From contig DAOLCW010000003.1 of the NCBI GenBank assembly GCA_035327665.1, positions 1,216 to 65,215 of the forward strand: a stretch of DNA of 64,000 nt, read 5' to 3'. Positions 1 through 64,000 of this stretch are shown one piece after another. A program made the position numbers and the translations under genes. The stretch's first letter is position 1. The number at the start of each line of letters is the position of its first letter. The DNA comes from Kiritimatiellia bacterium. GTDB lineage: Bacteria; Verrucomicrobiota; Kiritimatiellia; CAIVKH01. The notes under the pieces were generated by a model. That model saw only the letters and a list, made by a program, of their open reading frames with translations, was not told where the DNA came from and made no database searches.

Positions 1-659
1 AAGGCGGAAAGTTGGGCGATGTCGCGCTGGGGACTTTGAAGGTTCTGGCCGCGGAGCCAGGTGGTGTGGGCGCGGCGGGCGAGTTTGAGGGAGCCGGGGA
101 GGAGGATGTCGGTGCTTTCAAGTCCGGCTTCGACGCTGGCCCGCATGGCGTTCCAGATGGTGTCGAGACGGGGCCAGGGGTCGGTTTCGATTTCGGCGAC
201 GAGGTGCCAAAGGGTGAGGTTGTTTTTTTCGCAGTGGGCGAGGATTTCGGTGATGCCGGAGAAGGGATAGCGGATGGAGGAGATGGAGCCGACGGGGCCG
301 TGGGCGTCTTCGAGGGCGCCGCCGCCGACGCTGTAGACTTCCCAGTCGAGGAGGAGATCGCCGGAGGCGGCGTAGGCGCGGAGGAGGAGGGTGTTGGGAT
401 GGCGGGGGGTGGGGGCTTGGGTGTTCCAGATGACGTGATGGGGAAGGCCAGCGAGTTCGTTGCTGATGGTTTGGTCGGTGAGGTGGCCTTTGCCGGTTTC
501 GGCGAGGCTGCCGCGGAGTTCGACCTCGATGCGATCGGGAGGCTGGGGGAGGCGTTCGCGGAAGATGCGGGCGGCGCGCTGGGGGCCGATGCTGTGGGAG
601 CTGGAGGGGCCCTTGCCGATGCGGTAGATGTCGAAGATGGAGCCGATGGGTCCGTTCAT
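1..659 (-). CDS. sdaA: L-serine ammonia-lyase (iron-sulfur type), N-terminal part; the gene runs off the left edge of the window
   Basis: Missing from the ORF track because it is open at the window edge. The reverse complement of 657-659 is ATG. My translation reads MNGPIGSIFDIYRIGKGPSSSHSIGP..., the canonical IGxGPSSSH N-terminus of Fe-S serine dehydratases. Listed + ORF 12..734 is its antisense shadow. Confidence 0.8.
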   Translation of the reverse strand, partial: MNGPIGSIFDIYRIGKGPSSSHSIGPQRAARIFRERLPQPPDRIEVELRGSLAETGKGHLTDQTISNELAGLPHHVIWNTQAPTPRHPNTLLLRAYAASGDLLLDWEVYSVGGGALEDAHGPVGSISSIRYPFSGITEILAHCEKNNLTLWHLVAEIETDPWPRLDTIWNAMRASVEAGLESTDILLPGSLKLARRAHTTWLRGQNLQSPQRDIAQLSA

Positions 660-927
660 GGTTTTCCTCTGGGGGGAAGTTTGATGGGGTTTCGCGGGGA
701 AACCAAGCCGAAAGGGTATCGGGGTTTTGCTTAGCTTAACATCATGGGAGTTCCCGGCGGGGTTTGCTTTCACGGCGTTGGAATTCGGTTAGATTGATGA
801 GGAGAAAGATAACGCGAATGAGCGTTCAAGCTGGATGCGCATGAATGCCCCGGTGGGGGCAGCAGGGCTTCGGCTTGGGTTGCGGGAGAAGCCCGCAGTC
901 GATACGACGAGTCGTGGGAGATAAGAC

Positions 928-2133
928 ATGAATGAGATTAAAGGTATGAGCAAGGTGGAAGCGAGTCTGGACGCGGTGGCGGCGGGGGCCTCGGAGTTGT
1001 ACGGCAAGGATTTCCTGCTGACGTGGGACAAGTCAGGGGAGGATTTGATCCGGCTGTTGGAGTTGGCGTCGGCGTTGAAGGGGGTGCATGGGAGCAACCG
1101 GTCGCTGCGATGTTTCGATTCGGGGTTGGCGGTTTCGATTTTCCGGGACAACTCGACGCGGACGCGGTTTTCGTTTGCGTCGGCGGCGAACCTGCTGGGG
1201 TTGGCGGTGCAGGATCTGGATGAGGGGAAGTCGCAGATTGCCCACGGGGAGACGGTTCGGGAGACTGCGAATATGGTTTCGTTTCTCGCCGAGGTGATTG
1301 GCATTCGCGATGATATGTATCTGGGGGCGGGCCACACGTATATGAAGGAGGTGGGGGAGGCGCTGGATGACGGTTTTGCGAACGGGGTGCTGCCGTGCCG
1401 TCCGGCGATTGTGAATTTGCAATGCGATGTGGACCATCCGACGCAGGCGATGGCGGATCTGGCGTGGTTGAATGAAACGTACGGGTCGCTGGAGGCGCTG
1501 AAGGGGAAGACGCTGGCGATGACGTGGGCGTATTCACCGAGCTATGGGAAGCCGTTGTCGGTGCCGCAGGGGATCATCGGTTTGATGACGCGTTTCGGGA
1601 TGAATGTGCGACTGGCGTATCCGGAAGGGTACAATTTGATTCCGGAGGTGGAAGCGCTGGCGGCGAAGCAGGGAGCGGCTCACGGGGGGTCGTTCTCGGT
1701 GACGCACTCGATGGATGAGGCGTTTGACCAGGCGGACATCGTATATCCGAAGTCGTGGGCGCCGTTTGAGGTGATGGGACGGCGGACGGAGCTGCTGAAG
1801 CTGGGGGATCAAACGGGATTGAAGGAGTTGGAGCAGCACGCGCTGGCCCGGAATGCGAACCACCGGGATTGGACGTGCACGGAGGACCGGATGGCGAAGA
1901 CACGGAACGGGGACGCGTTGTACATGCATTGTCTGCCTGCGGACATCACCGGGGTTTCGTGCCGGGAGGGGGAAGTGGACGGGTCGGTGTTTGAGCGGTA
2001 CCGCATCCGGACGTACCGGGAGGCGGGCTGGAAGCCGTACATCATCGCGGCGATGATGCTGGCGGCGCGGTTCAAGAATCCGGCGGAGGTGGTGAGGGCG
2101 CGCATCCGGGAAGGCGTGTTGCGGCAACGGTAA
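928..2133 (+). CDS. ygeW: knotted carbamoyltransferase, YgeW family
   Basis: 401 aa, nearly colinear with E. coli YgeW as I recall it. Motifs: FRDNSTRTRFS, DLDEGKSQIAHGETVRETANM, NLQCDVDHPTQ, YMHCLPADI. Confidence 0.9.
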   Translation: MNEIKGMSKVEASLDAVAAGASELYGKDFLLTWDKSGEDLIRLLELASALKGVHGSNRSLRCFDSGLAVSIFRDNSTRTRFSFASAANLLGLAVQDLDEGKSQIAHGETVRETANMVSFLAEVIGIRDDMYLGAGHTYMKEVGEALDDGFANGVLPCRPAIVNLQCDVDHPTQAMADLAWLNETYGSLEALKGKTLAMTWAYSPSYGKPLSVPQGIIGLMTRFGMNVRLAYPEGYNLIPEVEALAAKQGAAHGGSFSVTHSMDEAFDQADIVYPKSWAPFEVMGRRTELLKLGDQTGLKELEQHALARNANHRDWTCTEDRMAKTRNGDALYMHCLPADITGVSCREGEVDGSVFERYRIRTYREAGWKPYIIAAMMLAARFKNPAEVVRARIREGVLRQR

Positions 2134-2152
2134 TTTCAACCCTTCGAGGTGG

Positions 2153-3112
2153 ATGATGAGCGGGGCAAAGCAACAACCGTTGGTGGTTCTGGCGATCGGC
2201 GGGAATTCGCTGATCAAGAACCCGCGGAAGATGACGGTGCTGGACCAGTACCGGTCGGCGGGGGAGACCTGCCACCATATTTCGCATCTGGTGCGACGGG
2301 GGTACCGGGTGGTGATTACGCACGGGAACGGTCCGCAGGTGGGGTTTATCCTGCTGCGGTCGGAGCTGGCAAAGGGCGTGCTTCACCAGGTGCCGCTGGA
2401 AAGTTGTGTGGCGGATACGCAGGGAGCGATTGGCTATCAGATCGCGCAGACGCTGCGGAATGAGCTGCGGCGTCAGCATGTGAGCCGGAAGGTGGCGGCG
2501 GTGGTGACGCAGGTGGTGGTGAACCGCAACGATCCGGCGTTCCGGAATCCGACAAAGCCGATCGGGCCGTTTTATTCGCGGGAGGACGCGGAACGCCACA
2601 TGGCGACGGAGGGTTGGAGCATGAAGGAGGATGCGGGGCGGGGATGGCGGAGGGTGGTGGCGTCGCCACAGCCGAAGGCGATTATCGAGGAGCCGGTGAT
2701 CAAGAGTTTGGTGGACGCAGGGGTGGTGGTGGTGGCGTTGGGAGGGGGCGGGATTCCGGTGACGCGCACCCGCGACGGAATTCTTGAGGGGTGTCCAGCG
2801 GTGATCGACAAGGATTTGGCCTCGTGTTTGCTGGCCCGGCATCTGCGGGCGGATATTTTTATGATCTCGACGGGGGTTCGGAATGTGGTGTTGCATTACG
2901 GAACCCCGAAGGCGAAGGCGTTGAGCCGGGTGTCGGCCGGGGAGATGCGGCGGTACCTCGAGGAGGGGCATTTCGGGGAGGGGAGTATGAAGCCGAAGGT
3001 GGAGGCGGCGCTGGATTTTCTCGAGCACGGGGGAAAACATGTAATCATTACGCGTCCTCAGGATATGGAAAAGGCCTTGAAGGAAAAGGCGGGGACGCAC
3101 ATTTTCCCCTGA
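2153..3112 (+). CDS. yqeA: carbamate kinase (YqeA/ArcC family)
   Basis: 319 aa. Motifs: AIGGNSL, THGNGPQVG, NPTKPIGPFY, RRVVASPQP, GGGGIPV, EGHFGEGSMKPKVEAA. Lies 20 nt after ygeW. Confidence 0.9.
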   Translation: MMSGAKQQPLVVLAIGGNSLIKNPRKMTVLDQYRSAGETCHHISHLVRRGYRVVITHGNGPQVGFILLRSELAKGVLHQVPLESCVADTQGAIGYQIAQTLRNELRRQHVSRKVAAVVTQVVVNRNDPAFRNPTKPIGPFYSREDAERHMATEGWSMKEDAGRGWRRVVASPQPKAIIEEPVIKSLVDAGVVVVALGGGGIPVTRTRDGILEGCPAVIDKDLASCLLARHLRADIFMISTGVRNVVLHYGTPKAKALSRVSAGEMRRYLEEGHFGEGSMKPKVEAALDFLEHGGKHVIITRPQDMEKALKEKAGTHIFP

Positions 3113-3143
3113 GGGGGCGAAGGGGCGAGCCGGGAGCACGACG

Positions 3144-4427
3144 ATGTATATGACTGGTTTTCAGTGTTTGCGGTGCGGCCACGGGTCGGAGAGCCTTGGA
3201 GAGGACATGGCGTGCGGGGTCTGCGGGGGGAATCTGGAGGTGGTGTATGCCTACGACATGCTTCGGGATCTCGCGGAGGCGGGCCGGTTGTGGACATCGG
3301 GTCGACGGGATGTGTTCCGTTATTTGCCTTTGCTTCCGGTGAGGGATGTGTCGCTGGCGTCGCCGTTGCGGGTGGGATGTACGCCACTTTATGAGGCGAA
3401 CCGGCTGGGGGAACGGGCGGGGTTGCGGGGGGTGATGATCAAGGATGACGGGATGAACCCGACGTCGTCGTTCAAGGACCGGGCGGGAGCGATCGCGCTG
3501 GTAAGAGCGCGAGAGACGGGGGCGAGGGTGATTGCGGGGGCATCGACGGGGAATGCGGGGAGTTCGATTGCGGGGCTTTGCGCGAGTGTGGGGCAGGCGT
3601 GCGTGGTGTTTGTTCCGGAGTCGGCCCCGCCGGCGAAGTTGCTTCAGCTCCGGGCGTACGGGGCGGCGGTGATTGCGGTGCGGGGAACCTATGATGATGC
3701 GTACGACTTGTGTACGAAGACCTGCAAGGCGTATGGGTGGTTCAACCGGAACACGGGGGCGAATCCGTTTACGCGGGAAGGGAAGAAGACCTGTAGTTTT
3801 GAGATCTGGGAGCAGTTGGGAGGGGTGGCCCCGGACCGGGTGGTGGTGCCGGTGGGGGATGGAAACATCATCAGCGGAATCTGGAAAGGATTCCGGGATT
3901 TACTGCGGGTGGGATTGATTGACCGGATGCCGAAGATTGACGCGGCGCAGGCGGCAGGAAGCGCGGCGGTGACGCGAACGGTGGAGCGGTTGCGGAGTGA
4001 AGGGGGGGCTTTGACGACAATGGACTGGCGTTCGGTCGAGGTGGAGACGGTGTCGGCGAAGACGCTGGCGGATTCGATTTCCGTGGATGCGCCGCGGGAT
4101 GGCTTGGCGGCGGTAAGGGCGGTGCTGGAGACGGGAGGGGAGGCGGTAGCGGTCGCGGACGAGGCGATTCTGGACGCAGAACGGGAACTGGCCTCGGTGG
4201 CGGGGATTTTTACTGAGCCGGCGTCGGCGACAGCGTGGGCGGGGATCAAGGCGCTTGCGGCATCGGGGAGGTTGGATCCGGACGAACGGATGGTGTGCCT
4301 GTTGACGGGGAACGGTTTGAAGGACGCGGGGAAGATTGCGGGACGGTTGCCCGAGCTTCCGGTGATTGATCCGGAGGTAACGGCGGTGGAGCGGGTGCTT
4401 GAGGGGTCGGGGTTGTTGGAGGGGTAG
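3144..4427 (+). CDS. threonine-synthase-family PLP enzyme (fold type II) with N-terminal zinc ribbon
   Basis: 427 aa. CLRCG...CGVCGG ribbon, PLP-lysine motif NPTSSFKDRAG, glycine loop GASTGNAG. True substrate unknown. Confidence 0.75.
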   Translation: MYMTGFQCLRCGHGSESLGEDMACGVCGGNLEVVYAYDMLRDLAEAGRLWTSGRRDVFRYLPLLPVRDVSLASPLRVGCTPLYEANRLGERAGLRGVMIKDDGMNPTSSFKDRAGAIALVRARETGARVIAGASTGNAGSSIAGLCASVGQACVVFVPESAPPAKLLQLRAYGAAVIAVRGTYDDAYDLCTKTCKAYGWFNRNTGANPFTREGKKTCSFEIWEQLGGVAPDRVVVPVGDGNIISGIWKGFRDLLRVGLIDRMPKIDAAQAAGSAAVTRTVERLRSEGGALTTMDWRSVEVETVSAKTLADSISVDAPRDGLAAVRAVLETGGEAVAVADEAILDAERELASVAGIFTEPASATAWAGIKALAASGRLDPDERMVCLLTGNGLKDAGKIAGRLPELPVIDPEVTAVERVLEGSGLLEG

Positions 4428-4433
4428 GCTGGC

Positions 4434-4844
4434 TCAGGGCGAGTTGACCCAATGGCCTTCCCCGTCGGTATAGACTTCCTTTTTCCAGACGGGAAGTTGT
4501 TCCTTGATGGTGTCGATGAGGAAGCGGCAAAGGTCGAAGGCGGCGGTACGGTGCGGGGTGGCGACGCCGATCCAGACGGCGGTTTCACCGGGGACAAGGA
4601 TGCCTACGCGATGGGCGGCGGCAATGGTGGCGGGGCCATGGCGGCGGATGCCTTCGGCGGCAATGGCTTCGAACACCGGGGCGACGAGAGGTTCAGCGGC
4701 CTCGTAATGGAGATGACGGACGGTGCGGTCGTCGTGACGATCTCTCACCACACCTTCGAAGATGACGATTCCTCCGAGCTGAGTGGAGTCGAGGTGGCGG
4801 CGCAGGGCCAGCGTGTCGATGGGTTTTTCGGTGAGATAAAACAT
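4434..4844 (-). CDS. moaE: molybdopterin synthase catalytic subunit MoaE
   Basis: Start moved to the internal ATG (complement of 4842-4844), giving MFYLTEKPID.... Motifs: FEGVVRD, HRVGILVPGE, LPVWKKE. Confidence 0.85.
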   Translation of the reverse strand: MFYLTEKPIDTLALRRHLDSTQLGGIVIFEGVVRDRHDDRTVRHLHYEAAEPLVAPVFEAIAAEGIRRHGPATIAAAHRVGILVPGETAVWIGVATPHRTAAFDLCRFLIDTIKEQLPVWKKEVYTDGEGHWVNSP

Positions 4845-4947
4845 GAACGGTTTGGTTCCAGGGCGGGGATTGTAAGGGCAATTTTTGCGGATGCAAGGGA
4901 CTTGACGCAAGGGCGAGGGAAAGGAAGTCTTCCCATGAGGAGATGCA

Positions 4948-6096
4948 ATGACAGCTACACCGCCTTTCGATTCGTTGGTTAAAACCGGTCGCCGGTGGGG
5001 ACGTCGAGCCCGTCGGCAGTTGCGGCGGACGCTGGGTTTGTCGAGCCCGACCCGGGCGAAGCCGGTCGGTTTGTCGCCGGGTTCTTTGGTGTATGTGGGG
5101 GAACCGGTAACTGAACCGGCGCGGATGACGGCGATGGTCTATCACGACACCCGATGCGAGGAGAAGGTGGTGGAGCGGGTGGAGGACCTGGACGGTTTGT
5201 TGGCGGAGGGGGGGAAGTTATGGCTGAATGTGGACGGCATCCATGATGTGGGTTTGATGGAGGCGTTGGGGAAACGATTTTCGATTCATCCGCTGGCGGT
5301 GGAGGACATCGTTCATACAAACCAACGGGCGAAGTTGGAGGATTACGGGGACAAACTGTTTGTGGTGCTGCGGATGTTTGTGAGCCGGGAGGTCCGGGGG
5401 ATGGCGAATGAGCAGGTGAGCATGATTCTTGGGCAGGACGTGTTGATTACCTTTCAAGAGAAAGCGGGGGATGTTTTTGAACCGGTTCGGGATCGCTTGC
5501 GCAAGGGGGGGCCGAAGATGCGTCTGGGCGGGGTGGATTATCTTGCCTATGCCTTGATCGATGCGGTGGTCGACCATTACTTTCAGTTGTTGGAAGTGGT
5601 GGGAGAAGAGATCGAGACGATGGAAACCCGGCTGGTGAGCAAACCGCAGGCGGAGGATTTGGCGGCGATTCATCAGCACCGGCGGGATCTGGTGATCCTC
5701 CGCAAGTCGGTTTGGCCTTTGCGGGAAGTTCTGGGGGCACTTCAGCGTAACGAGGCAGGATTGATTCAGGGCTCGACGGGGGTCTATCTCCGGGATGTCT
5801 ACGACCATACGATTCAGGTGATCGATACCATCGAGTCCTACCGAGACGTGATTATGGGGATGTTGGATTTATACCTGTCGAGCATCAGCCTGAAGACGAA
5901 CGAGGTGATGAAGGTTCTGACGATCATTGCCACCATTTTTATTCCGCTGACCTTTTTTGCCGGGGTGTACGGGATGAACTTCGAGCGGTTTCCGGAATTG
6001 GCGTGGAGCTGGATGTATCCGGAAGGGTTCTGGATTTTTGTGGCGACTTGCGTAGCGGGCATGGTGGGGTTGTTCAAGTGGAAGCGGTGGTTGTAA
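4948..6096 (+). CDS. corA: CorA-family magnesium/cobalt transporter
   Basis: 382 aa. C-terminal two-helix membrane domain with the GVYGMNF (GMN) signature. The N-terminal start is uncertain (basic extension). Confidence 0.9.
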   Translation: MTATPPFDSLVKTGRRWGRRARRQLRRTLGLSSPTRAKPVGLSPGSLVYVGEPVTEPARMTAMVYHDTRCEEKVVERVEDLDGLLAEGGKLWLNVDGIHDVGLMEALGKRFSIHPLAVEDIVHTNQRAKLEDYGDKLFVVLRMFVSREVRGMANEQVSMILGQDVLITFQEKAGDVFEPVRDRLRKGGPKMRLGGVDYLAYALIDAVVDHYFQLLEVVGEEIETMETRLVSKPQAEDLAAIHQHRRDLVILRKSVWPLREVLGALQRNEAGLIQGSTGVYLRDVYDHTIQVIDTIESYRDVIMGMLDLYLSSISLKTNEVMKVLTIIATIFIPLTFFAGVYGMNFERFPELAWSWMYPEGFWIFVATCVAGMVGLFKWKRWL

Positions 6097-6109
6097 GCTG
6101 GCGAGGGCT

Positions 6110-6985
6110 TCAGCGGCCAGAGGGCCGGTAGTACCGGTAGGCGTCGGGGAGGAGCCGTTCGATGGCGCGGATGCGGTCGCGGTCGACGGGATGGGTGCGG
6201 AGGAACCAGGGGGTGGCTCCACCGCGGGCCCGGTTGTAGTCGGCGAAGCGCTGCCAGAAGTGGACGGCCTCGCCGGGGTCGTAGCCGGCCTTGGCCATGT
6301 AGATGAGGCCGATATGGTCGGCTTCGAGTTCCTGTTTCCGGCTGTGGGGGAGGGCGACACCAAGGGTGGTGCCGAGGCCATAGGCGGCCATGATGAGGGC
6401 GCGAACGGCGGGATCCTCCTCGCCGGTGGCGACGGCGACGGCGCCAGCTCCGACTTGGAGCATGATGGCCTGACTCATACGTTCCGCGCCGTGGCGGGCG
6501 ACCGCGTGGGCGACTTCGTGGCCGATCACGGTGGCGAGTCCGGCTTCATTCAAGGTGATGGGAAGGATGCCGGTATGGACGCCAATCTTTCCGCCGGGGA
6601 GGCAAAAGGCATTGGGTTCATCGTTGTTGAAAACGACGAACTCCCATTGGGCGCCGGGGAGGTCGGCGACGGCAGCGATTCGTTCACCGACTTGCCGGAC
6701 CATGGCGTTGATTTCGGGATCGTTGTTGATGGAGCCGGATTGTTTGATTTCCTGAAAGGCGGATTGGCCGAGGCTCATTTCCTGACTTTTGGAGAGGAGG
6801 ATCATTTGGCGCCGGCCGGTTTCGGGTACGGTTGCGCATCCGGAGCCGAAGAGGGCGGCGCAGGCGATGAGCAAGAGAACGAGGCGGGTTGCAGGATAAA
6901 AAATAGAATGTGAGATGGGCTTCAAGGAAACGTCCTCCGGGAGCGATCGAAGAACAACTATGTGCACTGGAGATAAAAGGGTCAA
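6110..6985 (-). CDS. M48-family zinc metalloprotease lipoprotein
   Basis: HEVAHAVARH (HExxH) motif, lipobox LFGSGC, downstream glutamate (ELEADHIG). Exact start uncertain. Confidence 0.8.
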   Translation of the reverse strand: MTLLSPVHIVVLRSLPEDVSLKPISHSIFYPATRLVLLLIACAALFGSGCATVPETGRRQMILLSKSQEMSLGQSAFQEIKQSGSINNDPEINAMVRQVGERIAAVADLPGAQWEFVVFNNDEPNAFCLPGGKIGVHTGILPITLNEAGLATVIGHEVAHAVARHGAERMSQAIMLQVGAGAVAVATGEEDPAVRALIMAAYGLGTTLGVALPHSRKQELEADHIGLIYMAKAGYDPGEAVHFWQRFADYNRARGGATPWFLRTHPVDRDRIRAIERLLPDAYRYYRPSGR

Positions 6986-7028
6986 GCCGTGGCGGGAGGA
7001 GTGGTAAATAAGTTTATCAAGTTCGGGG

Positions 7029-7057
7029 TTGCATTCAGGGCAGGAGTTTCATTTAAT
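7029..7057 (+). promoter_or_regulatory. candidate sigma70-like promoter upstream of the adhesin gene
   Basis: TTGCAT (7029-7034), 17-nt spacer, TTTAAT (7052-7057), about 72 nt upstream of the ATG at 7130. Pattern match only. Confidence 0.25.
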
Positions 7058-7129
7058 TCCAACTATGAGGAGTTAGGGATTTAATCCGGGACAAATAGCC
7101 GGGGAATCCCTGATATTTGGAGCAGGACT

Positions 7130-10100
7130 ATGTTTACGCTGTCGCGTTGTTTTCGCTTGGCTTTGATCGCTTTGATTCCATGGGGATTTGGACTGGAGGC
7201 GGGGGCTCAAACCAATCAAGCTCCGGTGATCACCTTCCCGGCGATCGCCATGACGCCGGAAGGAACGCCGTTTGTGTTTTCGGGGCTCAACTCGGTTTCG
7301 GTTGCCGATCCGGATGTCGGGGCGTCCAATATGACGATGCGGATGCGTGTGTTGCCCCCAGCGGCCGGCGTCTTATCGATCGCCACGCCGCTGCCTGCAG
7401 GCGTGACGTTCATCAATGCCACCGTCAACAACTCGAATGAGCTTTGGTTGCAGGGGGGGATCACCAACATCAATCTGGCGATCTCCTCGCTGGTGTACAG
7501 CAATGCGCTGTATACGAATGGAACCTTCTCGGTGGGATTTGCCGCCAACGATCTCGGGCACAATGGTACCGGTGGCCCTCAGGTGACGGTTGAGAGCACG
7601 AGCATGACGGTTACACCCGTCAACAATGCGCCGGTGATTGCCCTGCCGCCGGGGCTCACCAATGTGATTTGGGAAGACACTCTCCTCACCATGCCGATCA
7701 CGGTGACCGACCCGGACCTCTTCGACAACCCCGGGGCCTATGAATTTCAAGTCAGTTTGTCGGCGACCAACGGTCCGATCGTGATCGGTCCAACCAACGG
7801 GTTGACGTTCACCGCGGGTGATCCCCTGGTAACCACGGGCGGGGTGATCGTGGTGACGAACGCGACGTTCCGGGGTCCGTATTCTCTGATGACGAATACC
7901 CTGGCTCAGGTGGTTTACCTTCCCCTGCTCGATTTTAATGGTGTGGATACGATTACCATCCAGGTCAACGACCTTGGCAATTTCGGGACGGGCGGGCCGT
8001 TGTCGACCACGGTGGTGCATGTGGTGACGGTCCTCGCCTCGAACGATGCGCCGACCCTCGACCTTCCGGATTTCGTCAACGGGAATGAAGGCGAAGAGAT
8101 CTTTCTTGGATTGGGTGGCACGGTTGACGATGTGGATGTGGGGGAGGACCCGTTGGGCGAGTTGCTGCTTACCTTATCGGTAACCAATGGCACCCTGACA
8201 TTTTTATCCACGAATGGCTTGACGTTTACGGGAGGGGCAAACGGCACCACCGGAGTTACAGTGACCGCGAGTTTGGAAGATTTGAATGTGGCACTGGGCA
8301 GTTTGGTCTATCAGGGATTTCCGAACTTTTTCGGGTTTGACACCCTTCAGGTGTTTGTAAGCGACCAAGGCTTTACGGGGGCGGGCGGGGTATTCACGGA
8401 TACAGGCACGGTGGCGATCGAGGTGTTTCAGGTCAATGATGCGCCGGAGTTGGACAGTTCGGTGGACATGACGCTGCCGAACATCCTTGAGGATGATTTC
8501 ACCAATACGGGAGCGACGGTGGCGGCGATACTCGCCACAGGTGCGGGGGGCGATCCGATTTTCGATCCCGATCCGGGAGCGGTGGACGGCATTGCGGTGT
8601 TCGAACCGGATAACAACGGGGGTGCGTGGGAGTACTCGATCAATGGCGGGGTGACCTGGACGGGGTTCGGGGACATCTTTGAAACGGGGGCGGTGTTGTT
8701 GAATCCGGCAGCGCGGATCCGGTTCGTGCCCAGTCCTGATTACAACGGGACCAACACCTTTCTGTTCCGGGCGTGGGACCAGACCTCGGGGGCAAACGGG
8801 GATACCGGTGCGGATTCCTCGATCAACGGGGGATCGACGGCGTTCAGCACAAATGTCGCGCTGGCCCGGATTGTGGTGTTGCCGGTCAACGATGCACCGG
8901 TGTTCACCAACCTGACCGGGATCGCGCTCAACAATCAGGATGAGAATGACTTCAACCCGCCGGGAACGACGATCTCCAACATCCTTGAGAACGCGAATCA
9001 ACCGTTGATCGATATCGACGGAGACCCGGTTGGTTTTGCGGTGATTGGCCGAAACAATACGGACGGAGTCTGGGAGTATTCGACGGACGGGGGCGGGAGT
9101 TTTGCCCCGATCGGTGCGGTTGGTCTGGCGAGTTCACTACTCCTCGATGAGGATGCGGTGTTGCGGTTTATTCCGAATCCCGGGTGGTTTGGATTTGCGG
9201 ACATCGTGGTGCGCGGCTGGGATTTGACGGTCGGCACAAGCGGTCAGACCGGGGTCAATGCGGGACCGGGCGGGGGAACAAGTGCGTTCAGTTCGATGTC
9301 GGCGACGGTTACGGTGGAGGTGGTCGACATCAATGATGCACCGGTGCTCGATCCGACCGGCCCGTTCACGTTCACTCCGATTGGGGTCAATGATTTTGAC
9401 AACCCTGGCGATTCGATTTCCAATGTGCTGGCGGGCGCGGGAACTCCGATCACCGATGCGGATGTCAACGATTCACAGGGCATTGCGGTGATCGCGGTGG
9501 ATACCAGCTTTGGACTTTGGCAGTACTCGCTGGACGGGGGCGGACTGTGGAATGTTCTTGGACCGGCGAGCCTTGATGCGGCGGTCTTGCTGCCGGATCA
9601 CGCTTTGGTCCGGTTTGTGCCAAGTCCGAATTTCGGCGGATCGGCAACGCTCGAGTTTCATGCCTGGGACCGTTCAGCGGGCAGCGATGGCGAAGGTGGG
9701 GTGGATGTGTCGGTGAACGGGGGTTCGACGCCGTTCAGCACGAACAGCGCAATCGCCTCGGTGTCGATGATTTCTTCAAACAATGCGCCGGTCCTTGACA
9801 ATTCGGTGACGTTTCTTCTGACCACGATAGCCGAGAACAATGTGAGCAGCCCCGGTGATGAGGTTGTGTTTATCATCGCCAGTCCCGGTGGGGACCGGAT
9901 TACCGATGCCGATGTGGGCGCTCTTGAAGGCCTGGCTGTGGTCGAAGTCGATGATGCCAATGGAGTTTGGCAGTACTCGATCAACGGCGGGGCGACCTGG
10001 CTTCCGTTCGGGGCGGTTACCCCGGCTTCGGCGGTTTTGCTGGATACCTCGGACTTCATCCGGTTCGTGCCCGACCCCGGGTTCTTCGGCCAGGCTACCT

Positions 10101-12193
10101 TTACCTTCCGGGCGTGGGATCAAACCGGGGTTCAGGGACCGGGAAGTACCGGGGTAAGTACGGTGGTCAATGGGGGAACCACGCCGTTCAGTACTGCGGT
10201 GGCTACCGGACAGATCATTGTGGCCCAGGCATTCGTCAATCAAGCTCCGGTGTTAACGGCGAGCGGACTGATGGCGTTGCCCGACATTATTCAGAACAAT
10301 TTCACCAACACCGGAGCTTCGGTGGCGGCGATCCTCGCGAGCTCGGGAGGCAATCCGATCTCGGACTTCGACAATGATCCTCCGGGTTTGGCCGTGGTTG
10401 GGGCAAGCGGCTTGATCGGGACATGGCAGTATTCGACCACCCAAGGGGCGACCTGGAACAGTTTCTTTGCGGTATCCGACAGTTCAGCGACCCTGCTCGA
10501 CACGAATGCGTTGATCCGGTTCGTTCCAAATGCCAATCAGAACGGTCCGGGAGGAACGCTGGTGGTAAGGGCATGGGACGGCTCGGATGGGTATTTATCA
10601 GGCCAGACGGGCATTGATGCTTCGTCCAACGGGGGCAACACGCCGTTCAGTTCGGCGAACGATACGGTCACCGTGGAGGTCTTGCGCATGTCCGATCTGG
10701 GGATTACCCAGCAGATCATGGGCCCGGTGATTGCCGGAGAGGGGATGATCTACCGCATCACCATTACCAACCGGGGGCCCAACGTGGCGACGAATGTTGT
10801 GGTCAGCGCGAGCCTACCTCCAGAGGTCGAGCCGTCAGATCCTTTTGTGACCAACCTCGTTCAGGTGATCGTGGGCGGCTCTCAGTCGTTCCTGCTGCCG
10901 GTCTTTTTGCCATCGACAGCGGAGGGTGCGCTGACGAGCACGGTAACCGCGGCCTCGGATTACCTCGATGCCGTCCCGGCCGACAACACGAGTGTGCTTG
11001 TCTCGCCGGTCACGTTCAGTGCCGACCTTGCGGTTTCGGTGCGGACGCAGCCCGACCAGGCGCTCTCGGGACTTCCGTGGACGTTTGTGGTGACGGTGAG
11101 CAACCGGGGTCCGAGCGCAGCGACTCAGGTCACGGTGACCAATACCTTGCCTGGGGGTGCGACGTTTGTTTCCACCTCGGCGGGCGGGATTCACAGCAAT
11201 GGCACGGTGTCCCATGTCTTTCCCATGCTGGCTGTGAATGTCGCGACCACGTTCCAGTTCCGGGTGACCACTCCCTCGACCCTGGGAGCTGTGGTGACCA
11301 ATCTAACCCAAGCGCTCGGGTCGGAATTTGATCCGAACACCACCAACAACCTGGTGCAACTGATCCGGACGGTTCGCAACAGCAAGGCGGGTCTGGATGT
11401 GGATGGCGATGGTCGCGCGGATGTGGCGATCTTTAACAACGGGGTGTGGAATTTCCTCGCGAGCCTGGCGGGAGCCTACACCGTCAACTTTGGATTCCCC
11501 GGGGTGATTCCGGTTGCCGGGGATTATGATGGCGATGGCCGCTGGGATATTGGGGTGTTCTTCCCGCCGGAAGGAATGTGGTATCTGTTCCGTTCCAGTC
11601 TTGGGTTTACCACCACCCAGTTCGGGTTTCAAGGGACGGTGCCGGTGCAGGCGGATTACGATGGCGATGGGCGCACCGACATCGCGGTGTTCCATGATGT
11701 GAGTGGAACCTGGTACATCTTCCGTTCGCAGCTTGGCTTCACCACGATTCAGTTCGGGTATCCCGGGGTGGTGCCGGTTCCTGCGGACTACGACGGCGAC
11801 GGGCGCGCGGATACCGCCGTGTACGATGCCAGCCAGGGGCTTTGGTACATCTTCCGTTCGTCGCTTGGATTCTTTACCGACCAGTTCGGTTTCCCGGGCA
11901 CGATCCCGGTTCCTGCAGACTATGACGGCGATGGCCGGGCCGACCTCGCGGTGTATCATCCGCCCACCGGCATGTGGTACATCTTCCGCTCCACCCTTGG
12001 CTTTACCACCGTTCAGTTCGGCTTTGCCGGGACGATTCCCGTACCGGCGGACTATGACGGCGACGGCCGGGCGGATCTTGCCTTGTATGATCCGGCGGAG
12101 GGGCGCTGGTATTTATGGAAATCCACCGAAGGGTTCCAAACCTTCCTGCAGGGAATGCCGGGTGGATTGCCGCTGAAATTCCCTGCCCGATAA
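7130..12193 (+). CDS. giant secreted repeat adhesin: cadherin-like NDAP-delimited modules, DUF11-like domains and a C-terminal FG-GAP/VCBS-type calcium-binding repeat block
   Basis: 1687 aa with a signal-like N-terminus (LALIALIPWGFGLEAGAQ). Contains repeated VNDAPV boundaries, ITNRGPxxATxV DUF11-like segments and DYDGDGRAD repeats. Confidence 0.85.
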   Translation: MFTLSRCFRLALIALIPWGFGLEAGAQTNQAPVITFPAIAMTPEGTPFVFSGLNSVSVADPDVGASNMTMRMRVLPPAAGVLSIATPLPAGVTFINATVNNSNELWLQGGITNINLAISSLVYSNALYTNGTFSVGFAANDLGHNGTGGPQVTVESTSMTVTPVNNAPVIALPPGLTNVIWEDTLLTMPITVTDPDLFDNPGAYEFQVSLSATNGPIVIGPTNGLTFTAGDPLVTTGGVIVVTNATFRGPYSLMTNTLAQVVYLPLLDFNGVDTITIQVNDLGNFGTGGPLSTTVVHVVTVLASNDAPTLDLPDFVNGNEGEEIFLGLGGTVDDVDVGEDPLGELLLTLSVTNGTLTFLSTNGLTFTGGANGTTGVTVTASLEDLNVALGSLVYQGFPNFFGFDTLQVFVSDQGFTGAGGVFTDTGTVAIEVFQVNDAPELDSSVDMTLPNILEDDFTNTGATVAAILATGAGGDPIFDPDPGAVDGIAVFEPDNNGGAWEYSINGGVTWTGFGDIFETGAVLLNPAARIRFVPSPDYNGTNTFLFRAWDQTSGANGDTGADSSINGGSTAFSTNVALARIVVLPVNDAPVFTNLTGIALNNQDENDFNPPGTTISNILENANQPLIDIDGDPVGFAVIGRNNTDGVWEYSTDGGGSFAPIGAVGLASSLLLDEDAVLRFIPNPGWFGFADIVVRGWDLTVGTSGQTGVNAGPGGGTSAFSSMSATVTVEVVDINDAPVLDPTGPFTFTPIGVNDFDNPGDSISNVLAGAGTPITDADVNDSQGIAVIAVDTSFGLWQYSLDGGGLWNVLGPASLDAAVLLPDHALVRFVPSPNFGGSATLEFHAWDRSAGSDGEGGVDVSVNGGSTPFSTNSAIASVSMISSNNAPVLDNSVTFLLTTIAENNVSSPGDEVVFIIASPGGDRITDADVGALEGLAVVEVDDANGVWQYSINGGATWLPFGAVTPASAVLLDTSDFIRFVPDPGFFGQATFTFRAWDQTGVQGPGSTGVSTVVNGGTTPFSTAVATGQIIVAQAFVNQAPVLTASGLMALPDIIQNNFTNTGASVAAILASSGGNPISDFDNDPPGLAVVGASGLIGTWQYSTTQGATWNSFFAVSDSSATLLDTNALIRFVPNANQNGPGGTLVVRAWDGSDGYLSGQTGIDASSNGGNTPFSSANDTVTVEVLRMSDLGITQQIMGPVIAGEGMIYRITITNRGPNVATNVVVSASLPPEVEPSDPFVTNLVQVIVGGSQSFLLPVFLPSTAEGALTSTVTAASDYLDAVPADNTSVLVSPVTFSADLAVSVRTQPDQALSGLPWTFVVTVSNRGPSAATQVTVTNTLPGGATFVSTSAGGIHSNGTVSHVFPMLAVNVATTFQFRVTTPSTLGAVVTNLTQALGSEFDPNTTNNLVQLIRTVRNSKAGLDVDGDGRADVAIFNNGVWNFLASLAGAYTVNFGFPGVIPVAGDYDGDGRWDIGVFFPPEGMWYLFRSSLGFTTTQFGFQGTVPVQADYDGDGRTDIAVFHDVSGTWYIFRSQLGFTTIQFGYPGVVPVPADYDGDGRADTAVYDASQGLWYIFRSSLGFFTDQFGFPGTIPVPADYDGDGRADLAVYHPPTGMWYIFRSTLGFTTVQFGFAGTIPVPADYDGDGRADLALYDPAEGRWYLWKSTEGFQTFLQGMPGGLPLKFPAR
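7211..8431 (+). repeat. three ~135-140 aa type-1 modules of the adhesin
   Basis: Module boundaries are N(Q/N/D)AP motifs at about 7211, 7619 and 8039, spaced 408, 420 and 393 nt. Each ends in a ...GxGG...V.V motif. Confidence 0.6.
8432..10690 (+). repeat. five tandem ~150 aa (~450 bp) type-2 modules of the adhesin
   Basis: (V/I/N)N(D/N/Q)APV boundaries at about 8432, 8885, 9329, 9779 and 10235. Each module carries G(V/L/T)W(E/Q)YS..GG..W and (I/V)RFVP.P...G....F.AWD motifs. Confidence 0.8.
11392..12190 (+). repeat. six tandem 44-aa (~132 bp) DxDGDGR...WY(I/L)FRS..GF repeats (FG-GAP/VCBS-like, probable beta-propeller blades)
   Basis: D(V/Y)DGDGR motifs at about 11398, 11521, 11653, 11787, 11919 and 12049. 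Blades 3-5 are also very similar at DNA level. Confidence 0.8.
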
Positions 12194-12214
12194 CGTTTGA
12201 AAAGAGGATTGAAG

Positions 12215-13018
12215 ATGACGATGACGATGGATTGCCGAAAAGCCTTTGCCGGGTTGGTTGTTGCCTTGATGTTGATCCCTTCGGATGGTCAGGCCTGGTT
12301 TGGCCGGAACCGGGAACCGGCGGGGGAGGAAACGACGGGACATGCCGTGCCGGTTAAGGCGGGTCAAGGTCCGGGAGCGATTACGGTTCAGGAAGAGGGG
12401 CAACCCGCGCTTCGCTTCGTGACCCGGGCCCACATGCGGATGGAAAGCGAAGAAGCGGAAGCGGAATTTATGCAGTTTGCAATGGCCCGGAGCCGGGCGA
12501 CCGAGGACCTGACGGTGATTTCCCGGTTGATCGAGGAAAAGCAGCTTGAAGTGGCCCGGTTTAATGCATCACTCCGGGACGAGTTTGCCATCAACCCCGA
12601 TGAGAATTATCAGTTCGACGAAGATTCCGGCACGATCTATCAATTGGTGGCCCGGCAGGCCCTCACCGAAAACACCATGGTGTCAGCGACCCCGGAAGCG
12701 ATCGAGGAGCTTTTCGAGAAGAATGTTTTTATGACGGTGGCGAATCCCGAGGAGCGGGAGCGGTTCATCCGGTTGGTTGCCGCCCGCCAGTTGTCCACCG
12801 AGCAGATCCGGGTGTTGAGCCTGCTTGAGCAGGAAAAGGAAATGGAACTTGCGATTCTCCAGCAGGTGATTTCCGAGCGGTACTCGGTATCCATGGATCG
12901 CGATTATCGCTACGACCCCGATACCCGCACACTTTTTGAACTGATTCCCGTGCCCGCAGGGTTTGACCGTGCAGGTGAAGGAACCACGCCGGGAGCTTCA
13001 CAACCACAAGGACAATAA
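12215..13018 (+). CDS. hypothetical secreted protein with an internal ~60-aa duplication
   Basis: I prefer ATG 12215, preceded by AAGAGGA, over the track start TTG 12197. Signal-like FAGLVVALMLIPSDGQA. Two homologous segments: FMQFAMARSRATEDL...YQFDEDSGTIYQLV and FIRLVAARQLSTEQI...YRYDPDTRTLFELI. Confidence 0.6.
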   Translation: MTMTMDCRKAFAGLVVALMLIPSDGQAWFGRNREPAGEETTGHAVPVKAGQGPGAITVQEEGQPALRFVTRAHMRMESEEAEAEFMQFAMARSRATEDLTVISRLIEEKQLEVARFNASLRDEFAINPDENYQFDEDSGTIYQLVARQALTENTMVSATPEAIEELFEKNVFMTVANPEERERFIRLVAARQLSTEQIRVLSLLEQEKEMELAILQQVISERYSVSMDRDYRYDPDTRTLFELIPVPAGFDRAGEGTTPGASQPQGQ

Positions 13019-13023
13019 CATCC

Positions 13024-14931
13024 ATGGAACGCACGCTTTACAGGAAACGTTTGATCATGCTGGTCCTGGCCGGCTTGATGGTGGTGGGATCTACTCCCCA
13101 AGGGTGGGCGGATGCGGCCAGTACGGCGCGGGGACGGGCTCAGTCTGAACTCCGCCGGGTCGAATCCGATACGGTTGACCGGACGACCTCGACGGTGCCT
13201 CGTCGTTCGCGGCCCGACCGGGATCTTGAGGACGTCTTGCCCGCCGAAGCGAAGCCAATCACGGACGAGGCAACAGATGGCGAACCCAAGCCGGCCCCCC
13301 GGCGTACTCCGGTGAGAGAGCGGGAGATTGTTTCGGTTGATATCTCGGGTGATGCGGCCTTGCTTGAGGAAACCGGGTTGAGGGAAGGGTTGGAGCAGAC
13401 CCTGATTGGCCAGGCGCTAAGCGCGGAGGAAATCGCAGCGGTCATCGCGGGAGTGAACGATGCCCTGGTTGATCGCGGCTTTTATCTTGCTGAACTCACC
13501 GCAGAGGGCCGGATGCCGCCCCGGGACGGAGTGGTTAAACTTCGGGTGGATGGCGGACGTTTTGGAGAGGTGGCGATCTTGCAGCGCGGGACCGAGGATG
13601 GAACGCCCTATCGCGGTCGCTTTTATCGTCCGGAACAGATCCAGCGCAGGCTGGATTCCGTTCAACCCGGGGAGTTTTTCGACTATTCCGCCCTGTATCA
13701 GGGGTTCTACCTGTTGAACGCCCATCCCGACCTTACCGCCGATGTCGACCTCCGCCTTCGCCGGGATGCGGCGACGGGAGGACGGATTGCCGACGTTGAT
13801 GTTTACGTCAAGGACCGCCTTCCGCTGCATGGCGTGGTGGAAATTCGCAACGACGGCACCGACGTGACCGACGAGTGGCAAGGGGCGCTTACCCTTCAAT
13901 ATCTTAATTTGACCAAGCGCGACGACGTCTTGACCTTGAATGTACCGGTCGCGCTGGACTTTGAGTCGATCCGGTCGGTGTCCGCGGGTTATTACTTACC
14001 GCACGATCTAAAAAAAGGCGGGAGTTTTTCTTTGTTCGGCGGTTATTCCGAACTCAGCAATGAGGACATTGTTCCCAGCGTCGGGCTCGAGGGCGATGGC
14101 TGGTTTGTCGGGATCATGTACGCGCAAACGCTGATCGCCAATCCCCGCTACAGCGTGGAGGGATCGATCGGCATCAGTCACAATTCGTTGAAGGATGCCT
14201 TGATCATCAATCAGGTGGCTCAGGAGGAGCGTGAAGTGAAAACCACCCCGGTCACCCTTGGCTTGAATTGGCGGCAGCATCAACCCGATCCGTGGAGCGG
14301 GTTCAACAGCGCCTACATCAGCCTCACCCTTCATTCCTCCAGTTTCCCGGGCGCCTCAGACGATGAGGAGTTTGACTTGCAGCGAGAGAACGCGAAGGCG
14401 GATTATGCCATCGCCCGGGTCGGGGTGAACCGGCTTCAGCCGCTTTCCCCGAACCTTCATCAGCCGGAATCGGAATGGACGGTGTTTGCCAAACTTGAAG
14501 GGCAGATTTCCTCGGAACCGCTTATTCCATCCGAACAGAAGGGGATTGGCGGGGCCAGCACGGTGCGCGGGTATACCGAGCGGGAATTTCTTGGCGACCA
14601 CGGGGTGAATGGAACCCTTGAACTGCGGACGCCGATTTACCGGGGCAATGTCCTGCCCAACCTGTTTTCGCGGGGCGGGGCGGATCCGGAGCGTAGCGGA
14701 ACCTTTGAGGGGATTCAGTTCGTGACCTTCCTCGATGCCGCGTACGTGGCGCTCGAGGACAACCTTGCCGGGGAGAATGCGAGCCACAATCTGATCAGCG
14801 CGGGGCTGGGTTTTCGCATTTCCCTCGGCAGCCATTTTCAAGTGAAAGCCGACTGGGGCTTTCCATTGCGTGAAACCGAAGATTCGGAGTCCAGTGGACG
14901 CGGGCACATCAGCGCCCAGATTTTGTTTTAA
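13024..14931 (+). CDS. two-partner secretion outer-membrane transporter (TpsB; ShlB/FhaC/HecB family)
   Basis: 635 aa with a signal peptide and a low-complexity linker. POTRA-like region (VVKLRVDGGRFGEV), then a beta-barrel ending ...GHISAQILF. Lies immediately upstream of a TPS-domain exoprotein. Confidence 0.85.
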   Translation: MERTLYRKRLIMLVLAGLMVVGSTPQGWADAASTARGRAQSELRRVESDTVDRTTSTVPRRSRPDRDLEDVLPAEAKPITDEATDGEPKPAPRRTPVREREIVSVDISGDAALLEETGLREGLEQTLIGQALSAEEIAAVIAGVNDALVDRGFYLAELTAEGRMPPRDGVVKLRVDGGRFGEVAILQRGTEDGTPYRGRFYRPEQIQRRLDSVQPGEFFDYSALYQGFYLLNAHPDLTADVDLRLRRDAATGGRIADVDVYVKDRLPLHGVVEIRNDGTDVTDEWQGALTLQYLNLTKRDDVLTLNVPVALDFESIRSVSAGYYLPHDLKKGGSFSLFGGYSELSNEDIVPSVGLEGDGWFVGIMYAQTLIANPRYSVEGSIGISHNSLKDALIINQVAQEEREVKTTPVTLGLNWRQHQPDPWSGFNSAYISLTLHSSSFPGASDDEEFDLQRENAKADYAIARVGVNRLQPLSPNLHQPESEWTVFAKLEGQISSEPLIPSEQKGIGGASTVRGYTEREFLGDHGVNGTLELRTPIYRGNVLPNLFSRGGADPERSGTFEGIQFVTFLDAAYVALEDNLAGENASHNLISAGLGFRISLGSHFQVKADWGFPLRETEDSESSGRGHISAQILF

Positions 14932-14945
14932 AGGGAAGAGGAGCG

Positions 14946-17900
14946 ATGGTTATGACAGCTAGGATACAACGTAGATGGTCGAGGGTGACCCATGCCCTCA
15001 CCCCGTTTCTGTGCGCCGGGATGCTGCTTTTGCAGGTGTTGCCCGCGCTCGCTCTGCCTCAGGGCGGAAATGTCACTCACGGTCAAGCCACGATCCGGCA
15101 ATTCGGGGACCGGATGGTGGTGATCCAGCGCACCCCCAATGCGGTCATCAATTACAACAGCTTCAACATCGGTGGACATGAGACGGTTCGATTCATCCAG
15201 CCCGGCCCCAACGCGGCGGTGCTCAACCGGGTCACCGGGGGCGGGCGAAGCACGATTGCGGGAAGCCTCCTTGCCAACGGGCATGTTTACCTCATCAATC
15301 CGAATGGCATTCTGTTCAGTTCCTCGGCCCGGGTGAATGTCGGCGGTCTGGTTGCTTCCGGTCTCGGGATGTCCGACCGTGACTTTCTCTCCCGGAACAT
15401 GCGTTTTTCCGGGGGCGGGGGCGAAGTCATCAATCACGGGTCGATCAATGCCGGTGGCATGGCCTACCTGGTTGGGCGGAACGTGGAGAATCATGGGTCG
15501 ATCCGGGCGCGTGATGTGGTTCTGGCGGCAGGTGCGGAGTCGGTGGTGATCGACCGGGCCTTCGACGGCAAAATCCGGATCACGGTGGATGGCGTCGAAC
15601 AGCCGGAGGACGGCAATTTCAATTTCGATGTCGAATGGAAGGAAGGGGCTCCCATTTCATCCATTGAAAACCGGTTACACCCGGAATGGAACCTCGTGGA
15701 TGATGAAGACGAGGAGTTCAATGCCGGGGAGGAGCTGGTGCTGGTTCCGATTTTTACCAACGGGCTGGTGTTTAATTTTGGCCACATTACGGTGCCCGGG
15801 GACGACAAGGGCCAGATCAACTTGCGGGGGGTGCGGGTGGCCCAACTGGGTACGGTCCAGGCGGACGGAGAGTTTTTCGGGGGAGGGGATGTCGGGGTCT
15901 TCGGAAACGAATTGGTGATCATCGGACGGGGCAGCCATACCAGCGCCAACGCGGGGTTGAACGGGGACGGCGGCGAGATGCTGCTGATTGCCCGGGGGTT
16001 CCTGGGCATTGAAGAAGAGGCCTACATGGGGGTGCGTGGCGGTTCACTCAGCGGGAACGGTGGCTTTGTGGAAACCAGCGGCCACGAGGGTATCCTCCTG
16101 CTTTCCAATCCTGATGCCCACGCGCCGCATGGCGTCAACGGCCACTGGCTGATCGATCCACCGAACTTCGTGATCGACAACAAGGGCGACCGGCGCAAGT
16201 GCAACTTTCTCGGCTTCAACTGCAAACTTCCGATCAAGTGGGATGAAGACCTCATGGCGGTGGTGCCCACCCAGAGCACCGGCTACATGGATGTGAGCGA
16301 TCTGCGGAAATACCTTGGCGAATATGGGGCGATGTCGATCCGGACCAGCGGATTGTCCGGCAGCAACCGGGGGGATATCTCCCTGCGCAACAACTTGAAT
16401 TACAACTCGCTTGGCAACAGTCATGGTTTGCTGGTGTTCAACGCAGGCGGGGTGATTTTCCTTAATGGGTCCATTACCAGCAGCGATGCCAATTCGTCGT
16501 TGTCGGTCATCATGTTGGCAGGGATGCAGATTCAGGTGAATAGCACCCTCAACACCCAGGGTGGAGATGTCTTGTTCGTTTCCGGGACCAACAGTTCCTC
16601 CGGTACGATTTTTGTGGATGCGCCGATCAGCACGGGCGGTGGCCATGTCACCATGCTCAGCCAAAGCGCCTCGATTTTAATTAACAGCAGCTTGAACGCA
16701 GGGAATGGACAGGTGTTTCTGAGCGCCCCCGGCACGGTTCGGATTGGCTCGACGTTTAATGCGGGCCGGCTCTCTGCGATCGGGAGCAATGTGGAAATCA
16801 CCGGCACCGGAAATGCCACCATTAACAATGACGCCATGCTCATTGCCCAGGCCGGCCAGTTCCGGGTGAATTCGGGTGGACGCTTGACCTCTACCGGCGG
16901 AGACATCCTCATCAGCGCCTCCGGAGATGCCAACATTACCGGGATTTCCGCCCCGGTTGGGAATGTGATCATCGCGGCCCGCAACATCCGGGACAGCGGG
17001 GATGTGCATACCGATCTTCGTGCAACGTATGCCATGCTGATTGCCACCAATGGCATCATCGGAGGAAGCAACCCCCTTGAGACCGACATCGCCTTTCTTT
17101 CCGGCTATGCGGGTGGCGGCCAGTTTTCCGTGCGCCAGGTTGCCTCGACCCAACTCCAGGTCCAGCGAGCCACCACGACCTTTATCAATCCCGCCGGCAG
17201 TATCGATGGGTTTGATAGCAATTACCGGGCGACCTTGAGCCCGATCAGCACAAATATCCCCGGGGTAATTACCGGTGTTCTGGCCGCGGGAACCGGCTAC
17301 ATCGACCTTAACAACACCATCGGTGGAATTAACGTGTCCGATCCGGTCATCCATACCGGTAACGGTGCGGTTCTCCTCACCGCGCTTAATGCGGGAGCCA
17401 ACATTGCCATCGCCGACACGGTGGCATCCCAGAACAGCTATGTAAGCATCCGGGCGGGCGGCAACGTATCCCAGTCCTCGGCCATTGCCGCCTTGAATAG
17501 CTACGTGAATGTGGATGCCGGCGGAAACATCATCATGGCCAATATCACCAATGCCCTTACCGCCTCAGGTTTTGGAAACATCCGGTACCGGGCGGGAAAT
17601 AATGCCACGCTTCAAACCCTGATTACCAGCAACGGCAGCATTTACGTGAACAGTGGCAACAACGTGATTCAAAACGGGATTTTGTACACCATGGCCGGTG
17701 GTTCGGTGTTTGTGGAGTCCGGCGGCTCGATTACTATGGATGCGGAGGCCCTGGCCATCGTCGGAGCCAACCGCAACATCCGCTATGACGCAGGGGGCAA
17801 CGTAACGATCGGCAGTTTGATCGCGACCCAGGGCATCGTCGAGGTGTTTTCCGGCAGCGGCTCGATCCTGAGCGGTGGAACCAATTATCCGGAAGTCATC

Positions 17901-20900
17901 GCGCAACAAGCTAAATTCGTGGCCCCCGGGGGAGGCGTGGGTACGCTGGGACCCGGCGCGACCCCGTTGATCGTTTCCGCCACCAATGTCGCCGCCCTCG
18001 GCGGTTCAGGGGGGATCAACCTCATTGTTGGTGGTCCGGTCTCGATTGGCAGCGTCGGACCCGCGAATGTGAACCGGGTCAATGCCTCCGGTTCGGCTCT
18101 GGTCACGTCCTGGGGAACCCTCGCCGGTTATACCACCATCAACAACGGTTCCATCGTCCATATCGGCGATGGCACGACCCGGGTCCGCGAGCAGGTGGTT
18201 GCCGTGGGCACCGGCAACATCGCGATCCTCGGCGCTCCCACCAACAACAACGACTTGATTATCATGAACCGGATCAACTCGGATCTGGGCTCCACCGCCT
18301 TGATTGCGGGCCGGAACCTCACCCAAATCGCGGGTACGCTGGTCGAATCGACGGGCGGCCACATCACCATGGGAGCACCCAACGGAATTCTGGTGCAAGC
18401 CAACACCGCCCGGACGATCAGCCGGGGTGGAGACATCGTGATGTTTGCCCAGACGAATATCTTTCTGTCCAGCGCCAGTTCCGGCACCGGCACGATTACC
18501 ATGCTGTCGCTAACCGGAAGCATCTTCGATTTTGGCGATGCTCACCTTGATGCCCAGGGCGCGGCGATTCAGTTCCTCGCTCCCAACGGCACGGCGGGGA
18601 CGTCGATCAATCCCTTCGAGACCGGGGTGGACCGGGTTGCCGCCTTTACCGGAGACGGCGGATTGTACCTCCAAAACAATGGGAACCTCGCGGTGGGCCC
18701 GGTTGGACCGGTGCCCTTGCGCATCGTCGATGGTGAAGGGGCCTTGGTGGTGGCGACCAACATCGCCCAGGTTCCCGGGGTCATCGTGTCCAATGGCGCC
18801 GTCAATGTCAGCACCATCAACGGACGGATCAATGTTGACGGACCGATCTACAACCTCGAGCAGGGAAACATCACCCTCACCGCCGGAGGCTTCCTCGGCG
18901 ACATCAATGTCAGCAATAACATTCTTGCCGTGGACGGCAACGTAAGGTTGACCGCCCTCTACAACATCACCCAGGTTTCCAACATTTTCGCAGCGGGCGA
19001 CGGGTACATCGTGGTCGATGCATTAAACGGGTCCATCACCATGAGTCCGGCCACCACCGCCCTTACCTTCACTGCGAACGGCAACATCCTCTACAAGGCC
19101 GACCAGAATGCCTCGATTGCCAACCTGATCAGTTCGAACGGGAATATCACCGTGCAAGCGCGCCAGCAAATCACCCTTCATTCCAATATCTTCAACCTGG
19201 TTGAAGGGACCATTGACATCCTTTCCACGCTTGGATCGGTGAGCATGGCCGATGGTGCCCTTGCGTTCGCCAACGACGGCAACATCCGGGTTCAGGCCCG
19301 CAACAACGTCACCGTGGGCAGTCTGATCTCCACCCAGGGCAATGTGGCGGTCATCGCTCAATTCGGGTCGATCCTCGATGGCGGGGAATCGTTGCCGGAC
19401 ATCATCGCCCAGCAGGCCCTGCTCAGCGCGGTCCAGGGAGGGATCGGAACGCTTGGGCCCGGGGCCAATGCGCTTGAAATTTCCGTGACCAATCTCGCCG
19501 CGGTTGCCGGAGGCGGTGGCATGCACATCGTGAATGTGGGGCATGTCGTCATTACCGATGTCGGACCGGTTCCCGTGGAGCGCGTGGCGACCACCGGGCT
19601 TTCCAGTCCGGTCGGGGGGAGTCCCAGCCTATCCGGTCTTACCACCTCGTCGGATGGCACGATTTCATTGACCTCGCTGGGTTCGATCACCGTGGACCGT
19701 CCCGTCGATGCCGATGGTACCGGCGGAATTTTCCTCGCCACCGTGACCGGTGAGGTCAGCGGGGTGACCTATGACATCGTGCCCATACTTATCAACACCA
19801 ATGTCCAATCCGGCTCCGGGGACATTTCGATTGTGTCCGGCGGCGACATCGAGCAACGCCGGCACGGCAATGTCCTCACCGGGGGCGGGGATATCGCTGC
19901 GGTTGCGCTGCAGGGCGCCATCCTCCAGACCGACGGTGTGCGGACCGAAACCACCGGGGGAACCATTGCCAATGTCGCCCGCGATAACGTCGTCCTCTCC
20001 AGCCTCCATGCCCATTCCGGGGATGTTGTCGCGATTTCCCTCGAGGCGGACCTCATCGATGGTGGAGATCTCCTCACCGACATTATTGGAAGCCAACTTT
20101 TTGTCGCCACCCTCGACGGGCGGGTCGGCTCCGCCACCAACCGGATTGAAACCGATATCGACGCCCTGGCCGGCTATGCGGCAAATGGCGGCATCTTTAT
20201 CCTCGAAGACGATGACCTTGTGATTGGCATGGCCAATCCCCTCGACATCGACATCATCCTTAATGACGCCGGAGTTCTTGCCACCAACATCCCGATTGTC
20301 GACGGCCTGTTCAGCACCAATGGCAGCATCCTTGTTGACACGATTGTCGGGTCCATCGATGTGCAAGGCACGGTGGGGGTTCTCACCGAGGAAAGCCTCC
20401 GCCTCAGCGCCAACGGCGGGGGCAGCGACTTGTCGATCAACGGGATTGTTTATGCGGCAGGGGGTCCGGTTTCCCTCCTCGGAGCGAACCATGTCCTCAT
20501 CAATACCGTGGTGGTCAGCGAGGTCAACGGCACCATCGATGTCGAGGCGTTTGCCGGTTCCATTCTAATGAGCGATGATGCCATCGTCATTTCCGGGGAA
20601 CGAGATGTGCGGATGACCGCGTTGGGCGATGTCGTTCTTGGTTCGGTCATCGCAACCCAGGGTGCAGTCCGCATTGAGGCCACCCTCGGCTCCATCCTCG
20701 ATGGCGGCGACACCTATCCCGAGATCCTCGCCGCCGAGGCCCAGTTGGTCGCGACGAATGCGGGAATCGGCGTGTTGGGGGCCGGGGTGGCTGATGGCCT
20801 CGAAACCGGCATCGGACGTCTTGCCGCGCTTGCCGGCGCCGGCGGGATCAACCTTGCCAACGGCGGCAATCTCGAAATCGGAACAGTCAACCAAGTCGCG

Positions 20901-23900
20901 GTGGACCGGGTTGACTACGACGCTGGCACCACGCCGATCGTCAGCGACTCCCTCAGCGGCCTCGTAACCACCAACGAGGGGTCGATCGTCCTCATCGGCC
21001 TTGGCAATGTAACCGCGAACGACCGGGTCGCCGCCGACGGGGTGGGGGATATCCTGCTCTTGACCGTCACCGGTACCCTTGCCTCCGTCGATTACACCGC
21101 TGACATTGACCTCAATGCCCCCGTATCCTCCGGCTCCGGCAACATTTCCATTCTCGCCGGCAACCACTTGATCCAGCGTCCGGATGGCGATGTGACCACC
21201 CAGGGCGGCGACATCACCGGCTTCGCCACCGATGGCTCCATCACCATGGAAGACGGCGCTCTGTCGGCGACGGAAAACGGAAACATCATCTATCTCGCCA
21301 GTTCCAATATCTTTCTCGGGGGGCTTGATGCGGGGACCGGCGATGTCAACCTCGTGTCCTTTGGAGGAGACATCCTGGACGGTGGCGACACTCATACCGA
21401 CGTTGTCGCGCGCGCCCTTCAGATTTTCGCCCTTGAAGGCGGAGTGGGCCTCACCAACAACGCCCTTGATGTCACGGTGGACCTGCTCGGCGCGCTTGCC
21501 CTTGATGGCGGCATCCGGATCACCGAAAGCGACGATCTGGTCATCGGGAATGTGCAGCCCATCATTAACAACCTGGTCCTTCCCGACGGAACCCTCACCC
21601 AAACCAACTTGCCGGGAATGGCTGGTTTGGTGGTGTCCAATGGACACATCCTCGTGGACACGCTCGCCGGCTCCATCGTGGTCAGCAATGTCATCGCCAA
21701 TGCCGATGAAGGGAATATCCTCCTCCGCGCCGCCGGTCCCGATAGCGATATCGTGGTGCTCGATCTCATCTATGCCGAACATGGCAACCTTTCCATGATT
21801 GCCGCCCGCGATGTCCTTCAGGACGCCGATGTGTTGAGTGTGGGCTCCGGAAGTATCGATGTTTATGCGGAGGCCGGATCCATTACCATGATCGACAGCA
21901 ATGTGACCTTCGCGGCCAATGGTGCCGTTCGCTACCATGCCCGCGATGACATCACGGTCAGCTCCCTCATCTCCGCCAGCAACACTGTGAGTCTCATCGC
22001 GGAAACCGGGAATATCTACGATGGTGGCGATGACCTGCTCGACATCATCGCGCCCAATCTGCGTATCCAAGCTGCCCGGGGGGCGGGCACGGAAAGCAAC
22101 GCCATGGACACCCTGATCGGTTTTCTGTCCGCCCGGGTTGGTGAGGACGGCCTCTTCCTTGAAAACCAAGGTATCCTTCTCATCGACACCATTGCCGATG
22201 TCACCACCGACCGGGTCCTCTTGGATGGTTCCACCCTGGCCGTGATCGATGAAGCCCAAAGCGATCTCATTGCCACCAATGGCGGCAGTATCCGCCTGAG
22301 TACCGTTGATGGCAGCATCATCGTGCTCGACGGTGAAGCGCCAGAAGATGGCCGCGCCATTGCCGCGTTCGGAGGAGGCACCATCTCCCTCAATGCCAAC
22401 GGGAGCAACTCCCTTGTCTACATCGATGCCGACATTTTCAGTGAATCCGGCGACATCTGCATCAAAGCCGACAGCCATGTCGTTATCACCACCAACAACG
22501 TGTTGATTTCCGCCGGAGGCCGCGGAGCCATCGCCCTGTGGGCCGACAACGACGGAGACGGATCTGGCGATATCCTTCAACTAGGTGGCACCGTCCGCAG
22601 CCAAAGCGGAAACATATACTATGCCGGTGAAAACATCCGGCTCCTGGGTCGCAGCCGGGTCCAGTCGACTTTTGGTTCGATATCCATGCGCGCCGCAGAT
22701 CAGTTCACGATGAGCGGGCAGAGCCGGATCACCACGTTGTTCGGGGCCATCGCGATGCAAGGCCGTGACATCAATATCAACGGTCAGGTCCGGGGTGGTA
22801 CGGTGGGCCTCACCGCCCAGCGCGACATCAAGGGCCGGGGCAAGGTCATCGGCAACAGCATCAGCCTTCGTGCCGGCCGGCACATCGGCACGGCCCGGAC
22901 CGCCTTCAATGTGGACGCCGGGGTTCTCGCCGCCCAGACTTCGCGGGGCAACATCTGGTTGATCGAAGACAACAACGTGACCATGGGCGCCGTCCCCCGG
23001 ATCAATCTCCGTTTCGGCATCCCCGAATGCGCGGCTCTCATTCCCACCGCGTCTGCACGACCCCTCTCCGGCATGCTTTCCGCCGGGTTTATTGAATTGG
23101 ACGTCGGCGGCAACCTCAACGGAAACTTTGTTCAGGCTGCCGGCAACATCGATCTGAATGTTCGCGGCAGTGTCAACGGACTGGATACCCTGCGCGCGGG
23201 CGGCAACATCCGCGCCACGGTGGGTGGGGACTACACCGGCCGCGAAATCTTCGCCGGAGGCGACCTTAACGCGGTCATTGGCGGCGACCTTCGTTTCGAT
23301 ACCATGGAAGCCGGCCGCATCTTCGTTCAGGCCCGCAACATCTACATGAGCCGGGTCGTGGCGCGGCGGTTCGCCGAATTCCGGGCCCGCCAGAACATTT
23401 TCGACGCCCGTTCCCTCGTCACCACCCCCGACATCATCATGATTGCCGGAACTACCATCGGTGAAAATGCCGCCATCCAACTGAATGCCCAGCGCATCGA
23501 CACCATTCAGGGGGGAGGAAATGTTCGCATCGTCCAGATCAAAGCCGGCGATACCCCCTTCAACCTTCTTCAGGCCGGGGGCACTCTCAACGTCAGCGTG
23601 CCCAATGGAGGCTTGAGTGACCGGCGCAACAACAACCAGGTCAACATCGTGGCTTCCCAAGGCATCATTAGCGCCCACTACATGGGAACCCTGGAGAATC
23701 CCCTCGATGTGCGGATTGGGCCTGGAAACCTCCTCGTGGATGGCGGGACCCTTTCCGGTCGCGACACCCCCGACGGTTACATCTTCATTCACATGAACGG
23801 TGAGATTGGCAAGGTGGGTGGCCGCACCTTCGACTTTATCGGGGCCAAACAAATCCCCGGGCTGATTATTTACAACAGCCGGATCATGGGCGGGAAAGAC

Positions 23901-24191
23901 GACATCCTCCGCCGGTTCAAGCGCGCCTATGGGTGGCTGGGCGAGGCCGAACGAATTGCCGGGCCGGAAGGACAGTGGAGCGATAACCTGTACTTCCGCA
24001 CGCTACTTCAACCCACCGGCGATTCGTGGGAAACCTTCATACACTACATTATCCGTGATCAGGCGGAAATTTCCGGAGAAGACGGCCTTCTTCCCGCTAC
24101 CGCCGACAAGGAGAAACCCGGCACGTCGGAGCCTCCCAAAGCCAAGACTACCGAGGAGGCCAAGGGTACACCCCTCGCCGTTCTCCGGTAA
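14946..24191 (+). CDS. two-partner secretion exoprotein (TpsA; filamentous-hemagglutinin-type beta-helix), 3081 aa
   Basis: N-terminal TPS domain: LPQGGNVTHGQATI, INYNSFNIG, VLNRVTGG, VYLINPNGILF. Long G/N/I/V-rich beta-helical repeats follow. SD-like GGAGGAG lies upstream of the ATG at 14946. Confidence 0.9.
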   Translation: MVMTARIQRRWSRVTHALTPFLCAGMLLLQVLPALALPQGGNVTHGQATIRQFGDRMVVIQRTPNAVINYNSFNIGGHETVRFIQPGPNAAVLNRVTGGGRSTIAGSLLANGHVYLINPNGILFSSSARVNVGGLVASGLGMSDRDFLSRNMRFSGGGGEVINHGSINAGGMAYLVGRNVENHGSIRARDVVLAAGAESVVIDRAFDGKIRITVDGVEQPEDGNFNFDVEWKEGAPISSIENRLHPEWNLVDDEDEEFNAGEELVLVPIFTNGLVFNFGHITVPGDDKGQINLRGVRVAQLGTVQADGEFFGGGDVGVFGNELVIIGRGSHTSANAGLNGDGGEMLLIARGFLGIEEEAYMGVRGGSLSGNGGFVETSGHEGILLLSNPDAHAPHGVNGHWLIDPPNFVIDNKGDRRKCNFLGFNCKLPIKWDEDLMAVVPTQSTGYMDVSDLRKYLGEYGAMSIRTSGLSGSNRGDISLRNNLNYNSLGNSHGLLVFNAGGVIFLNGSITSSDANSSLSVIMLAGMQIQVNSTLNTQGGDVLFVSGTNSSSGTIFVDAPISTGGGHVTMLSQSASILINSSLNAGNGQVFLSAPGTVRIGSTFNAGRLSAIGSNVEITGTGNATINNDAMLIAQAGQFRVNSGGRLTSTGGDILISASGDANITGISAPVGNVIIAARNIRDSGDVHTDLRATYAMLIATNGIIGGSNPLETDIAFLSGYAGGGQFSVRQVASTQLQVQRATTTFINPAGSIDGFDSNYRATLSPISTNIPGVITGVLAAGTGYIDLNNTIGGINVSDPVIHTGNGAVLLTALNAGANIAIADTVASQNSYVSIRAGGNVSQSSAIAALNSYVNVDAGGNIIMANITNALTASGFGNIRYRAGNNATLQTLITSNGSIYVNSGNNVIQNGILYTMAGGSVFVESGGSITMDAEALAIVGANRNIRYDAGGNVTIGSLIATQGIVEVFSGSGSILSGGTNYPEVIAQQAKFVAPGGGVGTLGPGATPLIVSATNVAALGGSGGINLIVGGPVSIGSVGPANVNRVNASGSALVTSWGTLAGYTTINNGSIVHIGDGTTRVREQVVAVGTGNIAILGAPTNNNDLIIMNRINSDLGSTALIAGRNLTQIAGTLVESTGGHITMGAPNGILVQANTARTISRGGDIVMFAQTNIFLSSASSGTGTITMLSLTGSIFDFGDAHLDAQGAAIQFLAPNGTAGTSINPFETGVDRVAAFTGDGGLYLQNNGNLAVGPVGPVPLRIVDGEGALVVATNIAQVPGVIVSNGAVNVSTINGRINVDGPIYNLEQGNITLTAGGFLGDINVSNNILAVDGNVRLTALYNITQVSNIFAAGDGYIVVDALNGSITMSPATTALTFTANGNILYKADQNASIANLISSNGNITVQARQQITLHSNIFNLVEGTIDILSTLGSVSMADGALAFANDGNIRVQARNNVTVGSLISTQGNVAVIAQFGSILDGGESLPDIIAQQALLSAVQGGIGTLGPGANALEISVTNLAAVAGGGGMHIVNVGHVVITDVGPVPVERVATTGLSSPVGGSPSLSGLTTSSDGTISLTSLGSITVDRPVDADGTGGIFLATVTGEVSGVTYDIVPILINTNVQSGSGDISIVSGGDIEQRRHGNVLTGGGDIAAVALQGAILQTDGVRTETTGGTIANVARDNVVLSSLHAHSGDVVAISLEADLIDGGDLLTDIIGSQLFVATLDGRVGSATNRIETDIDALAGYAANGGIFILEDDDLVIGMANPLDIDIILNDAGVLATNIPIVDGLFSTNGSILVDTIVGSIDVQGTVGVLTEESLRLSANGGGSDLSINGIVYAAGGPVSLLGANHVLINTVVVSEVNGTIDVEAFAGSILMSDDAIVISGERDVRMTALGDVVLGSVIATQGAVRIEATLGSILDGGDTYPEILAAEAQLVATNAGIGVLGAGVADGLETGIGRLAALAGAGGINLANGGNLEIGTVNQVAVDRVDYDAGTTPIVSDSLSGLVTTNEGSIVLIGLGNVTANDRVAADGVGDILLLTVTGTLASVDYTADIDLNAPVSSGSGNISILAGNHLIQRPDGDVTTQGGDITGFATDGSITMEDGALSATENGNIIYLASSNIFLGGLDAGTGDVNLVSFGGDILDGGDTHTDVVARALQIFALEGGVGLTNNALDVTVDLLGALALDGGIRITESDDLVIGNVQPIINNLVLPDGTLTQTNLPGMAGLVVSNGHILVDTLAGSIVVSNVIANADEGNILLRAAGPDSDIVVLDLIYAEHGNLSMIAARDVLQDADVLSVGSGSIDVYAEAGSITMIDSNVTFAANGAVRYHARDDITVSSLISASNTVSLIAETGNIYDGGDDLLDIIAPNLRIQAARGAGTESNAMDTLIGFLSARVGEDGLFLENQGILLIDTIADVTTDRVLLDGSTLAVIDEAQSDLIATNGGSIRLSTVDGSIIVLDGEAPEDGRAIAAFGGGTISLNANGSNSLVYIDADIFSESGDICIKADSHVVITTNNVLISAGGRGAIALWADNDGDGSGDILQLGGTVRSQSGNIYYAGENIRLLGRSRVQSTFGSISMRAADQFTMSGQSRITTLFGAIAMQGRDININGQVRGGTVGLTAQRDIKGRGKVIGNSISLRAGRHIGTARTAFNVDAGVLAAQTSRGNIWLIEDNNVTMGAVPRINLRFGIPECAALIPTASARPLSGMLSAGFIELDVGGNLNGNFVQAAGNIDLNVRGSVNGLDTLRAGGNIRATVGGDYTGREIFAGGDLNAVIGGDLRFDTMEAGRIFVQARNIYMSRVVARRFAEFRARQNIFDARSLVTTPDIIMIAGTTIGENAAIQLNAQRIDTIQGGGNVRIVQIKAGDTPFNLLQAGGTLNVSVPNGGLSDRRNNNQVNIVASQGIISAHYMGTLENPLDVRIGPGNLLVDGGTLSGRDTPDGYIFIHMNGEIGKVGGRTFDFIGAKQIPGLIIYNSRIMGGKDDILRRFKRAYGWLGEAERIAGPEGQWSDNLYFRTLLQPTGDSWETFIHYIIRDQAEISGEDGLLPATADKEKPGTSEPPKAKTTEEAKGTPLAVLR
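17200..22600 (+). repeat. about 4 copies of a ~1.3-1.5 kb (440-500 aa) super-repeat inside tpsA
   Basis: GS(I/L)(L/Y)(S/D)GG(D/E/T)..P(D/E)(I/V)IA motifs at about 17860, 19367, 20690 and 22010. These alternate with G(D/S)I(L/F/I)D(G/F)GD.(H/L).D motifs at about 18515, 20047 and 21366. Confidence 0.75.
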
Positions 24192-24416
24192 ACGATACTC
24201 GATAAAAACCAGAAAACGCCGCGTTGTGTTGATTGGGTTGGATTCAAGCGACATCCGGTACCGATCAGGTCCTTTCGGGGCAGTGGGGGAGAGCGGTTAG
24301 GACTCGGTAGGGATTCGACAAGAACCCGGTAAAGACCCGGTTTTTGGCTTGCCTTACGTGACTGCATCGGGGAATGTCTTCCGTTGTCCTAGGCAATCTT
24401 AAGCAGGAGCTGGTAT

Positions 24417-24752
24417 ATGAAATTCATCAAGTTGATCCTTATCTCGATCGTGGCAATCGGTTTCGTCGGCTGCAGTTCACCCGGGAAGAAAGTCAAACGT
24501 CTTGAGCTGGGCATGACCCCCGCCGACGTCCGTGACGAAATCGGAGCCCCCAACCGGATTCGCGGAGCGAAAATCTACGAAGACGGCCAATCGACCGAAA
24601 TCTGGCAATACAGTACCACGTGGGGCTTCAGTCCCGAGACGTATTGGGTCTACTTCGAGAACGGAAAACTTGTGCAGTGGGGCCATCCCGGCGACTTTAC
24701 CGGCAATGCCAACCTGATCCAGGAATACCGTGCGTTCAAGCGGGGCAATTGA
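24417..24752 (+). CDS. small lipoprotein, BamE/SmpA-OmlA-like
   Basis: 111 aa. Lipobox IGFVGCSS, LELGMTPADVRDEIGAP segment typical of SmpA/OmlA-type domains. SD GCAGGAG upstream. Confidence 0.65.
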   Translation: MKFIKLILISIVAIGFVGCSSPGKKVKRLELGMTPADVRDEIGAPNRIRGAKIYEDGQSTEIWQYSTTWGFSPETYWVYFENGKLVQWGHPGDFTGNANLIQEYRAFKRGN

Positions 24753-24791
24753 CGCCGGGTTGACGTTCGGTCCAAGTCTCGTTATTCGACG

Positions 24792-26171
24792 TTGCGAACC
24801 AGCATGAGATGTCATTATTATCGAGAGTCCGTGTTCTGGACGGGGAGAATTCGGTTTCTTGATTGGCCCGGCATCAAGCTGGGCCTCTTGCTGTTGATCG
24901 TTGCGACACCGATTGCCCGAGGTCAGTTTCTTCGCCTTGGCCCTTTTGACTTTGATGCCGTGACCGGGGTGGAGTTGATTTATACAACCAATGTCGAACA
25001 GGAGCGCCCCTCGGAATCAACGGAAGAGCGTGAAGATTATTACGGGGTCTGGTCATTTGACTTGAGGTCTACAGCCGATTTTAATCCCCGAACCAAGGTT
25101 CAAATCGATACTGGCGTGGCCATTGAAAAGCATGTCAATCGACCTGACCTTGATAATTCCGAGAGGCCCTTCGGGCGGGTCAATGCTCGTTTTGATACAG
25201 ATTTCACCCCTCTGATGTTGTATGGCGCTTATCGATTTGAACGGACCTCCGAGTCTACCGATGATGTTTTTGTCCCGGGTGGCGGAAGGCGTAGGGAAGT
25301 GGGGACGACTAGAGACTGGATTTTAGGTCTTGATATTGTGTTTAGGTATCTTCGAGCTGGCATCAGTTATGGCTTTGTCGAGGACCGATTTGATGATGTC
25401 AGGCTTGCGTTCGCTGAAACCGACGAAGCAACCTTAACCTATTATGCTGAGCTTATTCCGAGCCGGTATTTTTCGGTGTTCTACAAAATGGAGCGCAGAA
25501 AAACAGATTTTATTAATGTTCCCGATGGGGAAGGCGACTGGTTGGAGACGGAGGAGTTAAAATTACGAATCAACATCAACGAACTTTTCGAACTATGGCC
25601 GCGCCCACAGATCACTTATTCGATTGGAATTGAGCGGGAGGAAGAGCAGCTCGACGAGAATGCCGAAAGTCGGGGGTGGGAGTTGACTCATACCCTTCGA
25701 GTTTTTGATGATTACGATGCAAGTCCAACCTTGAGGTGGGGGTACTTTTTTCAGTATGAATATAAGCAGAATCGCGCTTCGGACGAGGTCGCTTTTCAGT
25801 ACGGGATCAAGGTCACGCATGAAATTTCTCCCCGCGCCACTCATTCCTTTAGCGCGAGCCGGGAACCGATTCGTACGCTGGGCTCAACCCAGGACACAGA
25901 CGAAACGAAATATAACTATACGTTATCGTTGAGGGATGTAGTTTTCCCAGAGGTTAGTATGGGGGTGGCGATTGGCTACTCCATCAGCGACCCGGTCCAA
26001 GGACCGACAGAAAAAATATGGGATTATGCCTTTCGACTTGGGCACGCCCGTGCCCTCAATTCACGGCTAACCAGAAGGCTGACCTACACGTTCACCCGGG
26101 AGGATTCCAATCTTCAGGATGAATTACTGGATGTACATGAGGTTTCCCTCGCGTTTATCTATTCATTTTAG
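24792..26171 (+). CDS. probable outer-membrane beta-barrel protein at the head of the polysaccharide locus
   Basis: 459 aa. Hydrophobic signal-like LLLLIVATPIARGQ, alternating strand-like pattern rich in Y/F/R/D/T, C-terminal ...SLAFIYSF. Start uncertain. Confidence 0.55.
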   Translation: MRTSMRCHYYRESVFWTGRIRFLDWPGIKLGLLLLIVATPIARGQFLRLGPFDFDAVTGVELIYTTNVEQERPSESTEEREDYYGVWSFDLRSTADFNPRTKVQIDTGVAIEKHVNRPDLDNSERPFGRVNARFDTDFTPLMLYGAYRFERTSESTDDVFVPGGGRRREVGTTRDWILGLDIVFRYLRAGISYGFVEDRFDDVRLAFAETDEATLTYYAELIPSRYFSVFYKMERRKTDFINVPDGEGDWLETEELKLRININELFELWPRPQITYSIGIEREEEQLDENAESRGWELTHTLRVFDDYDASPTLRWGYFFQYEYKQNRASDEVAFQYGIKVTHEISPRATHSFSASREPIRTLGSTQDTDETKYNYTLSLRDVVFPEVSMGVAIGYSISDPVQGPTEKIWDYAFRLGHARALNSRLTRRLTYTFTREDSNLQDELLDVHEVSLAFIYSF

Positions 26172-26183
26172 AGAACTGGCCCG

Positions 26184-27347
26184 ATGCTCTACTCTCCACA
26201 TAAATTGATCGCATGGGCCCTGTTGTTGATTGCAACCGGATTGAATCCTCTGGAAGGATACGCGGCAGATGACCCACATCGAGCCATTATGGCCAATGAC
26301 CGGTTGAGAATCTCCATTTCAGAAGCGCCATCGTTGGACGGGATCTACCCGGTAGCCGGTGATGGAACTATGGATATACCTGCAGTGGGCCGGGTCTTGG
26401 TCGAGGGACTTTCTCTTGAGGATGCTGCGCGAGAAATTGCCACCCTGCTTGAGGCACGGCATTTTCGTCGGGCCACGGTGTCCCTTGAAATTTCCGAATA
26501 TGTTGAAGGGGCTCTCATGGTGCTTGGGGCGGTCCGTAATCCTGGATTGGTGCCGATACGGGGCGATCAATTGATTACTCTGATGGAAGCGATAACTATT
26601 GTTGGCGGATTGTCTGACCGGGCCGCATCAGATCAGGTTCGAATTTTAAGGTGGAAGCCGGGTGGGCGGATGGAACGGGAGACGATCCTGGTCAACATGA
26701 AAGAAATGTTTGACCGGTTGGATTTTTCTCGCGATCAATACTTGCGTCCGCGCGACATTATTTATGTTCCACGGCGTTCCGGGCAGGATGGATCGGATGA
26801 GTTTCTCGCCCTCGGTGAAGTGGGAAATCCAGGATTTCATCCCTATAGCGAAGGGATGAACATTGTTCGGGCGGTCGTCGCAGCGGGTGGATTGTCGAGG
26901 GAGGCTAGAATGGATGCAGCGAGGATCTTACGGCCATCACGTGATGGTGACTATGATCTGTTAACCATTGATCTCGGAAGGATCTTTGGCGAGGCCGATA
27001 TGCGGGCAAATATACCCGTGTTTCCCGGTGATATCCTTTTTGTGCCGTCTTCAGGGGCCGTGTTGGGCGGCCGTGTTTACTTTATGGGTCAAGTCGAACG
27101 ACCGGGAGCCTTGACGCTTCCGAGCTCTGGCGAAGCAACCCTTGCCCGCACGATTTTTACCCAAGTGGGATTTACCCGCTTTGCCAATCGGGGCAACGTC
27201 AAACTCATCCGGCGAGGACCTGATGGTTCCCGGCAAGAGTTGACGTTCGATGTCGGCCGGATACTTGATTCCGGGGATTTTTCCGGAGACATCCCTCTTC
27301 AGGATGAGGATGTGATTATGGTTTCGGAGCGACTGTTTGGTTTCTAG
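26184..27347 (+). CDS. polysaccharide export protein (Wza/GumB/EpsA family, repeated SLBB-type segments)
   Basis: 387 aa with a signal peptide. Motifs: LRISISEAPSLDGIYPVAGDGTMDIPAVGRV, VLGAVRNPG, repeated PGDI(L/I)(F/Y)VP. Confidence 0.8.
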   Translation: MLYSPHKLIAWALLLIATGLNPLEGYAADDPHRAIMANDRLRISISEAPSLDGIYPVAGDGTMDIPAVGRVLVEGLSLEDAAREIATLLEARHFRRATVSLEISEYVEGALMVLGAVRNPGLVPIRGDQLITLMEAITIVGGLSDRAASDQVRILRWKPGGRMERETILVNMKEMFDRLDFSRDQYLRPRDIIYVPRRSGQDGSDEFLALGEVGNPGFHPYSEGMNIVRAVVAAGGLSREARMDAARILRPSRDGDYDLLTIDLGRIFGEADMRANIPVFPGDILFVPSSGAVLGGRVYFMGQVERPGALTLPSSGEATLARTIFTQVGFTRFANRGNVKLIRRGPDGSRQELTFDVGRILDSGDFSGDIPLQDEDVIMVSERLFGF

Positions 27348-27351
27348 CCTC

Positions 27352-29634
27352 ATGAAAGAAATGATCCAACCTCCCCAGCGTCCGGGTATCGATGGTCCTG
27401 AGTCAGCTGGTGTATTACATTCGACAACAGACCTTAAGCCTGGCTTTGATTTAACCATGATCAAGCACTATGTGCATGTGATCATCAAGCGAATCTGGCT
27501 GGTTGCTGTTTGTTTTGTTATCGCGCTCGTCGTGTCGGTTATCAATCTATCCAGAGAAGTTCCGGTGTTTTCCGCCTCAGCTACAATCATGTTGAGTCAT
27601 GGACTTCGTCTTCCTCAACAAATGGTTCAACAGGACGTGGCTCACCTGGGCGACCGAATGGACACGGAGTTGCAATTGATGCGATCCCGTCAGGTGCGGG
27701 ACATGGCCAGAGATCGTATGGGACTTCCGGCTGGCGAAGTGGAGCGCAAAGTCCAAAATGTTCGGATAGGTCCGGTTGGGCGAACCGCCATGGTCTCGGT
27801 TCAGGTGACCGGGTATGATCGTCATGTAATCGCCGAATTTGCCAACGCGCTTATTGATGCTTACATCGCTTTTAAGGCGGAAAGCCGGTTGGACACATCG
27901 CAGGCAACGGTCATTAGTTTAACCCAGCAAGCGGCAAGGATTCAGGAGGAACTTCGCCGGGCTGAAGATCGTGTTCTCGCTTTTAAACGGGAGAACAGCG
28001 TGATTGCAATCGATGAGAGGGGGAATATCGCGGCGAGAACGCTGGCTCGTCTGTCCGCTCAAGCCGCAGCCTACCGAACCGAGAGAATGATTTTGGAGGC
28101 TCAACAACCGATGTTGCGCGAAGCTTCGGAAGATATTGTACTTGAGGCCTTGTCCTATATGGGAACGGATCGAATGCTTGCTCTTGCTACACCTCAAACC
28201 ATTCGCATTGCCGATGGAGGAGATCCCGATGGATCATTTACCTCCGAGCGGAGCCCTGAGGCTTTAATTGATCGTGGAATCCTCCAGCAACCTCAGTGGC
28301 ATGATCTACGCAAGCAGAAAGCCATTTTGGAGGATGATATTCAACAAATGCGCACAATGTTCAGGGACTCCTGGCCCCCGCTTCGCGAAAAGCTCCAAAG
28401 GTTGCGCGAATTGGACCGAGAGGTTGAACGGGAGGTTCAACATGCTTTGCGGAGATACTATGCGAGTTTGGAAGCTCTTCACCTCAAGGAACGTGCGGTG
28501 CGCCGGGCGGAAATGGAATGGGAGGAAGATGCCCTTGCGGTCTCGCGGAAAGCCGATGAATTCCAGATCCTCAACCGCGAGGTCTCTCGACTCAGGTCGC
28601 TTTATGATTTGGTCTATAACCGTCTTCGGGAAGTAGATATTTCGATTGGAGTTGAGCCGGAAACCGTGCGTATTGTGGATCGAGCCCGTCCGCCTGGAAG
28701 TCCAAATGCTCCACGAAGAGTGCAAGGATTGTTCCTTGCTGGTTTGATTGGAATTGGGATAGGGATAGGGTTGATATTGGGTCTGGAACTGATTGACGAT
28801 TCCATACGCTATCCGGAAGATGTCAAGCGCTACACCGGGCTTAATTTCATGGGTATCATACCCTCTGCCAAGTGGGATCCTGGCGACCTTCGATCGCATA
28901 TCCTCTCCAATATGGATCAAAAAAGTGGATTGGCCGAAGCCTACCGCAATGTTCGATCATCTTATCTTTACTCAACCGCCAATCTAAAGCATAAGACGTT
29001 GGCCCTGATTTCATCTGTGCCGCGTGAGGGCAAGACGACGACTTCCTTAAACCTTTCGGTGAGCTTATCTCAAGCAGGAATGCGGGTTCTTCTGGTTGAT
29101 GCCGACATGCGCCGGGGAGAGCTCCACAAATTTTTCGGACTGGAAGGAGGTCGCGGCTTGTCGGATGTGCTGGGGGGATCGGCCAAGCCGGACTCGGTGA
29201 TTCAGAGGACGGGACTTGAAAACCTCGACTTAATGGCGACCGGGCCTTTCCCCGCGACACCCACGGAGTTACTAATGCGAGCGGAGTTCCGGTCTTTTAT
29301 TGAATATGCCTCACGGTCCTATGACAAGATTATCTTTGATTGTCCACCCGTGATGGCTGTTTCCGAGGCAGCCATTCTCGGTGCTGCGGTCGATGGTGCC
29401 ATCATGGTGGTGTGGGCCGGCCATACTTCTCGCAAGGTTTGTCAATTGGCCATCCAAACGTTGCGTCAGCGCGGGGCCAACCTGATTGGCTGCATCTTAA
29501 ACAATCTGGAGTTTGGGAGGGTTGGCTACTACTATTACTCCACATATTACGGCTATTATAATTACGACAACTATTATGAGCGCTCGTATCGAACTTCGCC
29601 TGCGGCGTCCAAGGTGGCCAAGGACTCCGTGTAG
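27352..29634 (+). CDS. chain-length determinant / tyrosine autokinase (Wzc, BY-kinase)
   Basis: I chose the ATG at 27352, just after the Wza stop. Wzz-like N-terminal part with coiled coil, Walker A SSVPREGKTTTSLNLS, LLVDADMRRG, and a C-terminal Tyr cluster YYYYSTYYGYYNYDNYYERSY. Confidence 0.9.
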   Translation: MKEMIQPPQRPGIDGPESAGVLHSTTDLKPGFDLTMIKHYVHVIIKRIWLVAVCFVIALVVSVINLSREVPVFSASATIMLSHGLRLPQQMVQQDVAHLGDRMDTELQLMRSRQVRDMARDRMGLPAGEVERKVQNVRIGPVGRTAMVSVQVTGYDRHVIAEFANALIDAYIAFKAESRLDTSQATVISLTQQAARIQEELRRAEDRVLAFKRENSVIAIDERGNIAARTLARLSAQAAAYRTERMILEAQQPMLREASEDIVLEALSYMGTDRMLALATPQTIRIADGGDPDGSFTSERSPEALIDRGILQQPQWHDLRKQKAILEDDIQQMRTMFRDSWPPLREKLQRLRELDREVEREVQHALRRYYASLEALHLKERAVRRAEMEWEEDALAVSRKADEFQILNREVSRLRSLYDLVYNRLREVDISIGVEPETVRIVDRARPPGSPNAPRRVQGLFLAGLIGIGIGIGLILGLELIDDSIRYPEDVKRYTGLNFMGIIPSAKWDPGDLRSHILSNMDQKSGLAEAYRNVRSSYLYSTANLKHKTLALISSVPREGKTTTSLNLSVSLSQAGMRVLLVDADMRRGELHKFFGLEGGRGLSDVLGGSAKPDSVIQRTGLENLDLMATGPFPATPTELLMRAEFRSFIEYASRSYDKIIFDCPPVMAVSEAAILGAAVDGAIMVVWAGHTSRKVCQLAIQTLRQRGANLIGCILNNLEFGRVGYYYYSTYYGYYNYDNYYERSYRTSPAASKVAKDSV

Positions 29635-29688
29635 ACTCGTCGCCCGGGATCCTATGCACGGAAAGAGGCAAACTGTGGGGGGGCAACG

Positions 29689-31155
29689 ATGATCTTTCAT
29701 CCGGGGCGGGATATTTCCTTGCGGCGTGTTTCCCTGTTGAGTGGGGATCTTGTCGCCATTGCCGGTTCGATCTGGTTGTCGGCGATCTTGAGGTTGGGAC
29801 TGGAGGAGGGTAGCGAATACATTCAGAAGCATGTTCCCTCCCTCGTCGGTTCTGCCGGTCTGATCCTTCTTTGTTTCTACGCCGGTGGTATGTACGAGCG
29901 CCAGGCTTTAACCCGCAAAAGCCAAAGTTATCGATTGCCCTTGGTTACGGTGGTTCTCTCCATGATGTTGATTGTCGTGGCGTTTTATGCCAAGGCCGAC
30001 TATCAAATCGGTCGGGGAATTTTGCTGCTTGCGGGAGTGTTTGTATTTCTGGCCTCTTGGTTGATGCGGCACATGTACAGCCTCGCGGTGGGTCAGGGAT
30101 TGCTTTCCAAAAACACCTTGGTGGTCGGTGAAGGCCGCCCGGCTCATGAAGTGGTCCGGTTGATATCCGCCACTCCAGATGCCGGCTTCAAGGTTCTTGG
30201 TGTAGTCTCTAGCAAACGGGTACCTCCGGGAACCTTTGTCGGACCGGTTCCGGTGGTTGGGACCACGGATAGTTTGCGTGAATTGGTGGACGCGTTTGAA
30301 GCAGAAACCGTGGTGGTGGCTTCTTCCATGGCCCGGGAGCCTGCGTTGCTTCGGCTGCTTCGCCCCTTGCGATGCAGTGGCACCGAGGTGTTGGATTACA
30401 TTGCCATTCACGAACTGCTTTCGCAGGAGATCCCCCTGGATCATGTGAATGATGAATGGTTGATGAATGCGGCCATGAACGGTTCGGTCATCCACATCCG
30501 GAAGATCAAACGGATTATGGATGTCGCGGCGGCGGTGGTGGGGCTGATCCTTACCGCTCCGATTCTGCTTGTGGCCGCCGCTTTGGTGCGGGTGGATTCC
30601 CCGGGACCGATTTTGTACCGCCAGCGACGCTCGGGCCTGGACGGACGGGTGTTCACCTTGATCAAGTTCCGGACGATGCGAGAGGATGCGGAATCGGGAA
30701 CAGGGGCGGTCTGGGCGGATGCGCGGGACTCCCGGGTTACTCGAACCGGGCACTTCTTTCGCAAATGGAGAATTGATGAGCTACCGCAACTGTGGAATGT
30801 ATTGAACGGGGACATGAGTCTGGTCGGGCCGCGTCCGGAACGCCCGGAATTTGTGGAAACCCTTTCCTCCGCAATCCCCTTTTACAAGGAGCGTTTGCAT
30901 GTTCCGCCGGGTATTACCGGGTGGGCTCAAGTGAAGTATCCCTACGCAGCGAGTATCGATGCCGCCCGTCGCAAACTTCAGTTTGACCTGTATTACATCA
31001 AGCACATGGGATTTTTTCTGGACACAATGATCGTCCTGCGCACCGTGAAATCCATTCTTGTCGGGCTTCGCCATCATGCCGATGAAGATGCTGGGGGGGG
31101 CTCTACCCGGACGACCTCCCCGGAATCGACGACGGTGTCCAAAGCCCGTGCGTGA
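29689..31155 (+). CDS. exopolysaccharide-initiating polyprenyl-phosphate glycosylphosphotransferase (WbaP/EpsB-type bacterial sugar transferase)
   Basis: 488 aa with N-terminal TM helices. Motifs: KRIMDVAAAVVGLILTAPI, LIKFRTM, DELPQLWNVLNGDMSLVGPRPERPEF. Confidence 0.9.
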   Translation: MIFHPGRDISLRRVSLLSGDLVAIAGSIWLSAILRLGLEEGSEYIQKHVPSLVGSAGLILLCFYAGGMYERQALTRKSQSYRLPLVTVVLSMMLIVVAFYAKADYQIGRGILLLAGVFVFLASWLMRHMYSLAVGQGLLSKNTLVVGEGRPAHEVVRLISATPDAGFKVLGVVSSKRVPPGTFVGPVPVVGTTDSLRELVDAFEAETVVVASSMAREPALLRLLRPLRCSGTEVLDYIAIHELLSQEIPLDHVNDEWLMNAAMNGSVIHIRKIKRIMDVAAAVVGLILTAPILLVAAALVRVDSPGPILYRQRRSGLDGRVFTLIKFRTMREDAESGTGAVWADARDSRVTRTGHFFRKWRIDELPQLWNVLNGDMSLVGPRPERPEFVETLSSAIPFYKERLHVPPGITGWAQVKYPYAASIDAARRKLQFDLYYIKHMGFFLDTMIVLRTVKSILVGLRHHADEDAGGGSTRTTSPESTTVSKARA

Positions 31156-31691
31156 ACATGAGGGAAGAAGACCGGATAGAATCTGTCCTCCCCGTGCCAT
31201 TTGGGGGCCGGGCATGGTGGGTCCTGCATGTGCGACCGCGCTGTGAGAAGAAGGTTGCGGATGCGGTCACGCGTCGGGGTGGACTTTCCTACCTTCCCTT
31301 GCTGACCCGTAAACATCGCTATGGAACCCGTAAACGTATCTATCATGTCCCCCTGTTCCGGGGCTATGTCTTTGCCTTGTTGGACCCAATAAACACCTCG
31401 TGGTGTCGTCAAAACGACCAGGTCGCCAACGTCCTCGAGGTTGCCGATCAACAACCCTTGGTCGATCAGCTTCGCCAGCTTTATCAGGCCTTGGCCGTGG
31501 GGGAAGTCGTTGAGGTTCTGCCCTTCCTTCAAGTGGGTAAACGTGTGCGGATCACGTATGGACCCTTTAAGGATCTGGAAGGACTCGTTGTCCGGGTCAA
31601 GAATTCCACCCGGGTCGTTTTGCAGGTGGAGATGATTCAGCAATCGGTGGTGTTTGAGGCGGATAGCGAGTTGTTGGAGCCGGGGAGTTAA
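31152..31691 (+). CDS. NusG-paralogue transcription antiterminator (UpxY/RfaH-like)
   Basis: 179 aa. NGN-like WWVLHVRPRCEKKV...PLFRGYVF and KOW-like GKRVRITYGPFKDLEGLVVRV. The start (GTG 31152 or ATG 31158) overlaps the upstream stop. Confidence 0.8.
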   Translation: MNMREEDRIESVLPVPFGGRAWWVLHVRPRCEKKVADAVTRRGGLSYLPLLTRKHRYGTRKRIYHVPLFRGYVFALLDPINTSWCRQNDQVANVLEVADQQPLVDQLRQLYQALAVGEVVEVLPFLQVGKRVRITYGPFKDLEGLVVRVKNSTRVVLQVEMIQQSVVFEADSELLEPGS

Positions 31692-31851
31692 ACCCGAAAA
31701 CCGGAATTGGAACCGCAGAAGACTCAGAAGAACACAGAAATAATTCAATAGGGCAACGATTGCTAAGTAACAAATAGTTCCGTGCCCTGTTGCTCCAACC
31801 TCTTTATTTTTTTGGTTATCCACGTAATCTGCGGTTACGCAGGAGGGGTCA

Positions 31852-31959
31852 TCTCAAAACCCGGCTCACCTGGAAGGTTCGCCCTACCTCCCTTCGGTAT
31901 TTGCTCAGCACTTGCTGGTAGGGCGAGGTGTCTCGCCGAGCCGAAAACAGGTTTTGAGA
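31852..31959 (+). other. nested inverted repeat (long imperfect hairpin) in the 758-780 nt ORF-free leader
   Basis: TCTCAAAACC (31852-31861) pairs with GGTTTTGAGA (31950-31959). CGCCCTACC (31880-31888) pairs with GGTAGGGCG (31917-31925). There is also a GGCGAG-GTGT-CTCGCC hairpin at 31922-31937. Confidence 0.45.
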
Positions 31960-32470
31960 CAGCTTCAGGAGCGTGACCCCTCAGAACTGGTACGTCATCG
32001 CGATTGGCCTCCATGCTCGGTGTTTTCTCGAAATTGCAGTGAAGGATGGCTCGAAGCTAAAGGAGCCTCCCTCGCCGATGCCCTCCGGTTGGGCCGCCCT
32101 CTTATGCCTCTACAATCTCCGGTGATTCTGAATCCCTCAGCCCTCAATCGTCCTCCTTTCCGTGTTTTCCGCGACTTCTGTAGTTTAATTTCTTCCTCTT
32201 CCCTGTATTCACTGCTTGCCCTGCATACCTGCGGCGCTGCGCTTCGCTTATCGCTGCCTGACAAAGCGGTGTCGCTCCGGTTGGGGCCGGATTGCCTCCG
32301 CGTTCCAGACTGTCGTAAACCGAAGCGCAAAGCACGAAGCACCAAGGACGCGGCGAAGCCGCACCAAGCACTCAACGTGACATTTCCCCCTTTCGTATAG
32401 TTCGTTTCTTTCGTAGTGTAACCACCGTCCTCTTCATCCGTGTGTATCTGTGTCCATCCGTGGTTCCATC

Positions 32471-33253
32471 ATGCCTTTTTCCTTGAAGCAACTCGCCCTC
32501 AAGCTCGCCCCGTGGCTGCCGGGTTCTCTCCGCCGCGCCCTTCGCCAGCGCTATTACCTTCGTATCGTCAAAGACTACGCCGAATCCGACTGGGAGTGGA
32601 CCCCGTTCGTTAAGCCGCTGGTTCCCTCGGGCAGCCTTATTCTCGATGTCGGGGCCAATGTCGGCTACCTCTCCGGTCTTTTCGCCCGCTGGGTGGGCCC
32701 ATCCGGCAGGGTGGTATCCGTGGAACCTATCCCCGCCACCTACGACGCCTTGTCCTACAGCATGAAGAAGCTCTTCCCGAAGACAGTCACCGCGATACAG
32801 GCATGTGTGTCCGACCAGCCTGGTGAGGTGACCATGGCTGTCCCCGCCTACGAGGGTGGGGGCGCCAATTACTATGAGTCACATATCGTCGAAGCAGATT
32901 CCCATGAATCTGGGCAATCCTTCACCGTCGAAGCCACCACCCTCGATCTCCTGCTCCCTCCCTCTCCTAATAATCCTAATCGAAATCCCCCCCCTCCCTC
33001 CCTGATTAAAATCGACGTCGAGGGCCATGAGTTAGCGGTCATCCGGGGCGGCACCGGCTTCTTTGCACGTCATCAGCCTCCACTCCTCATCGAAGTGGCC
33101 GGAGATCCTGACCAACCTGAATCCTCTGCCGCCTGGCTCTTCTCAACCCTGGCTGATTGGGGATATCAGCCCTATTTGATTAAGGAAGGACAGCTTCTGG
33201 CCCGTCAGGCAGGGGACCAATCGGTCGACTATTTATTTTTGTCTCACCCCTAG
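32471..33253 (+). CDS. FkbM-family SAM-dependent methyltransferase
   Basis: LDVGANVGYLSGLFARWVGPSGRVVSVEP motif, IKIDVEGHELAV. I prefer ATG 32471 (MPFSLKQ) over the track start GTG 32450. It has the same CATCATG context as other genes in the locus. Confidence 0.8.
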   Translation: MPFSLKQLALKLAPWLPGSLRRALRQRYYLRIVKDYAESDWEWTPFVKPLVPSGSLILDVGANVGYLSGLFARWVGPSGRVVSVEPIPATYDALSYSMKKLFPKTVTAIQACVSDQPGEVTMAVPAYEGGGANYYESHIVEADSHESGQSFTVEATTLDLLLPPSPNNPNRNPPPPSLIKIDVEGHELAVIRGGTGFFARHQPPLLIEVAGDPDQPESSAAWLFSTLADWGYQPYLIKEGQLLARQAGDQSVDYLFLSHP

Positions 33254-33475
33254 CGTGCAACCGAACCCAGCACCCCGAACCCATAACGCTGAGGCTGGCC
33301 CTGAACCTATATTCCCATTACCGACAATTTTCCGGCATGGAGGATCGACAAAGCTCACGACAAAGCTCGCGACAAAGACATGAATACTGACTACGACCAA
33401 TGAAACATCACACGCCGACCCCCTAACCAATAACCCAAAACCTCCTACCTGCTGAACCCTTGCCCCCCTTTCTCC

Positions 33476-33504
33476 TTGACGACGAACGCGACTGTGTTTA
33501 TTTT
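33476..33504 (+). promoter_or_regulatory. candidate sigma70-like promoter giving a near-leaderless regulator mRNA
   Basis: TTGACG (33476-33481), 17-nt spacer, TATTTT (33499-33504). The ATG at 33515 is only 10 nt after the -10 element. Pattern match only. Confidence 0.3.
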
Positions 33505-33514
33505 GTTCTGAACG

Positions 33515-34006
33515 ATGAAAACAGGTGATCAGGCTGTTTCCGACGCCCTCTGGCAAATGATCGAAGCCGGGGGTAGAACCTCGCAAACGTTCGGGCTAAG
33601 TCGTTTGCTCGGACAGATCTACACATTGCTTTATTTGAAGTCAGACCCTCTCTCTCTCGACGAAATCGTCAACGAGCTGGAAGTGAGCAAGGCCAGTGTA
33701 AGCGTGGCCTGCCGCCAACTTCAATCGTTTGGTGCGGTCAAGCGGTCGACTCGAAAAGGGGACCGGCGGGATTTTTACGAAGCGGTTCAAGATGTGCGGG
33801 GTCTGATTCAAAATGGGCTGTTGCCGGCCATTGAGAAGAAACTCGACTCGGCCCGGATTCAGATCGAACAGTGTTTGGCCATGCTGGAAGCTGCGGATGG
33901 TAACCCCCGGGCGGAACAGCTTCGAACTCGACTTCATGAAGCGGAAAAACGCCGGGCCAAGATGGATAAGTTGCTGCGCAATCCATTGGTCCGCAGTATG
34001 TTGTGA
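33515..34006 (+). CDS. GbsR/MarR-family winged-helix transcriptional regulator
   Basis: 163 aa. SRLLGQIYTLLYLKSDPLSLDEIVNELEVSKASVSVACRQLQSFGAVKR is a typical wHTH of the GbsR/MarR type. Confidence 0.75.
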   Translation: MKTGDQAVSDALWQMIEAGGRTSQTFGLSRLLGQIYTLLYLKSDPLSLDEIVNELEVSKASVSVACRQLQSFGAVKRSTRKGDRRDFYEAVQDVRGLIQNGLLPAIEKKLDSARIQIEQCLAMLEAADGNPRAEQLRTRLHEAEKRRAKMDKLLRNPLVRSML

Positions 34007-34138
34007 CCTGTTATGTAGGTTGCCTTCACGATGTGGGCAAGCCTGACAAGTGAGCAAGGCCGGGTTGGGCTCGATCCCGCGAAAGCGGTTCGGGACGCGA
34101 CGGGGACGAAGTCTGCCGCCGCCTATGGCGGCGGAAGA

Positions 34139-34212
34139 GTGACAAGGTGGCAAGGGCAAAGGGTAACAAGGGGGCAGGGGAGCAAGGTATCAAGGGGACA
34201 GAGTGGCAAGAG
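34139..34212 (+). repeat. purine-rich degenerate octamer array (GGCAAGGG / GTAACAAGG / GAGCAAGG words)
   Basis: Read directly from the sequence. A CCGCCGCC-TAT-GGCGGCGG hairpin precedes it at 34116-34134. Segment 34160-34171 is the exact complement of 35484-35495. Confidence 0.85.
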
Positions 34213-34234
34213 AGCAATGTAATGGGCGAGTCCG

Positions 34235-34783
34235 GTGACGTTTCTTGAAATGTTGCAGGTTGCTTCGGATGCCTTCGAAACGGAAGGCGTTCAGTGCTTG
34301 CTGATCGGGGGATTGGCGGTCAATTACCATGGGTATAGCCGCAATACGCAGGATATTGATTTCATGGTGGCAGCGGTTGAACTTGATCGCGCCGATCGCG
34401 CGTTGAGAGATGCTGGATTTTCCAATGTGGAGCGAAGGCCCAACGTCGTTTTTTTCAGAAGGCCCGATGATGACCTGCGGCTGGATGTTCTGCATGTAGA
34501 GGAGGAGACATTCAAACAACTTTGGTCATCTTCTTTAACGATACATCCATCAGGCCATGCCCTTCGAATTCCGTGCCTTGAACATTTACTGGCCATGAAA
34601 CTATTTGCCTTGAAGACCAGTTGGGACCGGCGAGTTGCCAAGGATCTTCCCGACATCGCCAATCTCATCGTGATCAATGGGTTGGATATGAACGCCGTCT
34701 TGCGTCCATTATGTCATCGTTTTGCCGATGAGCAGATCTACGGTCGAATTGCTGATGAAGTGAAAAAGCTTGGCGGGTGCTGA
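34235..34783 (+). CDS. minimal nucleotidyltransferase-fold protein (MNT / DUF6036-like), cassette copy 1
   Basis: 182 aa. NTase signature LIGGLAVNYHGYSRNTQDIDF (GG...DxD). Alternative start at ATG 34250. Confidence 0.6.
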   Translation: MTFLEMLQVASDAFETEGVQCLLIGGLAVNYHGYSRNTQDIDFMVAAVELDRADRALRDAGFSNVERRPNVVFFRRPDDDLRLDVLHVEEETFKQLWSSSLTIHPSGHALRIPCLEHLLAMKLFALKTSWDRRVAKDLPDIANLIVINGLDMNAVLRPLCHRFADEQIYGRIADEVKKLGGC

Positions 34784-34975
34784 ATGAAGTTTGCCACACT
34801 GGATCATCAGGAATCCCCCCCGACAAGGGTGGACTTTATGCGCTGTCTCGAGTTTTGCGATTTCATGCGAACGCTCACGGATACGGAAAAGTTACGCAAG
34901 CAAAAGACGATGGAGAAGCAGATCGAAAAGGCGTTTACGATAAAAGGATGGAACGGGGGCAAGGGAACAAGGTAA
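34784..34975 (+). CDS. small ORF coupled (TGAATG) to NTase copy 1; hypothetical
   Basis: 63 aa. The start directly follows the NTase stop. Its 3' end is encoded by the octamer array, so the coding status is doubtful. Confidence 0.3.
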   Translation: MKFATLDHQESPPTRVDFMRCLEFCDFMRTLTDTEKLRKQKTMEKQIEKAFTIKGWNGGKGTR

Positions 34976-34994
34976 CAATGGAACAGGGGACAAG
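34946..34994 (+). repeat. purine-rich octamer array, second copy
   Basis: GGATGGAACGGGGGCAAGGGAACAAGGTAACAATGGAACAGGGGACAAG. Segment 34958-34972 is the exact complement of 35557-35571. Confidence 0.85.
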
Positions 34995-35022
34995 AAATAC
35001 ATAAATTGAACAAGGAGTGGTC

Positions 35023-35448
35023 ATGGTACAGAAGTTTGAGGAGTTGGATTGCTGGCAGGTAGCTCGGGAGTTGACCCGGGAAGTTTATTCCCTCACCGCA
35101 GGTGATGCTTGTCGAAGAGACTTCGGGTTTGTGGATCAGTTCCGTCGCGCCTCGGTTTCCATCATGAACAATGTCGCGGAAGGTTTTGAGCGGGGATCGG
35201 ATAAAGATTTTGTGAAATTTCTGTATATCGCCCGGGCTTCGGCAGGAGAAGTCCGCAGCATGACCTATGTGGGATTAGACCAAAACTATTTAAGCGAATC
35301 AGACTTCCAGAAATTACAGGATCTCTGCCGTCGTAGTAGCGCCCTGTGCTGGGGTCTCATCAAGAGCAAGAAATCCAATCTTGGCCTTGCCTCCAAACTC
35401 TCCCTGCTTCTCTTCACCGCCCTCATCCCCTTGCTGTATCGGACCTGA
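35023..35448 (+). CDS. four-helix-bundle protein (23S rRNA intervening-sequence protein family; Avd-like fold)
   Basis: Start ATG 35023, preceded by AAGGAG. Family hallmarks: FEELDCWQVARELTREVY, QFRRASVSIMNNVAEGFERGSDKDFVKFLYIARASAGEV. Confidence 0.85.
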   Translation: MVQKFEELDCWQVARELTREVYSLTAGDACRRDFGFVDQFRRASVSIMNNVAEGFERGSDKDFVKFLYIARASAGEVRSMTYVGLDQNYLSESDFQKLQDLCRRSSALCWGLIKSKKSNLGLASKLSLLLFTALIPLLYRT

Positions 35449-35457
35449 CTCTGAGAC

Positions 35458-35600
35458 TCCCTTGCTACCTTTCCCCTTTGCCACCTTGTTACCCTGCTCC
35501 CCCTGCCACCTTGCTACCCTTCTCCCTTGCCACCCTGCACCCTTGCAACCTTGTCCCCTTGTTCCCTTGCCACCTTTCCCCCTTGTAACCCTGTTCCCTT
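35458..35600 (+). repeat. 143-nt pyrimidine-rich octamer array (about 17 NNNCCYTG words), complement of the arrays at 34139-34212 and 34946-34994
   Basis: Reads CCACCTTG TTACCCTG ... CCACCCTG CACCCTTG CAACCTTG TCCCCTTG TTCCCTTG .... It ends 11 nt before the ATG at 35612. Confidence 0.9.
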
Positions 35601-35611
35601 CCTAATCTCCC

Positions 35612-36886
35612 ATGTCCCTCTGGGCCTTCAGATTTGTTTTGTTTTACCTGACCATCCTGCTGGTTCAGCCCCAGAATCGTTTTGTCATTCTGTGGCCGTT
35701 CCGAATTGCCTTGGTGTGTATGGCGTTGGCGTTCATCCTCCATGTTCTGTCTGCCAGTCAGGAAGGCCGCCCGATCATCCGTTTTGGACCGGCCACGATC
35801 ACCGCCTTGATTCTCATGGCGGTGTCCTGGCTTTCCAATCAGTTTGGGGTGTTTCAAGCCAGTAGTGGATGGAATGCCAATATCGACATCATTTGGAAGA
35901 ATGCTATTTGCTTAATTATGATTGAAGCGATGGCCACCACGGTGGAACGGGTGTGGGCGGTCTTCGGAACCATGTTGATGGCAACCCTGTGGTGGATCAA
36001 GGGGGGATTAAGGCTTTCGTCTGCGGGAGCGGTGTATGCGGGGGACCGTTTGATGGGTCCTGCGGTGGGGCTTGTCGAAAATCCGAATAGCTTTGCTTTT
36101 ATGATGACGCTGATGATTCCTATTTATCTCTACTTTTACCAAAACTCTCATATCAAGTGGATCAAGGGGGCCTATCTATTCTGCGCCCTTTCGGCGGTAT
36201 TTATCGCCCTGCAGACCGGGAGCCGAACCGGTCTTTTATGTTTGATTGCCGTGGGTGTGTTCATCCTTCCCAAATACGGAGCTAAATACAAAGGAACGCT
36301 GATTGCTGTGGGGCTTGCTGTTCCGATATTGCTGGGCTCGGTGGGCGCGATGAATCTCGAGCGTTACAAAACCATAGGTGACTCCATCTCTAATTTTTTC
36401 TCAGGCGCGCATGAGCAGATGGATCCATCCGAAATGAACGCGGATCAACACAGTGCTTGGGAGCGCAAGATGAAGAACAAGCATTCATGGGCGTTAATCT
36501 TAAGGTATCCGGTTTTTGGCGTCGGGGTAAATAAAAGTGATTCGATGCTTCCCGGTGAATTCGCGTTTGCGTTTGGTCAAGTACATAACGATTGGTTGTA
36601 TATAGGGGTCCAAATGGGGTTTATCGGCATGGGGCTGTATGCTTCGCTTATGATTTGTGTCTTCCTGTTCAGTTCGCGTATTCAGCGCGAAGCGAAAATG
36701 AACTGGCCAGCTTTATCAGACTTGGGGTGGACGATCAAATTGATGGGTGTGGTGTTTGTGGTTGGAGGGTTCTTTTCACCAATCGGCTGGAATCCACTAT
36801 TCATGGCCACGGCGGGGGCCTCCTCGGCGCTATGGCTCAATTACCAAAACAAGTCGTGGAACAAGGCGACGGAAAAATTCTATTGA
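35612..36886 (+). CDS. O-antigen ligase / Wzy-like polymerase family membrane protein
   Basis: 424 aa, polytopic. LQTGSRTGLLCLIAV motif and a large loop typical of the Wzy_C/O-antigen ligase family. Confidence 0.8.
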   Translation: MSLWAFRFVLFYLTILLVQPQNRFVILWPFRIALVCMALAFILHVLSASQEGRPIIRFGPATITALILMAVSWLSNQFGVFQASSGWNANIDIIWKNAICLIMIEAMATTVERVWAVFGTMLMATLWWIKGGLRLSSAGAVYAGDRLMGPAVGLVENPNSFAFMMTLMIPIYLYFYQNSHIKWIKGAYLFCALSAVFIALQTGSRTGLLCLIAVGVFILPKYGAKYKGTLIAVGLAVPILLGSVGAMNLERYKTIGDSISNFFSGAHEQMDPSEMNADQHSAWERKMKNKHSWALILRYPVFGVGVNKSDSMLPGEFAFAFGQVHNDWLYIGVQMGFIGMGLYASLMICVFLFSSRIQREAKMNWPALSDLGWTIKLMGVVFVVGGFFSPIGWNPLFMATAGASSALWLNYQNKSWNKATEKFY

Positions 36887-38160
36887 TGAGAAGTCGTTCC
36901 TTCAAGAATGGGGCAATGCCGGTTCTCCGCAATCGTGGCGCGGTGCTTGCGCTTCTCATTCTGGTCATCGGCTATGCTACACTTGTTGGCTACGACTGGT
37001 ATGCGCGTTTTGCCCGGTATCGATTTGAGATGCAGCTTTTTCATCTCCCCGAGCGTGCGATGTCGGGGATTGTTCGTGCTGCCGGAGTATACCAAACCAA
37101 TCAGATGGCCATACGGCGTGGCGGCGATTTGTCCTCGCTGATCGGGATCGCCAAGGCGGCTGAGCCGTATGTGGAGTTACGGTCTGCGGGGGTTCGCATT
37201 CGCGATCCTTGGGGATACTTCAATCCGGAGCCCGTTGGGGGAGAAGGGTCCCCATGTGTCGTGGTGGCCGGAGACAGTTTTATGGCGGTCGGCACCCATG
37301 CCGACATGCTTTCCACCGTTTTGCAGGAACGTATTCAGGGTCACGTTTATAATCATGCCTTGATTGGACATGGGCCTTTTTTAAGCGTGGAACGGTTTCT
37401 GCGGGACGAGCGATGGCTCGAGACTCCTCCGCGCTATTTGATCTGGGGTTTTGTCGAACGGGAAATTAGCGGTTCCTTTTTTGAGCGGTTTCGACACAGC
37501 ATCAGGACGATTCAGGAGAAAACGTCGCGTGAATCCAGCTCCGAAGGTGACCCCTCGGCCCCGATGATGGTTGAATCCAAGGCACTGATCGTGCATTGGC
37601 CTAATTTTAGACCCGAACGTTTGTCGGACTCTCTTCCAGCTTCCTCCTACTTGGCTCAAAGTTCGCAATGGGCATGGAATCGACTCCGGTATCTCGCGTT
37701 TGGGCGGATCCATCCGGATTTGGTGCCGGTTCATATCGATGAACTAGGAAAAGATCTTTTGTTTTACCGCTATCATATCGAGAATCTTCAGTTGGATGCG
37801 GACGCACGGCAGCTTCCTCTCGTGGTAGAGGCCATCCTAAGTCTGGATGACCTATGTCGCTCGCGAGGAATGACCCTGCTGGTATTGCTTGTTCCGGAAA
37901 AAGAGCAGGTGTACCGGGATTGGCTTTCCTCGGTTCTCGGTCGCGATCCAAACAGCTTCCCTCCGTCTTCGCTGAATGTTTTGACCACCGAATTGACCCG
38001 GCAAGGTATGGGCGAGCGCGTCATTAACCTATTGCCGGACTTTCGAGCGGCGGCCTTGGAGGATGGGCTCTTGTATTGGCGGGATGACACGCATTGGAAT
38101 CCACAAGGCATGGCACTGGCGGCAGATCGCTTGGCCTTGCTGATTCAAGACTGTGACTAA
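36886..38160 (+). CDS. AlgX/AlgJ-like SGNH-fold polysaccharide O-acyltransferase/esterase (membrane anchored)
   Basis: Start moved to ATG 36886 (overlaps the Wzy stop as TGATG, in frame with track ORF 36592). TM anchor AVLALLILVIGYA, VVAGDSFMAVG block and C-terminal RDDTHWNPQG block. Confidence 0.7.
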   Translation: MRSRSFKNGAMPVLRNRGAVLALLILVIGYATLVGYDWYARFARYRFEMQLFHLPERAMSGIVRAAGVYQTNQMAIRRGGDLSSLIGIAKAAEPYVELRSAGVRIRDPWGYFNPEPVGGEGSPCVVVAGDSFMAVGTHADMLSTVLQERIQGHVYNHALIGHGPFLSVERFLRDERWLETPPRYLIWGFVEREISGSFFERFRHSIRTIQEKTSRESSSEGDPSAPMMVESKALIVHWPNFRPERLSDSLPASSYLAQSSQWAWNRLRYLAFGRIHPDLVPVHIDELGKDLLFYRYHIENLQLDADARQLPLVVEAILSLDDLCRSRGMTLLVLLVPEKEQVYRDWLSSVLGRDPNSFPPSSLNVLTTELTRQGMGERVINLLPDFRAAALEDGLLYWRDDTHWNPQGMALAADRLALLIQDCD

Positions 38161-38190
38161 TCACGATTCATCATCGCGACGGATAAAACT

Positions 38191-39054
38191 ATGATCTTCA
38201 GCAAATTGTTTTCCACTTCAGAGTCCGCTTCCGAGACCCTGACGATTATTGAAGCTCCCAAGGGACTCGTGCCTCTCAATGTCACTGAGTTATGGCGATA
38301 TCGCGAGCTGTTGTATTTCATGTTGTTGCGTGATCTCAAGGCCCGATACAAGCAGTCTGCTTTGGGTCCGTTGTGGATCATCATCAACCCTTTGCTGCAA
38401 ATGGTGGTGTTGACGATTATCTTCGGGACAGTTGCCCAGCTCCCTATGGCGGACATCCCCGCTCCGTTGTTTATTTACTCGGCCATTCTGGCTTGGACGT
38501 TTTTTGAGACCGGCCTCATGCGCACCGCGACCAGCCTGCGGACGACGAAAGATTTGATGTCTAAAGTGTATTTTCCCCGGTTAATTATTCCGATCGTTGG
38601 TTTTATCAGTTCCGCCATCGATTTTTTGATATCCTTTGTCATCCTGATCGGCATGTGTTTCTATTACGGATATATTCCAGGATGGGCCATCTTGACGATC
38701 CCGGGGTTTCTTCTCATGGCCATGGTTCTCGGTCTGGCGATTGGGTTGGCCTTTGCCCCGCCCATCGCCCATTTCTGGGACGTCGGCAATGTGCTTCAGT
38801 ACGTGGTGAAGCTTTTAATGTACTCTTCACCAGTGGTCTACATGGCTACGGAAATTGTCCCCGAGCAATGGCAGACCCTCTACTGGAGCAATCCTCTCGC
38901 CAACATTATTCAAGGGTGCCGGTGGGCCATTCTCGGAACGGAACCCCCGAATTGGTTGATGCTCTTTGCCTCCTTTGCTTTCGTCATTCCCGCATTTTTT
39001 GCCGCAGCCCTTTATTACCGCCGGGCGGAACGCAGCATTGTGGATATAGCGTAG
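38191..39054 (+). CDS. wzm: ABC-2 type polysaccharide export permease
   Basis: 287 aa. LWRYRELLYFMLLRDLKARYKQSALGPLWIIINP signature and six predicted TM segments. Confidence 0.9.
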   Translation: MIFSKLFSTSESASETLTIIEAPKGLVPLNVTELWRYRELLYFMLLRDLKARYKQSALGPLWIIINPLLQMVVLTIIFGTVAQLPMADIPAPLFIYSAILAWTFFETGLMRTATSLRTTKDLMSKVYFPRLIIPIVGFISSAIDFLISFVILIGMCFYYGYIPGWAILTIPGFLLMAMVLGLAIGLAFAPPIAHFWDVGNVLQYVVKLLMYSSPVVYMATEIVPEQWQTLYWSNPLANIIQGCRWAILGTEPPNWLMLFASFAFVIPAFFAAALYYRRAERSIVDIA

Positions 39055-39125
39055 GACGGGATACGAGATACGGGATACGGGATAAGACAAAGACGATGGA
39101 CAATAGGCCATCGACAAAAGACACC
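39055..39125 (+). repeat. purine-rich heptamer array (GGGATAC / GAGATAC words) followed by GACAAAGAC / GATGGAC words
   Basis: Starts at the first base after the wzm stop. Segment 39058-39074 (GGGATACGAGATACGGG) is the exact complement of 40074-40090. Confidence 0.9.
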
Positions 39126-39249
39126 CATGGCCCGCTGACTGTCGACCATTGCCTGTTACCTCTCTTTCCTCGTAAGACGCAACTCGCATCTCTCATTCCA
39201 AATCTCCGGTCCCGTATTCTGAAGCACAAACCACAAATCATGTTTCCCG

Positions 39250-39756
39250 ATGCGTAATCACATCAAAGAAATATTATTCGCGCTTTCTGATGGCGGAGTT
39301 GAATACATTGTCGGGGGAGGGGTTGCCGCAGTGCTTCACGGAGTAGAGCGGGTAACGCTGGATATTGACATCGCCTTGAATCTGACGAAGGAAAACTTGG
39401 GTCGTTTCATTTCCGTTGTCAGTGGATTGGGCATGACGCCTCGGGTTCCTGTACCTCTCCCATCACTCGGAAATCCTGATGTCATTCGCATGATGGTACA
39501 TGAAAAGCATGCGCTGGTATTTTCGCTAATTGATGTGAATGAACCGCTTCGCTATCTTGATGTATTCTTGACCGAAGATTTAGCCTATCCGAATCTGCTC
39601 CCGCATTCCGACGTCGTTGCTATTGATGGTCGCGCTATTCGCATCATCGGGTGCGCGAAATTATTGGCCATAAAAAAGGCAATTCAGCCACCCCGCGACA
39701 AGGATGAATTGGACATTCGGTATTTGGAGAAATTACTTGCAGACAAGGGACTATGA
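39250..39756 (+). CDS. minimal nucleotidyltransferase-fold protein, cassette copy 2
   Basis: 168 aa. IVGGGVAAVLHGVERVTLDIDIA (GG...DxD). Related in layout to 34235..34783 and 58408..59136. Confidence 0.6.
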   Translation: MRNHIKEILFALSDGGVEYIVGGGVAAVLHGVERVTLDIDIALNLTKENLGRFISVVSGLGMTPRVPVPLPSLGNPDVIRMMVHEKHALVFSLIDVNEPLRYLDVFLTEDLAYPNLLPHSDVVAIDGRAIRIIGCAKLLAIKKAIQPPRDKDELDIRYLEKLLADKGL

Positions 39757-39946
39757 TTTCGGCCAAGCCGATGAGTGCGAACAGCTTCGTGCGCTGTTAA
39801 AGTCCTACTCCTCAGCAGACTTTGATGGCCATACCGATTTTGCCCAATTATCACCGTCACAGCGTCTAGACGCCTTGGCCAGTCTCGCGATCTTTATCAA
39901 GGAATGCAAAGGGAAGGCGGCAAAGACGAAAGACAATATGCAATAG
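39704..39946 (+). CDS. small ORF overlapping the 3' end of NTase copy 2; hypothetical partner
   Basis: 80 aa. Contains QLSPSQRLDAL, resembling ELTPEQRWRE in the small ORF next to NTase copy 3. Coding status uncertain. Confidence 0.3.
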   Translation: MNWTFGIWRNYLQTRDYDFGQADECEQLRALLKSYSSADFDGHTDFAQLSPSQRLDALASLAIFIKECKGKAAKTKDNMQ

Positions 39947-40026
39947 ACGAATGATCATAAGCAAAAGACGAAAAACTCTTGTTGCCAATTGCCCATCATC
40001 CATTGCCAATGAACTCTCTGACTACA

Positions 40027-40058
40027 GCACCAAAAACAACCTTCGGTTGTCACGGTGC
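40027..40058 (+). other. conserved leader hairpin, copy 1 (GCACC...GGTGC outer stem)
   Basis: GCACC (40027-40031) AAAAA CAACC-TTC-GGTTG (40037-40049) TCAC GGTGC (40054-40058), followed by GGGGCAAACCC. Confidence 0.55.
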
Positions 40059-40066
40059 GGGGCAAA

Positions 40067-40110
40067 CCCATAACCCGTATCTCGTATCCCGCATCCCGTA
40101 ACCCGGAACC
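40067..40110 (+). repeat. pyrimidine-rich heptamer array (CCCGTAT / CTCGTAT / CCCGCAT words) ahead of wzt
   Basis: Complement of 39055-39085. It ends 13 nt before the wzt ATG. Confidence 0.9.
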
Positions 40111-40123
40111 CGACACACGCCTT

Positions 40124-41368
40124 ATGACTACTGCCATTACTGTCGAAAACTTGAGCAAACGTTACCGGCTGGGCCATGCCGTCAAACGCGCCGGATCGGC
40201 TCGCGAGGCGGTGCGAAATGCCCTTCATGCTCCTTTTCGATATCTCAAATACCGGATGTCAGAAGCGACGGATGAAGATACCTTGTGGGCATGTCGGGAT
40301 ATTTCGTTTGAGGTGAACCAGGGCGAGGTACTTGGGATCATTGGCGCGAATGGCGCGGGAAAGTCCACGCTTTTGAAGATCTTGTCCCGCATTACCGACC
40401 CTACCAAGGGCCGAGCGGTTATCCGCGGGCGAGTCAATGCATTGCTTGAAGTCGGGGTTGGCTTTCATCCCGAGCTGACTGGACGTGAGAACATCTATCT
40501 AAATGCGGCGCTGCACGGATTGAGCGCTCGGGAAACCCGGAGCAAGCTGGACGAAATCGTTGAATTTTCGGGGATCAATCGCTTCCTCGACACGCCGGTC
40601 AAGCGATATTCAAGTGGAATGCGGGTAAGGCTCGGCTTTGCGGTAGCAGCACACTTGGAACCGGAAATTCTCATTGTAGATGAAGTATTGGCCGTCGGGG
40701 ATGTGGCATTCCAAAACAAGTGTTTAGGAAAAATGCAGGATGTCACACAATCCGGTCGAACGGTCATTTTTGTCAGTCACAACATGGCGGCGGTGCAAAA
40801 TTTATGCTCACGAGGAATTCTGTTGCGCCATGGCGGGGTCGCTCTTGCCGGAGCCATTCATGATGTGGTGGAGGAGTACCTCAAAGTTACCACGCCTTCA
40901 GTTGGTATCGCGCCGGTTCAATCCGGATTTGCTTCGCTTAAGTTAACCTTGACGCATCCTGAAGGTCATGAGCAGCATGTCTTTCTTATGGGGGATGGAG
41001 TGGTGTTTCGCCTCGAGTTAAGTGTGGATCGTCCTATTCAGAATGCAGACGTCGGGTTGGTCCTGGTGAACACGCAAGGGGTGAGAATTCTCACTTTTCA
41101 TACGAAATACCAAGCCTCGGCCAAGTTCGCGGTGGACCAGACCGCAACCCTCGTCATGACGTGGCCGGAAATTTCGCTCAATGCAGGTGTGTATAACATT
41201 TATGCCGCCTTGGATGAGCATGGTAAACCCGTTGCGACCTGGCCTTCGATCGGCAGGCTGGAGGTCGCCGGAGCAGATTATTATGGGACCGGCAAGTTGC
41301 CGGACCCTCATTCACACGGAGTTATGCTTGCTCGATCAGAGTGGACGGTAGCATCAGACCGAACCTAA
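40124..41368 (+). CDS. wzt: polysaccharide export ABC transporter ATP-binding protein with C-terminal glycan-binding-type extension
   Basis: Start moved to ATG 40124 (MTTAITVENLSKRY). Walker A GANGAGKST, signature YSSGMRVRLGFA, Walker B ILIVDEVLAVGD, plus a ~170-aa C-terminal domain. Confidence 0.9.
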   Translation: MTTAITVENLSKRYRLGHAVKRAGSAREAVRNALHAPFRYLKYRMSEATDEDTLWACRDISFEVNQGEVLGIIGANGAGKSTLLKILSRITDPTKGRAVIRGRVNALLEVGVGFHPELTGRENIYLNAALHGLSARETRSKLDEIVEFSGINRFLDTPVKRYSSGMRVRLGFAVAAHLEPEILIVDEVLAVGDVAFQNKCLGKMQDVTQSGRTVIFVSHNMAAVQNLCSRGILLRHGGVALAGAIHDVVEEYLKVTTPSVGIAPVQSGFASLKLTLTHPEGHEQHVFLMGDGVVFRLELSVDRPIQNADVGLVLVNTQGVRILTFHTKYQASAKFAVDQTATLVMTWPEISLNAGVYNIYAALDEHGKPVATWPSIGRLEVAGADYYGTGKLPDPHSHGVMLARSEWTVASDRT

Positions 41369-41394
41369 AGCCGAGGGATAGCGGAGTAGATACG

Positions 41395-42159
41395 ATGATC
41401 AATCAACTCAAAAAACAGATAAAGAAAATCGAGTGGTTAAAGCCCCTTTACAGCAAAAATGCCAGACTTCTTTTAAAGCTGAAGTGGATGGGCGTTGGCA
41501 AGGATGTTGACACGGTGGAAGGCGCCGAGTCGGACGGTTTGCGTCAGCGGCGATATGAGAGCTACTCCGCCTACCTTGAGCACCAAAAATCCAAATTAAC
41601 CATGCTGAAGTCTGGAGATGTTCATGGCGTGGATAAGATGGATCTTGAAAGTTATGATCGAAGTTATAGAGAAGACCTTCGCGCGAGGCTGCAAGGTTCG
41701 CCCGAATTACGGCCAGGCATAGGGGTGCTCTGTCTCGCCGCTCGAATTGGCACGGAAGTTAAAGCGTTCCTTGATTTGGGGTGCTTTTCCGTGGGCATTG
41801 ATTTGAATCCCGGACCTGACAATTCCTATGTATTGCCTGGGGACTTTCACCACCTGGTATTTTCGGATGCCTCGGTGGGGGCCGTTTTCTGCAACTCCCT
41901 AGATCATGCCTATGACCTTGGGACCTTAATGAGCGAAATCCGTCGGGTGTTGGTTCCTGCAGGTGTGTTTATTGCAGAAATTCCCCTCGGTTCGGAGGAG
42001 GCCAAGAAGGCCAACATGGGATTTTGGGAGGCTACGGACTGGGCATCTGTCAACGACGTGATCAAGGTGATCAAGAGCCATGGCTTTGAGGTGAGGCGGA
42101 CGGTGGATGATCCGTCCGGGAAGGAGAGAAAAACCTTGATATTCCAAAAGGGAGCATGA
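41395..42159 (+). CDS. probable class I SAM-dependent methyltransferase
   Basis: Start ATG 41395 (MINQLKK). Motifs: VLCLAARIGTEVKAFLDLGCFSVGIDLNP and DASVGAVFCNSLDH, compatible with a Methyltransf_11-type fold. Confidence 0.6.
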   Translation: MINQLKKQIKKIEWLKPLYSKNARLLLKLKWMGVGKDVDTVEGAESDGLRQRRYESYSAYLEHQKSKLTMLKSGDVHGVDKMDLESYDRSYREDLRARLQGSPELRPGIGVLCLAARIGTEVKAFLDLGCFSVGIDLNPGPDNSYVLPGDFHHLVFSDASVGAVFCNSLDHAYDLGTLMSEIRRVLVPAGVFIAEIPLGSEEAKKANMGFWEATDWASVNDVIKVIKSHGFEVRRTVDDPSGKERKTLIFQKGA

Positions 42160-42228
42160 GCTATTTAGCTTTGCTCCCGATCTATCTTTCCCTACTCGAT
42201 GAACACGCTCGCTCTCTGGTAAATCAGT

Positions 42229-43839
42229 ATGCCATTTTCGCTCAAGGCCCGAATCGCCTCAAGTCTGGGTCATGACCTGAAGGTGACTCCGATCTTGTTG
42301 ACGTGTGCCAGTCCTCGGCAGGTTGCCGGGGTTTGCGGACTTTTGGCCTCGATTGAAGCCTCTCTCTCATGGACGCCCTATCTGATCTGTTGGGTATTTG
42401 AAATGGGACTGAGCACCTCTGACCGGTGTCGTATTCGCCGCTCTGTGTCCAGCCATCGTTTTGGTGTCCGCTTTAGGAAGGTGGCAGGGTGCCACAAAGA
42501 CACGACGGAGCCTGAGGCCGGGGCAATTTCCTCGTGGAGAGGTCATGACATCATTTCGCGACTGCCCATCTCGGTACATGGGATAATCTGCATCGCTCCG
42601 GATCGAGTCGTGGAGCGAGATATCGGAGAGATGTGGGAACGTCTTCCTACAGAGATTCCATTTGTGCTTGTGCAACCCAACTCAAGGGATGACAGCAATG
42701 GACGAGATTCAAATGATCAGGGGCTTTTTCTTGTCGATGTGGACCGTTGCCGTTCGCAGTCTGCAAAGTTGTTCTTTGAACCTCCTGCCAAGCCGGGTGA
42801 CATGTGGCGAATCGAGCCAGCGGGTGGATGTACCGAGATCTATGGGGATCCTCGATGGGGGGTTCCTTGTCAGCTTTCATCTGGAGCGCATCGTTTGATC
42901 GCGCAGCGATTCGGACACTACCGGCGGAACGTTTACGAGCGGGCTTGGTTATTGGCGATCAATTTGAGGCAACGATTTGCACATCCTTCGCCTCTTCCTG
43001 CAGCCCCTTTCCCCGGGGGGCGTTCCCTGAGGCGTTTAGAAGAGTGTCCCGTGATAGGGAGAGATAATGGATCGATGGTACTTACCACCTATTTTTCATC
43101 CAAACAGGATCCTCAACGCCACCATTCTGTATCCCAGGACTCCCTTGATTACATTGCGCCCTTGTACCATAGCCTTGTCCAATTGGGTTTGGCGGGGAGA
43201 ATCTTTTGCGATCATCTTTCGGATGTCTTTATCGCGGCTCATGAGACGGATCGCATACGGTTTGTACGATGCCGCCTGGGCGAGCATTCCTTGAATGACG
43301 AGCGCTTCTTTGTTTATCGTGAATATCTTGCCGCGAATCCCGGGGTTTCCTCGGTTTTCATGGTTGATGCCAACGATGTTGTCATCACCAGAAATCCATT
43401 CGAGTCTCTCCGCGAAAACACCCTTTACGTCGGTCGGGATAAATGCGTGGTCGTCGGTCAGTCCGCCTACATGAGAGCAAAACTCCATACTCTTGAGGTG
43501 CTTTCGGGCTTAACGATTCCTGCTCCGATGTACTCAATGCCTCATTACAATGCCGGCATTATCGGAGGACGGCGTCAGGTCATGATTGATCTTTTGGATC
43601 GAATGATTGATTTGTTCAACCGTTGTGAGGGTGAGGGCAATGTCAACATGGCCGCGCTGAATTATCTCCTGTATCAAGAGTACGATGCCCGGGTCCTGAC
43701 AAGCAGGTATTTGCCTGAGGCAGTTGATCCCTCGCAAGACGGTTTCAGTCGCACACGATGGATCGTATCCGGCTACCCCCTCAACAGCGCTTACAAGCGA
43801 TACGAAACAGACTCTGATGCGATCTTTATCCACAAATAA
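42229..43839 (+). CDS. two-domain hypothetical protein, possibly a glycosyltransferase
   Basis: 536 aa and a clean ORF. The C-terminal half (TTYFSSKQDPQR...MVDANDVVI...HYNAGIIGG) looks like a nucleotide-diphospho-sugar transferase. I cannot assign a family. Confidence 0.45.
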   Translation: MPFSLKARIASSLGHDLKVTPILLTCASPRQVAGVCGLLASIEASLSWTPYLICWVFEMGLSTSDRCRIRRSVSSHRFGVRFRKVAGCHKDTTEPEAGAISSWRGHDIISRLPISVHGIICIAPDRVVERDIGEMWERLPTEIPFVLVQPNSRDDSNGRDSNDQGLFLVDVDRCRSQSAKLFFEPPAKPGDMWRIEPAGGCTEIYGDPRWGVPCQLSSGAHRLIAQRFGHYRRNVYERAWLLAINLRQRFAHPSPLPAAPFPGGRSLRRLEECPVIGRDNGSMVLTTYFSSKQDPQRHHSVSQDSLDYIAPLYHSLVQLGLAGRIFCDHLSDVFIAAHETDRIRFVRCRLGEHSLNDERFFVYREYLAANPGVSSVFMVDANDVVITRNPFESLRENTLYVGRDKCVVVGQSAYMRAKLHTLEVLSGLTIPAPMYSMPHYNAGIIGGRRQVMIDLLDRMIDLFNRCEGEGNVNMAALNYLLYQEYDARVLTSRYLPEAVDPSQDGFSRTRWIVSGYPLNSAYKRYETDSDAIFIHK

Positions 43840-43854
43840 TCGCCTCGTTTTCAA

Positions 43855-44928
43855 GTGCTGGCCATGAGCTCCCTGCATATTGTCATTCGCTCAGCAGGTG
43901 AGCGCACGGCATCGGCTTGTCATCAGGAGGTCACAAGACAAGCCACAGGATGTTGCGTGGAGCGGGTCGAGGAAACCCCGTTTTGGGAAACGTTGTGCAA
44001 AGGACTTCGCAGCGGGATGGCATCCGGACAGGATTGGATGCTTTCCCTTGATGCGGATGTTCTGCCTTCTCCGGACTTAATGGAGGTGGTCGATCGCTGG
44101 ATTCGCGAGGCGGAGCGCTGGGACGGAGTGATTACCGGCATGGTTCAGGACAAGTTAATTGCGGGAATCCGGTCTGGCGGGGTTCGATTGTTCCGGGCAG
44201 AGGTTCTTCCCTTGATTCTGGAGGTGATGCCAACACGGGAGGAAACCGTTCGGCCCGAGTCAGCAGCGATCGTGCGGCTGGCCGGTCGAGGCTGGAGGCA
44301 CAAGCTCACCCGTGACCTGGTCGGTCTCCATGACTATGAGCAATCGTATGCAGACATCTACCGCAAGGCCTTTCTTCATATGCGAAAACATGATTATGCG
44401 GCGGGTCGCTTTTTGCCCAACTGGCGGAAGCTGGCGACTCATGATCCCGATTATCAGGTTGCCTTGGCAGGAGCAGGCAATGCCTTGCAAGATCAGGTCG
44501 ATGTGGATTGCGATGCCGCGCATCCCGTGTTCCGGGCCGGGCCGACCTTGGAGCGGCTCGGTCTTCATGAAAAAGGCGCGTATGTGCATGATCCTTTCCA
44601 GGTTCCTCGCGAGGTTCGTTCCCTTCAGGAAGCCATGGAGGGAGGAGTACTCGTTCCTTTTTCGCCTCAGGATCAACAGGCGTATAATCAGGCGGTGAGC
44701 GGGCCGGAACTGTTCGCTCGTATATCCCGGATCGGGGACTGTCTGAAGGATTGTCTTGCTGCTTCTCCGGAAGCCGAGTCGGCGGTGCTTCATCAAGTAC
44801 GCCGGATCCTTCGTGATCACGCGCTCCTTGATACCTTTAGTCCTATGGAAATCCTTGGCTATGCAAGGTCGAGAGTTTTTTCCTCGGGCCCTAGACGAAA
44901 GAAATCCGATCCTACAACGACTCGATAA
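43855..44928 (+). CDS. hypothetical protein, GT-A-like fold suspected
   Basis: 357 aa. LHIVIRSAGERT and LSLDADVLP (DxD-like) motifs. Alternative start at ATG 43864. Confidence 0.45.
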   Translation: MLAMSSLHIVIRSAGERTASACHQEVTRQATGCCVERVEETPFWETLCKGLRSGMASGQDWMLSLDADVLPSPDLMEVVDRWIREAERWDGVITGMVQDKLIAGIRSGGVRLFRAEVLPLILEVMPTREETVRPESAAIVRLAGRGWRHKLTRDLVGLHDYEQSYADIYRKAFLHMRKHDYAAGRFLPNWRKLATHDPDYQVALAGAGNALQDQVDVDCDAAHPVFRAGPTLERLGLHEKGAYVHDPFQVPREVRSLQEAMEGGVLVPFSPQDQQAYNQAVSGPELFARISRIGDCLKDCLAASPEAESAVLHQVRRILRDHALLDTFSPMEILGYARSRVFSSGPRRKKSDPTTTR

Positions 44929-44955
44929 CCGTGGAATCAGAACTGCGCATTGACG

Positions 44956-45777
44956 ATGAAGAAGGGTCGAACATCTTTCGTGAGAACGAAGCAAGCAGCC
45001 TTGCTTTTCGGTTTCTTGTTGGCTGTGATGGTGAGCCTCGGTTGGCGCTTCATGGGGGGACCACCGACGATTTTGTTTCTCGGTGACAGCAATACCGAAT
45101 CACGTTGGTTCGCGGAAGAGCTTCATGCGATCTTTACCGAGCGGGTCGGCGAGGCTTCGCCGAGACTCATTCTTCGTGGCCGGGGCGGGGAAACCTTGTC
45201 CGGATTGAGTGAAGCTCAATTTCCCGGCGATCGTCCTGATGTTTTTCAGCGATTGAGCCGTGAACTTCGCCGATGGCGTCCGACGTGGGTTGTCGGCTGG
45301 TACGGGATGAACGACGGGCTTTTTCAACCGTTCGATCAGGAACGCTTTTTAATGTTTCAAGATGGTTTGAATCGATTTGCCGATACAATTCTCGCCTCCG
45401 GGGCTCAATTGATTCTGCTGACCCCTCCGTTGTTTGCCCGCCCCGGCCGCGACATGCCCAATGACCCTCAGTCCCGGCGACGTCAGGTTGAAACGGACCA
45501 CTCCCACGCCCGAACCAAGCTTGCGGCCGAGCCTGCCCGGTATGGATATTTTTCTCCCTACATGTATTATGATGATGTCCTCACAATCTATGCCGACTGG
45601 ATGAAGGAAATGGGTGAGCGTGAGAAGGTGTGGGTGCTCGATATCCGGACTCCATTGATGGAGAATCTGGACAAAGCCTACGATCTGGAAGATCGCGTTC
45701 ATCCCAATCGCGTCGGCCATCGTATCATCGCTGAGACATTTCTGAACGCATGGAAAGAAATAAGCGATGGGCGATAG
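44956..45777 (+). CDS. SGNH/GDSL-family hydrolase
   Basis: Start ATG 44956. Block I ILFLGDSNTE, block III YGMNDG, block V DRVHPN. N-terminal TM or signal segment. Confidence 0.8.
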   Translation: MKKGRTSFVRTKQAALLFGFLLAVMVSLGWRFMGGPPTILFLGDSNTESRWFAEELHAIFTERVGEASPRLILRGRGGETLSGLSEAQFPGDRPDVFQRLSRELRRWRPTWVVGWYGMNDGLFQPFDQERFLMFQDGLNRFADTILASGAQLILLTPPLFARPGRDMPNDPQSRRRQVETDHSHARTKLAAEPARYGYFSPYMYYDDVLTIYADWMKEMGEREKVWVLDIRTPLMENLDKAYDLEDRVHPNRVGHRIIAETFLNAWKEISDGR

Positions 45778-45779
45778 AC

Positions 45780-46014
45780 GATCGACGATGGACAAAAGAC
45801 ACAAAGCGAACGAAGACTGACGACGACGAGCGAAAGACGATGGGCTGTTCGACCTCGGACTTCTGACGACTGACTTCAGGCTTCCCATTTCCGGCTTGAT
45901 TCCTCAACCCGCATCCCCTGCACCAGAGACGGCCTGCGGCCACGGTGCAGAGCAAGCCCCGGCACCCGAATCCCATCGCGTATCCCGCATTGCGTTTCCC
46001 ACATCCCGTACATC
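45780..46014 (+). repeat. composite word-repeat spacer (GACAAAAGAC-type words, leader hairpin copy 2 at 45918-45950, CCCGTAT-type heptamers to the ATG)
   Basis: CTGCACC (45918-45924) AGAGAC GGCC-TGC-GGCC (45931-45941) AC GGTGCAG (45944-45950). The heptamer run 45964-46010 ends ...GTACATC ATG. Confidence 0.8.
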
Positions 46015-47253
46015 ATGAAAATCGGTCTTCTCACTCAGGAATATCAAAGCGCGGAACAGCGATATGGCGGGGTGGGGCGGGCATTTGAGAAGATGGCAGC
46101 CTGGCTAGCGGATCGCGGTCATCATGTGACGGTTTACCTTCAGGGCCGCGTCAGCTCTGAAACCCGGGAGAGCAATGGCGTGGTCGTGGTCCGAGTGGCG
46201 CCGGTTTCCCGTTTGCACTGGCGGCTGCAACCTTGGATACGTCGCCTTCCGCCCTTTCTGCGAGGGATGCTTTGGCACGCGGATCTCAATCGAGCGATGG
46301 TGAGCCGAATTCTTGCTGATGCCCAACGGGGAAGGATGGATGTAGTTCTTGCCAATCGGGGGGTTACTGCTCCCAGCTTGTTTCATCGTCGGCTTCTTCC
46401 GTCTGTGATCCGGGTTCAGCATTCCATGCCGAAGGCGTTGAGGGTGGAGAAACAGAGCGTGCGCCTGCTTGATCGATGGCTTCACTTGGCCGAGCAACGC
46501 TCGCAGCGCGCGGCGGATGCCTTGTTTTGTCCGTCTCATGCAGTCGCCTCCTATGTTGCTGCCCAGTTGGGGCGTGAGGTTCCGGTTATTCCGACACCGA
46601 TGTTCATTCCTTCACGAGCTGCCGTTTCGTGGGATGACCTACAAGAGCGTTTTCAGCTTCCTCCGCAGTATCTGATGTATTGGGGGAGCTTTCTTTTTTG
46701 CAAGGGGGTAGATATTCTTGTGGATGCGCTTCCCGCATTTTTGGAAGTCTGCCCGGATCATGGGGTTGTTCTGGTCGGAGGTCAAAAGTATGACGATCCG
46801 CTTCATGACCGGCTGGTTCAGCGCATTCATGCGCTCCGGGAGGAGCATCAAGGCCGGATTCGGGTTCTTGAAGGGCTCGATCACGATCAGCTGTTTCCCA
46901 TGATCGAGCATGCGGTAGCTGCGGTGCTTCCTTCCGTGTTCGACAACCTACCGAATACACTGCTGGAAGCGATGTGGCTGGGATGTCCGGTTATCGGCAC
47001 CCGGGGAGCCAGTCACGACGAAATCGTGGAGGATGGTGTCGATGGATTGCTTGTTGAGATGGGGGATCACAAGGGATTGAGCCGGGCCATGATTAAACTG
47101 GCTTCCCTGTCCGCAGAGGAGCGGGAAACGCTGGGTCGGGCTGGCGCCGCCAAGGTGCGACAGTATTGCGACCCGGACTCGGTGATGACGAGGATCGTTG
47201 AGCAATGTGAAACGGCAATCCGGCGTTACCGGAGATCCCATGGAGGAGGTTAA
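46015..47253 (+). CDS. glycosyltransferase family 4 (GT-B)
   Basis: 412 aa. LPSVFDNLPNTLLEAMWLGCPVIGT (E-x7-E region). Confidence 0.85.
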   Translation: MKIGLLTQEYQSAEQRYGGVGRAFEKMAAWLADRGHHVTVYLQGRVSSETRESNGVVVVRVAPVSRLHWRLQPWIRRLPPFLRGMLWHADLNRAMVSRILADAQRGRMDVVLANRGVTAPSLFHRRLLPSVIRVQHSMPKALRVEKQSVRLLDRWLHLAEQRSQRAADALFCPSHAVASYVAAQLGREVPVIPTPMFIPSRAAVSWDDLQERFQLPPQYLMYWGSFLFCKGVDILVDALPAFLEVCPDHGVVLVGGQKYDDPLHDRLVQRIHALREEHQGRIRVLEGLDHDQLFPMIEHAVAAVLPSVFDNLPNTLLEAMWLGCPVIGTRGASHDEIVEDGVDGLLVEMGDHKGLSRAMIKLASLSAEERETLGRAGAAKVRQYCDPDSVMTRIVEQCETAIRRYRRSHGGG

Positions 47254-47257
47254 ACCG

Positions 47258-49054
47258 ATGGCAACGCTTGCTATGATTGCGGTGATTACCCGAGAACATG
47301 AGGGACACCAGGTTCGGGCCCGTCTTCACGAGATGGCTGACGGCTTCAACGAGTTGATTCTGGTAGATGACGGAGTTGGGGCCTCTCTTGATCCTTTGAT
47401 CAAGGATCTAACGGAATGTTATGCATGTTTACGGGTCGTGCGCTACAGGAAACCGGCATTTTACCTTGGCTCCTGGAAGCCTCTCGTCGATGAACTCACA
47501 TCCGAGTTGGTCACCTTTTTGTCGCCATGCCTGATCCTTCGTCCGGATTATTACCGCCGAACGCTTGCCGCGTTCGAGCAACATCCAGCCTGCCGTTTGG
47601 CGTTTGGTGGAATCACGAATGGGGTGTATTCGGATGAAGTTTCCCAATTCGCTGAATCGGATGTTCACCGAATCAACCGCGAAAATTTCATCGACATGAT
47701 ACTTGCAACCACGGGCGCGCAAGGTTCCACGCCCGCGACTGCTGTTTTTCGTCGGGCAGACTTCATTGAATCGGGAGGTTTCCGATGGGAACTCGCAGGA
47801 GGGCATGGTTGGCCTCCCTTTTTAATCATCGGTTTGGGCGACGGAGCCATCTATCTCGGGGATGAATGCGGGATACGCCTTGGGGAGGATTGGTTCCCGG
47901 CGGTGTATGGCGAGACGCGTCCCCTTCGCGTATTGGATGATCTGGCCCGGATGCATCATGTGGTCAATGGTTACCATGCTACGGATGCCGTCGGCAAATG
48001 GCATCAGCGGATGAAAGACGCCTATATACATCATGTCTGCGAGCAGATTCACGCTCCCGCGATTCGCGTCAATAAAACCATGGATGCACTGTATGGGCCT
48101 GGTGGGCCCCGTCGTGGTCTTCTGGTGGCGATGGCCCAGCGCATGGTGGGATTATGTCGCAGGATCTTGGCAGGACGGATGTCGGTGACCCTGTGCGGGT
48201 ACAAGCCGGATGTGGAATGTTATGGGTGGATCAAGCCATCCTTTTCGTTCGGGGTTAATTGGCGCAACTTTATCCGGTCGAAGTACAATGAAGACCGGGT
48301 CGTGATCGCTCAACAAGATCTTCTGGATTTTCTGGAGGTCAAGAATTTTTCGGGAATGCGAGTGATGGATATCGGCTGTGGCAGTGGGATTCATTCGTTG
48401 GCAGCTTTACGCGCGGGCGCTGACGAATTGGTTTCGTTTGATTATGACTCGGCTTCCGTTGAGGCGACCCGGCGGCTTTTTGAGGATGAGGGTTCCCCTT
48501 CGCGATGGACCGTTTCGCAGGGCTCCGTACTCGATCCGGAGTTTATGGGGCGTCTTGCTCCCGCAGATCTCGTGTACTCCTGGGGTGTTCTTCACCATAC
48601 CGGACAGATGTGGGAGGCGGTGAAGGCTGCTGCACAACGAATGAAGCCCGATGGACTATTGTTTATTGCGTTGTACACCAAATGGCCGGGATCGGATGAT
48701 GCGGTACGTTTGAAGATCCGCTACAATCGGGCCGGATGGTTCCGGAAGCGCTGGATGGAGATGGTTCTGATGCGGGCCGGGGTGCCGGGAATATCTTATT
48801 TGTTTAAGGACCCCGGATTTTTCCTGGATCGACTGAAAGATAAGCTGACCTTGATTCGAACCTACCGCAAATTCCGCGGAATGAGTTTCTATCATGATAT
48901 TGTGGATTGGTTGGGGGGATATCCCTACGAAGATGCGACGGTGGAAGAAGTGGTATGGTTTTGTAAAACATTCTGTGCATTGACTCCGGTCAAGGTGCGA
49001 GATCGCGGTGGAAATCTGTGCTCCTACTATCTTTTCCGGAAGGGCAAGACGTGA
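47258..49054 (+). CDS. fusion protein: N-terminal GT2-like glycosyltransferase domain and C-terminal class I SAM methyltransferase domain
   Basis: Start ATG 47258, preceded by GGAGGAGG. N-terminal IAVITREHEG...LILVDDG, C-terminal MRVMDIGCGSGIHSLAALRAGADELVSFDYD. Confidence 0.7.
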   Translation: MATLAMIAVITREHEGHQVRARLHEMADGFNELILVDDGVGASLDPLIKDLTECYACLRVVRYRKPAFYLGSWKPLVDELTSELVTFLSPCLILRPDYYRRTLAAFEQHPACRLAFGGITNGVYSDEVSQFAESDVHRINRENFIDMILATTGAQGSTPATAVFRRADFIESGGFRWELAGGHGWPPFLIIGLGDGAIYLGDECGIRLGEDWFPAVYGETRPLRVLDDLARMHHVVNGYHATDAVGKWHQRMKDAYIHHVCEQIHAPAIRVNKTMDALYGPGGPRRGLLVAMAQRMVGLCRRILAGRMSVTLCGYKPDVECYGWIKPSFSFGVNWRNFIRSKYNEDRVVIAQQDLLDFLEVKNFSGMRVMDIGCGSGIHSLAALRAGADELVSFDYDSASVEATRRLFEDEGSPSRWTVSQGSVLDPEFMGRLAPADLVYSWGVLHHTGQMWEAVKAAAQRMKPDGLLFIALYTKWPGSDDAVRLKIRYNRAGWFRKRWMEMVLMRAGVPGISYLFKDPGFFLDRLKDKLTLIRTYRKFRGMSFYHDIVDWLGGYPYEDATVEEVVWFCKTFCALTPVKVRDRGGNLCSYYLFRKGKT

Positions 49055-49164
49055 CGCAACGCGGTGTTTCACCGCGTTGCGAACGTGGCAGCCCCGTTTG
49101 GATGCGGCTCCGCCGCATCCATCACGGCCGCGAAGCGGCGGATTATTCACGTTCGTGAATAATC
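49055..49164 (+). other. three consecutive perfect palindromic hairpins directly after the stop codon
   Basis: 12-bp stem at 49055-49081 (CGCAACGCGGTG TTT CACCGCGTTGCG). 10-bp stem at 49099-49121 (TGGATGCGGC TCC GCCGCATCCA). 24-nt palindrome at 49141-49164 (GATTATTCACGTTCGTGAATAATC). None has a U-tract. Confidence 0.85.
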
Positions 49165-49222
49165 AGGGCTAACCTTCTGATCTTGTCGTGTCCTGACCCC
49201 ATAACCCTCCTTTTTCCTGATT

Positions 49223-51013
49223 ATGTGCGGATATTTGTTTTATGCCTCGGCGGCCGATGTGATCTCACGGGAGGTTTTCGACGGTTGCCGGGACTTGCTG
49301 GCCCATCGGGGGCCGGATGCCGCGCAAACCGTGTCGCTCCGGGACGGTCGGGTTCACATGGGACATCGACGGCTTTCGATTCTTGATTTATCGGATTCTG
49401 CCAACCAACCCATGCGGTTAGGGGGTCTTTGGGTTGTGTACAATGGAGAAGTCTATAACTATCCGGATTTGAAGCGGGAGCTGGAATCCCGGGGCAGTAT
49501 TTTCCATACCCACTGTGATACCGAGGTTCTGCTGCATGGCTATCAAGCATGGGGAGAAGACCTGCCGAATCACCTTGTCGGAATGTTTTCGTTTTGCATC
49601 TGGGACGATGCGAAAGGACGTCTTTTCGGCGCCCGCGATCACGCGGGCCAAAAACCGTTTTTCTACCGGTGTGACCGCCGTCGGCTCATGATTGCTTCGG
49701 AGGTCAAAGCCATTCTTCCGCTGCTTTCCACGCGACCCAAGATCAGGCGTGAATCGATCAAGGATTTCTTTGTCTTCGACGAAGTGCCCGATCCGTACAC
49801 TTGGTATGACGGGATTATGAGTCTGCCACCCGGCCACAGCCTGTCGGTGTCGGTGGGAGATGGAGTGGGGCAACCCAATCGCCGTGCCTATTGGACGTTC
49901 CGTCCGCCGGAAAAGCCGCTGCAGATCCGGTCGCGTGAAGCTATGGAACACGCGGGGGACTTGCTGGAGCGTTCGGTGAAGTTGCACCAACTGGCCGATG
50001 TCGAGGTCGGGGCGTTTCTCAGTGGTGGACTGGATAGCGCGGGAGTGGTTGCACTTGAGGCAAGCCAGCGGCAGGATCCTGTACGCACGTTCACGGTGGG
50101 GTATGTCGATGATGCGGGGGAAATTCCGCTTGCCCGTCAGGTCGCCGAACGCTGGAGGTGCCGCCATACCGAGGCCTTGTTTGACCGCCATGGGATGGAT
50201 GCCGCCTTCGACCGTTCCTTCGACCTCTTTGACAGTCCCTTTGGCGATGCATCTCAGTTTCCAACTTACGAGGTTTCGCGCCTCGCCGCCAAGGGTGTTA
50301 AAGTTGTTTTGACCGGCGATGGTGGCGACGAGGTCTTCGGGGGGTATTGGAATCTAGGGAAGTACATGGGCGGTCCTCCGTTGCGATCCTGGCGTCCGTC
50401 GGATGTGGTGAACCACATCCGACATCACGCACAGTTGCGAGCCGAATGGCAGGCAACGCTCAACTTCGGACATTCGCCGGAGCGAAGCGAGGTCGTGGAC
50501 ATGTGGCTGGGACCGGAATTAGCCGATCTGAAGGATTATGATCCGATGCCGTACTACATGGAACATTGGCTACCGGAACTCGATCCGTTCCGCCGCGCCC
50601 AGTGGTTGGATTTCAAGACCTATCTTCCCGAGGTTCTCAAAAAGGTGGACCGCTGCGCGATGGCGCACTCACTCGAGGCGCGCTGCCCGATGTTGCTACC
50701 CGAACTGGTCGAATTCGCGTTCTCGCTTCCAGTCGAAGTCAAGAATCCCGGCGGCCGCTTCAAGCACCTTTACAAAGAGTGGCTCAAGAGTCGGCGGCTG
50801 GTGCCCCTTCCGCTTTTCAAAGCCCCGAAAAAGGGCTTCGCAGTGTCCTATACCGCAGCTCGCCATATCCGCAGCGACGAAAGTAAGCTTCGCCTATTTC
50901 AGGAGGTCTGTGATGCCGGATGGTTTAACGGTAATGCGAAGCAGTCCGTAAACGAACACTGGGGACGCCTCTGGCGCTTCGCCCTGATCAGCCGGGCGTT
51001 GATGGAGAGCTGA
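49223..51013 (+). CDS. asnB: asparagine synthase (glutamine-hydrolysing) family amidotransferase
   Basis: 596 aa. N-terminal MCG nucleophile, HRRLSILD, YNGEVYNY, and SGGLDS PP-loop. Confidence 0.9.
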   Translation: MCGYLFYASAADVISREVFDGCRDLLAHRGPDAAQTVSLRDGRVHMGHRRLSILDLSDSANQPMRLGGLWVVYNGEVYNYPDLKRELESRGSIFHTHCDTEVLLHGYQAWGEDLPNHLVGMFSFCIWDDAKGRLFGARDHAGQKPFFYRCDRRRLMIASEVKAILPLLSTRPKIRRESIKDFFVFDEVPDPYTWYDGIMSLPPGHSLSVSVGDGVGQPNRRAYWTFRPPEKPLQIRSREAMEHAGDLLERSVKLHQLADVEVGAFLSGGLDSAGVVALEASQRQDPVRTFTVGYVDDAGEIPLARQVAERWRCRHTEALFDRHGMDAAFDRSFDLFDSPFGDASQFPTYEVSRLAAKGVKVVLTGDGGDEVFGGYWNLGKYMGGPPLRSWRPSDVVNHIRHHAQLRAEWQATLNFGHSPERSEVVDMWLGPELADLKDYDPMPYYMEHWLPELDPFRRAQWLDFKTYLPEVLKKVDRCAMAHSLEARCPMLLPELVEFAFSLPVEVKNPGGRFKHLYKEWLKSRRLVPLPLFKAPKKGFAVSYTAARHIRSDESKLRLFQEVCDAGWFNGNAKQSVNEHWGRLWRFALISRALMES

Positions 51014-51513
51014 AGACGGAGGAGCGCAGACGAAAGAAAGACTGAAGACGGAGGATGGTTGTCGATAAAGTTTACGACAAAGCTTCCGACAAAGATGGGA
51101 AATGGGGAACAAGGTAGCAAGGTTGCAAGGGTTCAGGGGAAGTGATTCAGTATCCCAAACTTTGTGTTGAACTTAATCCTGTTGCGGTATGGGGGACAAA
51201 GTATGACCGAATACGAGTAGACGACGTGTGACCACGTTGCCACCTTGCACCCTTGTTACCCTGCACCCTTTTCACCTATGCTTCGCTCCGAAGACGGAGC
51301 TTCCACCGTTGACCTCCGGGCTATGGCGGACAAGACGCAGGGCAAGCCAAGAACCAAGCACCAAACACTCGTATCCCCAGCACCAGAGACTCCCTTCGGT
51401 CGTCGCGGTGCGGGGCAGGCCCGAATCCCGTATCCCGCAACCCGCATCCCGTATCTCGTAACCCGAATCCCGTATCCCGCATCTCGTATCCCGTATCTCG
51501 CATCCCGCCCCCC
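51014..51513 (+). repeat. dispersed composite intergenic element, copy 1 (full length)
   Basis: Order along the element: CGACAAAG words, purine octamer arm (51095-51140), unique core (51141-51235), pyrimidine arm (51236-51272). Then GCTCCG-AAGA-CGGAGC hairpin, 24-mer 51321-51344, leader hairpin 51380-51411, and 12 heptamers (51427-51510) up to the ATG. Confidence 0.85.
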
Positions 51514-52929
51514 ATGCTGTTTAATTCCATCGATTTTGTTTTGTTTTTTGCCGTCGTGTACGGCCTGTACCTGGTCTTGCGGCATCGGGCACAAAACTGG
51601 CTGCTGCTGGGGGCCAGCTATTTCTTCTACGGATGCTGGGACTGGCGGTTTCTTTCCCTTATCCTGATTTCCACCCTGGTGGACTACGTTTGCGGGTTAA
51701 AGATCCATGAAGCGACGCGCCCGGGAACACGGCGAGGATTTCTGGTCCTCAGCATGGTCAGCAACCTGGGGTTGCTGTTCTTTTTTAAATATTTCGGTTT
51801 TTTCGCGGAAAGCGCCCAGGTTTTGTTCCAGCGCCTGGGTATGGAGTTGGACTGGGTAACCCTGCACTTTGTGCTGCCCGTCGGCATCTCGTTTTATACG
51901 TTTCAGACCATGAGCTACACGATCGATATCTATCGCCGTGAGCTCAAGCCGACCCGCGACCTGCTCGACTTTGCCGTTTTTGTCGCGTTTTTCCCTCAAT
52001 TGGTGGCGGGGCCGATTGAGCGGGCCCGGCACTTGCTTCCTCAGGTTCAACTGCGGAGGGTTCTCACCTATCCCATGATTCGCGAAGGTTGCTGGCTGAT
52101 CCTGTTGGGATACTTCAAAAAAGTGGTGATCGCGGACAACATGGCCCCCCTGGTGGCCACGGTGTTCGATCATCCCGACCAGGCCTACGGGTTGTCCATT
52201 CTTGCTGCAACGGTGGCGTTTGCCTTTCAGATTTACGGGGATTTTTCCGGGTACACCGATATTGCCCGGGGAATCAGCAAGTTGATGGGTTTCGACATCA
52301 TGCTCAATTTCCGCATGCCGTACTTTGCCTTGAATCCCCAGGACTTTTGGAAGCGGTGGCATATCAGCCTGTCCACCTGGCTGCGCGATTATTTGTACAT
52401 CCCGTTGGGGGGCAACCGGGGCGGGACCGTCTTCACCTATCGTAATTTAACCTTAACCATGTTGTTGGGGGGACTGTGGCATGGCGCGGCCTGGCATTTT
52501 GTCGCGTGGGGGGCCTACCATGGGCTGTTGTTGGTCGGCCATCGTCTCCTCCTGCCCATCTTGTCCCTGATCCAGCCCACATCGCTGATCGGGCAGCGTG
52601 TCTGGCATTGGGTTCGTCTTACCGGTTTCTTCGGGTTGACCTGTTTCGGGTGGATGTTGTTCCGGGTTGAGTCGTTGGCCGATGTCCCGGTTTTGCTTTC
52701 CAACATCGTTCAGCCCTTTGCCTGGAATGGAAAGGTTGCCATGTTGACCATGGCGTGTCTTTTGCCACCGCTGCTGATTCTGGATTATTGGCAGGAAAAG
52801 ACCGGGGATTTGCTGGTGGTGAAGCGCTGGCCCGCGCCGGTGCGCCTAGCCACCTATGCTACCTTGTTCGCGTTCATTGTGATGACAGGCTGGGTGGAGC
52901 GTATTGAGTTCATCTATTTCCAGTTCTGA
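51514..52929 (+). CDS. MBOAT-family membrane O-acyltransferase (AlgI/DltB-like)
   Basis: 471 aa. WHISLSTWLRDYLYIPLGGNR with the catalytic His, plus GGLWHGA. Confidence 0.9.
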   Translation: MLFNSIDFVLFFAVVYGLYLVLRHRAQNWLLLGASYFFYGCWDWRFLSLILISTLVDYVCGLKIHEATRPGTRRGFLVLSMVSNLGLLFFFKYFGFFAESAQVLFQRLGMELDWVTLHFVLPVGISFYTFQTMSYTIDIYRRELKPTRDLLDFAVFVAFFPQLVAGPIERARHLLPQVQLRRVLTYPMIREGCWLILLGYFKKVVIADNMAPLVATVFDHPDQAYGLSILAATVAFAFQIYGDFSGYTDIARGISKLMGFDIMLNFRMPYFALNPQDFWKRWHISLSTWLRDYLYIPLGGNRGGTVFTYRNLTLTMLLGGLWHGAAWHFVAWGAYHGLLLVGHRLLLPILSLIQPTSLIGQRVWHWVRLTGFFGLTCFGWMLFRVESLADVPVLLSNIVQPFAWNGKVAMLTMACLLPPLLILDYWQEKTGDLLVVKRWPAPVRLATYATLFAFIVMTGWVERIEFIYFQF

Positions 52930-52984
52930 TGTGAAGGGATAAAGACGGAATCTCGCGCGGTAACCGCGAAACAAACGTCCTATT

Positions 52985-53500
52985 TTCAACACGGAGTGCA
53001 CGGAGGACACGGAGAAAGACAGAATGAAATCCTCTCCGTGGTCTCTGTGTTCTTCAGCGAAGCGGATGGTAGAATAAAGTTCAGATACGAAGACTTCCGA
53101 AGATCCGCATTGAAACAATGTTTTTCACCACGGAGTGCACGAAGGACGCGGAGAAAAAACAGAATGAAATCCTCTCCGTGGTCTCTGTGTTCTCCAGCGA
53201 AGCGGGTGGTAGAATCAAATTCCGATACGAAGACTTCCGAAGATCCGTATTGAAAAGATATTCTCCACCACGGAGTGCAAGGGGGACACGGAGAAAAAAC
53301 AGAATAAAATCCTCTCCGTGGGCTCTGTGTTCTCCAGCGAAGCGGGTGGTAGAATAAAGTTCCGATACGAAGACTTCCGAAGATCCGTATTGAAAAGATA
53401 TTATTTACCACGGAGTGCAAGGGGGACACGGAGAAAAAGCAGAATAAAATCCTCTTCGTGGTCTCTGTGCCCTCCAGCGAAGCGGGTGGTAGAATTAAGA
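52985..53500 (+). repeat. tandem array of about 3.7 units of a 139-140 bp repeat, each unit containing a long hairpin
   Basis: ACGGAGTGCA anchors at 52991, 53130, 53270 and 53410. In unit 1, CACGGAGA (53008-53015) pairs with TCTCCGTG (53033-53040), extendable with G-U pairs. Confidence 0.9.
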
Positions 53501-53541
53501 TGTCTTCCAAAGGTACTGAAACCTGGCGTTAAACCTCTCTC

Positions 53542-54618
53542 ATGATCACCCTCGATTTGTATAAAGCCTACACCGGCCTGCCCCTGCGAACCCATGTATG
53601 GCATGGCCTTCTCGTGTTTACCGGTTTGTGCATCCTGGTTGGGGGTTCGTATGTGCTCCGGCGCTCCGGTGGTTCTGAATCCATTGTTGGACCTCCTTAC
53701 ATGTCTTTGGTGGACGACCAACTCGAAGTCATCTATGCCGGAACCTCCCATATCGGGTATGGGATTGATCCGAGAATCTACAGCCTGCGGGGAATGAACG
53801 TCTCCGCCGGTGCACTGAATTATGAATTAATGGAAAAGGTGATTGCCAGGTATCTCAACCGGGCGCCCAACCTCCGGCTTTTGGTTCTGGAGGCGGGCAT
53901 TGTCCCGCTTCGGGTCGATACCATGGCACGATTGGACGGCGATTACCAAAGTTTGTACCGTCTCGGTCTTGATTTGTCTGATCTCCCCCTGCCTTTTTAC
54001 CGGAAAGCGATGCAAGGCCTCAAGGAGTCATGGATCTTGTACCCGATTTACTTCATGGACCGTTGGTCACCCTCGATATGGGTCTGGGGTCGAAGACGAC
54101 TGGGCAGTGAAGGGGAAGGTCGCGTGGACACCCGGGGACACACGACTCTGGACCGGGTAATTTCGTCTCGAAACGATGGACGGGTGGTGGTTGCGCACCA
54201 TCAGGCTGACCATCTTGCTATGGATCATTCACCGGTTAATCTTCCCGCGCTGATCCGGATGCTGGACATGGCTGAACAGCGCCGACTACCGGTGCTGTTT
54301 TTGCGTATGCCTCACCATGCCAGCTATGTCGAACATCGGCCTGCCGAATGGGAGGCTCATGTGCAGGCTATGCTGACCGAGGTGTTGACAACCGTTAGGC
54401 CAGGAAGCGTCACCTATTTGGATTGGGAGCAGGGAATGATCTATATGGATGCCCATTTTGCCGATGGGGATCATCTAAACCGGGAGGGGGTTATAGCCCT
54501 TCGGGATGCACTTGATCCCGTTCTTCTCAGCATGGTCTCTTCGGCTCATCCAGAGGATTCGCCCTACCCGATTCACGGCGCACCGGTTGATCGTGAAAAA
54601 GCGATGGCTTTGCCGTGA
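53542..54618 (+). CDS. membrane-anchored hypothetical protein, possible SGNH/DUF1574-like partner of the MBOAT enzyme
   Basis: 358 aa. N-terminal TM, YAGTSHIGYG and FADGDHLNREG blocks reminiscent of SGNH blocks I and V. Assignment is weak. Confidence 0.5.
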   Translation: MITLDLYKAYTGLPLRTHVWHGLLVFTGLCILVGGSYVLRRSGGSESIVGPPYMSLVDDQLEVIYAGTSHIGYGIDPRIYSLRGMNVSAGALNYELMEKVIARYLNRAPNLRLLVLEAGIVPLRVDTMARLDGDYQSLYRLGLDLSDLPLPFYRKAMQGLKESWILYPIYFMDRWSPSIWVWGRRRLGSEGEGRVDTRGHTTLDRVISSRNDGRVVVAHHQADHLAMDHSPVNLPALIRMLDMAEQRRLPVLFLRMPHHASYVEHRPAEWEAHVQAMLTEVLTTVRPGSVTYLDWEQGMIYMDAHFADGDHLNREGVIALRDALDPVLLSMVSSAHPEDSPYPIHGAPVDREKAMALP

Positions 54619-54730
54619 GGCACTCTTTGGAAATGGATGGTCCGGGTGTACGAGGATGGAACATGGAGGGTGCGACCTCGCTCACCTACGCCTACACCCC
54701 AATCTCTCTGGTTGCGGATGAACGAGACGT

Positions 54731-55345
54731 TTGGTTGTGATTAAATCTCTACAAGCTTTCCGGGGATCATGGGGGCGCACCCTTTTATTTTCTTTGGGTT
54801 TACGCACGCGCCGGGTTCGCTTATATCCCGGGGTCCACGCCTCATGGTCACGCAACGCCTCGGTCATCGGGGATGGCAGGCTCGATCTGGGGATCCCATG
54901 GCCGGGACTTCCTTGCCGAACCGGGGAAATCCGGTTGGGGGAGCAATCCACGCTGGAGCTTCAAGGGGGAATGACCCTGTATACCGATTTCCATCTTTCG
55001 ATTTCACCGGGGGCACGGGTCTTCCTGGGCAGCGGATACATCAATAGCGGACTGCGATTGGATTGCTACGAGTCCATCCGTATCGGTTTCAGTGTCGCCA
55101 TTGGCCCCGAAGTAATCATCCGGGACAGTGACAATCATTCCCTGGATGACAAACCGTTGACCGCGCCGGTGGTGATCGGAGATCATGTGTGGATCGGGGC
55201 CAGAGCGATGATTCTGAAAGGGGTAACCATCGGTGATGGCGCGGTGATCGCCGCCGGTGCGGTGGTGACCCGGAATATTCCCCCCGGTGCCCTCGCCACC
55301 GGTGTCCCCGCCCGGGTTATTCGCGAAGACGTCCACTGGAGCTGA
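54731..55345 (+). CDS. hexapeptide-repeat (left-handed beta-helix) sugar O-acetyltransferase
   Basis: IGDHVWIGARAMILKGVTIGDGAVIAAGAVVTRNIPPGALATGVPARVI. Only non-ATG starts are available (TTG 54731 or GTG 54737) after an in-frame TGA at 54719. Confidence 0.75.
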   Translation: MVVIKSLQAFRGSWGRTLLFSLGLRTRRVRLYPGVHASWSRNASVIGDGRLDLGIPWPGLPCRTGEIRLGEQSTLELQGGMTLYTDFHLSISPGARVFLGSGYINSGLRLDCYESIRIGFSVAIGPEVIIRDSDNHSLDDKPLTAPVVIGDHVWIGARAMILKGVTIGDGAVIAAGAVVTRNIPPGALATGVPARVIREDVHWS

Positions 55346-55355
55346 ATCTCCCGTC

Positions 55356-55390
55356 AAGCACGAAGCACGAAGCACAAAACACGAAGCACC
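55356..55390 (+). repeat. CACGAAG heptamer run abutting the next start codon
   Basis: AAGCACGAAGCACGAAGCACAAAACACGAAGCACCATC then the ATG at 55394. Confidence 0.85.
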
Positions 55391-55393
55391 ATC

Positions 55394-56752
55394 ATGCATA
55401 TCGTCCTCGCCACCCTTGAATATCCTACCGAGTCCTACCGGGCGGGCGGTATGGGGTGGGCCTTCTTCAAGATCGCCCAGGGACTCAGGCAGCGCGGGCA
55501 CGCAGTGAGTGTGCTGGTGCGATCCGATCGGAAGGAGACCTTCACCGATGCGCTGGGCATCGTGGTCCGGCGTTATCCCGTACGGGCCTATTTGCCCAAG
55601 CGTCTGCAAACTGCCCTGGCCTGGCGGTTTCCTCTGGGCGCCATGGCGTACGATGAAGCCAGATCCCTGTATGACGCACTCGACGAGGTCGCGCGGGAAA
55701 CCTCGTTCGATGTCGTATTGGCCGCCGCTGCCCCCGACTCCTATTTTGCCGCCGGGTCCGGACGCTGGCCGTACGTCTGCCGGATTTCCTCCCATCGACT
55801 GTTGATTGTCATCAGTAACCTCTTCCCGGTTGGCCCGGGGTTTCTGTTCGAGGAATGGATGAAGGTCGCCGCATGCCGCCATGCCCATGGACGATTTGCG
55901 CCCTCCAACTTGCTCGCCGGCATTTTTGCTTCCCTGGGCTGTGGAGCGACCCGCCGCATTCTGACGCCCATGGAGTTGACGGAGCCGGTAGCTCAGTTGG
56001 AGGACGCCCCCACCCGCTACCTGCTTTTTTACGGGAGCCTTCAAGGCACCAAAGGCGCCCACCTACTGGCGGATGCGCTAGTCAGGGTGCTTGAGCATTA
56101 TTCAGACGTGCACATGGTCTGGATTGGCCGCGATCTCGTCGCCCCGGATTTTGGGAGCATTACGGAGTATGTTCGTCATTGTCTTGCTCCCTTCGCGGAG
56201 CGGGTGCGAATCCTCGGTGTACTTGAGCAGCCTGAGGCGCTTCGATGGGTGATGAACGCGGATTGGGTGCTATTTCCCTCTATCATGGACAATCTGCCCA
56301 ATGCGCTTCTTGAGGCGATGTGGTTCTCACGACCGGTGATAGTTACACGAGAATCGGGGGTGGACGAGTTGATCGAAGACCAACGGAATGGATTGGTTAT
56401 TGATCGAAATGATGTGACTGCCTTGATCGAGGGTTTGGAGCGTGCCCTGACAATGGGTCCGGAGGCGCGTGAGCGGCTCGGGCGGGAGGCGCGTCGTACG
56501 GTACTGGAAAAATGCAATCCAAGCCGTTCGGCAGAGGGGGTCGAATCGCTTCTCGTGGAGGTTGTGGAGCGCCACGGGCGAATTCGCCGCGCTGACATCC
56601 GTACAGCGGCCCGTATGTTTTGGCTCAAGGCCCAGTGGGGTGGGCGGGTGGCACGGATTCTACGCATCCCGGTGTCCGCAGCGGATCGGCGGAAGGTTCG
56701 CGAGCTGGGCCGCCGGTATCTACCCGGAGTTCCGCTACGATTTGCAAAATGA
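55394..56752 (+). CDS. glycosyltransferase family 4 (GT-B)
   Basis: 452 aa. FPSIMDNLPNALLEAMWFSRPVIVT. Confidence 0.85.
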   Translation: MHIVLATLEYPTESYRAGGMGWAFFKIAQGLRQRGHAVSVLVRSDRKETFTDALGIVVRRYPVRAYLPKRLQTALAWRFPLGAMAYDEARSLYDALDEVARETSFDVVLAAAAPDSYFAAGSGRWPYVCRISSHRLLIVISNLFPVGPGFLFEEWMKVAACRHAHGRFAPSNLLAGIFASLGCGATRRILTPMELTEPVAQLEDAPTRYLLFYGSLQGTKGAHLLADALVRVLEHYSDVHMVWIGRDLVAPDFGSITEYVRHCLAPFAERVRILGVLEQPEALRWVMNADWVLFPSIMDNLPNALLEAMWFSRPVIVTRESGVDELIEDQRNGLVIDRNDVTALIEGLERALTMGPEARERLGREARRTVLEKCNPSRSAEGVESLLVEVVERHGRIRRADIRTAARMFWLKAQWGGRVARILRIPVSAADRRKVRELGRRYLPGVPLRFAK

Positions 56753-57807
56753 TGAGTTTCGGGCAAACCGAGCAAATGCCAAGCATTTCAGTGGTAATGG
56801 CCACGCACAACGGCGAGCGATACCTGTCGCAGGCATTAGACAGCATGGCGGCCCAAACCTACACGAACTGGGAGTGGGTGCTGGTGGATGATGGCTCCAC
56901 TGACAACTCGCCAGAGATCCTCACCCTGTTTCGAAAACGATTTCCAGGACGCGTACACGTTCTTCGCAATGAGCAGAACCGGGGGTTGACCGCGTCGTTG
57001 AACCGGGGACTCTCCGTTGCCCGGGGACAGTTTATTGCCCGGATGGATGATGATGACCTTGCTCACCCCGAGCGTTTGGCCCGACAAGTCGAGGCGATGA
57101 TCAAGGATCCGGATGTATTGCTTCTTGGTACAGCTGCTAACCGGCTAGACGAGAAAACCGGCTCAACATCGCCGTTCATGGCATGCTTCGATTCCGTCCG
57201 ACTCCGGATCAATTTGTGCTGGTTTAATCCAATCATGCATGCCTCGGTGATGTTCCGGCGTCTCGCTCCCGACGGATCGCCCTTCCGGTACAATGAAGGG
57301 TTTACCACCGCCCAGGATTATGAGTTATGGACCCGGATGAGCGGGATGGGGAAGCTCGCCGTTTTGGACATCCCGCTCATGACCCATCGTTTGCGAGCCA
57401 AAAGTATCACCGGCTCTCGCCGCCAACATCAATTGGACATGACCCGCGAGGTCAGCGAAGCCTACACCTCCCGCTTGCTGGGGGACGGTCCACTTGCCGC
57501 CAGTTCCCCGGGCGATTTGCGAGAGTGGATCGATGACCGTTCTCTTCCTGATATCCTGCGGCTAAAACGGGTGCGCGACCTGTTTCGTGTCGTGTCGGAT
57601 GTACCCTGGTTGGGCCGGTCGGCTGGCCAGCAGGCTTTTGCATGTTGGGCCGAGGCGTTGCTGGAGGGTCAACGGTGGACCGATTTGTGGATGGGGGATG
57701 CCGGTCGGCTCCTTCGGGCTTGCGGATGGGCGGGAGCGGGCTATCTGGTCCGCCGGGCGGGGAGGAGGGCGATGGTCGATGGACAAAAGACAATGGCCGA
57801 TGGGTGA
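56749..57807 (+). CDS. glycosyltransferase family 2
   Basis: Start ATG 56749 (ATGATGA overlap with the upstream stop). ISVVMATHNGERYLSQALDSMAAQTYTNWEWVLVDDGSTD, ARMDDDD. Confidence 0.85.
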   Translation: MMSFGQTEQMPSISVVMATHNGERYLSQALDSMAAQTYTNWEWVLVDDGSTDNSPEILTLFRKRFPGRVHVLRNEQNRGLTASLNRGLSVARGQFIARMDDDDLAHPERLARQVEAMIKDPDVLLLGTAANRLDEKTGSTSPFMACFDSVRLRINLCWFNPIMHASVMFRRLAPDGSPFRYNEGFTTAQDYELWTRMSGMGKLAVLDIPLMTHRLRAKSITGSRRQHQLDMTREVSEAYTSRLLGDGPLAASSPGDLREWIDDRSLPDILRLKRVRDLFRVVSDVPWLGRSAGQQAFACWAEALLEGQRWTDLWMGDAGRLLRACGWAGAGYLVRRAGRRAMVDGQKTMADG

Positions 57808-57859
57808 TGGACAGATTAGTTCGGGCGAACCCTCTGGGTGAGCCGCTAGGCAATCGTCG

Positions 57860-58230
57860 ATAGGCGATAGGCTATAGACGGATCAGGGATGTCGACAAGG
57901 CTTGCGACAAAGCTACCGACAAAGATGGGAATGGGGGGACAAGGTAGCAAGGTCGCAGGGGTACAGGGGGAGTGACTGCGTTTCCCAAACGTTGTGTTGA
58001 ATGTAGTCCTGAACAGTGTAGGCGACTACGTGTGACCAGCGTGTTCCCTTGCCACCTTGCTCCCTTGTTACCCTTCCCCCTTTTCACCCATGCTTCGCTC
58101 CGCGGACGGAGCTTCCGCCGTCGTCCGGCGGATGCCGGACTATGGCGGACAAGACGCAGGGCAGGCAAAGCACGAAGCACTCTTATCCCGTATCCCGCAT
58201 CTCGGATCTCGTATCCCGTCGCCGCACAAA
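57860..58230 (+). repeat. dispersed composite intergenic element, copy 2
   Basis: Colinear with 51061-51440. Shared anchors include CCGACAAAGATGGGA, CCCAAAC(T/G)TTGTGTTGAA, ATGCTTCGCTCCG. The 24-mer CTATGGCGGACAAGACGCAGGGCA is identical at 58140-58163 and 51321-51344. Confidence 0.85.
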
Positions 58231-58407
58231 CGACCCTCGCTTCTTTCTGATTGAGCCTTGCCGCTTCGCGAAGTACAGTTTCGTGCGTGAAATTTCCATG
58301 GATTGAAAGTGATGAGTGGCGGAGCTGGTACGAGTTAACGCCTGAGCAGCGCTGGCGTGAAAGTGAAAAACTGCGCGCATATTTTTTAGCTGCGGGAGGT
58401 TCCCTGA

Positions 58408-59136
58408 ATGCCGAACCCGATACTCAAAGTCCTTTCCACGTTAAACGACCACGAGGTAAAGTATTTGCTCATGGGGGGGCAGGCGTGCGTCTATTACGGC
58501 GCGGCGGAGTTTAGCCGCGATACCGATGTGGCGCTTTTATAAAGCCGGGAAAATGTTGAGCGCCTGAAGGATGCGCTCCGTGTGTTGCAGGCGAAAGTCA
58601 TTGCGGTTCCCCCCATGGACGTGTCTCTGCTGGAAAAAGGGCATGCTATCCATTTCCGATGCAACCATCCTGATGCGGAGGGCATGCGTTTGGATGTCAT
58701 GTCGGTGATGCGAAACCTGCCCGGGTTCGACACGTTATGGCGGCGAAGAACGACTGCGGAAGTCGAGGGCCATACCATCGAATTGTTGTCGCTTCCGGAT
58801 TTGATCACCGCGAAAAAAACCCAGCGCGACAAGGATTTGCCCATGATCAGGAGACTCGTGGAAGCCCATTATGTGAATTTTGCCGCGGAGCCCACGGTTG
58901 AGCGGGAGGACTTTTGGTTGCGTGAATGCCGTACGCCGGACTTATTGCGTGATCTGGTAAGGTTATTTCCTGGATCGATTCATCGGGTCGAAAAGGCGAG
59001 GCCTTTTCTTGCATCGATTGCATCCATGACCGAGGAAGACATCGAAAAGGCTTTGTTTGAGGAAGAAGCGCACGAGCGGGCAAGCGATAAAGCCTATTGG
59101 AAGCCCTTGCGGGACGAATTGGAGCAGATTCGGTAA
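58408..59136 (+). pseudogene. minimal nucleotidyltransferase-fold gene, cassette copy 3, interrupted by one in-frame TAA (58540-58542)
   Basis: ATG 58408 gives MPNPILKVLSTLNDHEVKYLLMGGQACVYYGAAEFSRDTDVALL, then TAA. The same frame continues SRENVERLKDAL... into track ORF 58582..59136. Overlapping upstream ORF 58251/58287..58514 encodes WYELTPEQRWRESEKL. Confidence 0.6.
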
Positions 59137-59149
59137 GGTTGGTAGGTGT

Positions 59150-59470
59150 TGGGTGAAAGACAGAAGACGAAAGACAATAGACGGATCAGGGATGTCGACA
59201 AAGCTTGCGACAAAGCTCCCGACAAAGATGGGAAATGGGGGACAAGACGCAGGGCAAGCCCTTCGACAAGCTTCCTCCTTCGTCCGGCAGTTGCCGGACT
59301 ACGGCGGACTGATCGCAGGGTAAACCAAGCACGAAGCACCCACCTTCGCCGAGGCTACGGCGGGCAGGCCAAGCACGCGGCGAAGTCGCATCCCGAATCT
59401 CGCACCTGTCCTGCGAAGCCTCGGCGAAGCAGGATCCCGCATCCCGTAACCCGCCACACCCGATCTACTT
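59150..59470 (+). repeat. dispersed composite intergenic element, copy 3 (internally deleted), plus a 13-bp inverted repeat
   Basis: TAGACGGATCAGGGATGTCGACAA is shared with copy 2. GGGGGACAAG is joined directly to ACGCAGGGCAAGCC (59237-59260). CTTCGCCGAGGCT (59344-59356) pairs with AGCCTCGGCGAAG (59417-59429). Confidence 0.8.
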
Positions 59471-59502
59471 GACAACTTGTCACGATACCGTAGCGTGCAC
59501 CT

Positions 59503-59736
59503 ATGAAAACGCTATCCGTAGGGAAGTTTAAATCTGAATTTTCCAAGATCCTGGAAAGTGTGGCCAAGGGTAATCCGGTGGCCATTTCGTACGGTCGAAA
59601 GCATGCGCCGGTGGCCATGATGATCCCGTATCCGCAAAAGGCCGGAGAACGCAAGCTGGGTGTCATGGAGGGGCGCGCAGGTTATGCATGGAAAGAGGAT
59701 GGGAAAATCAGCGATGAAGAACTTCTCCGATCATGA
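59503..59736 (+). CDS. type II antitoxin (Phd/YefM-like)
   Basis: 77 aa. MKTLSVGKFKSEFSKILESVAKGNPVAISYGRK.... Its stop overlaps the toxin ATG as ATGA. Confidence 0.7.
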   Translation: MKTLSVGKFKSEFSKILESVAKGNPVAISYGRKHAPVAMMIPYPQKAGERKLGVMEGRAGYAWKEDGKISDEELLRS

Positions 59737-60137
59737 ATCTCCTGCTCGATAGCCATTCCTTGATCTGGGCCGTGTGTGATGCGAAATAATTTCCGCGGGA
59801 CGTGTTCGCCGAACTGAAAAAGCCATCGAATGCGGTGTTCATCAGCGCGGTATGCTTGTGGGAAATTTCCCTGAAGTTTGCCCTTGGCAAGCTGAGCCTC
59901 GATCAAATTACCCCCGATGCCTTGCGCCTCTCCGCGGTTGACATGGGTTTTGCGTTGATGCCTTTGCTGCCGGAAGAAGCCTCCGGTTTCGACAACTTAC
60001 CTCGATCCGGTCACAAGGATTCGTTTGACCGGATGCTGGTGTGGCAGGCCATTCACAACAAGCATCAGTTCGTGTCCTGCGATGCCGCGCTGGATGTTTA
60101 CAAGGTACAAGGCCTGAAGCGCTTTTGGCCGGAGTAA
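59733..60137 (+). pseudogene. vapC: PIN-domain VapC toxin gene interrupted by one in-frame TAA (59787-59789)
   Basis: ATG 59733 gives MNLLLDSHSLIWAVCDAK, then TAA. The same frame continues FPRDVFAELKK...SAVCLWEISLKFALGKL...HKDSFDRMLVWQA...SCD, so all PIN acidic positions are present. Confidence 0.75.
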
Positions 60138-60283
60138 GTGCGATGGGCGAAGGACGGATGACAATAGACGATAGACCATGGCCGATGGACGAGAGGCCGA
60201 ATAATGGGTCAATCGTTCTGATGAATCTCGTTTGCCCAACAACCAGTCGTTGACGATAGCAAGAAAAGCTGCTCTACCGGCCA

Positions 60284-60365
60284 TTCCCGTAACCCGTATC
60301 CCCCATATCCCGAATCCAGAATCCCGCATCCCGTATCTCGCATCTCGTAACCCGTATCCCGCATC
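60284..60365 (+). repeat. pyrimidine-rich CCCGTAT-type heptamer array running to the start codon
   Basis: ...AACCCGT ATCCCCC .. ATCCCGA ATCCAGA ATCCCGC ATCCCGT ATCTCGC ATCTCGT AACCCGT ATCCCGC ATC, then the ATG at 60366. Confidence 0.9.
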
Positions 60366-61607
60366 ATGACCCCCTTCACCACCACCTTTATTTTTCCTAT
60401 CGGGCGCACGCTGGGTGGGGCCAACATCTGGTCGGCCCGGATGTGCGGGCACCTGGAGCGCCGGGGGGTGGCTACGGCAGCGGTTTTGCACACCAATCCG
60501 GGCTGGCATCCCGATGGTGATTTGCCGATACCGGAGGCGACACGGACGCTGATTTGCGGGGGTCGGCCGGTTGCGGAGGCCAATCGACGCGATGTCCAAC
60601 GGTACGCGAAAGTTTATGCCGAGGCCCTGCCTGCGGTTATTGTCCCCAACTGGAATGATGCCACCTACGCGGCCTGCGCCGAGCTGGCCCGGTCCCGGCC
60701 GGATGCTGTCCGGGTGGTCGGCGTCGCCCATGGAAACAACGAGAGCTACTTTGGTACGCTTGAGCGTTACGAGCCGATCCTCCACGGAATGATCGCGGTC
60801 AGCGACGAGATTGCGGAAGAACTTCGGCGTCGCTTTCCCCATCGGGTCGAGGATATCCAGACCCGGGCGTGCCCGGTGGATGTTGCCACCAAGGTTGAGC
60901 GGGAGCCGCCCGGTGCGGGACAGCCGATGGTTGTTACCTATGCGGGCCGCATTACCAACCATGAAAAGCGGGTTTCGGATCTGATGCCCCTGGTGCGGGA
61001 GTTGGGTCGGCGGGGCGTGGATTTCCGGTTCCGGGTGATCGGGGAGGGCGGTTATTTGCCCACGCTTCGGGGGGAGTGGGCTGAATTGCCCGGCGAGCTG
61101 AGGGCGCGGGTTTCGCTCGAGGGGCTGCTTCCTCCTGACCGGCTCCCCGAGGTTTGGAGCCAATCACAGATATCCGTGCTGGTCTCCGACTCGGAGGGAA
61201 CATCGATCTCTATGCTGGAGTCGATGGCGGCGGGCTGCGTGCCGGTGGTGACCCGGGTGAGTGGAACGGCAGCGGTGATTCGGGATGGACTCAACGGGTT
61301 TACCGTGCCGGTCGGCGACGTGGGGGAGATGGCCGGGCATATTTCAAGGTTGGCGGATAATCCGGAGGAGTGGGCAAGAATCAGCGGCAACGCGGTCCGC
61401 ACGGTTCGCGAACGGTATGCCTATCCGGATTATGTTGATTGGTTTGTCGACCAGGCCGCATGCTGGCAGGCTGCACCACCGAGGCCATGGCCGAAGGATC
61501 GGCAGGTTCTTTCACGTCCGTATGTCTGGCCGGCATGGATCCGGAGAGTTGGCGACCGTATGAACGGAGTGAAACGCAGGCTTCACAGGAGAAGGAAATC
61601 ATCATGA
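60366..61607 (+). CDS. glycosyltransferase family 4 (GT-B)
   Basis: 413 aa. LVSDSEGTSISMLESMAAGCVPVVTRVSG. Confidence 0.85.
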   Translation: MTPFTTTFIFPIGRTLGGANIWSARMCGHLERRGVATAAVLHTNPGWHPDGDLPIPEATRTLICGGRPVAEANRRDVQRYAKVYAEALPAVIVPNWNDATYAACAELARSRPDAVRVVGVAHGNNESYFGTLERYEPILHGMIAVSDEIAEELRRRFPHRVEDIQTRACPVDVATKVEREPPGAGQPMVVTYAGRITNHEKRVSDLMPLVRELGRRGVDFRFRVIGEGGYLPTLRGEWAELPGELRARVSLEGLLPPDRLPEVWSQSQISVLVSDSEGTSISMLESMAAGCVPVVTRVSGTAAVIRDGLNGFTVPVGDVGEMAGHISRLADNPEEWARISGNAVRTVRERYAYPDYVDWFVDQAACWQAAPPRPWPKDRQVLSRPYVWPAWIRRVGDRMNGVKRRLHRRRKSS

Positions 61608-63208
61608 AGGGGAAAAAGTTTTGGGTTCTTGCCGGATGGGTGGTGGTGATCGCGCTTTCCCTCTGGATCCGGGTAGAGGGGGCGAGGCTCTCCTATCCTG
61701 CCCAGGGAGATGCCTCCCACTTTGTTCAACACGGAGTCTCTTGGGCAGTTACCGGTAAACCGGTCTCCGGCTATTGGTCATTAGGTCCGCAATATCTGGC
61801 GGGCTGGGCTTATTCCCGGGGCTGGGATCCTTCATTGACGCTGCAATGGACAACGGTAGGCTTTGGGGTTTTGGTGGTCATGGGGACGATGGCGCTTGGG
61901 CATTGTCTCTCGTTAAGCGCGGGGATGATGCTTGCCGCCGGATTGGTGGTTGCGGTGAATCCTGCCCTGTTGAAATCGGCGACCGGAGGCCTCTCGGAAA
62001 CCCCGTTGATGGCTTGCTTGTTGTTAGGTTACGCGGGGCTTGAGTGGAGTCAGCGCAAGAAGAGCTGGATGGCGGCCGGGGCGGGGGGGCTGTTTTTCGC
62101 CTTGGCCATGTATTATCGTCCGTTTGAGGCGATGGTCGGATTGGGGGCGTATGGATTGTATACCATGATCCTTGGGGTCACGAAGTCCCGTCCGGTACAC
62201 CTTGGGCCATTGGTTCTGGCAGGGGTGGTGTTTGTCGGAGGGGCCTTGCCATTCTGGAAGATCAGCGCGGAGTTGAACACCCTTTCCGCCTCCCAGAGCA
62301 AATTGGTCAATCTTGCGTACCGGGATGACGGACTAAATTCCAAGGCGATGCGAAGTCTTTACGGGCCCGAGCAGGAGCAAAGCGCCCTTGCCGCGGAAAT
62401 CCAACGGTTGGAGGAACAGGGGGCGGTGGGGTACCTATGGGCAAACCGGGGGGTGATCCTGAGAAAGATTCCGGTGAATATTCTGCAAGCGGTCCGATGG
62501 ATCAATCAGCTTACCTTTGGCGGCGCCTTCGCCATGGGGTTGATGGTCTTTCTCCTTTTCACAGGATGGATGATTCATGCCGTGATCACCCGGGGGAACC
62601 CGGTCAAGCTTCTGCTTCCGGCGCTTTATGGAGGGCTGATCGTCGCGGCGCTTAGCTTGTCGTTTGTCCATCCCCGATGGATGTTTCAACTTCTTCCGTT
62701 TTACGCGCTTATTCTTGGGACAGGGGCCCAGGCATGGGCAGGTTCGGGGTGGTGGCGCCGGGTGGGGGTAGCCGGGGTGGTTCTCTTGTTTTCCTTCAAA
62801 ACGGGGGTATTGGCGCTTGAACAGCGGAACGACCGATGGGTGGAGCGAAATGTGATCGAGGTTGGGCAGTGGTTGCGGGATCAGCTTGCCGAAGGGGACC
62901 GGATCATGGGGTTCGGGCCGGAATTGGCAGTTCAAGCCCAGCCGGATCGCCCCTGGGATTACATTGAAATGCCCTTCGGGGAGGTCCACGACGTGGATGC
63001 TTATGCCGGGAAGCGCGGGGTGACCTGGGTCGTCCTTTCCACCCGGAATCATGCCCATTATCCGGTACACGAGGTTTATCGAAACCCGGAGGTAAAACCC
63101 GTCCGGTGGACATTGGTCCGGGAAACGACCTTGACTCAAGCCACACGATGGGGTCAGGAAACAGAAACCTTTTATATCTACCGGCTGGATGCCGGAACCG
63201 AGGAATAA
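61604..63208 (+). CDS. polytopic membrane protein, GT-C fold candidate (ArnT/PMT-like glycosyltransferase)
   Basis: Start ATG 61604 (ATGA overlap with the upstream stop; in frame with track ORF 61439). More than 10 predicted TM segments plus a ~130-aa soluble C-terminal domain. The family call is by architecture and context only. Confidence 0.55.
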   Translation: MKGKKFWVLAGWVVVIALSLWIRVEGARLSYPAQGDASHFVQHGVSWAVTGKPVSGYWSLGPQYLAGWAYSRGWDPSLTLQWTTVGFGVLVVMGTMALGHCLSLSAGMMLAAGLVVAVNPALLKSATGGLSETPLMACLLLGYAGLEWSQRKKSWMAAGAGGLFFALAMYYRPFEAMVGLGAYGLYTMILGVTKSRPVHLGPLVLAGVVFVGGALPFWKISAELNTLSASQSKLVNLAYRDDGLNSKAMRSLYGPEQEQSALAAEIQRLEEQGAVGYLWANRGVILRKIPVNILQAVRWINQLTFGGAFAMGLMVFLLFTGWMIHAVITRGNPVKLLLPALYGGLIVAALSLSFVHPRWMFQLLPFYALILGTGAQAWAGSGWWRRVGVAGVVLLFSFKTGVLALEQRNDRWVERNVIEVGQWLRDQLAEGDRIMGFGPELAVQAQPDRPWDYIEMPFGEVHDVDAYAGKRGVTWVVLSTRNHAHYPVHEVYRNPEVKPVRWTLVRETTLTQATRWGQETETFYIYRLDAGTEE

Positions 63209-63213
63209 CCATT

Positions 63214-64000
63214 ATGTCTTCCCCGCCCAAAGTCGGAATTTTCATTATCGCGTTTAATGCCGCATCGCATATTCAGAAAACCTTGTCCCGGATTGCTCCA
63301 GAGACCTGGGATCTGGTGGAGGAGGCGTTTATTGTCGACGATTGCAGCACGGATGAGACGGTCAATCTCGCCCTTGAGGTCAGCGCGGCCTATCCCAAGC
63401 TCCGGGTGATGCGCAACCGCACCAACCGGAGGTACGGGGGAAATCAAAAGTTTGGATATCAATATGCCATTGACCGGGGTTTGGATGTGGTGGTGATGCT
63501 GCATGCGGATGGTCAATACGCGCCGGAGGAGCTTCCCCGGATGATCGATCCACTGATCGAGGGCCGGGCCGATGTGGTGATCGGATCCCGGATGATCGAA
63601 CGGGAGAATGCGCTAAAGGGAGGAATGCCCCGGTACAAGTATCACGGGAACATCATTCTGACCTGGATCGAAAACCGGTGTTCGGGGATGAACCTTTCGG
63701 AGTTTCATTCCGGATACCGGGCCTACTCCACCGCGTTTCTCCGGCGGATTCCGTTCTGGCAAAACAGCGACGAGTGGCATTTCGATACCCAGATCCTGCT
63801 ACAGGCCCATGCGGTTGAGGCCCGCATCCATGAATTCCCGATCCCCACCTACTACGGGGATGAAATTTGCCATGTCAATGGCATCGCCTATGCCGCCAAT
63901 TGCATCGCCGAGGTGGGAAAGTTCTGGCTGCACCGCAAGGGATTGATGTATGGCCGGAATTATGATCTCAAGCGGGATCCGACCTCTCATTACACGGAAA
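63214..64000 (+). CDS. glycosyltransferase family 2 (polyprenyl-phosphate sugar synthase, DPM1/GtrB/ArnC-like); 3' end beyond the window
   Basis: Missing from the ORF track because it is open at the window edge. ATG 63214 gives MSSPPKVGIFIIAFNAASHIQKTL...IVDDCSTDET...VVMLHADGQY...GSR. Confidence 0.85.
   Translation, partial: MSSPPKVGIFIIAFNAASHIQKTLSRIAPETWDLVEEAFIVDDCSTDETVNLALEVSAAYPKLRVMRNRTNRRYGGNQKFGYQYAIDRGLDVVVMLHADGQYAPEELPRMIDPLIEGRADVVIGSRMIERENALKGGMPRYKYHGNIILTWIENRCSGMNLSEFHSGYRAYSTAFLRRIPFWQNSDEWHFDTQILLQAHAVEARIHEFPIPTYYGDEICHVNGIAYAANCIAEVGKFWLHRKGLMYGRNYDLKRDPTSHYTE

Follow-up and report, generated by a model that had tools for sequence, protein, structure and literature searches.

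A four-helix-bundle gene between complementary word arrays in a polysaccharide operon: a candidate IVS-type element outside rRNA

The intervening sequences (IVSs) of 23S rRNA in Leptospira, Coxiella burnetii, and Brucella are transcribed within their host transcript and carry a PF05635 (S23p) open reading frame (ORF) in a loop closed by complementary ends, which in Coxiella form a 28-bp terminal stem that is cut by RNase III (PMC4990558). Such IVSs take the place of the tip of helix 9, 25, or 45, and after transcription RNase III cuts them out within the stem, the rRNA fragments not being religated. Both the function of S23p and the origin of the rRNA IVSs have been addressed by hypotheses only (PMC4990558). 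Here we describe a gene for a four-helix-bundle (4HB) protein of this family that lies between arrays of complementary words in the window, a 64,000-nucleotide stretch of contig DAOLCW010000003.1 from a Kiritimatiellia bacterium. As in the rRNA IVSs, a PF05635 ORF occupies a predicted loop, complementary ends form the predicted stem, and the whole would be transcribed within the host transcript. However, the host transcript here is a protein-coding operon rather than rRNA, the arms are 50–140-nt arrays of tandem 7–8-nt words rather than a unique stem of ∼28 bp, and the ORF is not decaying but intact, with strong conservation; cleavage by RNase III would apply to this locus by analogy only.

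Other described systems share parts of this arrangement. MITEs and REP/BIME elements with their RAYT genes likewise comprise gene-carrying and gene-less hairpins in operon spacers, with inverted-repeat arms, whereas the present locus, which does have inverted arms, has no transposase-like enzyme (a Pfam search returned no transposase domain) and, with arms of tandem words, no definable target-site duplication. The RNase III sites of T7 early mRNA are hairpins between cistrons that are short and unique and have no gene in the loop; the present locus shares with such intercistronic hairpins a long, imperfect duplex (here predicted) between cistrons that could separate messages and set their ends. 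Avd, the DGR accessory protein, has the same four-helix-bundle fold as 4HB, and among the called genes and Pfam matches of the ∼20-kb locus we found neither a reverse-transcriptase nor an integrase family near the 4HB gene. Unlike integron cassettes, which share one array with attC sites near an intI integrase, the units here are scattered through operon spacers and have arms made of tandem words. Intergenic arrays of 7-nt words in tandem, most of them in a single orientation, are known as STRR heptamers (Cyanobacteria) and TAACTGA repeats (Beggiatoaceae, Cyanobacteria, Bacteroidetes); they often run right up to start codons without a Shine-Dalgarno sequence and are distributed patchily across phyla (PMC4679880). 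The CCCGTAT arrays of the window behave like these repeats. TAACTGA-type repeats are almost only direct, with one indirect set in 170 (PMC4679880), whereas here a complementary pair surrounds a PF05635 gene; a search of that paper's text for these terms retrieved neither 23S nor any helix-bundle gene. Neither word arrays around PF05635 genes nor IVS-type elements outside rRNA are described in the full-text literature that we searched, from which subscription journals are mostly absent.

Arrays, genes, and predicted stem at 34.1–35.6 kb

As listed in Table 1, the coding strand carries purine-rich words in the arm upstream of the 4HB gene and their complements in the downstream arm. Tandem Repeats Finder and a repeat search delineated arrays of period 8, 16, and 24 at 34135–34210, 34960–34994, and 35460–35600. 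Repeat detection and coordinates thus bear out the original prediction of purine-rich arrays and a 143-nt complementary array that ends (35600) 11 nt before the Wzy-like ATG (35612), and sequence comparison confirmed the two exact matches quoted in it: 34958–34972 (GGCAAGGGAACAAGG) is the exact reverse complement of 35557–35571, as 34160–34171 is of 35484–35495. The left arm is split into an outer part (R1) and an inner part (R2) by an AbiEii-like NTase cassette, and the right arm (Y) spans both. The leader motif and the GC-rich hairpin that precede the left arm (34092–34134) may lie outside the element proper.

Table 1. Positions of the arrays, genes, and hairpins in the window.
Feature	Position	Strand	Description
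Leader motif	34092–34113	+	GGGACGCGACGGGGACGAAGTC; identical or nearly so in 5/5 orthologous operons
GC-rich hairpin	34116–34134	+	After the leader motif, directly 5′ of the left arm
Left arm, outer part (R1)	34135–34217	+	Purine-rich octamer words CAAGGKNN
NTase cassette 1 (NTP_transf_5/AbiEii-like)	34235/34250–34783	+	Pfam, gene call; inside the left arm
63-aa ORF	34784–34975	+	After the NTase; 3′ end enters R2
Left arm, inner part (R2)	34946–34994	+	Octamer words
Shine-Dalgarno-like AAGGAG	35012–35017	+	Predicted loop; 5 nt 5′ of the 4HB ATG
4HB gene	35017/35023–35448	+	PF05635 (E = 4.7e-32), TIGR02436 (1.7e-29); 141 aa
Right arm (Y)	35458–35600	+	143 nt, about 17 complementary words NNMCCTTG
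Wzy-like polymerase/ligase gene (Wzy_C)	35612–36886	+	Downstream context; leader is the Y array
Second unit	39056–40112	+	ACGGGAT ×4 (39056–84) and CCCGTAT (40065–40112) around NTase2
Empty hairpin e51	51105–51277	+	R words, 95-nt core, Y words; z = −1.9
Empty hairpin e57	57927–58088	+	R words, 73-nt core, Y words; z = −4.7

The 4HB protein scored 110.8 bits against PF05635 (cut-off 33.8) and contains RxxxSxxxNxxE, given as the conserved motif of the family (PMC3936711), with R42, S46, N50, and E53 invariant in the alignment of homologues. It has a conserved hydrophobic C-terminal tail and is under purifying selection. Its sequence relatives 2GSC (4.8e-13) and 2RLD (profile, 1.2e-8) were each deposited with five chains, and the solved relative XCC0516 has been described as a toroid (PMC4990558). 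Direct R-word repeats border NTase cassette 1 on both sides (direct score 20.5). The 63-aa ORF behind it gave no family match in a Pfam and TIGRFAM-type profile search; similar small ORFs follow the NTase copies in the related loci L007 and L011, as well as homologues of NTase2. The genes that flank the element are MarR-like and Wzy-like, and Rfam placed no rRNA in the window and returned no match to the arrays or the leader, either across the whole window at the gathering threshold or for 33950–35650 at E≤1. The Wzy-like gene has no Shine-Dalgarno sequence, and the right arm extends to near its start codon. Promoter and terminator sites between 33400 and 35800 were no more common than in shuffled sequence, with a single promoter-like site upstream of the MarR-like gene; because this signal does not rise above chance, we infer that the element shares the transcript of the operon. 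Other word arrays crowd the window's operon, including CCCGTAT before five start codons, CGACAAAGCTNN, AAGCACG, and 140-nt units.

Folding of 34100–35625 produced a nested, imperfect stem of ∼100 bp whose loop holds the 4HB ORF together with the Shine-Dalgarno sequence of that ORF. In the minimum-free-energy (MFE) structure, R1 pairs with the distal half of Y and R2 with its proximal part; the partition function gives 63 and 35 expected base pairs, respectively (about 98 in all), with 106 of the 143 nt of Y expected to be paired, nearly all to R1 and R2. The inverted-repeat score, a local alignment of the flanks, was 19.0 for the 4HB gene alone and 38.5 for the unit from NTase to 4HB, compared with 9.5–9.7±1.2 (maximum 15.5) in 300 shuffles and 7–9.5 for 20 core genes of the same operon. 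The predicted arm duplexes have energies of −76 and −126 kcal/mol, with z-scores of only −3.9 and −5.2 because purine-versus-pyrimidine composition alone supplies much of the predicted energy (still −58 to −98 kcal/mol when the right flanks are shuffled). The expectation that paired arms would complement each other better than random arrays of the same word family did not hold in the window, where arms from different loci are 77–88% complementary and arms of one locus 75–84%; in the window, pairing is therefore specific to the word family and not to the locus. The design that had been proposed, a stem with an ORF in its loop within an mRNA operon, is supported by the predicted fold and by its recurrence in orthologues and relatives (see below).

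Hairpins and units without the 4HB gene

The gene-less versions reported earlier near 51.1 and 57.9 kb are present as two hairpins in which R and Y words enclose a short core (Table 1). A tblastn search with 120 homologues recovered only the one 4HB gene and no remnant in either hairpin; the P0005 matches in tblastn are the 4HB ORF reading into array sequence. Folds of whole spacers (51014–51516 and 45778–46017) were not more stable than shuffles, and the hairpin modules alone stand out. A core common to empty hairpins across genomes was considered and discarded, as an empty hairpin in L007 has the same words around an unrelated core. The second unit encloses NTase2 and an 80-aa ORF (39250–39946) and no 4HB gene; its inverted score is 20.0, compared with 7.8±1.1 for shuffles, and its MFE fold contains 37 long-range base pairs. 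In a related genome (L101), the slot orthologous to this unit is occupied by a 4HB pseudogene, likewise enclosed by inverted arrays. Judged from sequence, the empty hairpins are plausibly derivatives of the 4HB element.

Orthologous operons and relatives across phyla

The layout is kept in four orthologous MarR-4HB-Wzy operons (L003/L010, L007, and L011), all of which show the order MarR, R words, 4HB, Y words, and Wzy ATG, while the sequence of the arrays turns over. The GC-rich hairpin between leader motif and left arm is retained in them with varying sequence, and in L007 and L003, too, the last R words supply AAGGAG or AAGGA. NTase cassette 1 is absent from L003/L010, reduced to a 45-aa remnant in L007, and present in L011. 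In L003, the right arm measures ∼115 nt and the left arm ∼35 nt; such a disparity, seen in some orthologues, implies that part of the Y array has a role or origin other than pairing. No empty orthologous site was found, with 5/5 orthologous operons occupied (the window included). The 4HB proteins are 72–85% identical among these operons, compared with 67–76% for MarR and 56–66% for Wzy, and since 4HB is better conserved than its neighbours it is not a recent insertion. We conclude from these comparisons that 4HB is, in this clade, an old operon resident that has been inherited vertically.

Inverted repeats (score ≥14) flank 62% of 77 4HB relatives, compared with 2.9% of 350 neighbouring genes (p = 7e-26) and 4.8% of short control genes; one Y1_Tnp gene among the controls is also flanked by inverted repeats. 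Long-range base pairs between the flanks in MFE folds have a median of 41 in relatives versus 10 in short controls (p = 3e-16). The arms consist of tandem 7–8-nt words that differ between loci and match within a locus, and for 28 of the 77 loci the left arm finds its best partner in the right arm of its own locus. Left arms are purine-rich in 43/48 loci, with a core, AARGT, that favours their sense strand 28:1, and core k-mers are enriched 7- to 18-fold. Cultured carriers include Geomesophilobacter sediminis Red875 (L049), with 35-nt near-perfect GTTCGACG arms, and Labilibaculum sp. K2S (L093). Where paralogous 4HB copies occur in one genome, their homology (76–78% nucleotide identity) takes in the arrays. 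The genes around 4HB and its arms belong to 141 families, including those of cas and ABC-transporter operons; a general link between 4HB and polysaccharide genes, which holds in eight PVC-clade contexts, was discarded given such diverse neighbours across phyla.

A search for conserved 23S/16S motifs placed none of the 77 relatives in an rRNA gene, and the window and L001–L100 contained no such motif except for two chance matches with 2 mismatches. The original prediction that the design would not be restricted to rRNA is thus upheld across many phyla. Because the design recurs both in orthologous operons and in 62% of relatives, it is a property of the gene family and no coincidence.

Two tests addressed selection for pairing specific to the sense RNA: the excess of sense-strand G:U (62) over A:C (48) among mismatches in the arms is not significant (p = 0.21), and the difference in duplex energy, −77.0 kcal/mol for sense versus −72.5 kcal/mol for antisense, is marginal (p = 0.039). 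Pairing alone does not require an AARGT core across phyla, and such a core may point to a protein that recognises it. The words fit CsrA-type GGA sites or anti-Shine-Dalgarno mimicry poorly, as they contain no constant GGA and take the form AAAGT in AT-rich lineages.

Possible roles of the arms and significance

We consider the chances about even that 34.1–35.6 kb is an IVS-type 4HB element in the intercistronic spacer of a polysaccharide operon. The zipped arms of the operon transcript would, by analogy with 23S rRNA IVSs, be a substrate for RNase III. Cleavage could free a message for 4HB (plus NTase) whose ends are paired and protected, and could part the MarR-like from the Wzy-like cistron, leaving the latter with a short pyrimidine leader. 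The 4HB-less hairpins at 51.1 and 57.9 kb and the arms around NTase2 would then be relics or non-autonomous copies. Several observations count against this stem model: the same design around the NTase2 cassette, with no 4HB gene; the lack of a significant G:U excess and the small energy difference between sense and antisense duplexes; the largely compositional duplex energy; the equal pairing of arms across loci in the window; the unequal arm lengths in some orthologues; and the AARGT core. More tentatively, and with less confidence than we place in the local assignment, PF05635 genes with inverted AARGT-word arrays might form a widespread class of autonomous elements, of which the 23S rRNA IVSs would be the special case that landed in rRNA. 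Members of such a class would have tandem words recognised by a pentameric 4HB protein and arms that zip in the host transcript, so that the insert is looped or cut out and tolerated by the operon; gene-less word hairpins would be non-autonomous derivatives, and the loops and arms would serve within operons as landing pads where NTase, toxin-antitoxin, and PD-(D/E)XK cassettes accumulate.

The recurrent core could instead mean that the arms work in DNA, as iteron- or TIR-like sites bound by a pentameric 4HB protein or as single-stranded DNA hairpins, for transposition, recombination, or cassette capture, with the pairing in RNA being incidental. A sequence-specific multimeric binder would fit the AARGT core, fixed polarity, and 7–8-nt period seen across phyla, together with the five chains in the deposited relatives; the absence of a clear G:U excess, the dispersed paralogues that carry their arrays along, the further cassettes within arms or loops, and the occurrence of gene and arms in unrelated contexts, cas and ABC-transporter operons among the 141 families (PMC3936711), point the same way. 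We nevertheless think this unlikely, as no fold or motif of a nuclease, transposase, or recombinase can be recognised in the 141-aa helical bundle, neither a target-site duplication nor a filled-versus-empty polymorphism was found, copies within a genome are old, as their nucleotide identity indicates, and the gene has kept one operon slot in this clade throughout 15–28% protein divergence. The same polarity and core could also reflect riboregulation of the kind known from TRAP, which binds (G/U)AG repeats. A toroidal 4HB pentamer would bind the left-arm AARGU words in mRNA, with CAAGGUNN repeats as its candidate RNA ligand, in competition with the stem; it might autoregulate its own translation, because the last word is its Shine-Dalgarno sequence, and binding would in addition control how accessible the leader of the downstream gene is, or how it is processed. 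A short core with variable spacer and fixed period on the sense strand only resembles the sites of ring-shaped RNA binders, and both the strand bias and the Shine-Dalgarno sequence embedded in the last R word agree with it, as do the pentameric solved relatives, among which XCC0516 is described as a toroid (PMC4990558), and the family relative Avd, which is reported to act together with an RNA (10.1101/2023.10.23.563531). This proposal is wholly inferential, however; it leaves the ever-present downstream complementary array unexplained unless joined to the stem model, and some arms (L003) contain fewer than five words, so that we rate it as improbable.

A more mundane account is that the arrays are host-wide intergenic short tandem repeats, comparable to the STRR or TAACTGA repeats and unrelated to 4HB, their complementarity arising from one word family in both orientations. 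The many other word arrays in the window's operon, the gene-less hairpins, the equal complementarity within and between loci, and the heptamer arrays that abut Shine-Dalgarno-less start codons in other phyla (PMC4679880) are what such repeats would produce. Yet inverted arrays flank 4HB genes far more often than genes of the same loci (62% versus 2.9%), their polarity is fixed and their core common, and the core genes of the window's operon score at background, which makes this account very improbable.

For the IVS-type reading, the significance lies in a question that has stood open since 1993, namely what the S23p/four-helix-bundle protein does and where the rRNA IVSs come from. In the 4HB subfamily, most copies are found away from rRNA yet remain bracketed by complementary tandem-word arrays of fixed polarity and conserved core, which turns an rRNA curiosity into a general, testable design. 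It predicts that the words are a defined nucleic-acid ligand of the protein, that the zipped arms form a defined RNA structure, and that processing occurs at defined sites. This design would explain how 4HB and other small selfish cassettes come to be scattered co-directionally in polysaccharide, ABC-transporter, and cas operons. Should the arms act on RNA to insulate inserts or cut them out, they would offer a reusable principle for operon engineering.

Anatomy of the 4HB element and its operon

The source contig of the window is a 154-kb metagenome contig (ENA ERZ794930 NODE_90), and the window's proteins have their nearest named relatives in Kiritimatiellia and Verrucomicrobiota MAGs. From ~24.8 kb onward the window carries a long, co-directional polysaccharide operon with genes for Poly_export, a GNVR/AAA_31 chain-length-regulator-type protein, Bac_transf, a NusG paralogue, methyltransferases, Wzy, ABC2/Wzt and glycosyltransferases. 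Between its MarR-like and Wzy-like genes lies the gene of a four-helix-bundle (4HB) protein, a clear PF05635/TIGR02436 member, flanked by a left arm of purine-rich words (outer array R1, inner array R2) and a right arm of complementary pyrimidine words (Y). The original prediction had described these arrays, the NTase cassette and the 4HB gene within 34116-35611, and all of its elements were borne out, including both exact matches between the arms.

Features of the 4HB element, its leader motif and related arrays (window positions unless a locus of a related genome is named)
Feature	Position	Remarks
MarR-like gene	33515-34006	upstream neighbour of the element
Leader motif (conserved) and GC hairpin	34092-34134	5' of R1
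Leader motif, L003	5912-5952	
Leader motif, L007	5730-5775	
Leader motif, L011	4035-4075	
R1	34135-34217	octamer words, purine-rich
AbiEii/NTP_transf_5-like nucleotidyltransferase (NTase)	34250-34783	63-aa ORF next
R2	34946-34994	second array of purine words
Shine-Dalgarno AAGGAG	between R2 and 4HB gene	
4HB gene	35023-35448	141 aa, PF05635/TIGR02436
Y	35458-35600	143-nt pyrimidine array, complementary words; 11 nt short of Wzy ATG
Wzy-like gene	35612-36886	downstream neighbour of the element
NTase2	39250-39756	with 80-aa ORF (unit 39250-39946), no 4HB gene; enclosed in 39056-40112 by ACGGGAT x4 and CCCGTAT heptamer arrays
CCCGTAT arrays	40065-40112, 45974-46010, 51420-51507, 58184-58219, 60285-60365	

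To score the inverted repeat around a gene, we aligned its upstream flank locally with the reverse-complemented downstream flank. Scores were 19.0 for the 4HB gene and 38.5 for the NTase-to-4HB unit, against 7-9.5 for 20 core operon genes and 9.5-9.7±1.2 (maximum 15.5) for 300 shuffles. The predicted fold of 34100-35625 is nested, with proximal Y pairing with R2 (35 expected base pairs), distal Y with R1 (63 expected base pairs), and 106 of the 143 Y nucleotides paired; in this model the inner loop would hold the 4HB ORF and its Shine-Dalgarno (SD) sequence, and the NTase cassette would form a large insert in the 5' strand. The length of Y approximates that of R1 plus R2, which fits a single ancestral left arm that was split by the NTase insertion. 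Because pyrimidine-rich sequence of any kind is a good pairing partner for a purine-rich strand, shuffled duplex controls are already very stable, and against them the arm duplex reached z-scores of only −3.9 to −5.2. The original reading of the region as an element resembling the intervening sequences (IVS) of 23S rRNA holds for the architecture, which generalizes beyond the window, but within the window the pairing of the arms is not locus-specific.

Homologues of the 4HB protein at 79-87% identity lie on syntenic contigs (loci L003/L010, L007 and L011) in orthologous MarR-4HB-Wzy operons, all of which carry CAAGG-type words before the 4HB gene and CCTTG-type words after it, reaching the Wzy start. 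Word order and number differ among these arrays, indicating that they turn over quickly, and the word-array design is retained despite this turnover. The NTase cassette is present in L011 and absent from L003 and L010, while L007 retains a 45-aa stump of it with an R array on either side; the NTase is therefore a secondary insertion into the left arm. Across these operons the 4HB protein is better conserved (72-85% identity) than MarR (67-76%) or Wzy (56-66%), which makes it an old gene, vertically inherited in the clade under purifying selection, rather than a fresh insertion. In L011 (5001-5430, equivalent to L023; Verrucomicrobia MAG GCA_024233345.1) the 4HB gene is frameshifted near residue 95 and represents either a pseudogene or an assembly error.

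Several further features accompany the element. The motif GGGACGCGACGGGGACGAAGTC, preceded by a GCCATGTTGCCCCG..CCCGG pairing and followed by a GC-rich hairpin of variable sequence, is conserved in each of the five orthologous operons at a position 5' of the left arm, and this leader region had no match in Rfam. The sole Rfam match in the window at gathering score, AaHKsRNA22 (49046-49180, in the spacer that precedes the 49223 gene), is probably spurious, given 41.4 bits versus a cut-off of 39.8 and an unrelated taxon. The NusG paralogue (31152-31691, NusG/KOW domains) directly precedes the array-rich stretch in the operon, suggesting dedicated antitermination of a long, structure-rich transcript. 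Residues ~120-141 of the 4HB protein (35380-35448) form a hydrophobic C-terminal tail (LASKLSLLLFTALIPLLYRT) that may be a membrane anchor; it is kept in many subfamily members, where homologues show a DWK-type motif before it, and is missing in others.

Complementary arms across the 4HB family

More distant homologues (50-68% identity) in other operons display the same design with other words, such as CGTAACACG / CGTGTCACG in L017 and GTTACAGG / CCTGTAAC in L018, and in L014/L016 two 4HB copies with this design share one operon. We searched one genome per species with a 32-sequence alignment and recovered 80 loci from Verrucomicrobiota, Nitrospirota, Bacteroidota, Planctomycetota, Patescibacteria, Chloroflexota, Desulfobacterota, Ignavibacteria and other groups, none of them in an rRNA gene. 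Relative to control genes from the same loci, 4HB genes had a higher median flank inverted-repeat score (16, n = 77, versus 8.5, n = 350; Mann-Whitney p = 7e-26), and 62% of them scored 14 or above, as opposed to 2.9% of controls (4.8% of controls of at most 650 nt). The ten high-scoring controls include another PF05635 gene, a Y1 transposase and at least one gene adjoining a 4HB gene. Minimum free energy folds of the ORF ±150 nt likewise contained a median of 41 long-range flank-flank base pairs for 4HB genes (n = 75), compared with 10 for short control genes (n = 97; Mann-Whitney p = 3e-16).

The arms have a median length of 35 nt and consist of tandem words with a period of mostly 7 or 8; ~26 nt separate the left arm from the start codon, and ~11 nt separate the stop from the right arm. 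The words vary between loci, and the best match of a left arm is its own right arm in 28 of 77 loci, which is covariation at the level of words. They share the core AARGT(T): counting pentamers present at least twice in a 120-nt flank, AAAGT occurs in 39% of flanks on the left and 26% on the right, versus 3.7% of control flanks, and AAGGT in 19% and 20% versus 1.1%. Polarity is also consistent, with a purine-rich upstream arm in 43 of 48 loci and sense-strand AARGT in the upstream arm by 28:1. Neighbouring genes are functionally diverse (141 Pfam families) and mostly co-directional: 65 of 75 upstream neighbours and 55 of 71 downstream ones share the orientation, for which the background rate is 73%. 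Where one genome has paralogous 4HB copies, their ORFs are 76-78% identical at the nucleotide level; for the L016 pair, homology also covers the upstream array and part of the downstream one.

Word hairpins and cassettes without a 4HB gene

Two "empty" hairpins in the window (51105-51277, fold z = −1.9; 57927-58088, z = −4.7) are built from the same words as the 4HB arms and share 81% identity over 146 nt in a repeat search; no 4HB remnant was detectable in either. L007 has an empty hairpin with the same words and an unrelated core. The NTase2 unit has an inverted-repeat score of 20.0 and 37 predicted long-range base pairs, and its relatives occupy the same ABC2-to-Wzt spacer. In L101 (87% identical), inverted GTGCTTG / CAAGCAC arrays in this spacer flank a 4HB pseudogene, and NTase2 is inserted in the right arm; in L105 (1209-5823), inverted GACCAC / GTGGTC arrays bracket a 4.6-kb island that has an intact 4HB gene at its left end and also contains MNT/HEPN, NTase2 and small ORFs; and in L102 (1301-3715) tandem word hairpins alternate with the PD-(D/E)XK, Phd/PIN and NTase2 cassettes that fill the slot. 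This lends indirect support to the view that gene-less arms can be leftovers of 4HB elements, and that other small cassettes accumulate in the arms and loops of such elements.

In related genomes (L102, L105 and L007, 701-1120), spacers of the same polysaccharide operons contain islands of small co-directional cassettes: 4HB, PDDEXK_3, MNT/HEPN, Phd/PIN and AbiEii-like NTase, together with numerous ORFs 55-140 aa in length. In the window, a third NTase-like cassette (NTase3, 58251-59136) appears broken by a stop between ORFs 58408-58542 and 58582-59136, and a Phd-like antitoxin and PIN-domain ORF (59503-60137) are probably a degraded toxin-antitoxin pair, since the antitoxin ends at 59736 and a stop precedes the PIN-domain ORF, whose start is not reached until 59802. 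A modular intergenic repeat occurs in three copies (51020-51520, 57850-58260, 59150-59470), assembled from GACGAAAGAC words, three CGACAAAGCTNN 12-mers, ATGGGAAATGGGG, a variable part, GGCGGACAAGACGCAGGGCA and AAGCACGAAGCAC; two copies carry the R-core-Y hairpin, which is precisely missing from the third (59.2 kb). The stretch 52983-53499 consists of 3.7 copies of a 140-nt unit (91% matches). CACGGAG words and their complement CTCCGTG occur in every unit, so the stretch is a tandem run of small word hairpins, and similar tandem units of ~110 nt lie between the cassettes of L102.

CCCGTAT heptamers and their variants form arrays in the spacers that precede core operon genes. Of these five arrays, four reach within 0-13 nt of a downstream start codon, where the genes have no Shine-Dalgarno sequence, and the array at 58184-58219 precedes the degraded NTase3 cassette; GGAG-type sites are present before genes in the window's first 30 kb. 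Heptamer arrays adjoining start codons have been described in other phyla (PMC4679880), and those of the window resemble the TAACTGA repeats of Beggiatoaceae, Cyanobacteria and Bacteroidetes reported there.

Related systems and models of arm function

The nearest characterized system is the 23S rRNA IVS, in which inverted repeats at the two ends pair into a stem, 28 bp long in Coxiella, that RNase III cuts in the middle, with the S23p ORF in the loop (PMC4990558). Of the four features that define an IVS, the 4HB element shares the stem and a loop ORF of the same family and lacks the location in rRNA; the fourth, excision by RNase III, would be expected by analogy. The called genes and Pfam hits of the ~20-kb locus around the 4HB gene include no reverse-transcriptase or integrase family, so the element is probably neither a DGR Avd module nor an integron cassette; with inverted arms and no transposase domain, it is also not a recognizable transposon. 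Genes of 23S_rRNA_IVP type are interspersed in cas operons (PMC3936711). In literature that leaves most subscription journals uncovered, so that an earlier description is possible, we found no account of complementary word arrays around PF05635 genes and no description of IVS-type elements outside rRNA.

By analogy with the 23S rRNA IVS, the arms probably pair in the operon transcript, and the duplex would probably be processed by RNase III. Such processing would free the 4HB message and leave a short pyrimidine leader for the SD-less downstream gene. Arm mismatches in sense RNA are G:U versus A:C at 62:48 (p = 0.21), and sense and antisense duplex energies differ at p = 0.039, a weak indication that pairing is selected specifically in sense RNA. 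The conserved core, fixed period and fixed polarity of the words are unexplained by pairing alone and point to their recognition by a conserved factor. These same properties keep a DNA-iteron model and a TRAP-like RNA-binding model live, as rivals of the arm-pairing model or as complements to it. The obvious candidate for a word-binding factor is the element's own 4HB protein, taken as a pentamer like its solved relatives 2GSC and 2RLD, which are five-chain assemblies.

Follow-up and report, generated by a model that had tools for sequence, protein, structure and literature searches.

The locus analyzed here raises the question of what an exact inverted repeat is doing between wzm and wzt, two glycan export genes that are held apart by a small gene module. 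A sequence-only reading of the window (the whole stretch of DNA that was analyzed, 64,000 nt in length) had offered two answers: that the arms of the repeat are the ends of a non-autonomous mobile cassette, or that they form an RNA stem that loops the module out of the operon transcript. We are confident, with regard to both identity and history, that the two arms are something more ordinary, namely oppositely oriented copies of a lineage-wide CCCGYAT heptamer array (complement GGGATRC). The features concerned are listed in Table 1.

Table 1 Features of the wzm-wzt region and related features elsewhere in the window
Feature	Position	Strand	Evidence and remarks
NusG paralog, head of an array-rich co-directional glycan cluster	31152-31691	+	Pfam NusG (E = 1.4e-9) and KOW
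wzm, ABC-2 type glycan export permease	38191-39054	+	ORF; weak NCBIfam similarity
Left arm, G-rich heptamer array (GGGATAC x ~4), sense	39055-39085	+	TRF; begins 1-4 nt past the wzm stop
Purine-rich GACAA/GACGA word module with a small hairpin (CGATGG...CCATCG, 39094-39113)	39086-39125	+	
Decayed CCCGYAT array 5′ of the NTase start	39170-39249	+	In-register alignment with the 14-copy CCCGYAT array of L083
Minimal nucleotidyltransferase (NTase), 168 aa	39250-39756	+	Pfam DUF2204, subthreshold
Small ORF overlapping the NTase 3′-end	39704-39946	+	Start uncertain; conserved part ~39790-39946
Purine-rich word array, including and following the small-ORF stop	39920-39975	+	TRF period 21, 2.6 copies; direct repeat of 39088-39121
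Inner pyrimidine-type words (TTGCCAATTGCCCATCATCCATTGCCAAT)	39976-40015	+	Weak complement of 39086-39126
Block common to two other spacers (CAGCACCA...CGGTGCGGGGCA)	40025-40066	+	81% identical to 51378-51466 over 89 nt; less similar to 45920-46008
Right arm, C-rich heptamer array (CCCGYAT x ~6)	40067-40112	+	TRF, regular expression; ends 11 nt short of the wzt ATG
wzt, ABC ATPase with Wzt_C domain	40124-41368	+	Pfam ABC_tran (E = 3.6e-23), Wzt_C (E = 5.2e-8)
Same-family C-rich array	45974-46010	+	Ends 4 nt short of the ATG (46015) of a glycosyltransferase gene
Same-family C-rich array, 12.6 copies	51420-51507	+	TRF; end 6 nt before ATG 51514; best complement of the left arm (27/28)
Same-family C-rich array	58184-58219	+	TRF period 7
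Same-family C-rich array	60285-60365	+	TRF; abuts the ATG at 60366

Direct reading placed the wzm stop codon (TAG, 39052-39054) and the wzt start codon (ATG, 40124) where the sequence-only reading had put them. The N-terminus of Wzt (MTTAITVENLSKRY) agreed with that of its relatives. Wzm had no Pfam match, and its NCBIfam matches were both under the cut-off (Wzm/RfbD, E = 1.7e-13; KpsM, E = 2e-12); it was 73-82% identical to Wzm of the relatives L081, L083, L163, and L001. The NusG paralog also heads the cluster in L081 and L173. Between wzm and wzt, no terminator-like or sigma-70-like site was found on the + strand, and matches in the sigma-70 promoter and intrinsic-terminator scans, which are blind to non-sigma-70 promoters, were no commoner than in shuffled sequences. 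Shine-Dalgarno (SD) sites were absent at 21 of 23 starts. The sequence suggests that wzm and wzt are co-transcribed.

The inverted repeat itself proved exact: 39058-39074 (GGGATACGAGATACGGG) has its perfect reverse complement at 40074-40090, and the full exact run is 18 nt (39057-39074 and 40074-40091). The match between the arms lengthens to 25 nt at 92% and to 29 nt at 86%. Both arms were also recovered by TRF as period-7 arrays (39056-39084, 4.1 copies of ACGGGAT; and 40065-40112, of the CCCGTAT type, ending 11-13 nt 5′ of the wzt ATG). An 18-nt inverted repeat in 1.4 kb of random sequence is practically impossible. Given two opposed arrays of the CCCGYAT family, a repeat of this length is to be expected, since exact runs of at least 17 nt arose in 22% of trials when array units were resampled; such chance complementarity is among the outcomes that, according to the sequence-only reading, would refute it. 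The weaker inner pair that it had described exists as well, and it is modest (39086-39126 with 39976-40015; duplex ΔG = -20.0 kcal/mol, compared with -11.5 ± 3.0 kcal/mol for shuffled sequences, approximately 1% of which reached -20.0).

The 64 kb contain at least eight arrays of the CCCGYAT family, each of them in a spacer between + strand genes, and seven are C-rich on the sense strand; because nearly all genes of the window lie on one strand, orientation relative to genes is here inseparable from orientation relative to replication. The census covers the 64 kb of the source genome and a handful of relatives. Besides the two arms, the window holds at least six such arrays, most of which end 1-11 nt before a start codon. 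The pool of units consisted of CCCGTAT (8), CCCGCAT (6), CCCGAAT (3), and CTCG variants. A regular-expression search returned the left arm as the sole sense-strand G-rich copy of the family in the window. When the window and its relatives were taken together, 7 of 12 strict C-rich arrays preceded the ATG of a long ORF (six ending at most 11 nt away and one at 57 nt), and two of the three sense G-rich arrays began at a wzm stop. Other words co-occur with CCCGYAT in the window (AAGCACG, CAAGGNNN, CGACAAAGCTNN, and AGACCGA). The module of GACAA/GACGA words next to the left arm is repeated directly at 39921-39954 (79% over 34 nt, compared with 39086-39125), and similar words were found 3′ of other stops (45760-45830, 57770-57880, 59140-59190, and 60140-60200). 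Two composite spacers, 51040-51380 and 57870-58190, were 83% identical over approximately 330 nt.

The enclosed DNA does carry, as described earlier, a minimal NTase gene and an overlapping small ORF, of which the first has homologs and the second a conserved C-terminus. The NTase scored just below the cut-off of Pfam DUF2204 (19.7 bits, family cut-off 20.3; E = 7e-4). Its 262 homologs were mostly Verrucomicrobiota-type metagenome sequences; some were labeled AbiEii/AbiGii or "predicted nucleotidyltransferase," and some bore precomputed PF08843 or PF09970. No match to the NTase was found in a PDB sequence search or in PADLOC, and none to the small ORF among Pfam, NCBIfam, and PADLOC families. 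The C-terminal ~50 aa of the small ORF were kept in five lineages (window, L081, L083, L163, and L169), with the motif D[FY]DGHTDFxxLSPSQRLDALASLxxF[IV]xxxKG. A partner of the AbiE (type IV) or MNT-HEPN (type VII) kind (AbiEi HTH or HEPN) was not found, and the small-ORF motif lacks Rx4-6H. The NTase was present at the same site in L081 (87% identical), L083 (73%), and L163 (69%).

Scans of GTDB and of metagenomes with Wzm gave L001 and L083 as the only close relatives (other matches were at most 47% identical), and further relatives were gathered through homologs of the NTase and of the PF05635 (23S_rRNA_IVP) protein, hereafter IVP. Because L082 was 100% identical to the window, it carries no information on copy-number polymorphism. 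The comparison of wzm-wzt loci that the sequence-only reading had proposed did reveal empty junctions, with spacers of 40 nt in L001 and 54 nt in L173 that hold neither module nor arrays. In L163, the NTase and the small ORF lie between wzm and wzt, coupled to wzm by TAATG, and the sole array is decayed. In L083, 3.9 copies of GGGATAC after wzm pair with 14 copies of CCCGYAT before the NTase (z = -4.6), and a second array precedes wzt; thus, the L083 stem closes 5′ of the NTase and not past the module. L081 keeps the bracket with another word (GTGCTTG... on the left, ...CAAGCAC on the right), and window-type left arms failed to pair with its right arms (-7 to -25 kcal/mol). The bracket recurs without the module in L178, at a nonorthologous wzm/wzt pair (Wzm 27-29% identical), and L178 carries a further G-array/C-array pair of 183 nt in frame within wzt. 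Inverted array pairs were located at 39056/40067 in the window, 1546/1681 in L083, and 10717/10948 and 11154/11247 in L178. The right arm of the window is in register with the pre-wzt arrays of L081, L083, L163 (where it is decayed), and L178. Array copy number and words change fast between relatives, and Wzy_C was only ~64% identical among lineages with arrays at equivalent positions. The module occurs in another context in L169, whose contig terminates inside an array. As a practical warning, short-read assemblies break at such arrays.

These distributions bear on the view that a non-autonomous mobile cassette, with the arrays as its terminal inverted repeats, entered the wzm-wzt spacer. The empty junctions of L001 and L173 agree with it, as do the 34-nt direct repeat just internal to the arms and the fact that NTase and toxin-antitoxin-like genes are common selfish cargo. 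However, the left arm is complementary to 51467-51494 at 27 of 28 positions and to 58181-58212 at 29 of 32, compared with 23 of 25 for its supposed partner, and it therefore pairs better with arrays 11-21 kb away. The duplex energies point the same way (cognate, -42.7 kcal/mol; three noncognate arrays, -52.9, -57.9 for 58184-58219, and -45.2 kcal/mol). The module stands without intact arrays in L163 and in another setting in L169, the arms stand without the module in L178, and the partner of the G-rich arm of L083 sits before the NTase instead of after the module. The window holds a second NTase gene (34235-34783) whose product is just 27% identical to the enclosed one, so the two are not copies of a single element. 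Neither a transposase nor an integrase was seen beside the insert, and no direct repeat that could be a target-site duplication was found outside the arms. Among the five lineages with orthologous Wzm (73-82% identical), four have the module at the same site, so ancestry plus loss is favored for it. Perfect termini of a cassette were rejected because the arms are ordinary copies of an array that is found after stops and before starts across the glycan operon, including in front of ordinary glycosyltransferase genes; we regard the mobile-cassette view as extremely improbable. An integron/attC interpretation, considered because co-directional ORFs alternate with imperfect palindromes, was also set aside: the flanking pathway genes are syntenic in relatives, and the arms are tandem arrays.

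The second answer of the sequence-only reading, an RNA stem, fared better in part. In the predicted fold of the 1.1-kb RNA 39040-40140, the arms are paired in the minimum free energy (MFE) structure, and the ensemble probability of distal pairing was ~0.72. The base of this stem links the wzm stop (4 nt away) with the wzt start (~25 nt away), and with the module removed in silico the two spacers folded with z = -5.0. The + strand free of terminator-like and sigma-70-like sites, the NusG paralog, and the bracket of L081 are likewise consistent with a stem in the transcript, and an RNase III precedent exists in the hmw1A hairpin (PMC12721329). The part that did not stand is the looping out of the NTase module as a conserved design; in this genome it is a derived accident of array decay. 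In the fold of 39055-39249, the left arm still finds a nearby partner in the decayed array in front of the NTase (z = -2.6; ΔG = -30.7), and in a transcript this local pairing (with 39170-39249) would form before the distal stem. Ribosomes translating the NTase would, moreover, travel through the loop of the stem. Nor can pairing be what the arrays do in general, because most C-rich arrays of the window lack a G-rich partner in their own spacer and several array spacers folded no better than shuffled sequences (45778-46014, z = +1.1; 51014-51513, z = 0.1; 60138-60365, z = +1.6); the arrays at 51420-51507 and 60285-60365 are examples of the partnerless kind, which speaks against cassette termini and which the sequence-only reading had listed, for relatives, as counterevidence.

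A stronger version of the RNA reading holds that a dedicated stem loops the module out and is cut by RNase III in the manner of an rRNA intervening sequence, functionally rejoining wzm and wzt at its base. Intervening sequences of 23S rRNA with a PF05635 ORF occur in Leptospira, Coxiella, and other bacteria, and their complementary arms form a stem in the transcript. The resemblance extends to genes of this family in the present cluster. A PF05635 gene lies in the window at 35017-35448; in the window as in L170, L173, and L174, the IVP gene is found between MarR and Wzy_C, with complementary CAAGG/CCTTG arrays on its two sides. In L081, a broken IVP copy lies in the wzm-wzt spacer itself, inside the bracket of GTGCTTG/CAAGCAC-type arrays. 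The duplexes of the IVP brackets had z = -3.2 to -5.7 over these five loci. Together with the long-range stem, the meeting of the wzm stop and wzt start at its base, and the precedent of hmw1A (PMC12721329), these brackets speak for a dedicated loop-out. Against it, the L083 stem closes before the NTase, and the L163 module is stemless. In addition, cutting by RNase III would part the wzm and wzt RNAs rather than splice them, and excision of this kind would not rejoin an mRNA. The wzm-wzt insert also differs from rRNA intervening sequences in that it lies between protein-coding genes, carries an NTase and not an IVP gene, and has generic arms; its basal stem is a prediction. The decayed proximal arm is still present in the window, which argues that enclosure of the module is derived and not designed, and we consider a dedicated loop-out improbable. 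A search of Rfam returned no match for the region at the gathering threshold, and none at E ≤ 1 for 38.9-40.3 kb. A covarying hairpin seen by eye in the ~45-nt block at 40028-40070 gave no compensatory pair among three copies with RNAalifold, and the structural claim was therefore dropped.

The arrays might instead act at the DNA level (as G-quadruplex, i-motif, or cruciform) or be functionless products of polymerase slippage and strand-biased mutation, the RNA stem being incidental. In four C-rich arrays (the right arm, at 40088-40111, and three others), the antisense strand carries canonical G3N4 x4 motifs, and the Xanthomonas and Nostoc arrays form G-quadruplexes in vitro with no function found there (PMC4692102). 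The many partnerless arrays, in spacers that fold no better than shuffles, and the rapid turnover of copy number and words also fit. On the other hand, the left arm has only three intact GGG tracts and a GAG, so that a canonical G-quadruplex fails as its explanation in the window and, with three GGG tracts, in L083. L081 switched its word in both arms together, and the fixed-strand placement a few nucleotides from stops and starts suggests a constraint at the level of the transcript. Moreover, arrays persist at equivalent positions despite the divergence of Wzy_C (~64%) and, in L178, a nonorthologous Wzm (27-29%). On this evidence, a DNA-level or functionless origin is fairly unlikely.

According to a further alternative, the G-array/loop/C-array units and the larger composite spacers are copy-and-paste palindromic elements, similar to MITEs, RPEs, or BIMEs, and the NTase module lies between their pieces. 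REP/BIME elements of enterobacterial operons and the Rickettsia palindromic elements are dispersed imperfect palindromes between co-transcribed genes, and their RNA hairpins affect mRNA stability. Like the Rickettsia elements, the 183-nt pair of L178 is an in-frame insertion in wzt, and the same bracket reappears at the nonorthologous wzm/wzt pair of that lineage. The 83% identity of the two composite spacers and the 81% identity of the right flank of the wzm-wzt insert to the 3′ part of a 51040-51380-type element would follow as well. However, the known elements are unit-length palindromes, not tandem heptamers, and share no sequence similarity with the arrays. No target-site duplications, defined ends, or candidate transposase were found, the number and order of units differ at each site, and gene conversion between arrays fits the same data. 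We judge this alternative unlikely.

The explanation that we consider probable as a whole combines generic array copies, the history of the module, and a role at the RNA level. G-rich arrays take the sense strand from the upstream stop onward and C-rich arrays the stretch up to an SD-less downstream start, each at its fixed place in the spacer. The NTase and small ORF are long-standing residents of the wzm-wzt spacer and are shared by four lineages. The G-rich array after wzm very probably paired, in an ancestor like L083, with a C-rich array directly before the NTase; in the window, this proximal array has decayed, which left the pre-wzt array as the best partner, and for this reason the stem happens to span the module.

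Comparable arrays are known. The GGGAATC/(GGGANTN)n arrays of Xanthomonas and the GGGGA(C/T)T arrays of Nostoc have their G-rich strand in sense orientation after stops and in antisense orientation before starts, in each case no more than 50 bp from the codon (Rehm et al. 2015, PMC4692102). Each genome has 70-75 convergent inverted pairs of them that could form stem-loops, and their length and sequence vary among close relatives (PMC4692102). The window arrays likewise are heterogeneous G3 heptamers, dispersed between co-directional ORFs, and they follow the same placement rule and include convergent inverted pairs. They differ in their Verrucomicrobiota-type host, in the A at position 6 of GGGATAC (T in GGGANTN), and in belonging to a larger vocabulary of co-occurring words; the window pair is also 1 kb apart with two genes inside, and its left arm lacks a fourth G-tract. 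In addition, TAACTGA heptamers are repeated just before starts in Beggiatoaceae, Cyanobacteria, and Bacteroidetes, where a role in translation has been proposed (MacGregor 2015, PMC4679880). Like the present arrays, they lie a few nucleotides from the starts of genes without canonical ribosome-binding sites, whereas their word is another one, nearly all are direct (one inverted set among 170), and they have no partner arm in a trailer.

The only experimentally shown mechanism for a heptamer-array hairpin is that of the (ATCTTTC)n hairpin in the hmw1A 5′-UTR of Haemophilus influenzae, which RNase III cuts, thereby modulating expression (Rapun-Araiz et al. 2025, PMC12721329). There, as is predicted here, a pyrimidine-rich heptamer array before a surface-structure gene and a G-rich arm make a long hairpin. 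The hmw1A arms are adjacent in one 5′-UTR, homogeneous, and phase-varying, whereas the window arrays are degenerate and their G-rich arm is a mirror array past the upstream stop. By analogy, we tentatively propose that, in a polycistronic RNA, a G-rich trailer arm would pair with a C-rich leader arm to give a long imperfect stem. This stem could occlude the G-poor, SD-less initiation region downstream until a ribosome terminating upstream melts the arm, or it could be cut by RNase III, as in hmw1A; the two may coexist, and either would tune downstream expression and mRNA stability.

A mobile cassette or a dedicated loop-out would have meant a new kind of element, and the present finding does not. 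It extends heptamer arrays that lie close to stops and starts and include inverted pairs from Xanthomonas and Nostoc to an uncultured Verrucomicrobiota-type lineage, where they are unusually dense, built from several words, and changed in concert in both arms between relatives, within an operon of SD-less genes. A broader reading is suggested by the L081 arms, which changed together, and by the IVP gene, whose CAAGG/CCTTG bracket is conserved in four lineages; we offer it as speculation with little chance of being right. In this lineage of the Planctomycetes-Verrucomicrobia-Chlamydiae (PVC) group, complementary word arrays would then be a general RNA-level system of insulation and coupling for a NusG-paralog-dependent glycan operon, whose stems RNase III would cut or terminating ribosomes would melt and whose loops would hold embedded small genes. 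If so, the NTase and its partner, PF05635 four-helix-bundle proteins, and toxin-antitoxin pairs could embed without uncoupling the flanking pathway genes; such a system would be to mRNA what intervening sequences are to rRNA, and the PF05635 protein may act on the stems. The gene cluster is a compact test bed in which RNA stems (in processing or translation coupling) can be set against DNA-level action of such arrays.

The wzm stop and wzt start lie where the sequence-only reading had placed them, and GGGATACGAGATACGGG at 39058-39074 is, as claimed, the perfect reverse complement of 40074-40090. Perfect complementarity in fact runs for 18 nt; tolerating mismatches lengthens the match to 25 nt (92%) or 29 nt (86%). 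Tandem Repeats Finder returned period-7 arrays at 39056-39084 (G-rich left arm, 4.1 copies) and 40065-40112 (C-rich right arm, CCCGYAT type). The weaker inner complementary pair is also present and modest (duplex −20.0 kcal/mol vs. −11.5 ± 3.0 in shuffles). Both enclosed genes were upheld: the minimal nucleotidyltransferase (NTase) has 262 homologues, and the overlapping small ORF is a real gene because its C-terminal ~50 aa are kept across five lineages.

The complementarity of the two arms is not special. CCCGYAT arrays oriented as the right arm recur in the window, usually stopping 1-11 nt short of the next gene's ATG. The left arm matches the complement of 51467-51494 at 27/28 positions and of 58181-58212 at 29/32, but that of its supposed partner at only 23/25. 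Left-arm RNA duplexes reached −42.7 kcal/mol with the cognate right arm and −52.9, −57.9, and −45.2 kcal/mol with three non-cognate arrays; exact runs of 17-18 nt were found with arrays of another genome, L083. In a shuffled-array control, set beforehand as the refuting test, arrays of 4 and 6 units were assembled from heptamer units of the window's other arrays, and complementary exact runs of at least 17 nt arose in 22% of 20,000 random pairs. The control thus came out against a 17-nt complementarity peculiar to the cassette. The non-random feature is the opposite-orientation family copy directly after the wzm stop.

Positions of genes, arrays, and other features in the window
Feature	Position	Strand	Remarks
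NusG paralogue (NusG + KOW)	31152-31691	+	then ~760-nt non-coding leader up to FkbM methyltransferase gene (region 31152-32449)
23-nt block CGGGACGCGACGGGGACGAAGTC	34091-34113		non-coding
Second NTase (NTP_transf_5/AbiEii)	34235-34783		between MarR and Wzy_C genes (region 34007-35611)
Small ORF	34784-34975		same region
PF05635 gene	35017-35448		same region
wzm	38191-39054	+
Minimal NTase ORF	39250-39756	+	sub-threshold DUF2204 match
wzt	start 40124	+
CCCGYAT array	45974-46010
Rfam match in spacer	49046-49180		AaHKsRNA22
CCCGYAT array	51420-51507		12.6 copies
140-nt tandem unit	52983-53499		3.7 copies, 91% matches
CCCGYAT array	58184-58219
Third NTase-like ORF	58408-59136		in-frame TAA at 58540-58542
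CCCGYAT array	59392-59456
Phd-like antitoxin	59503-59736
PIN-domain (VapC-like) ORF	59733-60137		downstream of antitoxin; in-frame TAA at 59787-59789
CCCGYAT array	60285-60365

The ~26-61 kb part of the window is a co-directional polysaccharide cluster in the order Wza, Wzz/kinase, initiating sugar transferase, NusG paralogue, FkbM methyltransferase, MarR, Wzy_C protein, AlgX, wzm, and wzt, followed by methyltransferases and glycosyltransferases. The NusG paralogue heads the cluster here, and the same gene does so in the relatives L081 and L173; this suggests that the glycan operon undergoes processive antitermination of the RfaH/UpxY kind. The spacers of the cluster are built mosaic-like from short tandem words that keep a recurrent order, with purine-rich GACAA/GACGA words after stop codons and CCCGYAT arrays as the last element, adjoining the next ATG; further words are CGACAAAGCTNN x3, CAAGGNNN arrays with complementary CCTTGNNN arrays, and AAGCACG. 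Two composite spacers (51040-51380 and 57870-58190) share 83% identity over ~330 nt, and therefore whole mosaic spacers behave as dispersed repeats. Both hold a CAAGG/CCTTG hairpin and the CGACAAAGCTNN x3 words, which occur additionally at 33346 and 59196. The 3′ part of this composite unit recurs, at 81% identity, as the right flank of the inverted repeat (40025-40113). Among 23 start codons examined at 24.8-60.4 kb, 21 lack a Shine-Dalgarno (SD) motif, and their upstream leaders are G-poor. The 140-nt tandem unit, itself composed of complementary CACGGAG / CTCCGTG words, takes up the spacer ahead of the gene at 53542. The sole Rfam match at gathering score (Aggregatibacter sRNA 22; 41.4 bits vs. 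a cut-off of 39.8) is probably spurious, given the taxonomic distance.

Wzm identity among the window, L081, L083, L163, and L001 is 73-82%, in a star-like pattern. The wzm-wzt gap of L001 (an uncultured Verrucomicrobiota MAG) is ~40 nt, without module or arrays, and the 54-nt spacer of L173 is likewise empty. L163 carries the NTase and small ORF between wzm and wzt, with the wzm stop overlapping the NTase start (TAATG), no intact arrays, and one decayed array before wzt. In L083, the wzm stop is followed at once by GGGATAC x3.9, then by purine words together with the complementary words; next comes a CCCGYAT array of 14 copies, ending 14 nt upstream of the NTase ATG, so placed that the stem closes upstream of the NTase (fold z = −4.6), and AGACCGA x13.6 and a second CCCGYAT array (x8.9) lie between module and wzt. 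Window positions 39170-39249 align in register with the NTase-proximal L083 array, of which they are the decayed remnant, and still pair locally with the left arm (z = −2.6). L081, with the closest NTase (87%), has the same architecture in a different word: GTGCTTG/GGTGCTT after the wzm stop and CAAGCAC/CACGAAG arrays before NTase and wzt, the latter in register with the window's array and, like it, ending in CACGCCTTATG. L178, whose Wzm is a different permease (27-29% identical), nevertheless has GGGATGC x6.6 from the wzm stop and, beyond ~185 nt of other sequence, a CCCGYAT array that stops 8 nt short of wzt. In L169 the module belongs to a different glycan cluster, on a contig that breaks off within a GACGACC array.

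These array and module states among relatives indicate that the NTase-small ORF module has long resided in the wzm-wzt spacer, that arrays are a property of lineage and spacer position rather than of the module, and that the cassette-spanning inverted repeat is a derived state. The proposal that the repeats are termini of a non-autonomous mobile cassette was rejected, the arms being generic arrays not tied to the module. A 183-nt opposed array pair within the L178 wzt ORF (11154-11336; ATGCGGG x7.7, then CCCGGAT x10.9) is in frame and puts 61 extra residues ahead of the Walker A motif, resembling the palindromic elements that interrupt coding genes in Rickettsia. The small ORF-wzt spacer of L083 contains a GC-rich ~300-nt insert (2570-2850), absent from the window, with near-complementary ends (cccatgattcactgattgag / ggtcagtgaatcggggatgcgccc).

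When 39040-40140 was folded, the arms were predicted to pair in the MFE structure (39056-39081 with 40074-40099, one unit off the register of the perfect 18-mer), with a left-arm ensemble probability of 0.72 for the distal and 0.14 for the local partner. The two spacers folded with the module removed gave z = −5.0. Left arms of the window, L083, and L178 types pair in silico with every right array found in the three genomes (−43 to −93 kcal/mol). With L081 right arrays, the window and L083 arms form next to no duplex (−7 to −21 kcal/mol) and the longer L178 arm only a weak one (−20 to −25 kcal/mol). The L081 left arm binds the right arrays of its own genome well (−50 and −66 kcal/mol); thus, both L081 arms changed together, which points to either selection for pairing or within-genome homogenization of all arrays. 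Against a general pairing function, array-bearing spacers 45778-46014, 51014-51513, and 60138-60365 fold no better than shuffles, and most C-rich arrays are without a G-rich partner. An RNA stem that would loop the cassette out of the operon transcript is not a cassette-specific device; stem formation is plausible as something that array pairs do in general.

The PF05635 gene (23S rRNA intervening sequence protein, IVP) lies between CAAGGNNN arrays on its upstream side and CCTTGNNN arrays on its downstream side. Four lineages share both this bracket and the MarR-IVP-Wzy_C order (the window; L170, 2152-3091; L173, 2326-3069; L174, 2325-3053), with IVP 79-85% identical and bracket duplex z = −4.3 to −5.7. 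The bracket word is CAAGG/CCTTG in all four and a different one in L081, where the first bracket encloses a broken PF05635 gene (z = −3.2 to −5.7 with this copy included). Such complementary brackets and the concerted arm change in L081 hint at RNA-level insulation and coupling around embedded small genes, a reading that we consider improbable. The 23-nt block is invariant in five lineages (also L081, 5866-5888; L173; L174; L170) whose Wzy_C proteins are only 56-80% identical; it has no Rfam match, and in most lineages a GC-rich hairpin follows whose sequence varies by genome. Candidate roles are a regulatory RNA and a site bound by MarR or the NusG paralogue. The third NTase-like ORF and the PIN-domain ORF look like pseudogenized toxin-antitoxin-type genes embedded in array-rich spacers.

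A scan of the + strand between wzm and wzt found no terminator-like or promoter-like sites; together with the NusG paralogue and co-directionality, we infer that the arrays are transcribed within one long operon RNA. Family membership of the arms, their positional rules, the module and array history, and the in-silico stem are shown by our analyses; for function, we offer tentatively, as the likeliest candidate, a trailer/leader stem. The G-rich trailer arm, which begins 1-4 nt past the wzm stop codon, would pair with the C-rich leader arm and so hide the start region of the next gene, which is G-poor and lacks an SD site, until the arm is melted by a ribosome that terminates translation; alternatively or in addition, RNase III may cut the stem. 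The latter option has a direct experimental precedent: in Haemophilus influenzae, RNase III cleaves a hairpin formed at hmw1A between a heptamer (ATCTTTC)n array and a G-rich arm (PMC12721329). Action at the DNA level (G4, i-motif) would suit the right arm, whose antisense strand carries a canonical motif at 40088-40111, but not the left arm, where the window and L083 alike show only three GGG tracts.

The layout matches that of Xanthomonas GGGAATC/(GGGANTN)n and Nostoc GGGGA(C/T)T arrays, heterogeneous G3-containing heptamers between co-directional ORFs, with 70-75 inverted pairs per genome, fast turnover among relatives, and unknown function (PMC4692102). A second analogue comes from Beggiatoaceae, where TAACTGA arrays precede starts that lack an SD motif (PMC4679880). 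The window's arrays differ in phylum, word, multi-word vocabulary, and a pair now spanning two genes. In the literature searched, no description of such arrays in Verrucomicrobia was found, an absence that is no proof. Heptamer arrays with inverted pairs are a known class, found here in another phylum and with another word.

Follow-up and report, generated by a model that had tools for sequence, protein, structure and literature searches.

The polysaccharide operon analysed here raises the question of what three long and partly alike spacers are doing between its genes. The window (a stretch of 64,000 nt, numbered from its first position) comes from an uncultured PVC bacterium of activated sludge, probably a member of the Kiritimatiellia. 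A first-pass annotation took the spacers, which sit in the variable half of the one-directional operon, to be three copies of one dispersed composite element (51014-51513, 57860-58230 and 59150-59470). Our analysis favors, by a clear but not commanding measure of confidence, paralogous insertions of a mosaic repeat carrying an IVS-like foldback that is tolerated in an antiterminated operon. All features described below lie on the forward strand.

The three copies are real and paralogous, with blastn similarities far beyond chance. Copies 1 and 2 gave a single gapped alignment of 323 columns with 76.8% identity (E 6.5e-67). Copy 3, which has a 5' module and a 3' module in common with the other copies, matched copy 2 over 82 nt at 90% (E 2e-27) and over 71 nt at 82% (E 2e-14). 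Every word quoted in the earlier annotation was found in its place: the exact 24-mer CTATGGCGGACAAGACGCAGGGCA at 51321-51344 (copy 1) and 58140-58163 (copy 2), the hairpin ATGCTTCGCTCCG-N4-CGGAGCTTCC at 51278-51304 and 58090-58116, TCCCAAAC(T/G)TTGTGTTGAA at 51153-51171 and 57983-58001, and (G/T)ACGTGTGACCA at 51223-51234 and 58027-58038. Copies 2 and 3 share TAGACGGATCAGGGATGTCGACAA exactly (57875-57898 and 59178-59201). The copies are non-coding, as had been proposed, and lie between non-homologous genes. Unrelated bacteria carry word arrays of the same heptamer family, and the arrays of the two arms described below have a common consensus but a different order of word variants, as might be expected if independent slippage had produced look-alike arrays by low-complexity drift alone. 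However, the colinear similarity of copies 1 and 2 crosses non-repetitive parts, exact 24-mers are common to copies, and module order is identical in all three. We give drift next to no credence: for the three copies it is refuted by the blastn similarity.

Copy 1 begins directly 3' of the AsnB stop codon (51011-51013) with purine-rich AGAC-type words (51014-51059), recognized from the sequence and from an RR purine profile at the spacer start. These are followed by an array of 12-nt words (GTCGATAAAGTT / TACGACAAAGCT / TCCGACAAAGAT) ending in ATGGGA (51060-51100), which TRF reports with period 12 and 2.7 copies at 51063-51094. The GACAAAG words of the element form a 12-nt tandem unit, CGACAAAGCTNN x3 by TRF, and the 12-nt word motif of copy 1 is also present in Lentisphaerota MAGs. 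Then come a purine octamer arm of GGnnnCAA words (51101-51141), a non-repetitive loop or "core" delimited by sequence comparison (51142-51236), and a pyrimidine octamer arm of TTGnnnCC words (51237-51277; repeat comparison and fold), the two arms being the 5' and 3' strands of a long stem in the predicted fold. Beyond the arms lie the 6-bp hairpin GCTCCG-AAGA-CGGAGC (51278-51304), module X (51305-51349, …CTATGGCGGACAAGACGCAGGGCAAGCC), a GCACC…GGTGC hairpin followed by GGGGCAGGCCC (51378-51422, a direct repeat in the window), and 12.6 units of a CCCGTAT-type heptamer array (51420-51513, TRF) that reaches the MBOAT ATG at 51514. Module X is a CCnCC/GGCGG stem enclosing a variable insert, with the tail GCrGrGCArrCC. 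The inner stem of the GCACC…GGTGC hairpin shows compensatory differences at two other sites (40025-40069 and 45925-45959).

Copy 2 consists of purine words (TAGGCGA / TAGACGG; 57847-57889), three 12-nt words and ATGGGA (57890-57930; TRF for both), a purine octamer arm (57931-57971; fold), a loop (57972-58041; sequence comparison), a pyrimidine octamer arm (58042-58089; repeat comparison and fold), the hairpin GCTCCG-CGGA-CGGAGC followed by a module X with the inner hairpin GTCCGGC-GGAT-GCCGGAC (58090-58168), and AAGCACG words leading into about five CCCGTAT heptamers (58169-58222; TRF). In copy 3, purine AGAC words, three 12-nt words and ATGGGA (59150-59233; blastn and TRF) run into a junction at which the first word of the purine arm meets the 3' part of module X (59234-59260; blastn). 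The remainder (59261-59455) holds a second module X at 59269-59339, AAGCACG words, an inverted pair of X type at 59344-59368 / 59405-59429 and, at 59430-59455, a few heptamers in a short array.

The direct junction of copy 3, GGGGGACAAG|ACGCAGGGCAAGCC at 59237-59260, was confirmed, and it coincides with the point at which two blastn matches to copy 1 abut (51036-51113 and 51323-51348). An internal stretch is missing there, as had been noted, although its size is 210-221 nt rather than about 230; the foldback, the hairpin and the 5' part of X are what is absent. In copies 1 and 2 this stretch is bounded by two 12-nt near-repeats, ATGG(G/C)G(A/G)ACAAG, and the junction fits a deletion between these repeats flanking the hairpin, which bears out the proposal that the elements rearrange at their own short words. 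The same near-repeats (ATGGnGrACAAG), which flank foldback and hairpin in copies 1 and 2 and are single in copy 3, could be read as a target duplication, with copy 3 as the empty site, on the view that the element is a MITE (miniature inverted-repeat transposable element) moved in trans by a transposase from another locus of the genome. The inverted arms, the lineage-specific insertion and the assembly breaks at repeats would agree with such a MITE. However, the arms are internal to the composite rather than terminal and are tandem word arrays of variable length without defined terminal repeats, the "duplication" is imperfect (10/12) and overlaps one of the arm's own words, and there are only about three copies. 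Moreover, a transposase was noticed neither in the window nor in 10 kb beyond it (the Pfam scan covered the genes around the repeats), and the full-length relative of the element carries a 141-aa four-helix-bundle protein, which is not a known transposase. Mobilisation of this kind seems distinctly improbable; neither a target duplication nor a mobilising enzyme was identified for the elements.

The purine and pyrimidine octamer arms of copies 1 and 2 are mutually complementary, with predicted stems of 28-34 bp and a loop of about 100 nt. This pairing, to which the first-pass annotation did not refer, follows from both arms being built of complementary consensus words. Copy 1 is predicted to form 28 long-range pairs (51097-51130 with 51243-51276; fold z -2.4) and copy 2 to form 34 (57925-57964 with 58043-58091; fold z -6.9, none of 200 shuffles being equally stable). 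As the pairing register is not the same in the two copies, there is no position-by-position covariation that would prove selection for the stem. The AGAC-type purine words and the CCCGTAT heptamers of one spacer are not complementary to each other, and hence not every array is half of a stem.

The loop had been described as a unique conserved core. It is indeed common to two or three copies here, but it is not conserved beyond this genome: it is absent from relatives, the gene-less elements of relatives have different loops, and core and 5' module at a fixed distance were not found in JGI metagenomes. The similarity of the core therefore reflects recent common descent rather than a conserved functional core. 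The loop of copy 1 has only a 19-mer and an 11-mer in common with copy 2, and it showed no similarity to PF05635 genes and no match in Rfam. The conservation of these two words might suggest that the core encodes a small RNA of its own, a riboswitch or a small peptide, the last also because both copies have a 16-codon ORF that opens at the ATG of GACAAAGATGGG and closes at a shared TGA (MGNGEQGSKVARVQGK and MGMGGQGSKVAGVQGE). However, Rfam gave no match with E values of up to 5 allowed, the loops differ by a 15-nt indel, many substitutions and their predicted structures, and the gene-less foldbacks of a relative have unrelated loops. The ORF has four non-synonymous versus two synonymous differences, lies in the purine arm rather than the core and lacks a Shine-Dalgarno sequence. 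We therefore rate an RNA or peptide encoded by the core as very improbable.

The foldback at the centre of copies 1 and 2 corresponds, without the gene, to a hairpin element found here and in many other bacteria, in which a PF05635 gene lies between two inverted arrays of short words. Within the same window (34950-35600), a purine octamer arm (34950-34995), a PF05635 gene (35023-35448; Pfam E 4.5e-32, TIGR02436) and a long pyrimidine octamer arm (35455-35600) precede the Wzy ATG at 35612, and these arms pair too, as seen by folding and as inverted repeats. PF05635 is the 23S rRNA IVS protein; the gene here encodes the 141-aa four-helix-bundle protein. The enclosure of this gene, 16 kb upstream, by the same arms was absent from the earlier annotation. 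Three relatives (L011, L014 and L016) have the same arm-gene-arm layout, with PF05635 proteins of 79-85% identity at syntenic loci.

This layout is common in metagenomes: a PF05635 gene has an inverted tandem array of 7-9-nt words on either side, and the purine-rich array is the upstream one. Cognate flanks of metagenomic PF05635 loci outpaired non-cognate flanks (Mann-Whitney p 2.7e-5), and 16 of 70 loci exceeded the non-cognate first percentile of flank pairing; none of the 20 top loci tested was located in rRNA. After de-duplication to 58 non-redundant loci, 33 (57%) were strongly inverted (at least ten inverted 7-mers common to the flanks), as compared with 1 of 15 neighbouring ORFs and 5.9% of non-cognate pairs. 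TRF found arrays of period 5-12 in one flank or more at 54 of the 58 loci and in both flanks at 36, the consensus words being reverse-complementary in 20 loci and same-strand in 4. The purine-up, pyrimidine-down polarity prevailed at 33 loci versus 4 (Wilcoxon p 9e-10, computed before de-duplication). Note that in the small neighbouring-ORF control (n=15) a looser threshold was passed by 7 of 15, which indicates that word arrays are a property of these regions and not only of PF05635 genes.

The nearest known parallel is the 23S rRNA IVS with an S23p/PF05635 ORF, found in Coxiella and Leptospira, which has the same protein family. The Coxiella IVS is 428 nt long with a 28-bp stem and the S23p ORF in its loop, and is cut by RNase III; such an insert is tolerated because RNase III removes the stem from the RNA (PMC4990558). 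The elements share with it an ORF in the loop, complementary borders, a stem of about 28 bp and a sporadic, lineage-specific distribution, and the ORF-less IVSs of Salmonella and Yersinia (about 100 nt) are counterparts of the gene-less foldbacks. In contrast to IVSs, which interrupt rRNA, the elements occupy spacers in the presumed mRNA of a polysaccharide operon, have arms of tandem 7-9-nt words with purine/pyrimidine polarity and form part of a mosaic that includes further repeat modules.

That mosaic is also why the notion of one composite unit that spreads had to be given up. The "element" is a mosaic of about ten independently distributed modules, each of which is also found by itself elsewhere among the operon's spacers; at least seven additional spacers of the window contain single modules. 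A solitary 12-nt GACAAAG array, a variant ending in ACATGA, lies at 33346-33383 (TRF). The spacer at 60141-60365 holds only end modules, ATAGACG-type purine heptamers and a CCCGTAT array reaching the ATG at 60366 (blastn, TRF), and that at 45772-46014 has purine words, a GCACC-type hairpin with GCAGAGCAAGCC, and heptamers reaching the ATG at 46015 (blastn). Around a nucleotidyltransferase cassette (39054-40112; inverted repeats, TRF), ACGGGAT words directly 3' of a stop codon (39054-39087) are complementary to a CCCGTAT array (40067-40112). Contig depth gave estimates of about 8 copies for the GACAAAG module, about 10 for heptamer arrays, about 3 for arm plus left core and 2 for the 24-mer; in the third arm-plus-core copy a heptamer array takes the place of the GACAAAG module. 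The composite is thus low-copy, with about three core-bearing copies genome-wide and about 8-10 copies of the modules each. Similar heptamer arrays in unrelated Pseudoalteromonas and Burkholderia replicons show that these can arise independently.

Modular repeats of this general kind are known. E. coli BIME/REP and pneumococcal BOX consist of few short modules varying in number and order, lie between genes of one operon, are co-transcribed and form stem-loops. As in these, copy number here belongs to the module and not to the composite, but there is no sequence relation, most modules here consist of very short words in tandem and the copy number of the composite is very low. Cyanobacterial STRRs are tandem imperfect heptamer arrays in non-coding DNA that also occur in RNase P RNA, where the insertion forms an extended helix; they belong to a different phylum and use different words, and they are not known to be associated with PF05635 genes or with inverted pairing on both sides of a gene. 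Drosophila foldback transposons, which are eukaryotic and transposase-dependent, have long inverted arms of short tandem sub-repeats in variable number and a variable or absent middle, an analogy in architecture only.

The AsnB-MBOAT spacer measures 500 nt here versus 9, 86 and 6 nt in three relatives. Because the orthologous junction is so short, copy 1 is an insertion gained in this lineage. Further spacers are likewise inflated (612 versus 175/168/11, 237 versus 33/-4/44 and 168 versus 12/50 nt). These lengths bear on whether the copies are expression cassettes, that is, promoter, operator, leader or terminator modules under selection for driving the gene downstream and insulating it, with the 12-nt GACAAAG array as an array of protein-binding sites and the C-rich heptamers as a Shine-Dalgarno-free translation leader. 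Orientation with the genes is strict, with purine words after stop codons and G-poor arrays ending exactly at the ATGs of MBOAT, GT genes and Wzy. Several Lentisphaerota MAGs retain GACAAAG x3 plus ATGGG, frequently ahead of genes, and another species has module X, conserved at 22/24 positions, at a site that is not orthologous (L011:1470). Yet in relatives the same gene pairs are expressed across spacers of 6-86 nt from which all these modules are missing, sigma-70-like promoters and intrinsic terminators are lacking inside the copies (counts equal those of shuffles), and the genuine promoters seen in the locus, which precede MarR and Phd, fall outside the repeat modules. We consider selected cassettes unlikely, if still the most credible of the alternatives.

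Under the preferred reading, a tolerated foldback within a mosaic repeat, the vocabulary comprises purine-rich word arrays after stop codons, the 12-nt array, the foldback (in which a loop separates a purine-octamer arm from its pyrimidine-octamer complement), two or three small hairpin modules with GCrGrGCArrCC ends, and G-poor heptamer arrays reaching the next ATG. Elements were gained in this lineage where relatives have 6-86 nt between the genes, and modules were shuffled and deleted at short words in common, as at the copy 3 junction and in the relative L011, in which a nucleotidyltransferase gene is truncated at a purine arm. They are probably co-transcribed with the operon, in which an UpxY/RfaH-like NusG paralogue, a putative antiterminator, is encoded at 31152-31691. 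The arms can form the predicted 28-34 bp duplexes and loop the insert out; the stem may thereby render it harmless and, by analogy with rRNA IVSs and Correia elements, probably serves as an RNase III-type processing site. Processing would give the downstream cistron an unstructured C/U-rich leader. Correia elements bind RNase III and are either cut or protected, with changed expression of neighbouring genes (PMC2649163). Like these Neisseria CREE/NEMIS, the elements here are small, inverted-repeat and intergenic, with co-transcription the likely state, whereas the 26-nt terminal repeats, conserved core, TA target duplication and hundreds of copies of CREE were not seen. Spread and rearrangement may have proceeded by recombination or slippage between word arrays, without a dedicated transposase.

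Alignment with MAFFT, a repeat finder (families D9, D10, D11 and D16) and blastn concordantly placed the composite intergenic repeat at three sites, 51014-51513 (copy 1), 57860-58230 (copy 2) and 59150-59470 (copy 3), and every word quoted in the first-pass annotation was located at its coordinates. Copies 1 and 2 are colinear over 323 columns with 76.8% identity (blastn, E 6.5e-67), and copy 3 matches copy 2 in a 5' part (82 nt, 90%, E 2e-27) and a 3' module (71 nt, 82%, E 2e-14). Although similar heptamer arrays arise in unrelated bacteria, the notion that the copies are products of pure low-complexity drift is refuted for these three by the blastn homology; the first-pass annotation had already taken the conserved core to argue against drift. 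The internal deletion that it described in copy 3 is real but smaller than thought. The segments of copy 3 that match copy 1 (51036-51113 and 51323-51348) abut at 59235-59246, and therefore 210-221 nt are missing there rather than ~230 nt. In copies 1 and 2 this stretch is bordered by 12-nt near-repeats, ATGG(G/C)G(A/G)ACAAG. These imperfect repeats (ATGGnGrACAAG) bracket the foldback plus hairpin and overlap an arm word; deletion and shuffling have taken place at the words.

The foldback of copies 1 and 2 consists of a purine octamer arm, a loop (the core) and a pyrimidine octamer arm. Long-range arm pairs number 28 in copy 1, where the stem joins 51097-51130 to 51243-51276, and 34 in copy 2, where it joins 57925-57964 to 58043-58091. 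Relative to shuffled sequences the fold is far more stable in copy 2 (z -6.9) and less so in copy 1 (z -2.4). Note that the pairing register slides between the two copies and that position-by-position covariation is not usable. A border of complementary sequences able to form a long stem is also a mark of the intervening sequences (IVSs) of 23S rRNA. In contrast to IVSs, which are inserted in a 23S rRNA helix, the copies are flanked by protein-coding genes and the window contains no rRNA. Both arm types also enclose, at 34950-35600, a gene (35023-35448) for a 141-aa protein of the IVS family PF05635/TIGR02436, and these arms pair as well, so that the copies are kin to PF05635-bearing elements. 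The sole PDB relative of the protein is the uncharacterised XCC0516 (2GSC). In related genomes (protein 79-85% identical) the gene is found at the same site between MarR and Wzy, with a purine-octamer arm ahead of it and, behind it, a long pyrimidine-octamer arm reaching to the Wzy ATG. Downstream of MarR lies an invariant 23-mer, CGGGACGCGACGGGGACGAAGTC (34091-34135; L011:8655, L014:9908 and L016:9907 in the relatives), followed by a hairpin that differs in sequence from genome to genome, is self-complementary (GCCGCCGCC…, CGGCGCTCCG…, TGTCTGCCC…) and abuts the purine arm.

The loops of copies 1-3 lack the similarity to PF05635 that is present at 34950-35600; ORF-less IVSs are also known. Descent of the core from a PF05635 gene was considered and rejected, as blastn-short and blastx searches turned up no similarity to any of 120 homologues. 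That the core might instead function as an RNA or encode a peptide is not supported: besides the loops without PF05635 similarity, Rfam 15 gave no family in the copies at gathering score in a search of the whole window and nothing credible at E up to 5 in 33.2-40.2 and 50.9-60.5 kb. Moreover, the pattern CAAAGATGGG-N45-65-CCCAAACNTTGTG, which sets the core at its fixed distance from the 5' module, had zero matches in JGI metagenomes.

Metagenomic loci encoding relatives of the PF05635 protein were fetched (80 loci, 58 after de-duplication). The 20 best of these loci carried no rRNA. The upstream and downstream flanks of a gene pair with one another more strongly than do non-cognate flanks (median -106 vs -89 kcal/mol, p 2.7e-5), and 16 of 70 loci lie past the first percentile of non-cognate pairing. 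The flanks are inverted tandem arrays of short words, and the word differs from locus to locus: CACGTTG upstream and CAACGTG downstream in L025, GGTTCAA and TTGAACC in L095, GTTACAGA and CTGTAAC in L065, CGTTAAAAT and TTTTAACG in L052, CCTCAGT and GGACTGA in L096, and GACTAAGAC and TTAGTCGTC in L047. Arrays of period 5-12, mostly 7, 8 or 9, were found in a flank of 54 of the 58 loci and in both flanks of 36. Within this set the consensus words of the two flanks were reverse-complementary at 20 loci and on the same strand at 4, and at least 10 inverted 7-mers were common to both flanks at 33/58 loci, against 1/15 neighbouring-ORF controls and 5.9% of non-cognate pairs. The upstream arm was purine-richer at 33 loci and the reverse held at 4 (Wilcoxon p 9e-10, before de-duplication). 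Read from the flanks, the two arms have the word in common but not the order of its variants. Most PF05635 homologues sit on contigs of 0.5-2 kb, which fits assemblies breaking at the flanking repeat arrays.

We tentatively consider that PF05635 genes bracketed by inverted tandem arrays of 7-9-nt words could be foldback cassettes of a kind that is widespread in bacteria and so far undescribed, although we would not put this at even odds. The classical rRNA IVSs would be only those members that landed in rRNA. Some active process would make or maintain the arrays, in which the word is specific to the locus and the same in both arms and the purine-rich arm lies upstream. Copies 1 and 2 would count as gene-less, non-autonomous members, and the remaining modules would belong to this system as further parts. 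Candidate routes to such arrays would be binding of the words by the four-helix-bundle protein encoded between them, or repeat synthesis on a template with subsequent fold-back copying.

The first-pass annotation treated the repeat as a single composite unit. Instead, TRF and the repeat finder showed a mosaic, with the same modules occurring singly in at least seven further spacers between 33 and 61 kb. The CCCGTAT-type heptamer arrays at 40067-40112, 45974-46010 and 60285-60365 each run precisely to an ATG, and the complementary ACGGGAT form (39054-39087) directly follows a stop codon. Octamers of the purine type are located at 34135-34210 and 34960-34994 and those of the pyrimidine type at 35460-35600; AAGCACG heptamers lie at 55356-55389, and a solitary array of the 12-nt word CGACAAAGCTNN at 33346. 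A GCACC…GGTGC hairpin followed by GCrGrGCArrCC, with compensatory changes in the inner stems, is found at 40025, 45925 and 51378. AGAC-type purine words stand directly 3' of several stop codons, and typically a spacer runs from purine-rich at its 5' end to pyrimidine-rich at its 3' end. Copy number was estimated by aligning source-metagenome contigs on copy 2 at 80% likeness, with a genome depth of ~44x. Depth indicated ~8 copies of the GACAAAG module and ~10 of the heptamers, but only ~3 of the purine arm plus left core and only 2 of the 24-mer common to copies 1 and 2. The further copies sought in the genome came to about one more arm-plus-core copy, whose left neighbour is a heptamer array in place of the GACAAAG module, and no additional composite was present in the 10 kb beyond the window.

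Three units of CGACAAAGCTNN ending in ATGGG stand at 33346-33383, 51063-51100, 57893-57930 and 59196-59233, and also in L001-L007. Several Victivallales/Lentisphaerales MAGs have a nearly identical array between unrelated flanks, and a scan of GTDB representatives, among which the genome of the window is not included, found the GACAAAG module at 7 loci, all in Lentisphaerota MAGs. Neither the closer relatives nor the 80 PF05635 loci had the array. One MAG carries it within a larger repeat located at the ends of contigs, and in L005 a CAGAAGG/CCTTCTG foldback contains it as an inverted pair. A 16-codon ORF starts from the ATG of the array in copies 1 and 2.

A mosaic of modules in intergenic sites of an operon is also the mark of REP/BIME elements, in which a 35-40-nt imperfect palindrome has a conserved GTAG/CTAC head and a linked RAYT transposase. 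The small hairpin module 3' of the foldback (module X), which adjoins CTA(C/T)GGCGG, differs in layout from E. coli REP. Its CGCC/GGCG stem is invariant, and covariation is therefore uninformative. The type-a form has a 22/24 match at a non-orthologous site in relative L011, and an X-like module (CCTTCGCC…GGCTAYGGCGGGCAGGC) occurs in some foreign PF05635 loci (L062, as an inverted pair, and L056). MITEs and Correia-like elements have terminal inverted repeats at their ends, target-site duplications and many dispersed copies. A MITE does not fit here, as the arms are internal with further shared modules on both sides, clean ends are lacking and the number of arm-plus-core copies is low.

All genes of the window are on the + strand. 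From ~24.8 kb they form a surface-polysaccharide locus with export and initiation genes, MarR, Wzy, a Wzt-type ABC transporter, several glycosyltransferases, AsnB and MBOAT; the DNA came from an activated-sludge metagenome, and its closest named homologues are Kiritimatiellia and 'Verrucomicrobia' MAGs. The spacers of relatives are far shorter. The AsnB stop lies 500 nt from the MBOAT start in the window, against 9 nt in L018, 86 nt in L020 and 6 nt in L019 (in which a different gene precedes MBOAT), the MBOAT proteins being 81%, 75% and 75% identical to that of the window, respectively. MBOAT to the next gene is 612 nt (175, 168 and 11 nt in relatives), GDSL lipase to glycosyltransferase 237 nt (33, -4 and 44 nt) and methyltransferase to AsnB 168 nt (12 and 50 nt). 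Judged from these junctions, the copies are insertions gained in this lineage. Filled and empty AsnB-MBOAT junctions have no duplication in common. Copies 2 and 3 sit after GT2, at a junction of variable content among genomes, and flank a disrupted nucleotidyltransferase gene plus a toxin-antitoxin pair. The relatives follow the same grammar with a different vocabulary. In L011, stops are followed by ACGAAAT-type words and ATGs are preceded by the complementary ATTTCGT; GTCT words are present too, and a gene-less octamer foldback stands in front of the MarR promoter. In L018, AAGCACG heptamers precede ATGs, and CGTGCTT is found 5' of a PF05635 fragment. Also in L011, a nucleotidyltransferase gene is cut off at a purine arm with only its first ~33 codons kept, which resembles the copy 3 deletion.

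The view that the copies are expression cassettes is weakened by the tiny spacers of relatives and by a promoter/terminator scan of 50-61 kb, which found no sites within the copies and counts equal to those of shuffles. It may still hold for single modules, above all for GACAAAG x3 plus ATGGG, which is kept in Lentisphaerota MAGs. An apparent sigma-54 promoter (GG-N10-GC) in the octamer arm was dismissed, since any GGnnGCAA array yields that spacing.

Small accessory cassettes lie between the genes: three nucleotidyltransferase-partner pairs, a Phd/PIN toxin-antitoxin and the PF05635 gene. The three pairs are paralogous (PF14907/AbiEii-like with weak DUF2204 similarity, plus a short downstream partner; 34235-34950, 39250-39925 and 58251-59136) and are bracketed by word arrays between biosynthetic genes; a stop near 58540 interrupts the third. 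In the region 59456-60137, the Phd/YefM-type antitoxin (59503-59736) precedes a PIN-like toxin whose frame is broken after 18 codons by a TAA near 59787 and continues as ORF 59802-60137. A TTGACA box within the palindrome TTGACAACTTGTCA upstream of the antitoxin is likely an autoregulated promoter/operator. Because small toxin-antitoxin and nucleotidyltransferase cassettes sit between repeats, an integron was considered. Integron cassette arrays are marked by an integrase and by attC sites with a GTTRRRY core. The repeats here are arrays of words, and among the genes of the window no integrase came to notice.

Spread and rearrangement most likely proceeded through the shared words acting as microhomology; neither an enzyme nor a target duplication came to light. 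The spacers would be co-transcribed within the long operon, with its UpxY-like factor helping polymerase through the hairpins. This NusG paralogue (31152-31691) has UpxY and RfaH antiterminators as best matches, below curated cut-offs, and a similar paralogue lies within the polysaccharide operon of relatives L014 and L016. The stem would loop out the insert and would be a likely RNase III substrate; the Coxiella IVS (428 nt, a 28-bp stem with the S23p ORF in the loop; PMC4990558) and Correia elements (PMC2649163) are so processed. Cleavage would then separate the cistrons and leave the downstream gene a G-poor, unstructured leader. A look-up of RNA-seq runs for the window listed none. Very thin soil metatranscriptome contigs (93-96% identity) covered the MarR end, purine arm and PF05635 ORF of relative L021, whereas the pyrimidine arm and everything beyond it had zero coverage, at very low depth.

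Separately, IVSs with inverted ends, heptamer arrays and intergenic repeats of mosaic make-up are already known. In the literature we found no account of PF05635 genes flanked by word arrays or of such repeats in Kiritimatiellia/Lentisphaerae, and no description of non-rRNA PF05635 genes between inverted tandem word arrays of fixed purine/pyrimidine polarity or of gene-less derivatives filling operon spacers. If the cassette reading is true, rRNA would be just one of the places where a broader kind of hairpin element lands, operon spacers being another, and this would give a testable handle on IVS origin and movement and on what PF05635 proteins, the very common 'four helix bundle' family, do. 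In practice, word arrays cause short-read assemblies to break, lengthen the spacers of surface-polysaccharide loci and provide microhomology for cassette gain, loss and shuffling where the cell surface is determined.

Phage collections gave no match to the repeats, and plasmid collections matched only the heptamer array, in unrelated bacteria. The same heptamer family occurs in unannotated intergenic DNA of two unrelated Proteobacteria, as ~300 nt of CTCGCAC/CTCGTAT/CCCGCAT in a Pseudoalteromonas donghaensis plasmid (L103 2500-2800) and as a perfect array of CCCGAAT, over a dozen units long, in a Burkholderia plasmid (L102 2500-2600). The sole gathering-score Rfam match in the window, Aggregatibacter sRNA 22 (41.4 vs 39.8 bits; 49046-49180, methyltransferase-to-AsnB spacer), covers three consecutive perfect hairpins (CGCAACGCGGTG…, GGATGCGGC… and ATTATTCACG…) and is probably a chance match to hairpin-rich sequence. 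The MBOAT-to-next-gene spacer is filled by a 140-nt unit present 3.7 times with 91% matches (52983-53499), each with the motif CCAGCGAAGCGGGTGG and with a hairpin in which a purine strand on the 5' side (CACGGAGA) faces a pyrimidine strand on the 3' side (TCTCCGTG); the motif is an inverted pair in the orthologous spacer of relative L018 (L018:11440-11600). Two very large ORFs of 1687 and 3081 aa (7130-12193 and 14946-24191) have internal repeats, such as one of 132-nt period at 11579-12111.
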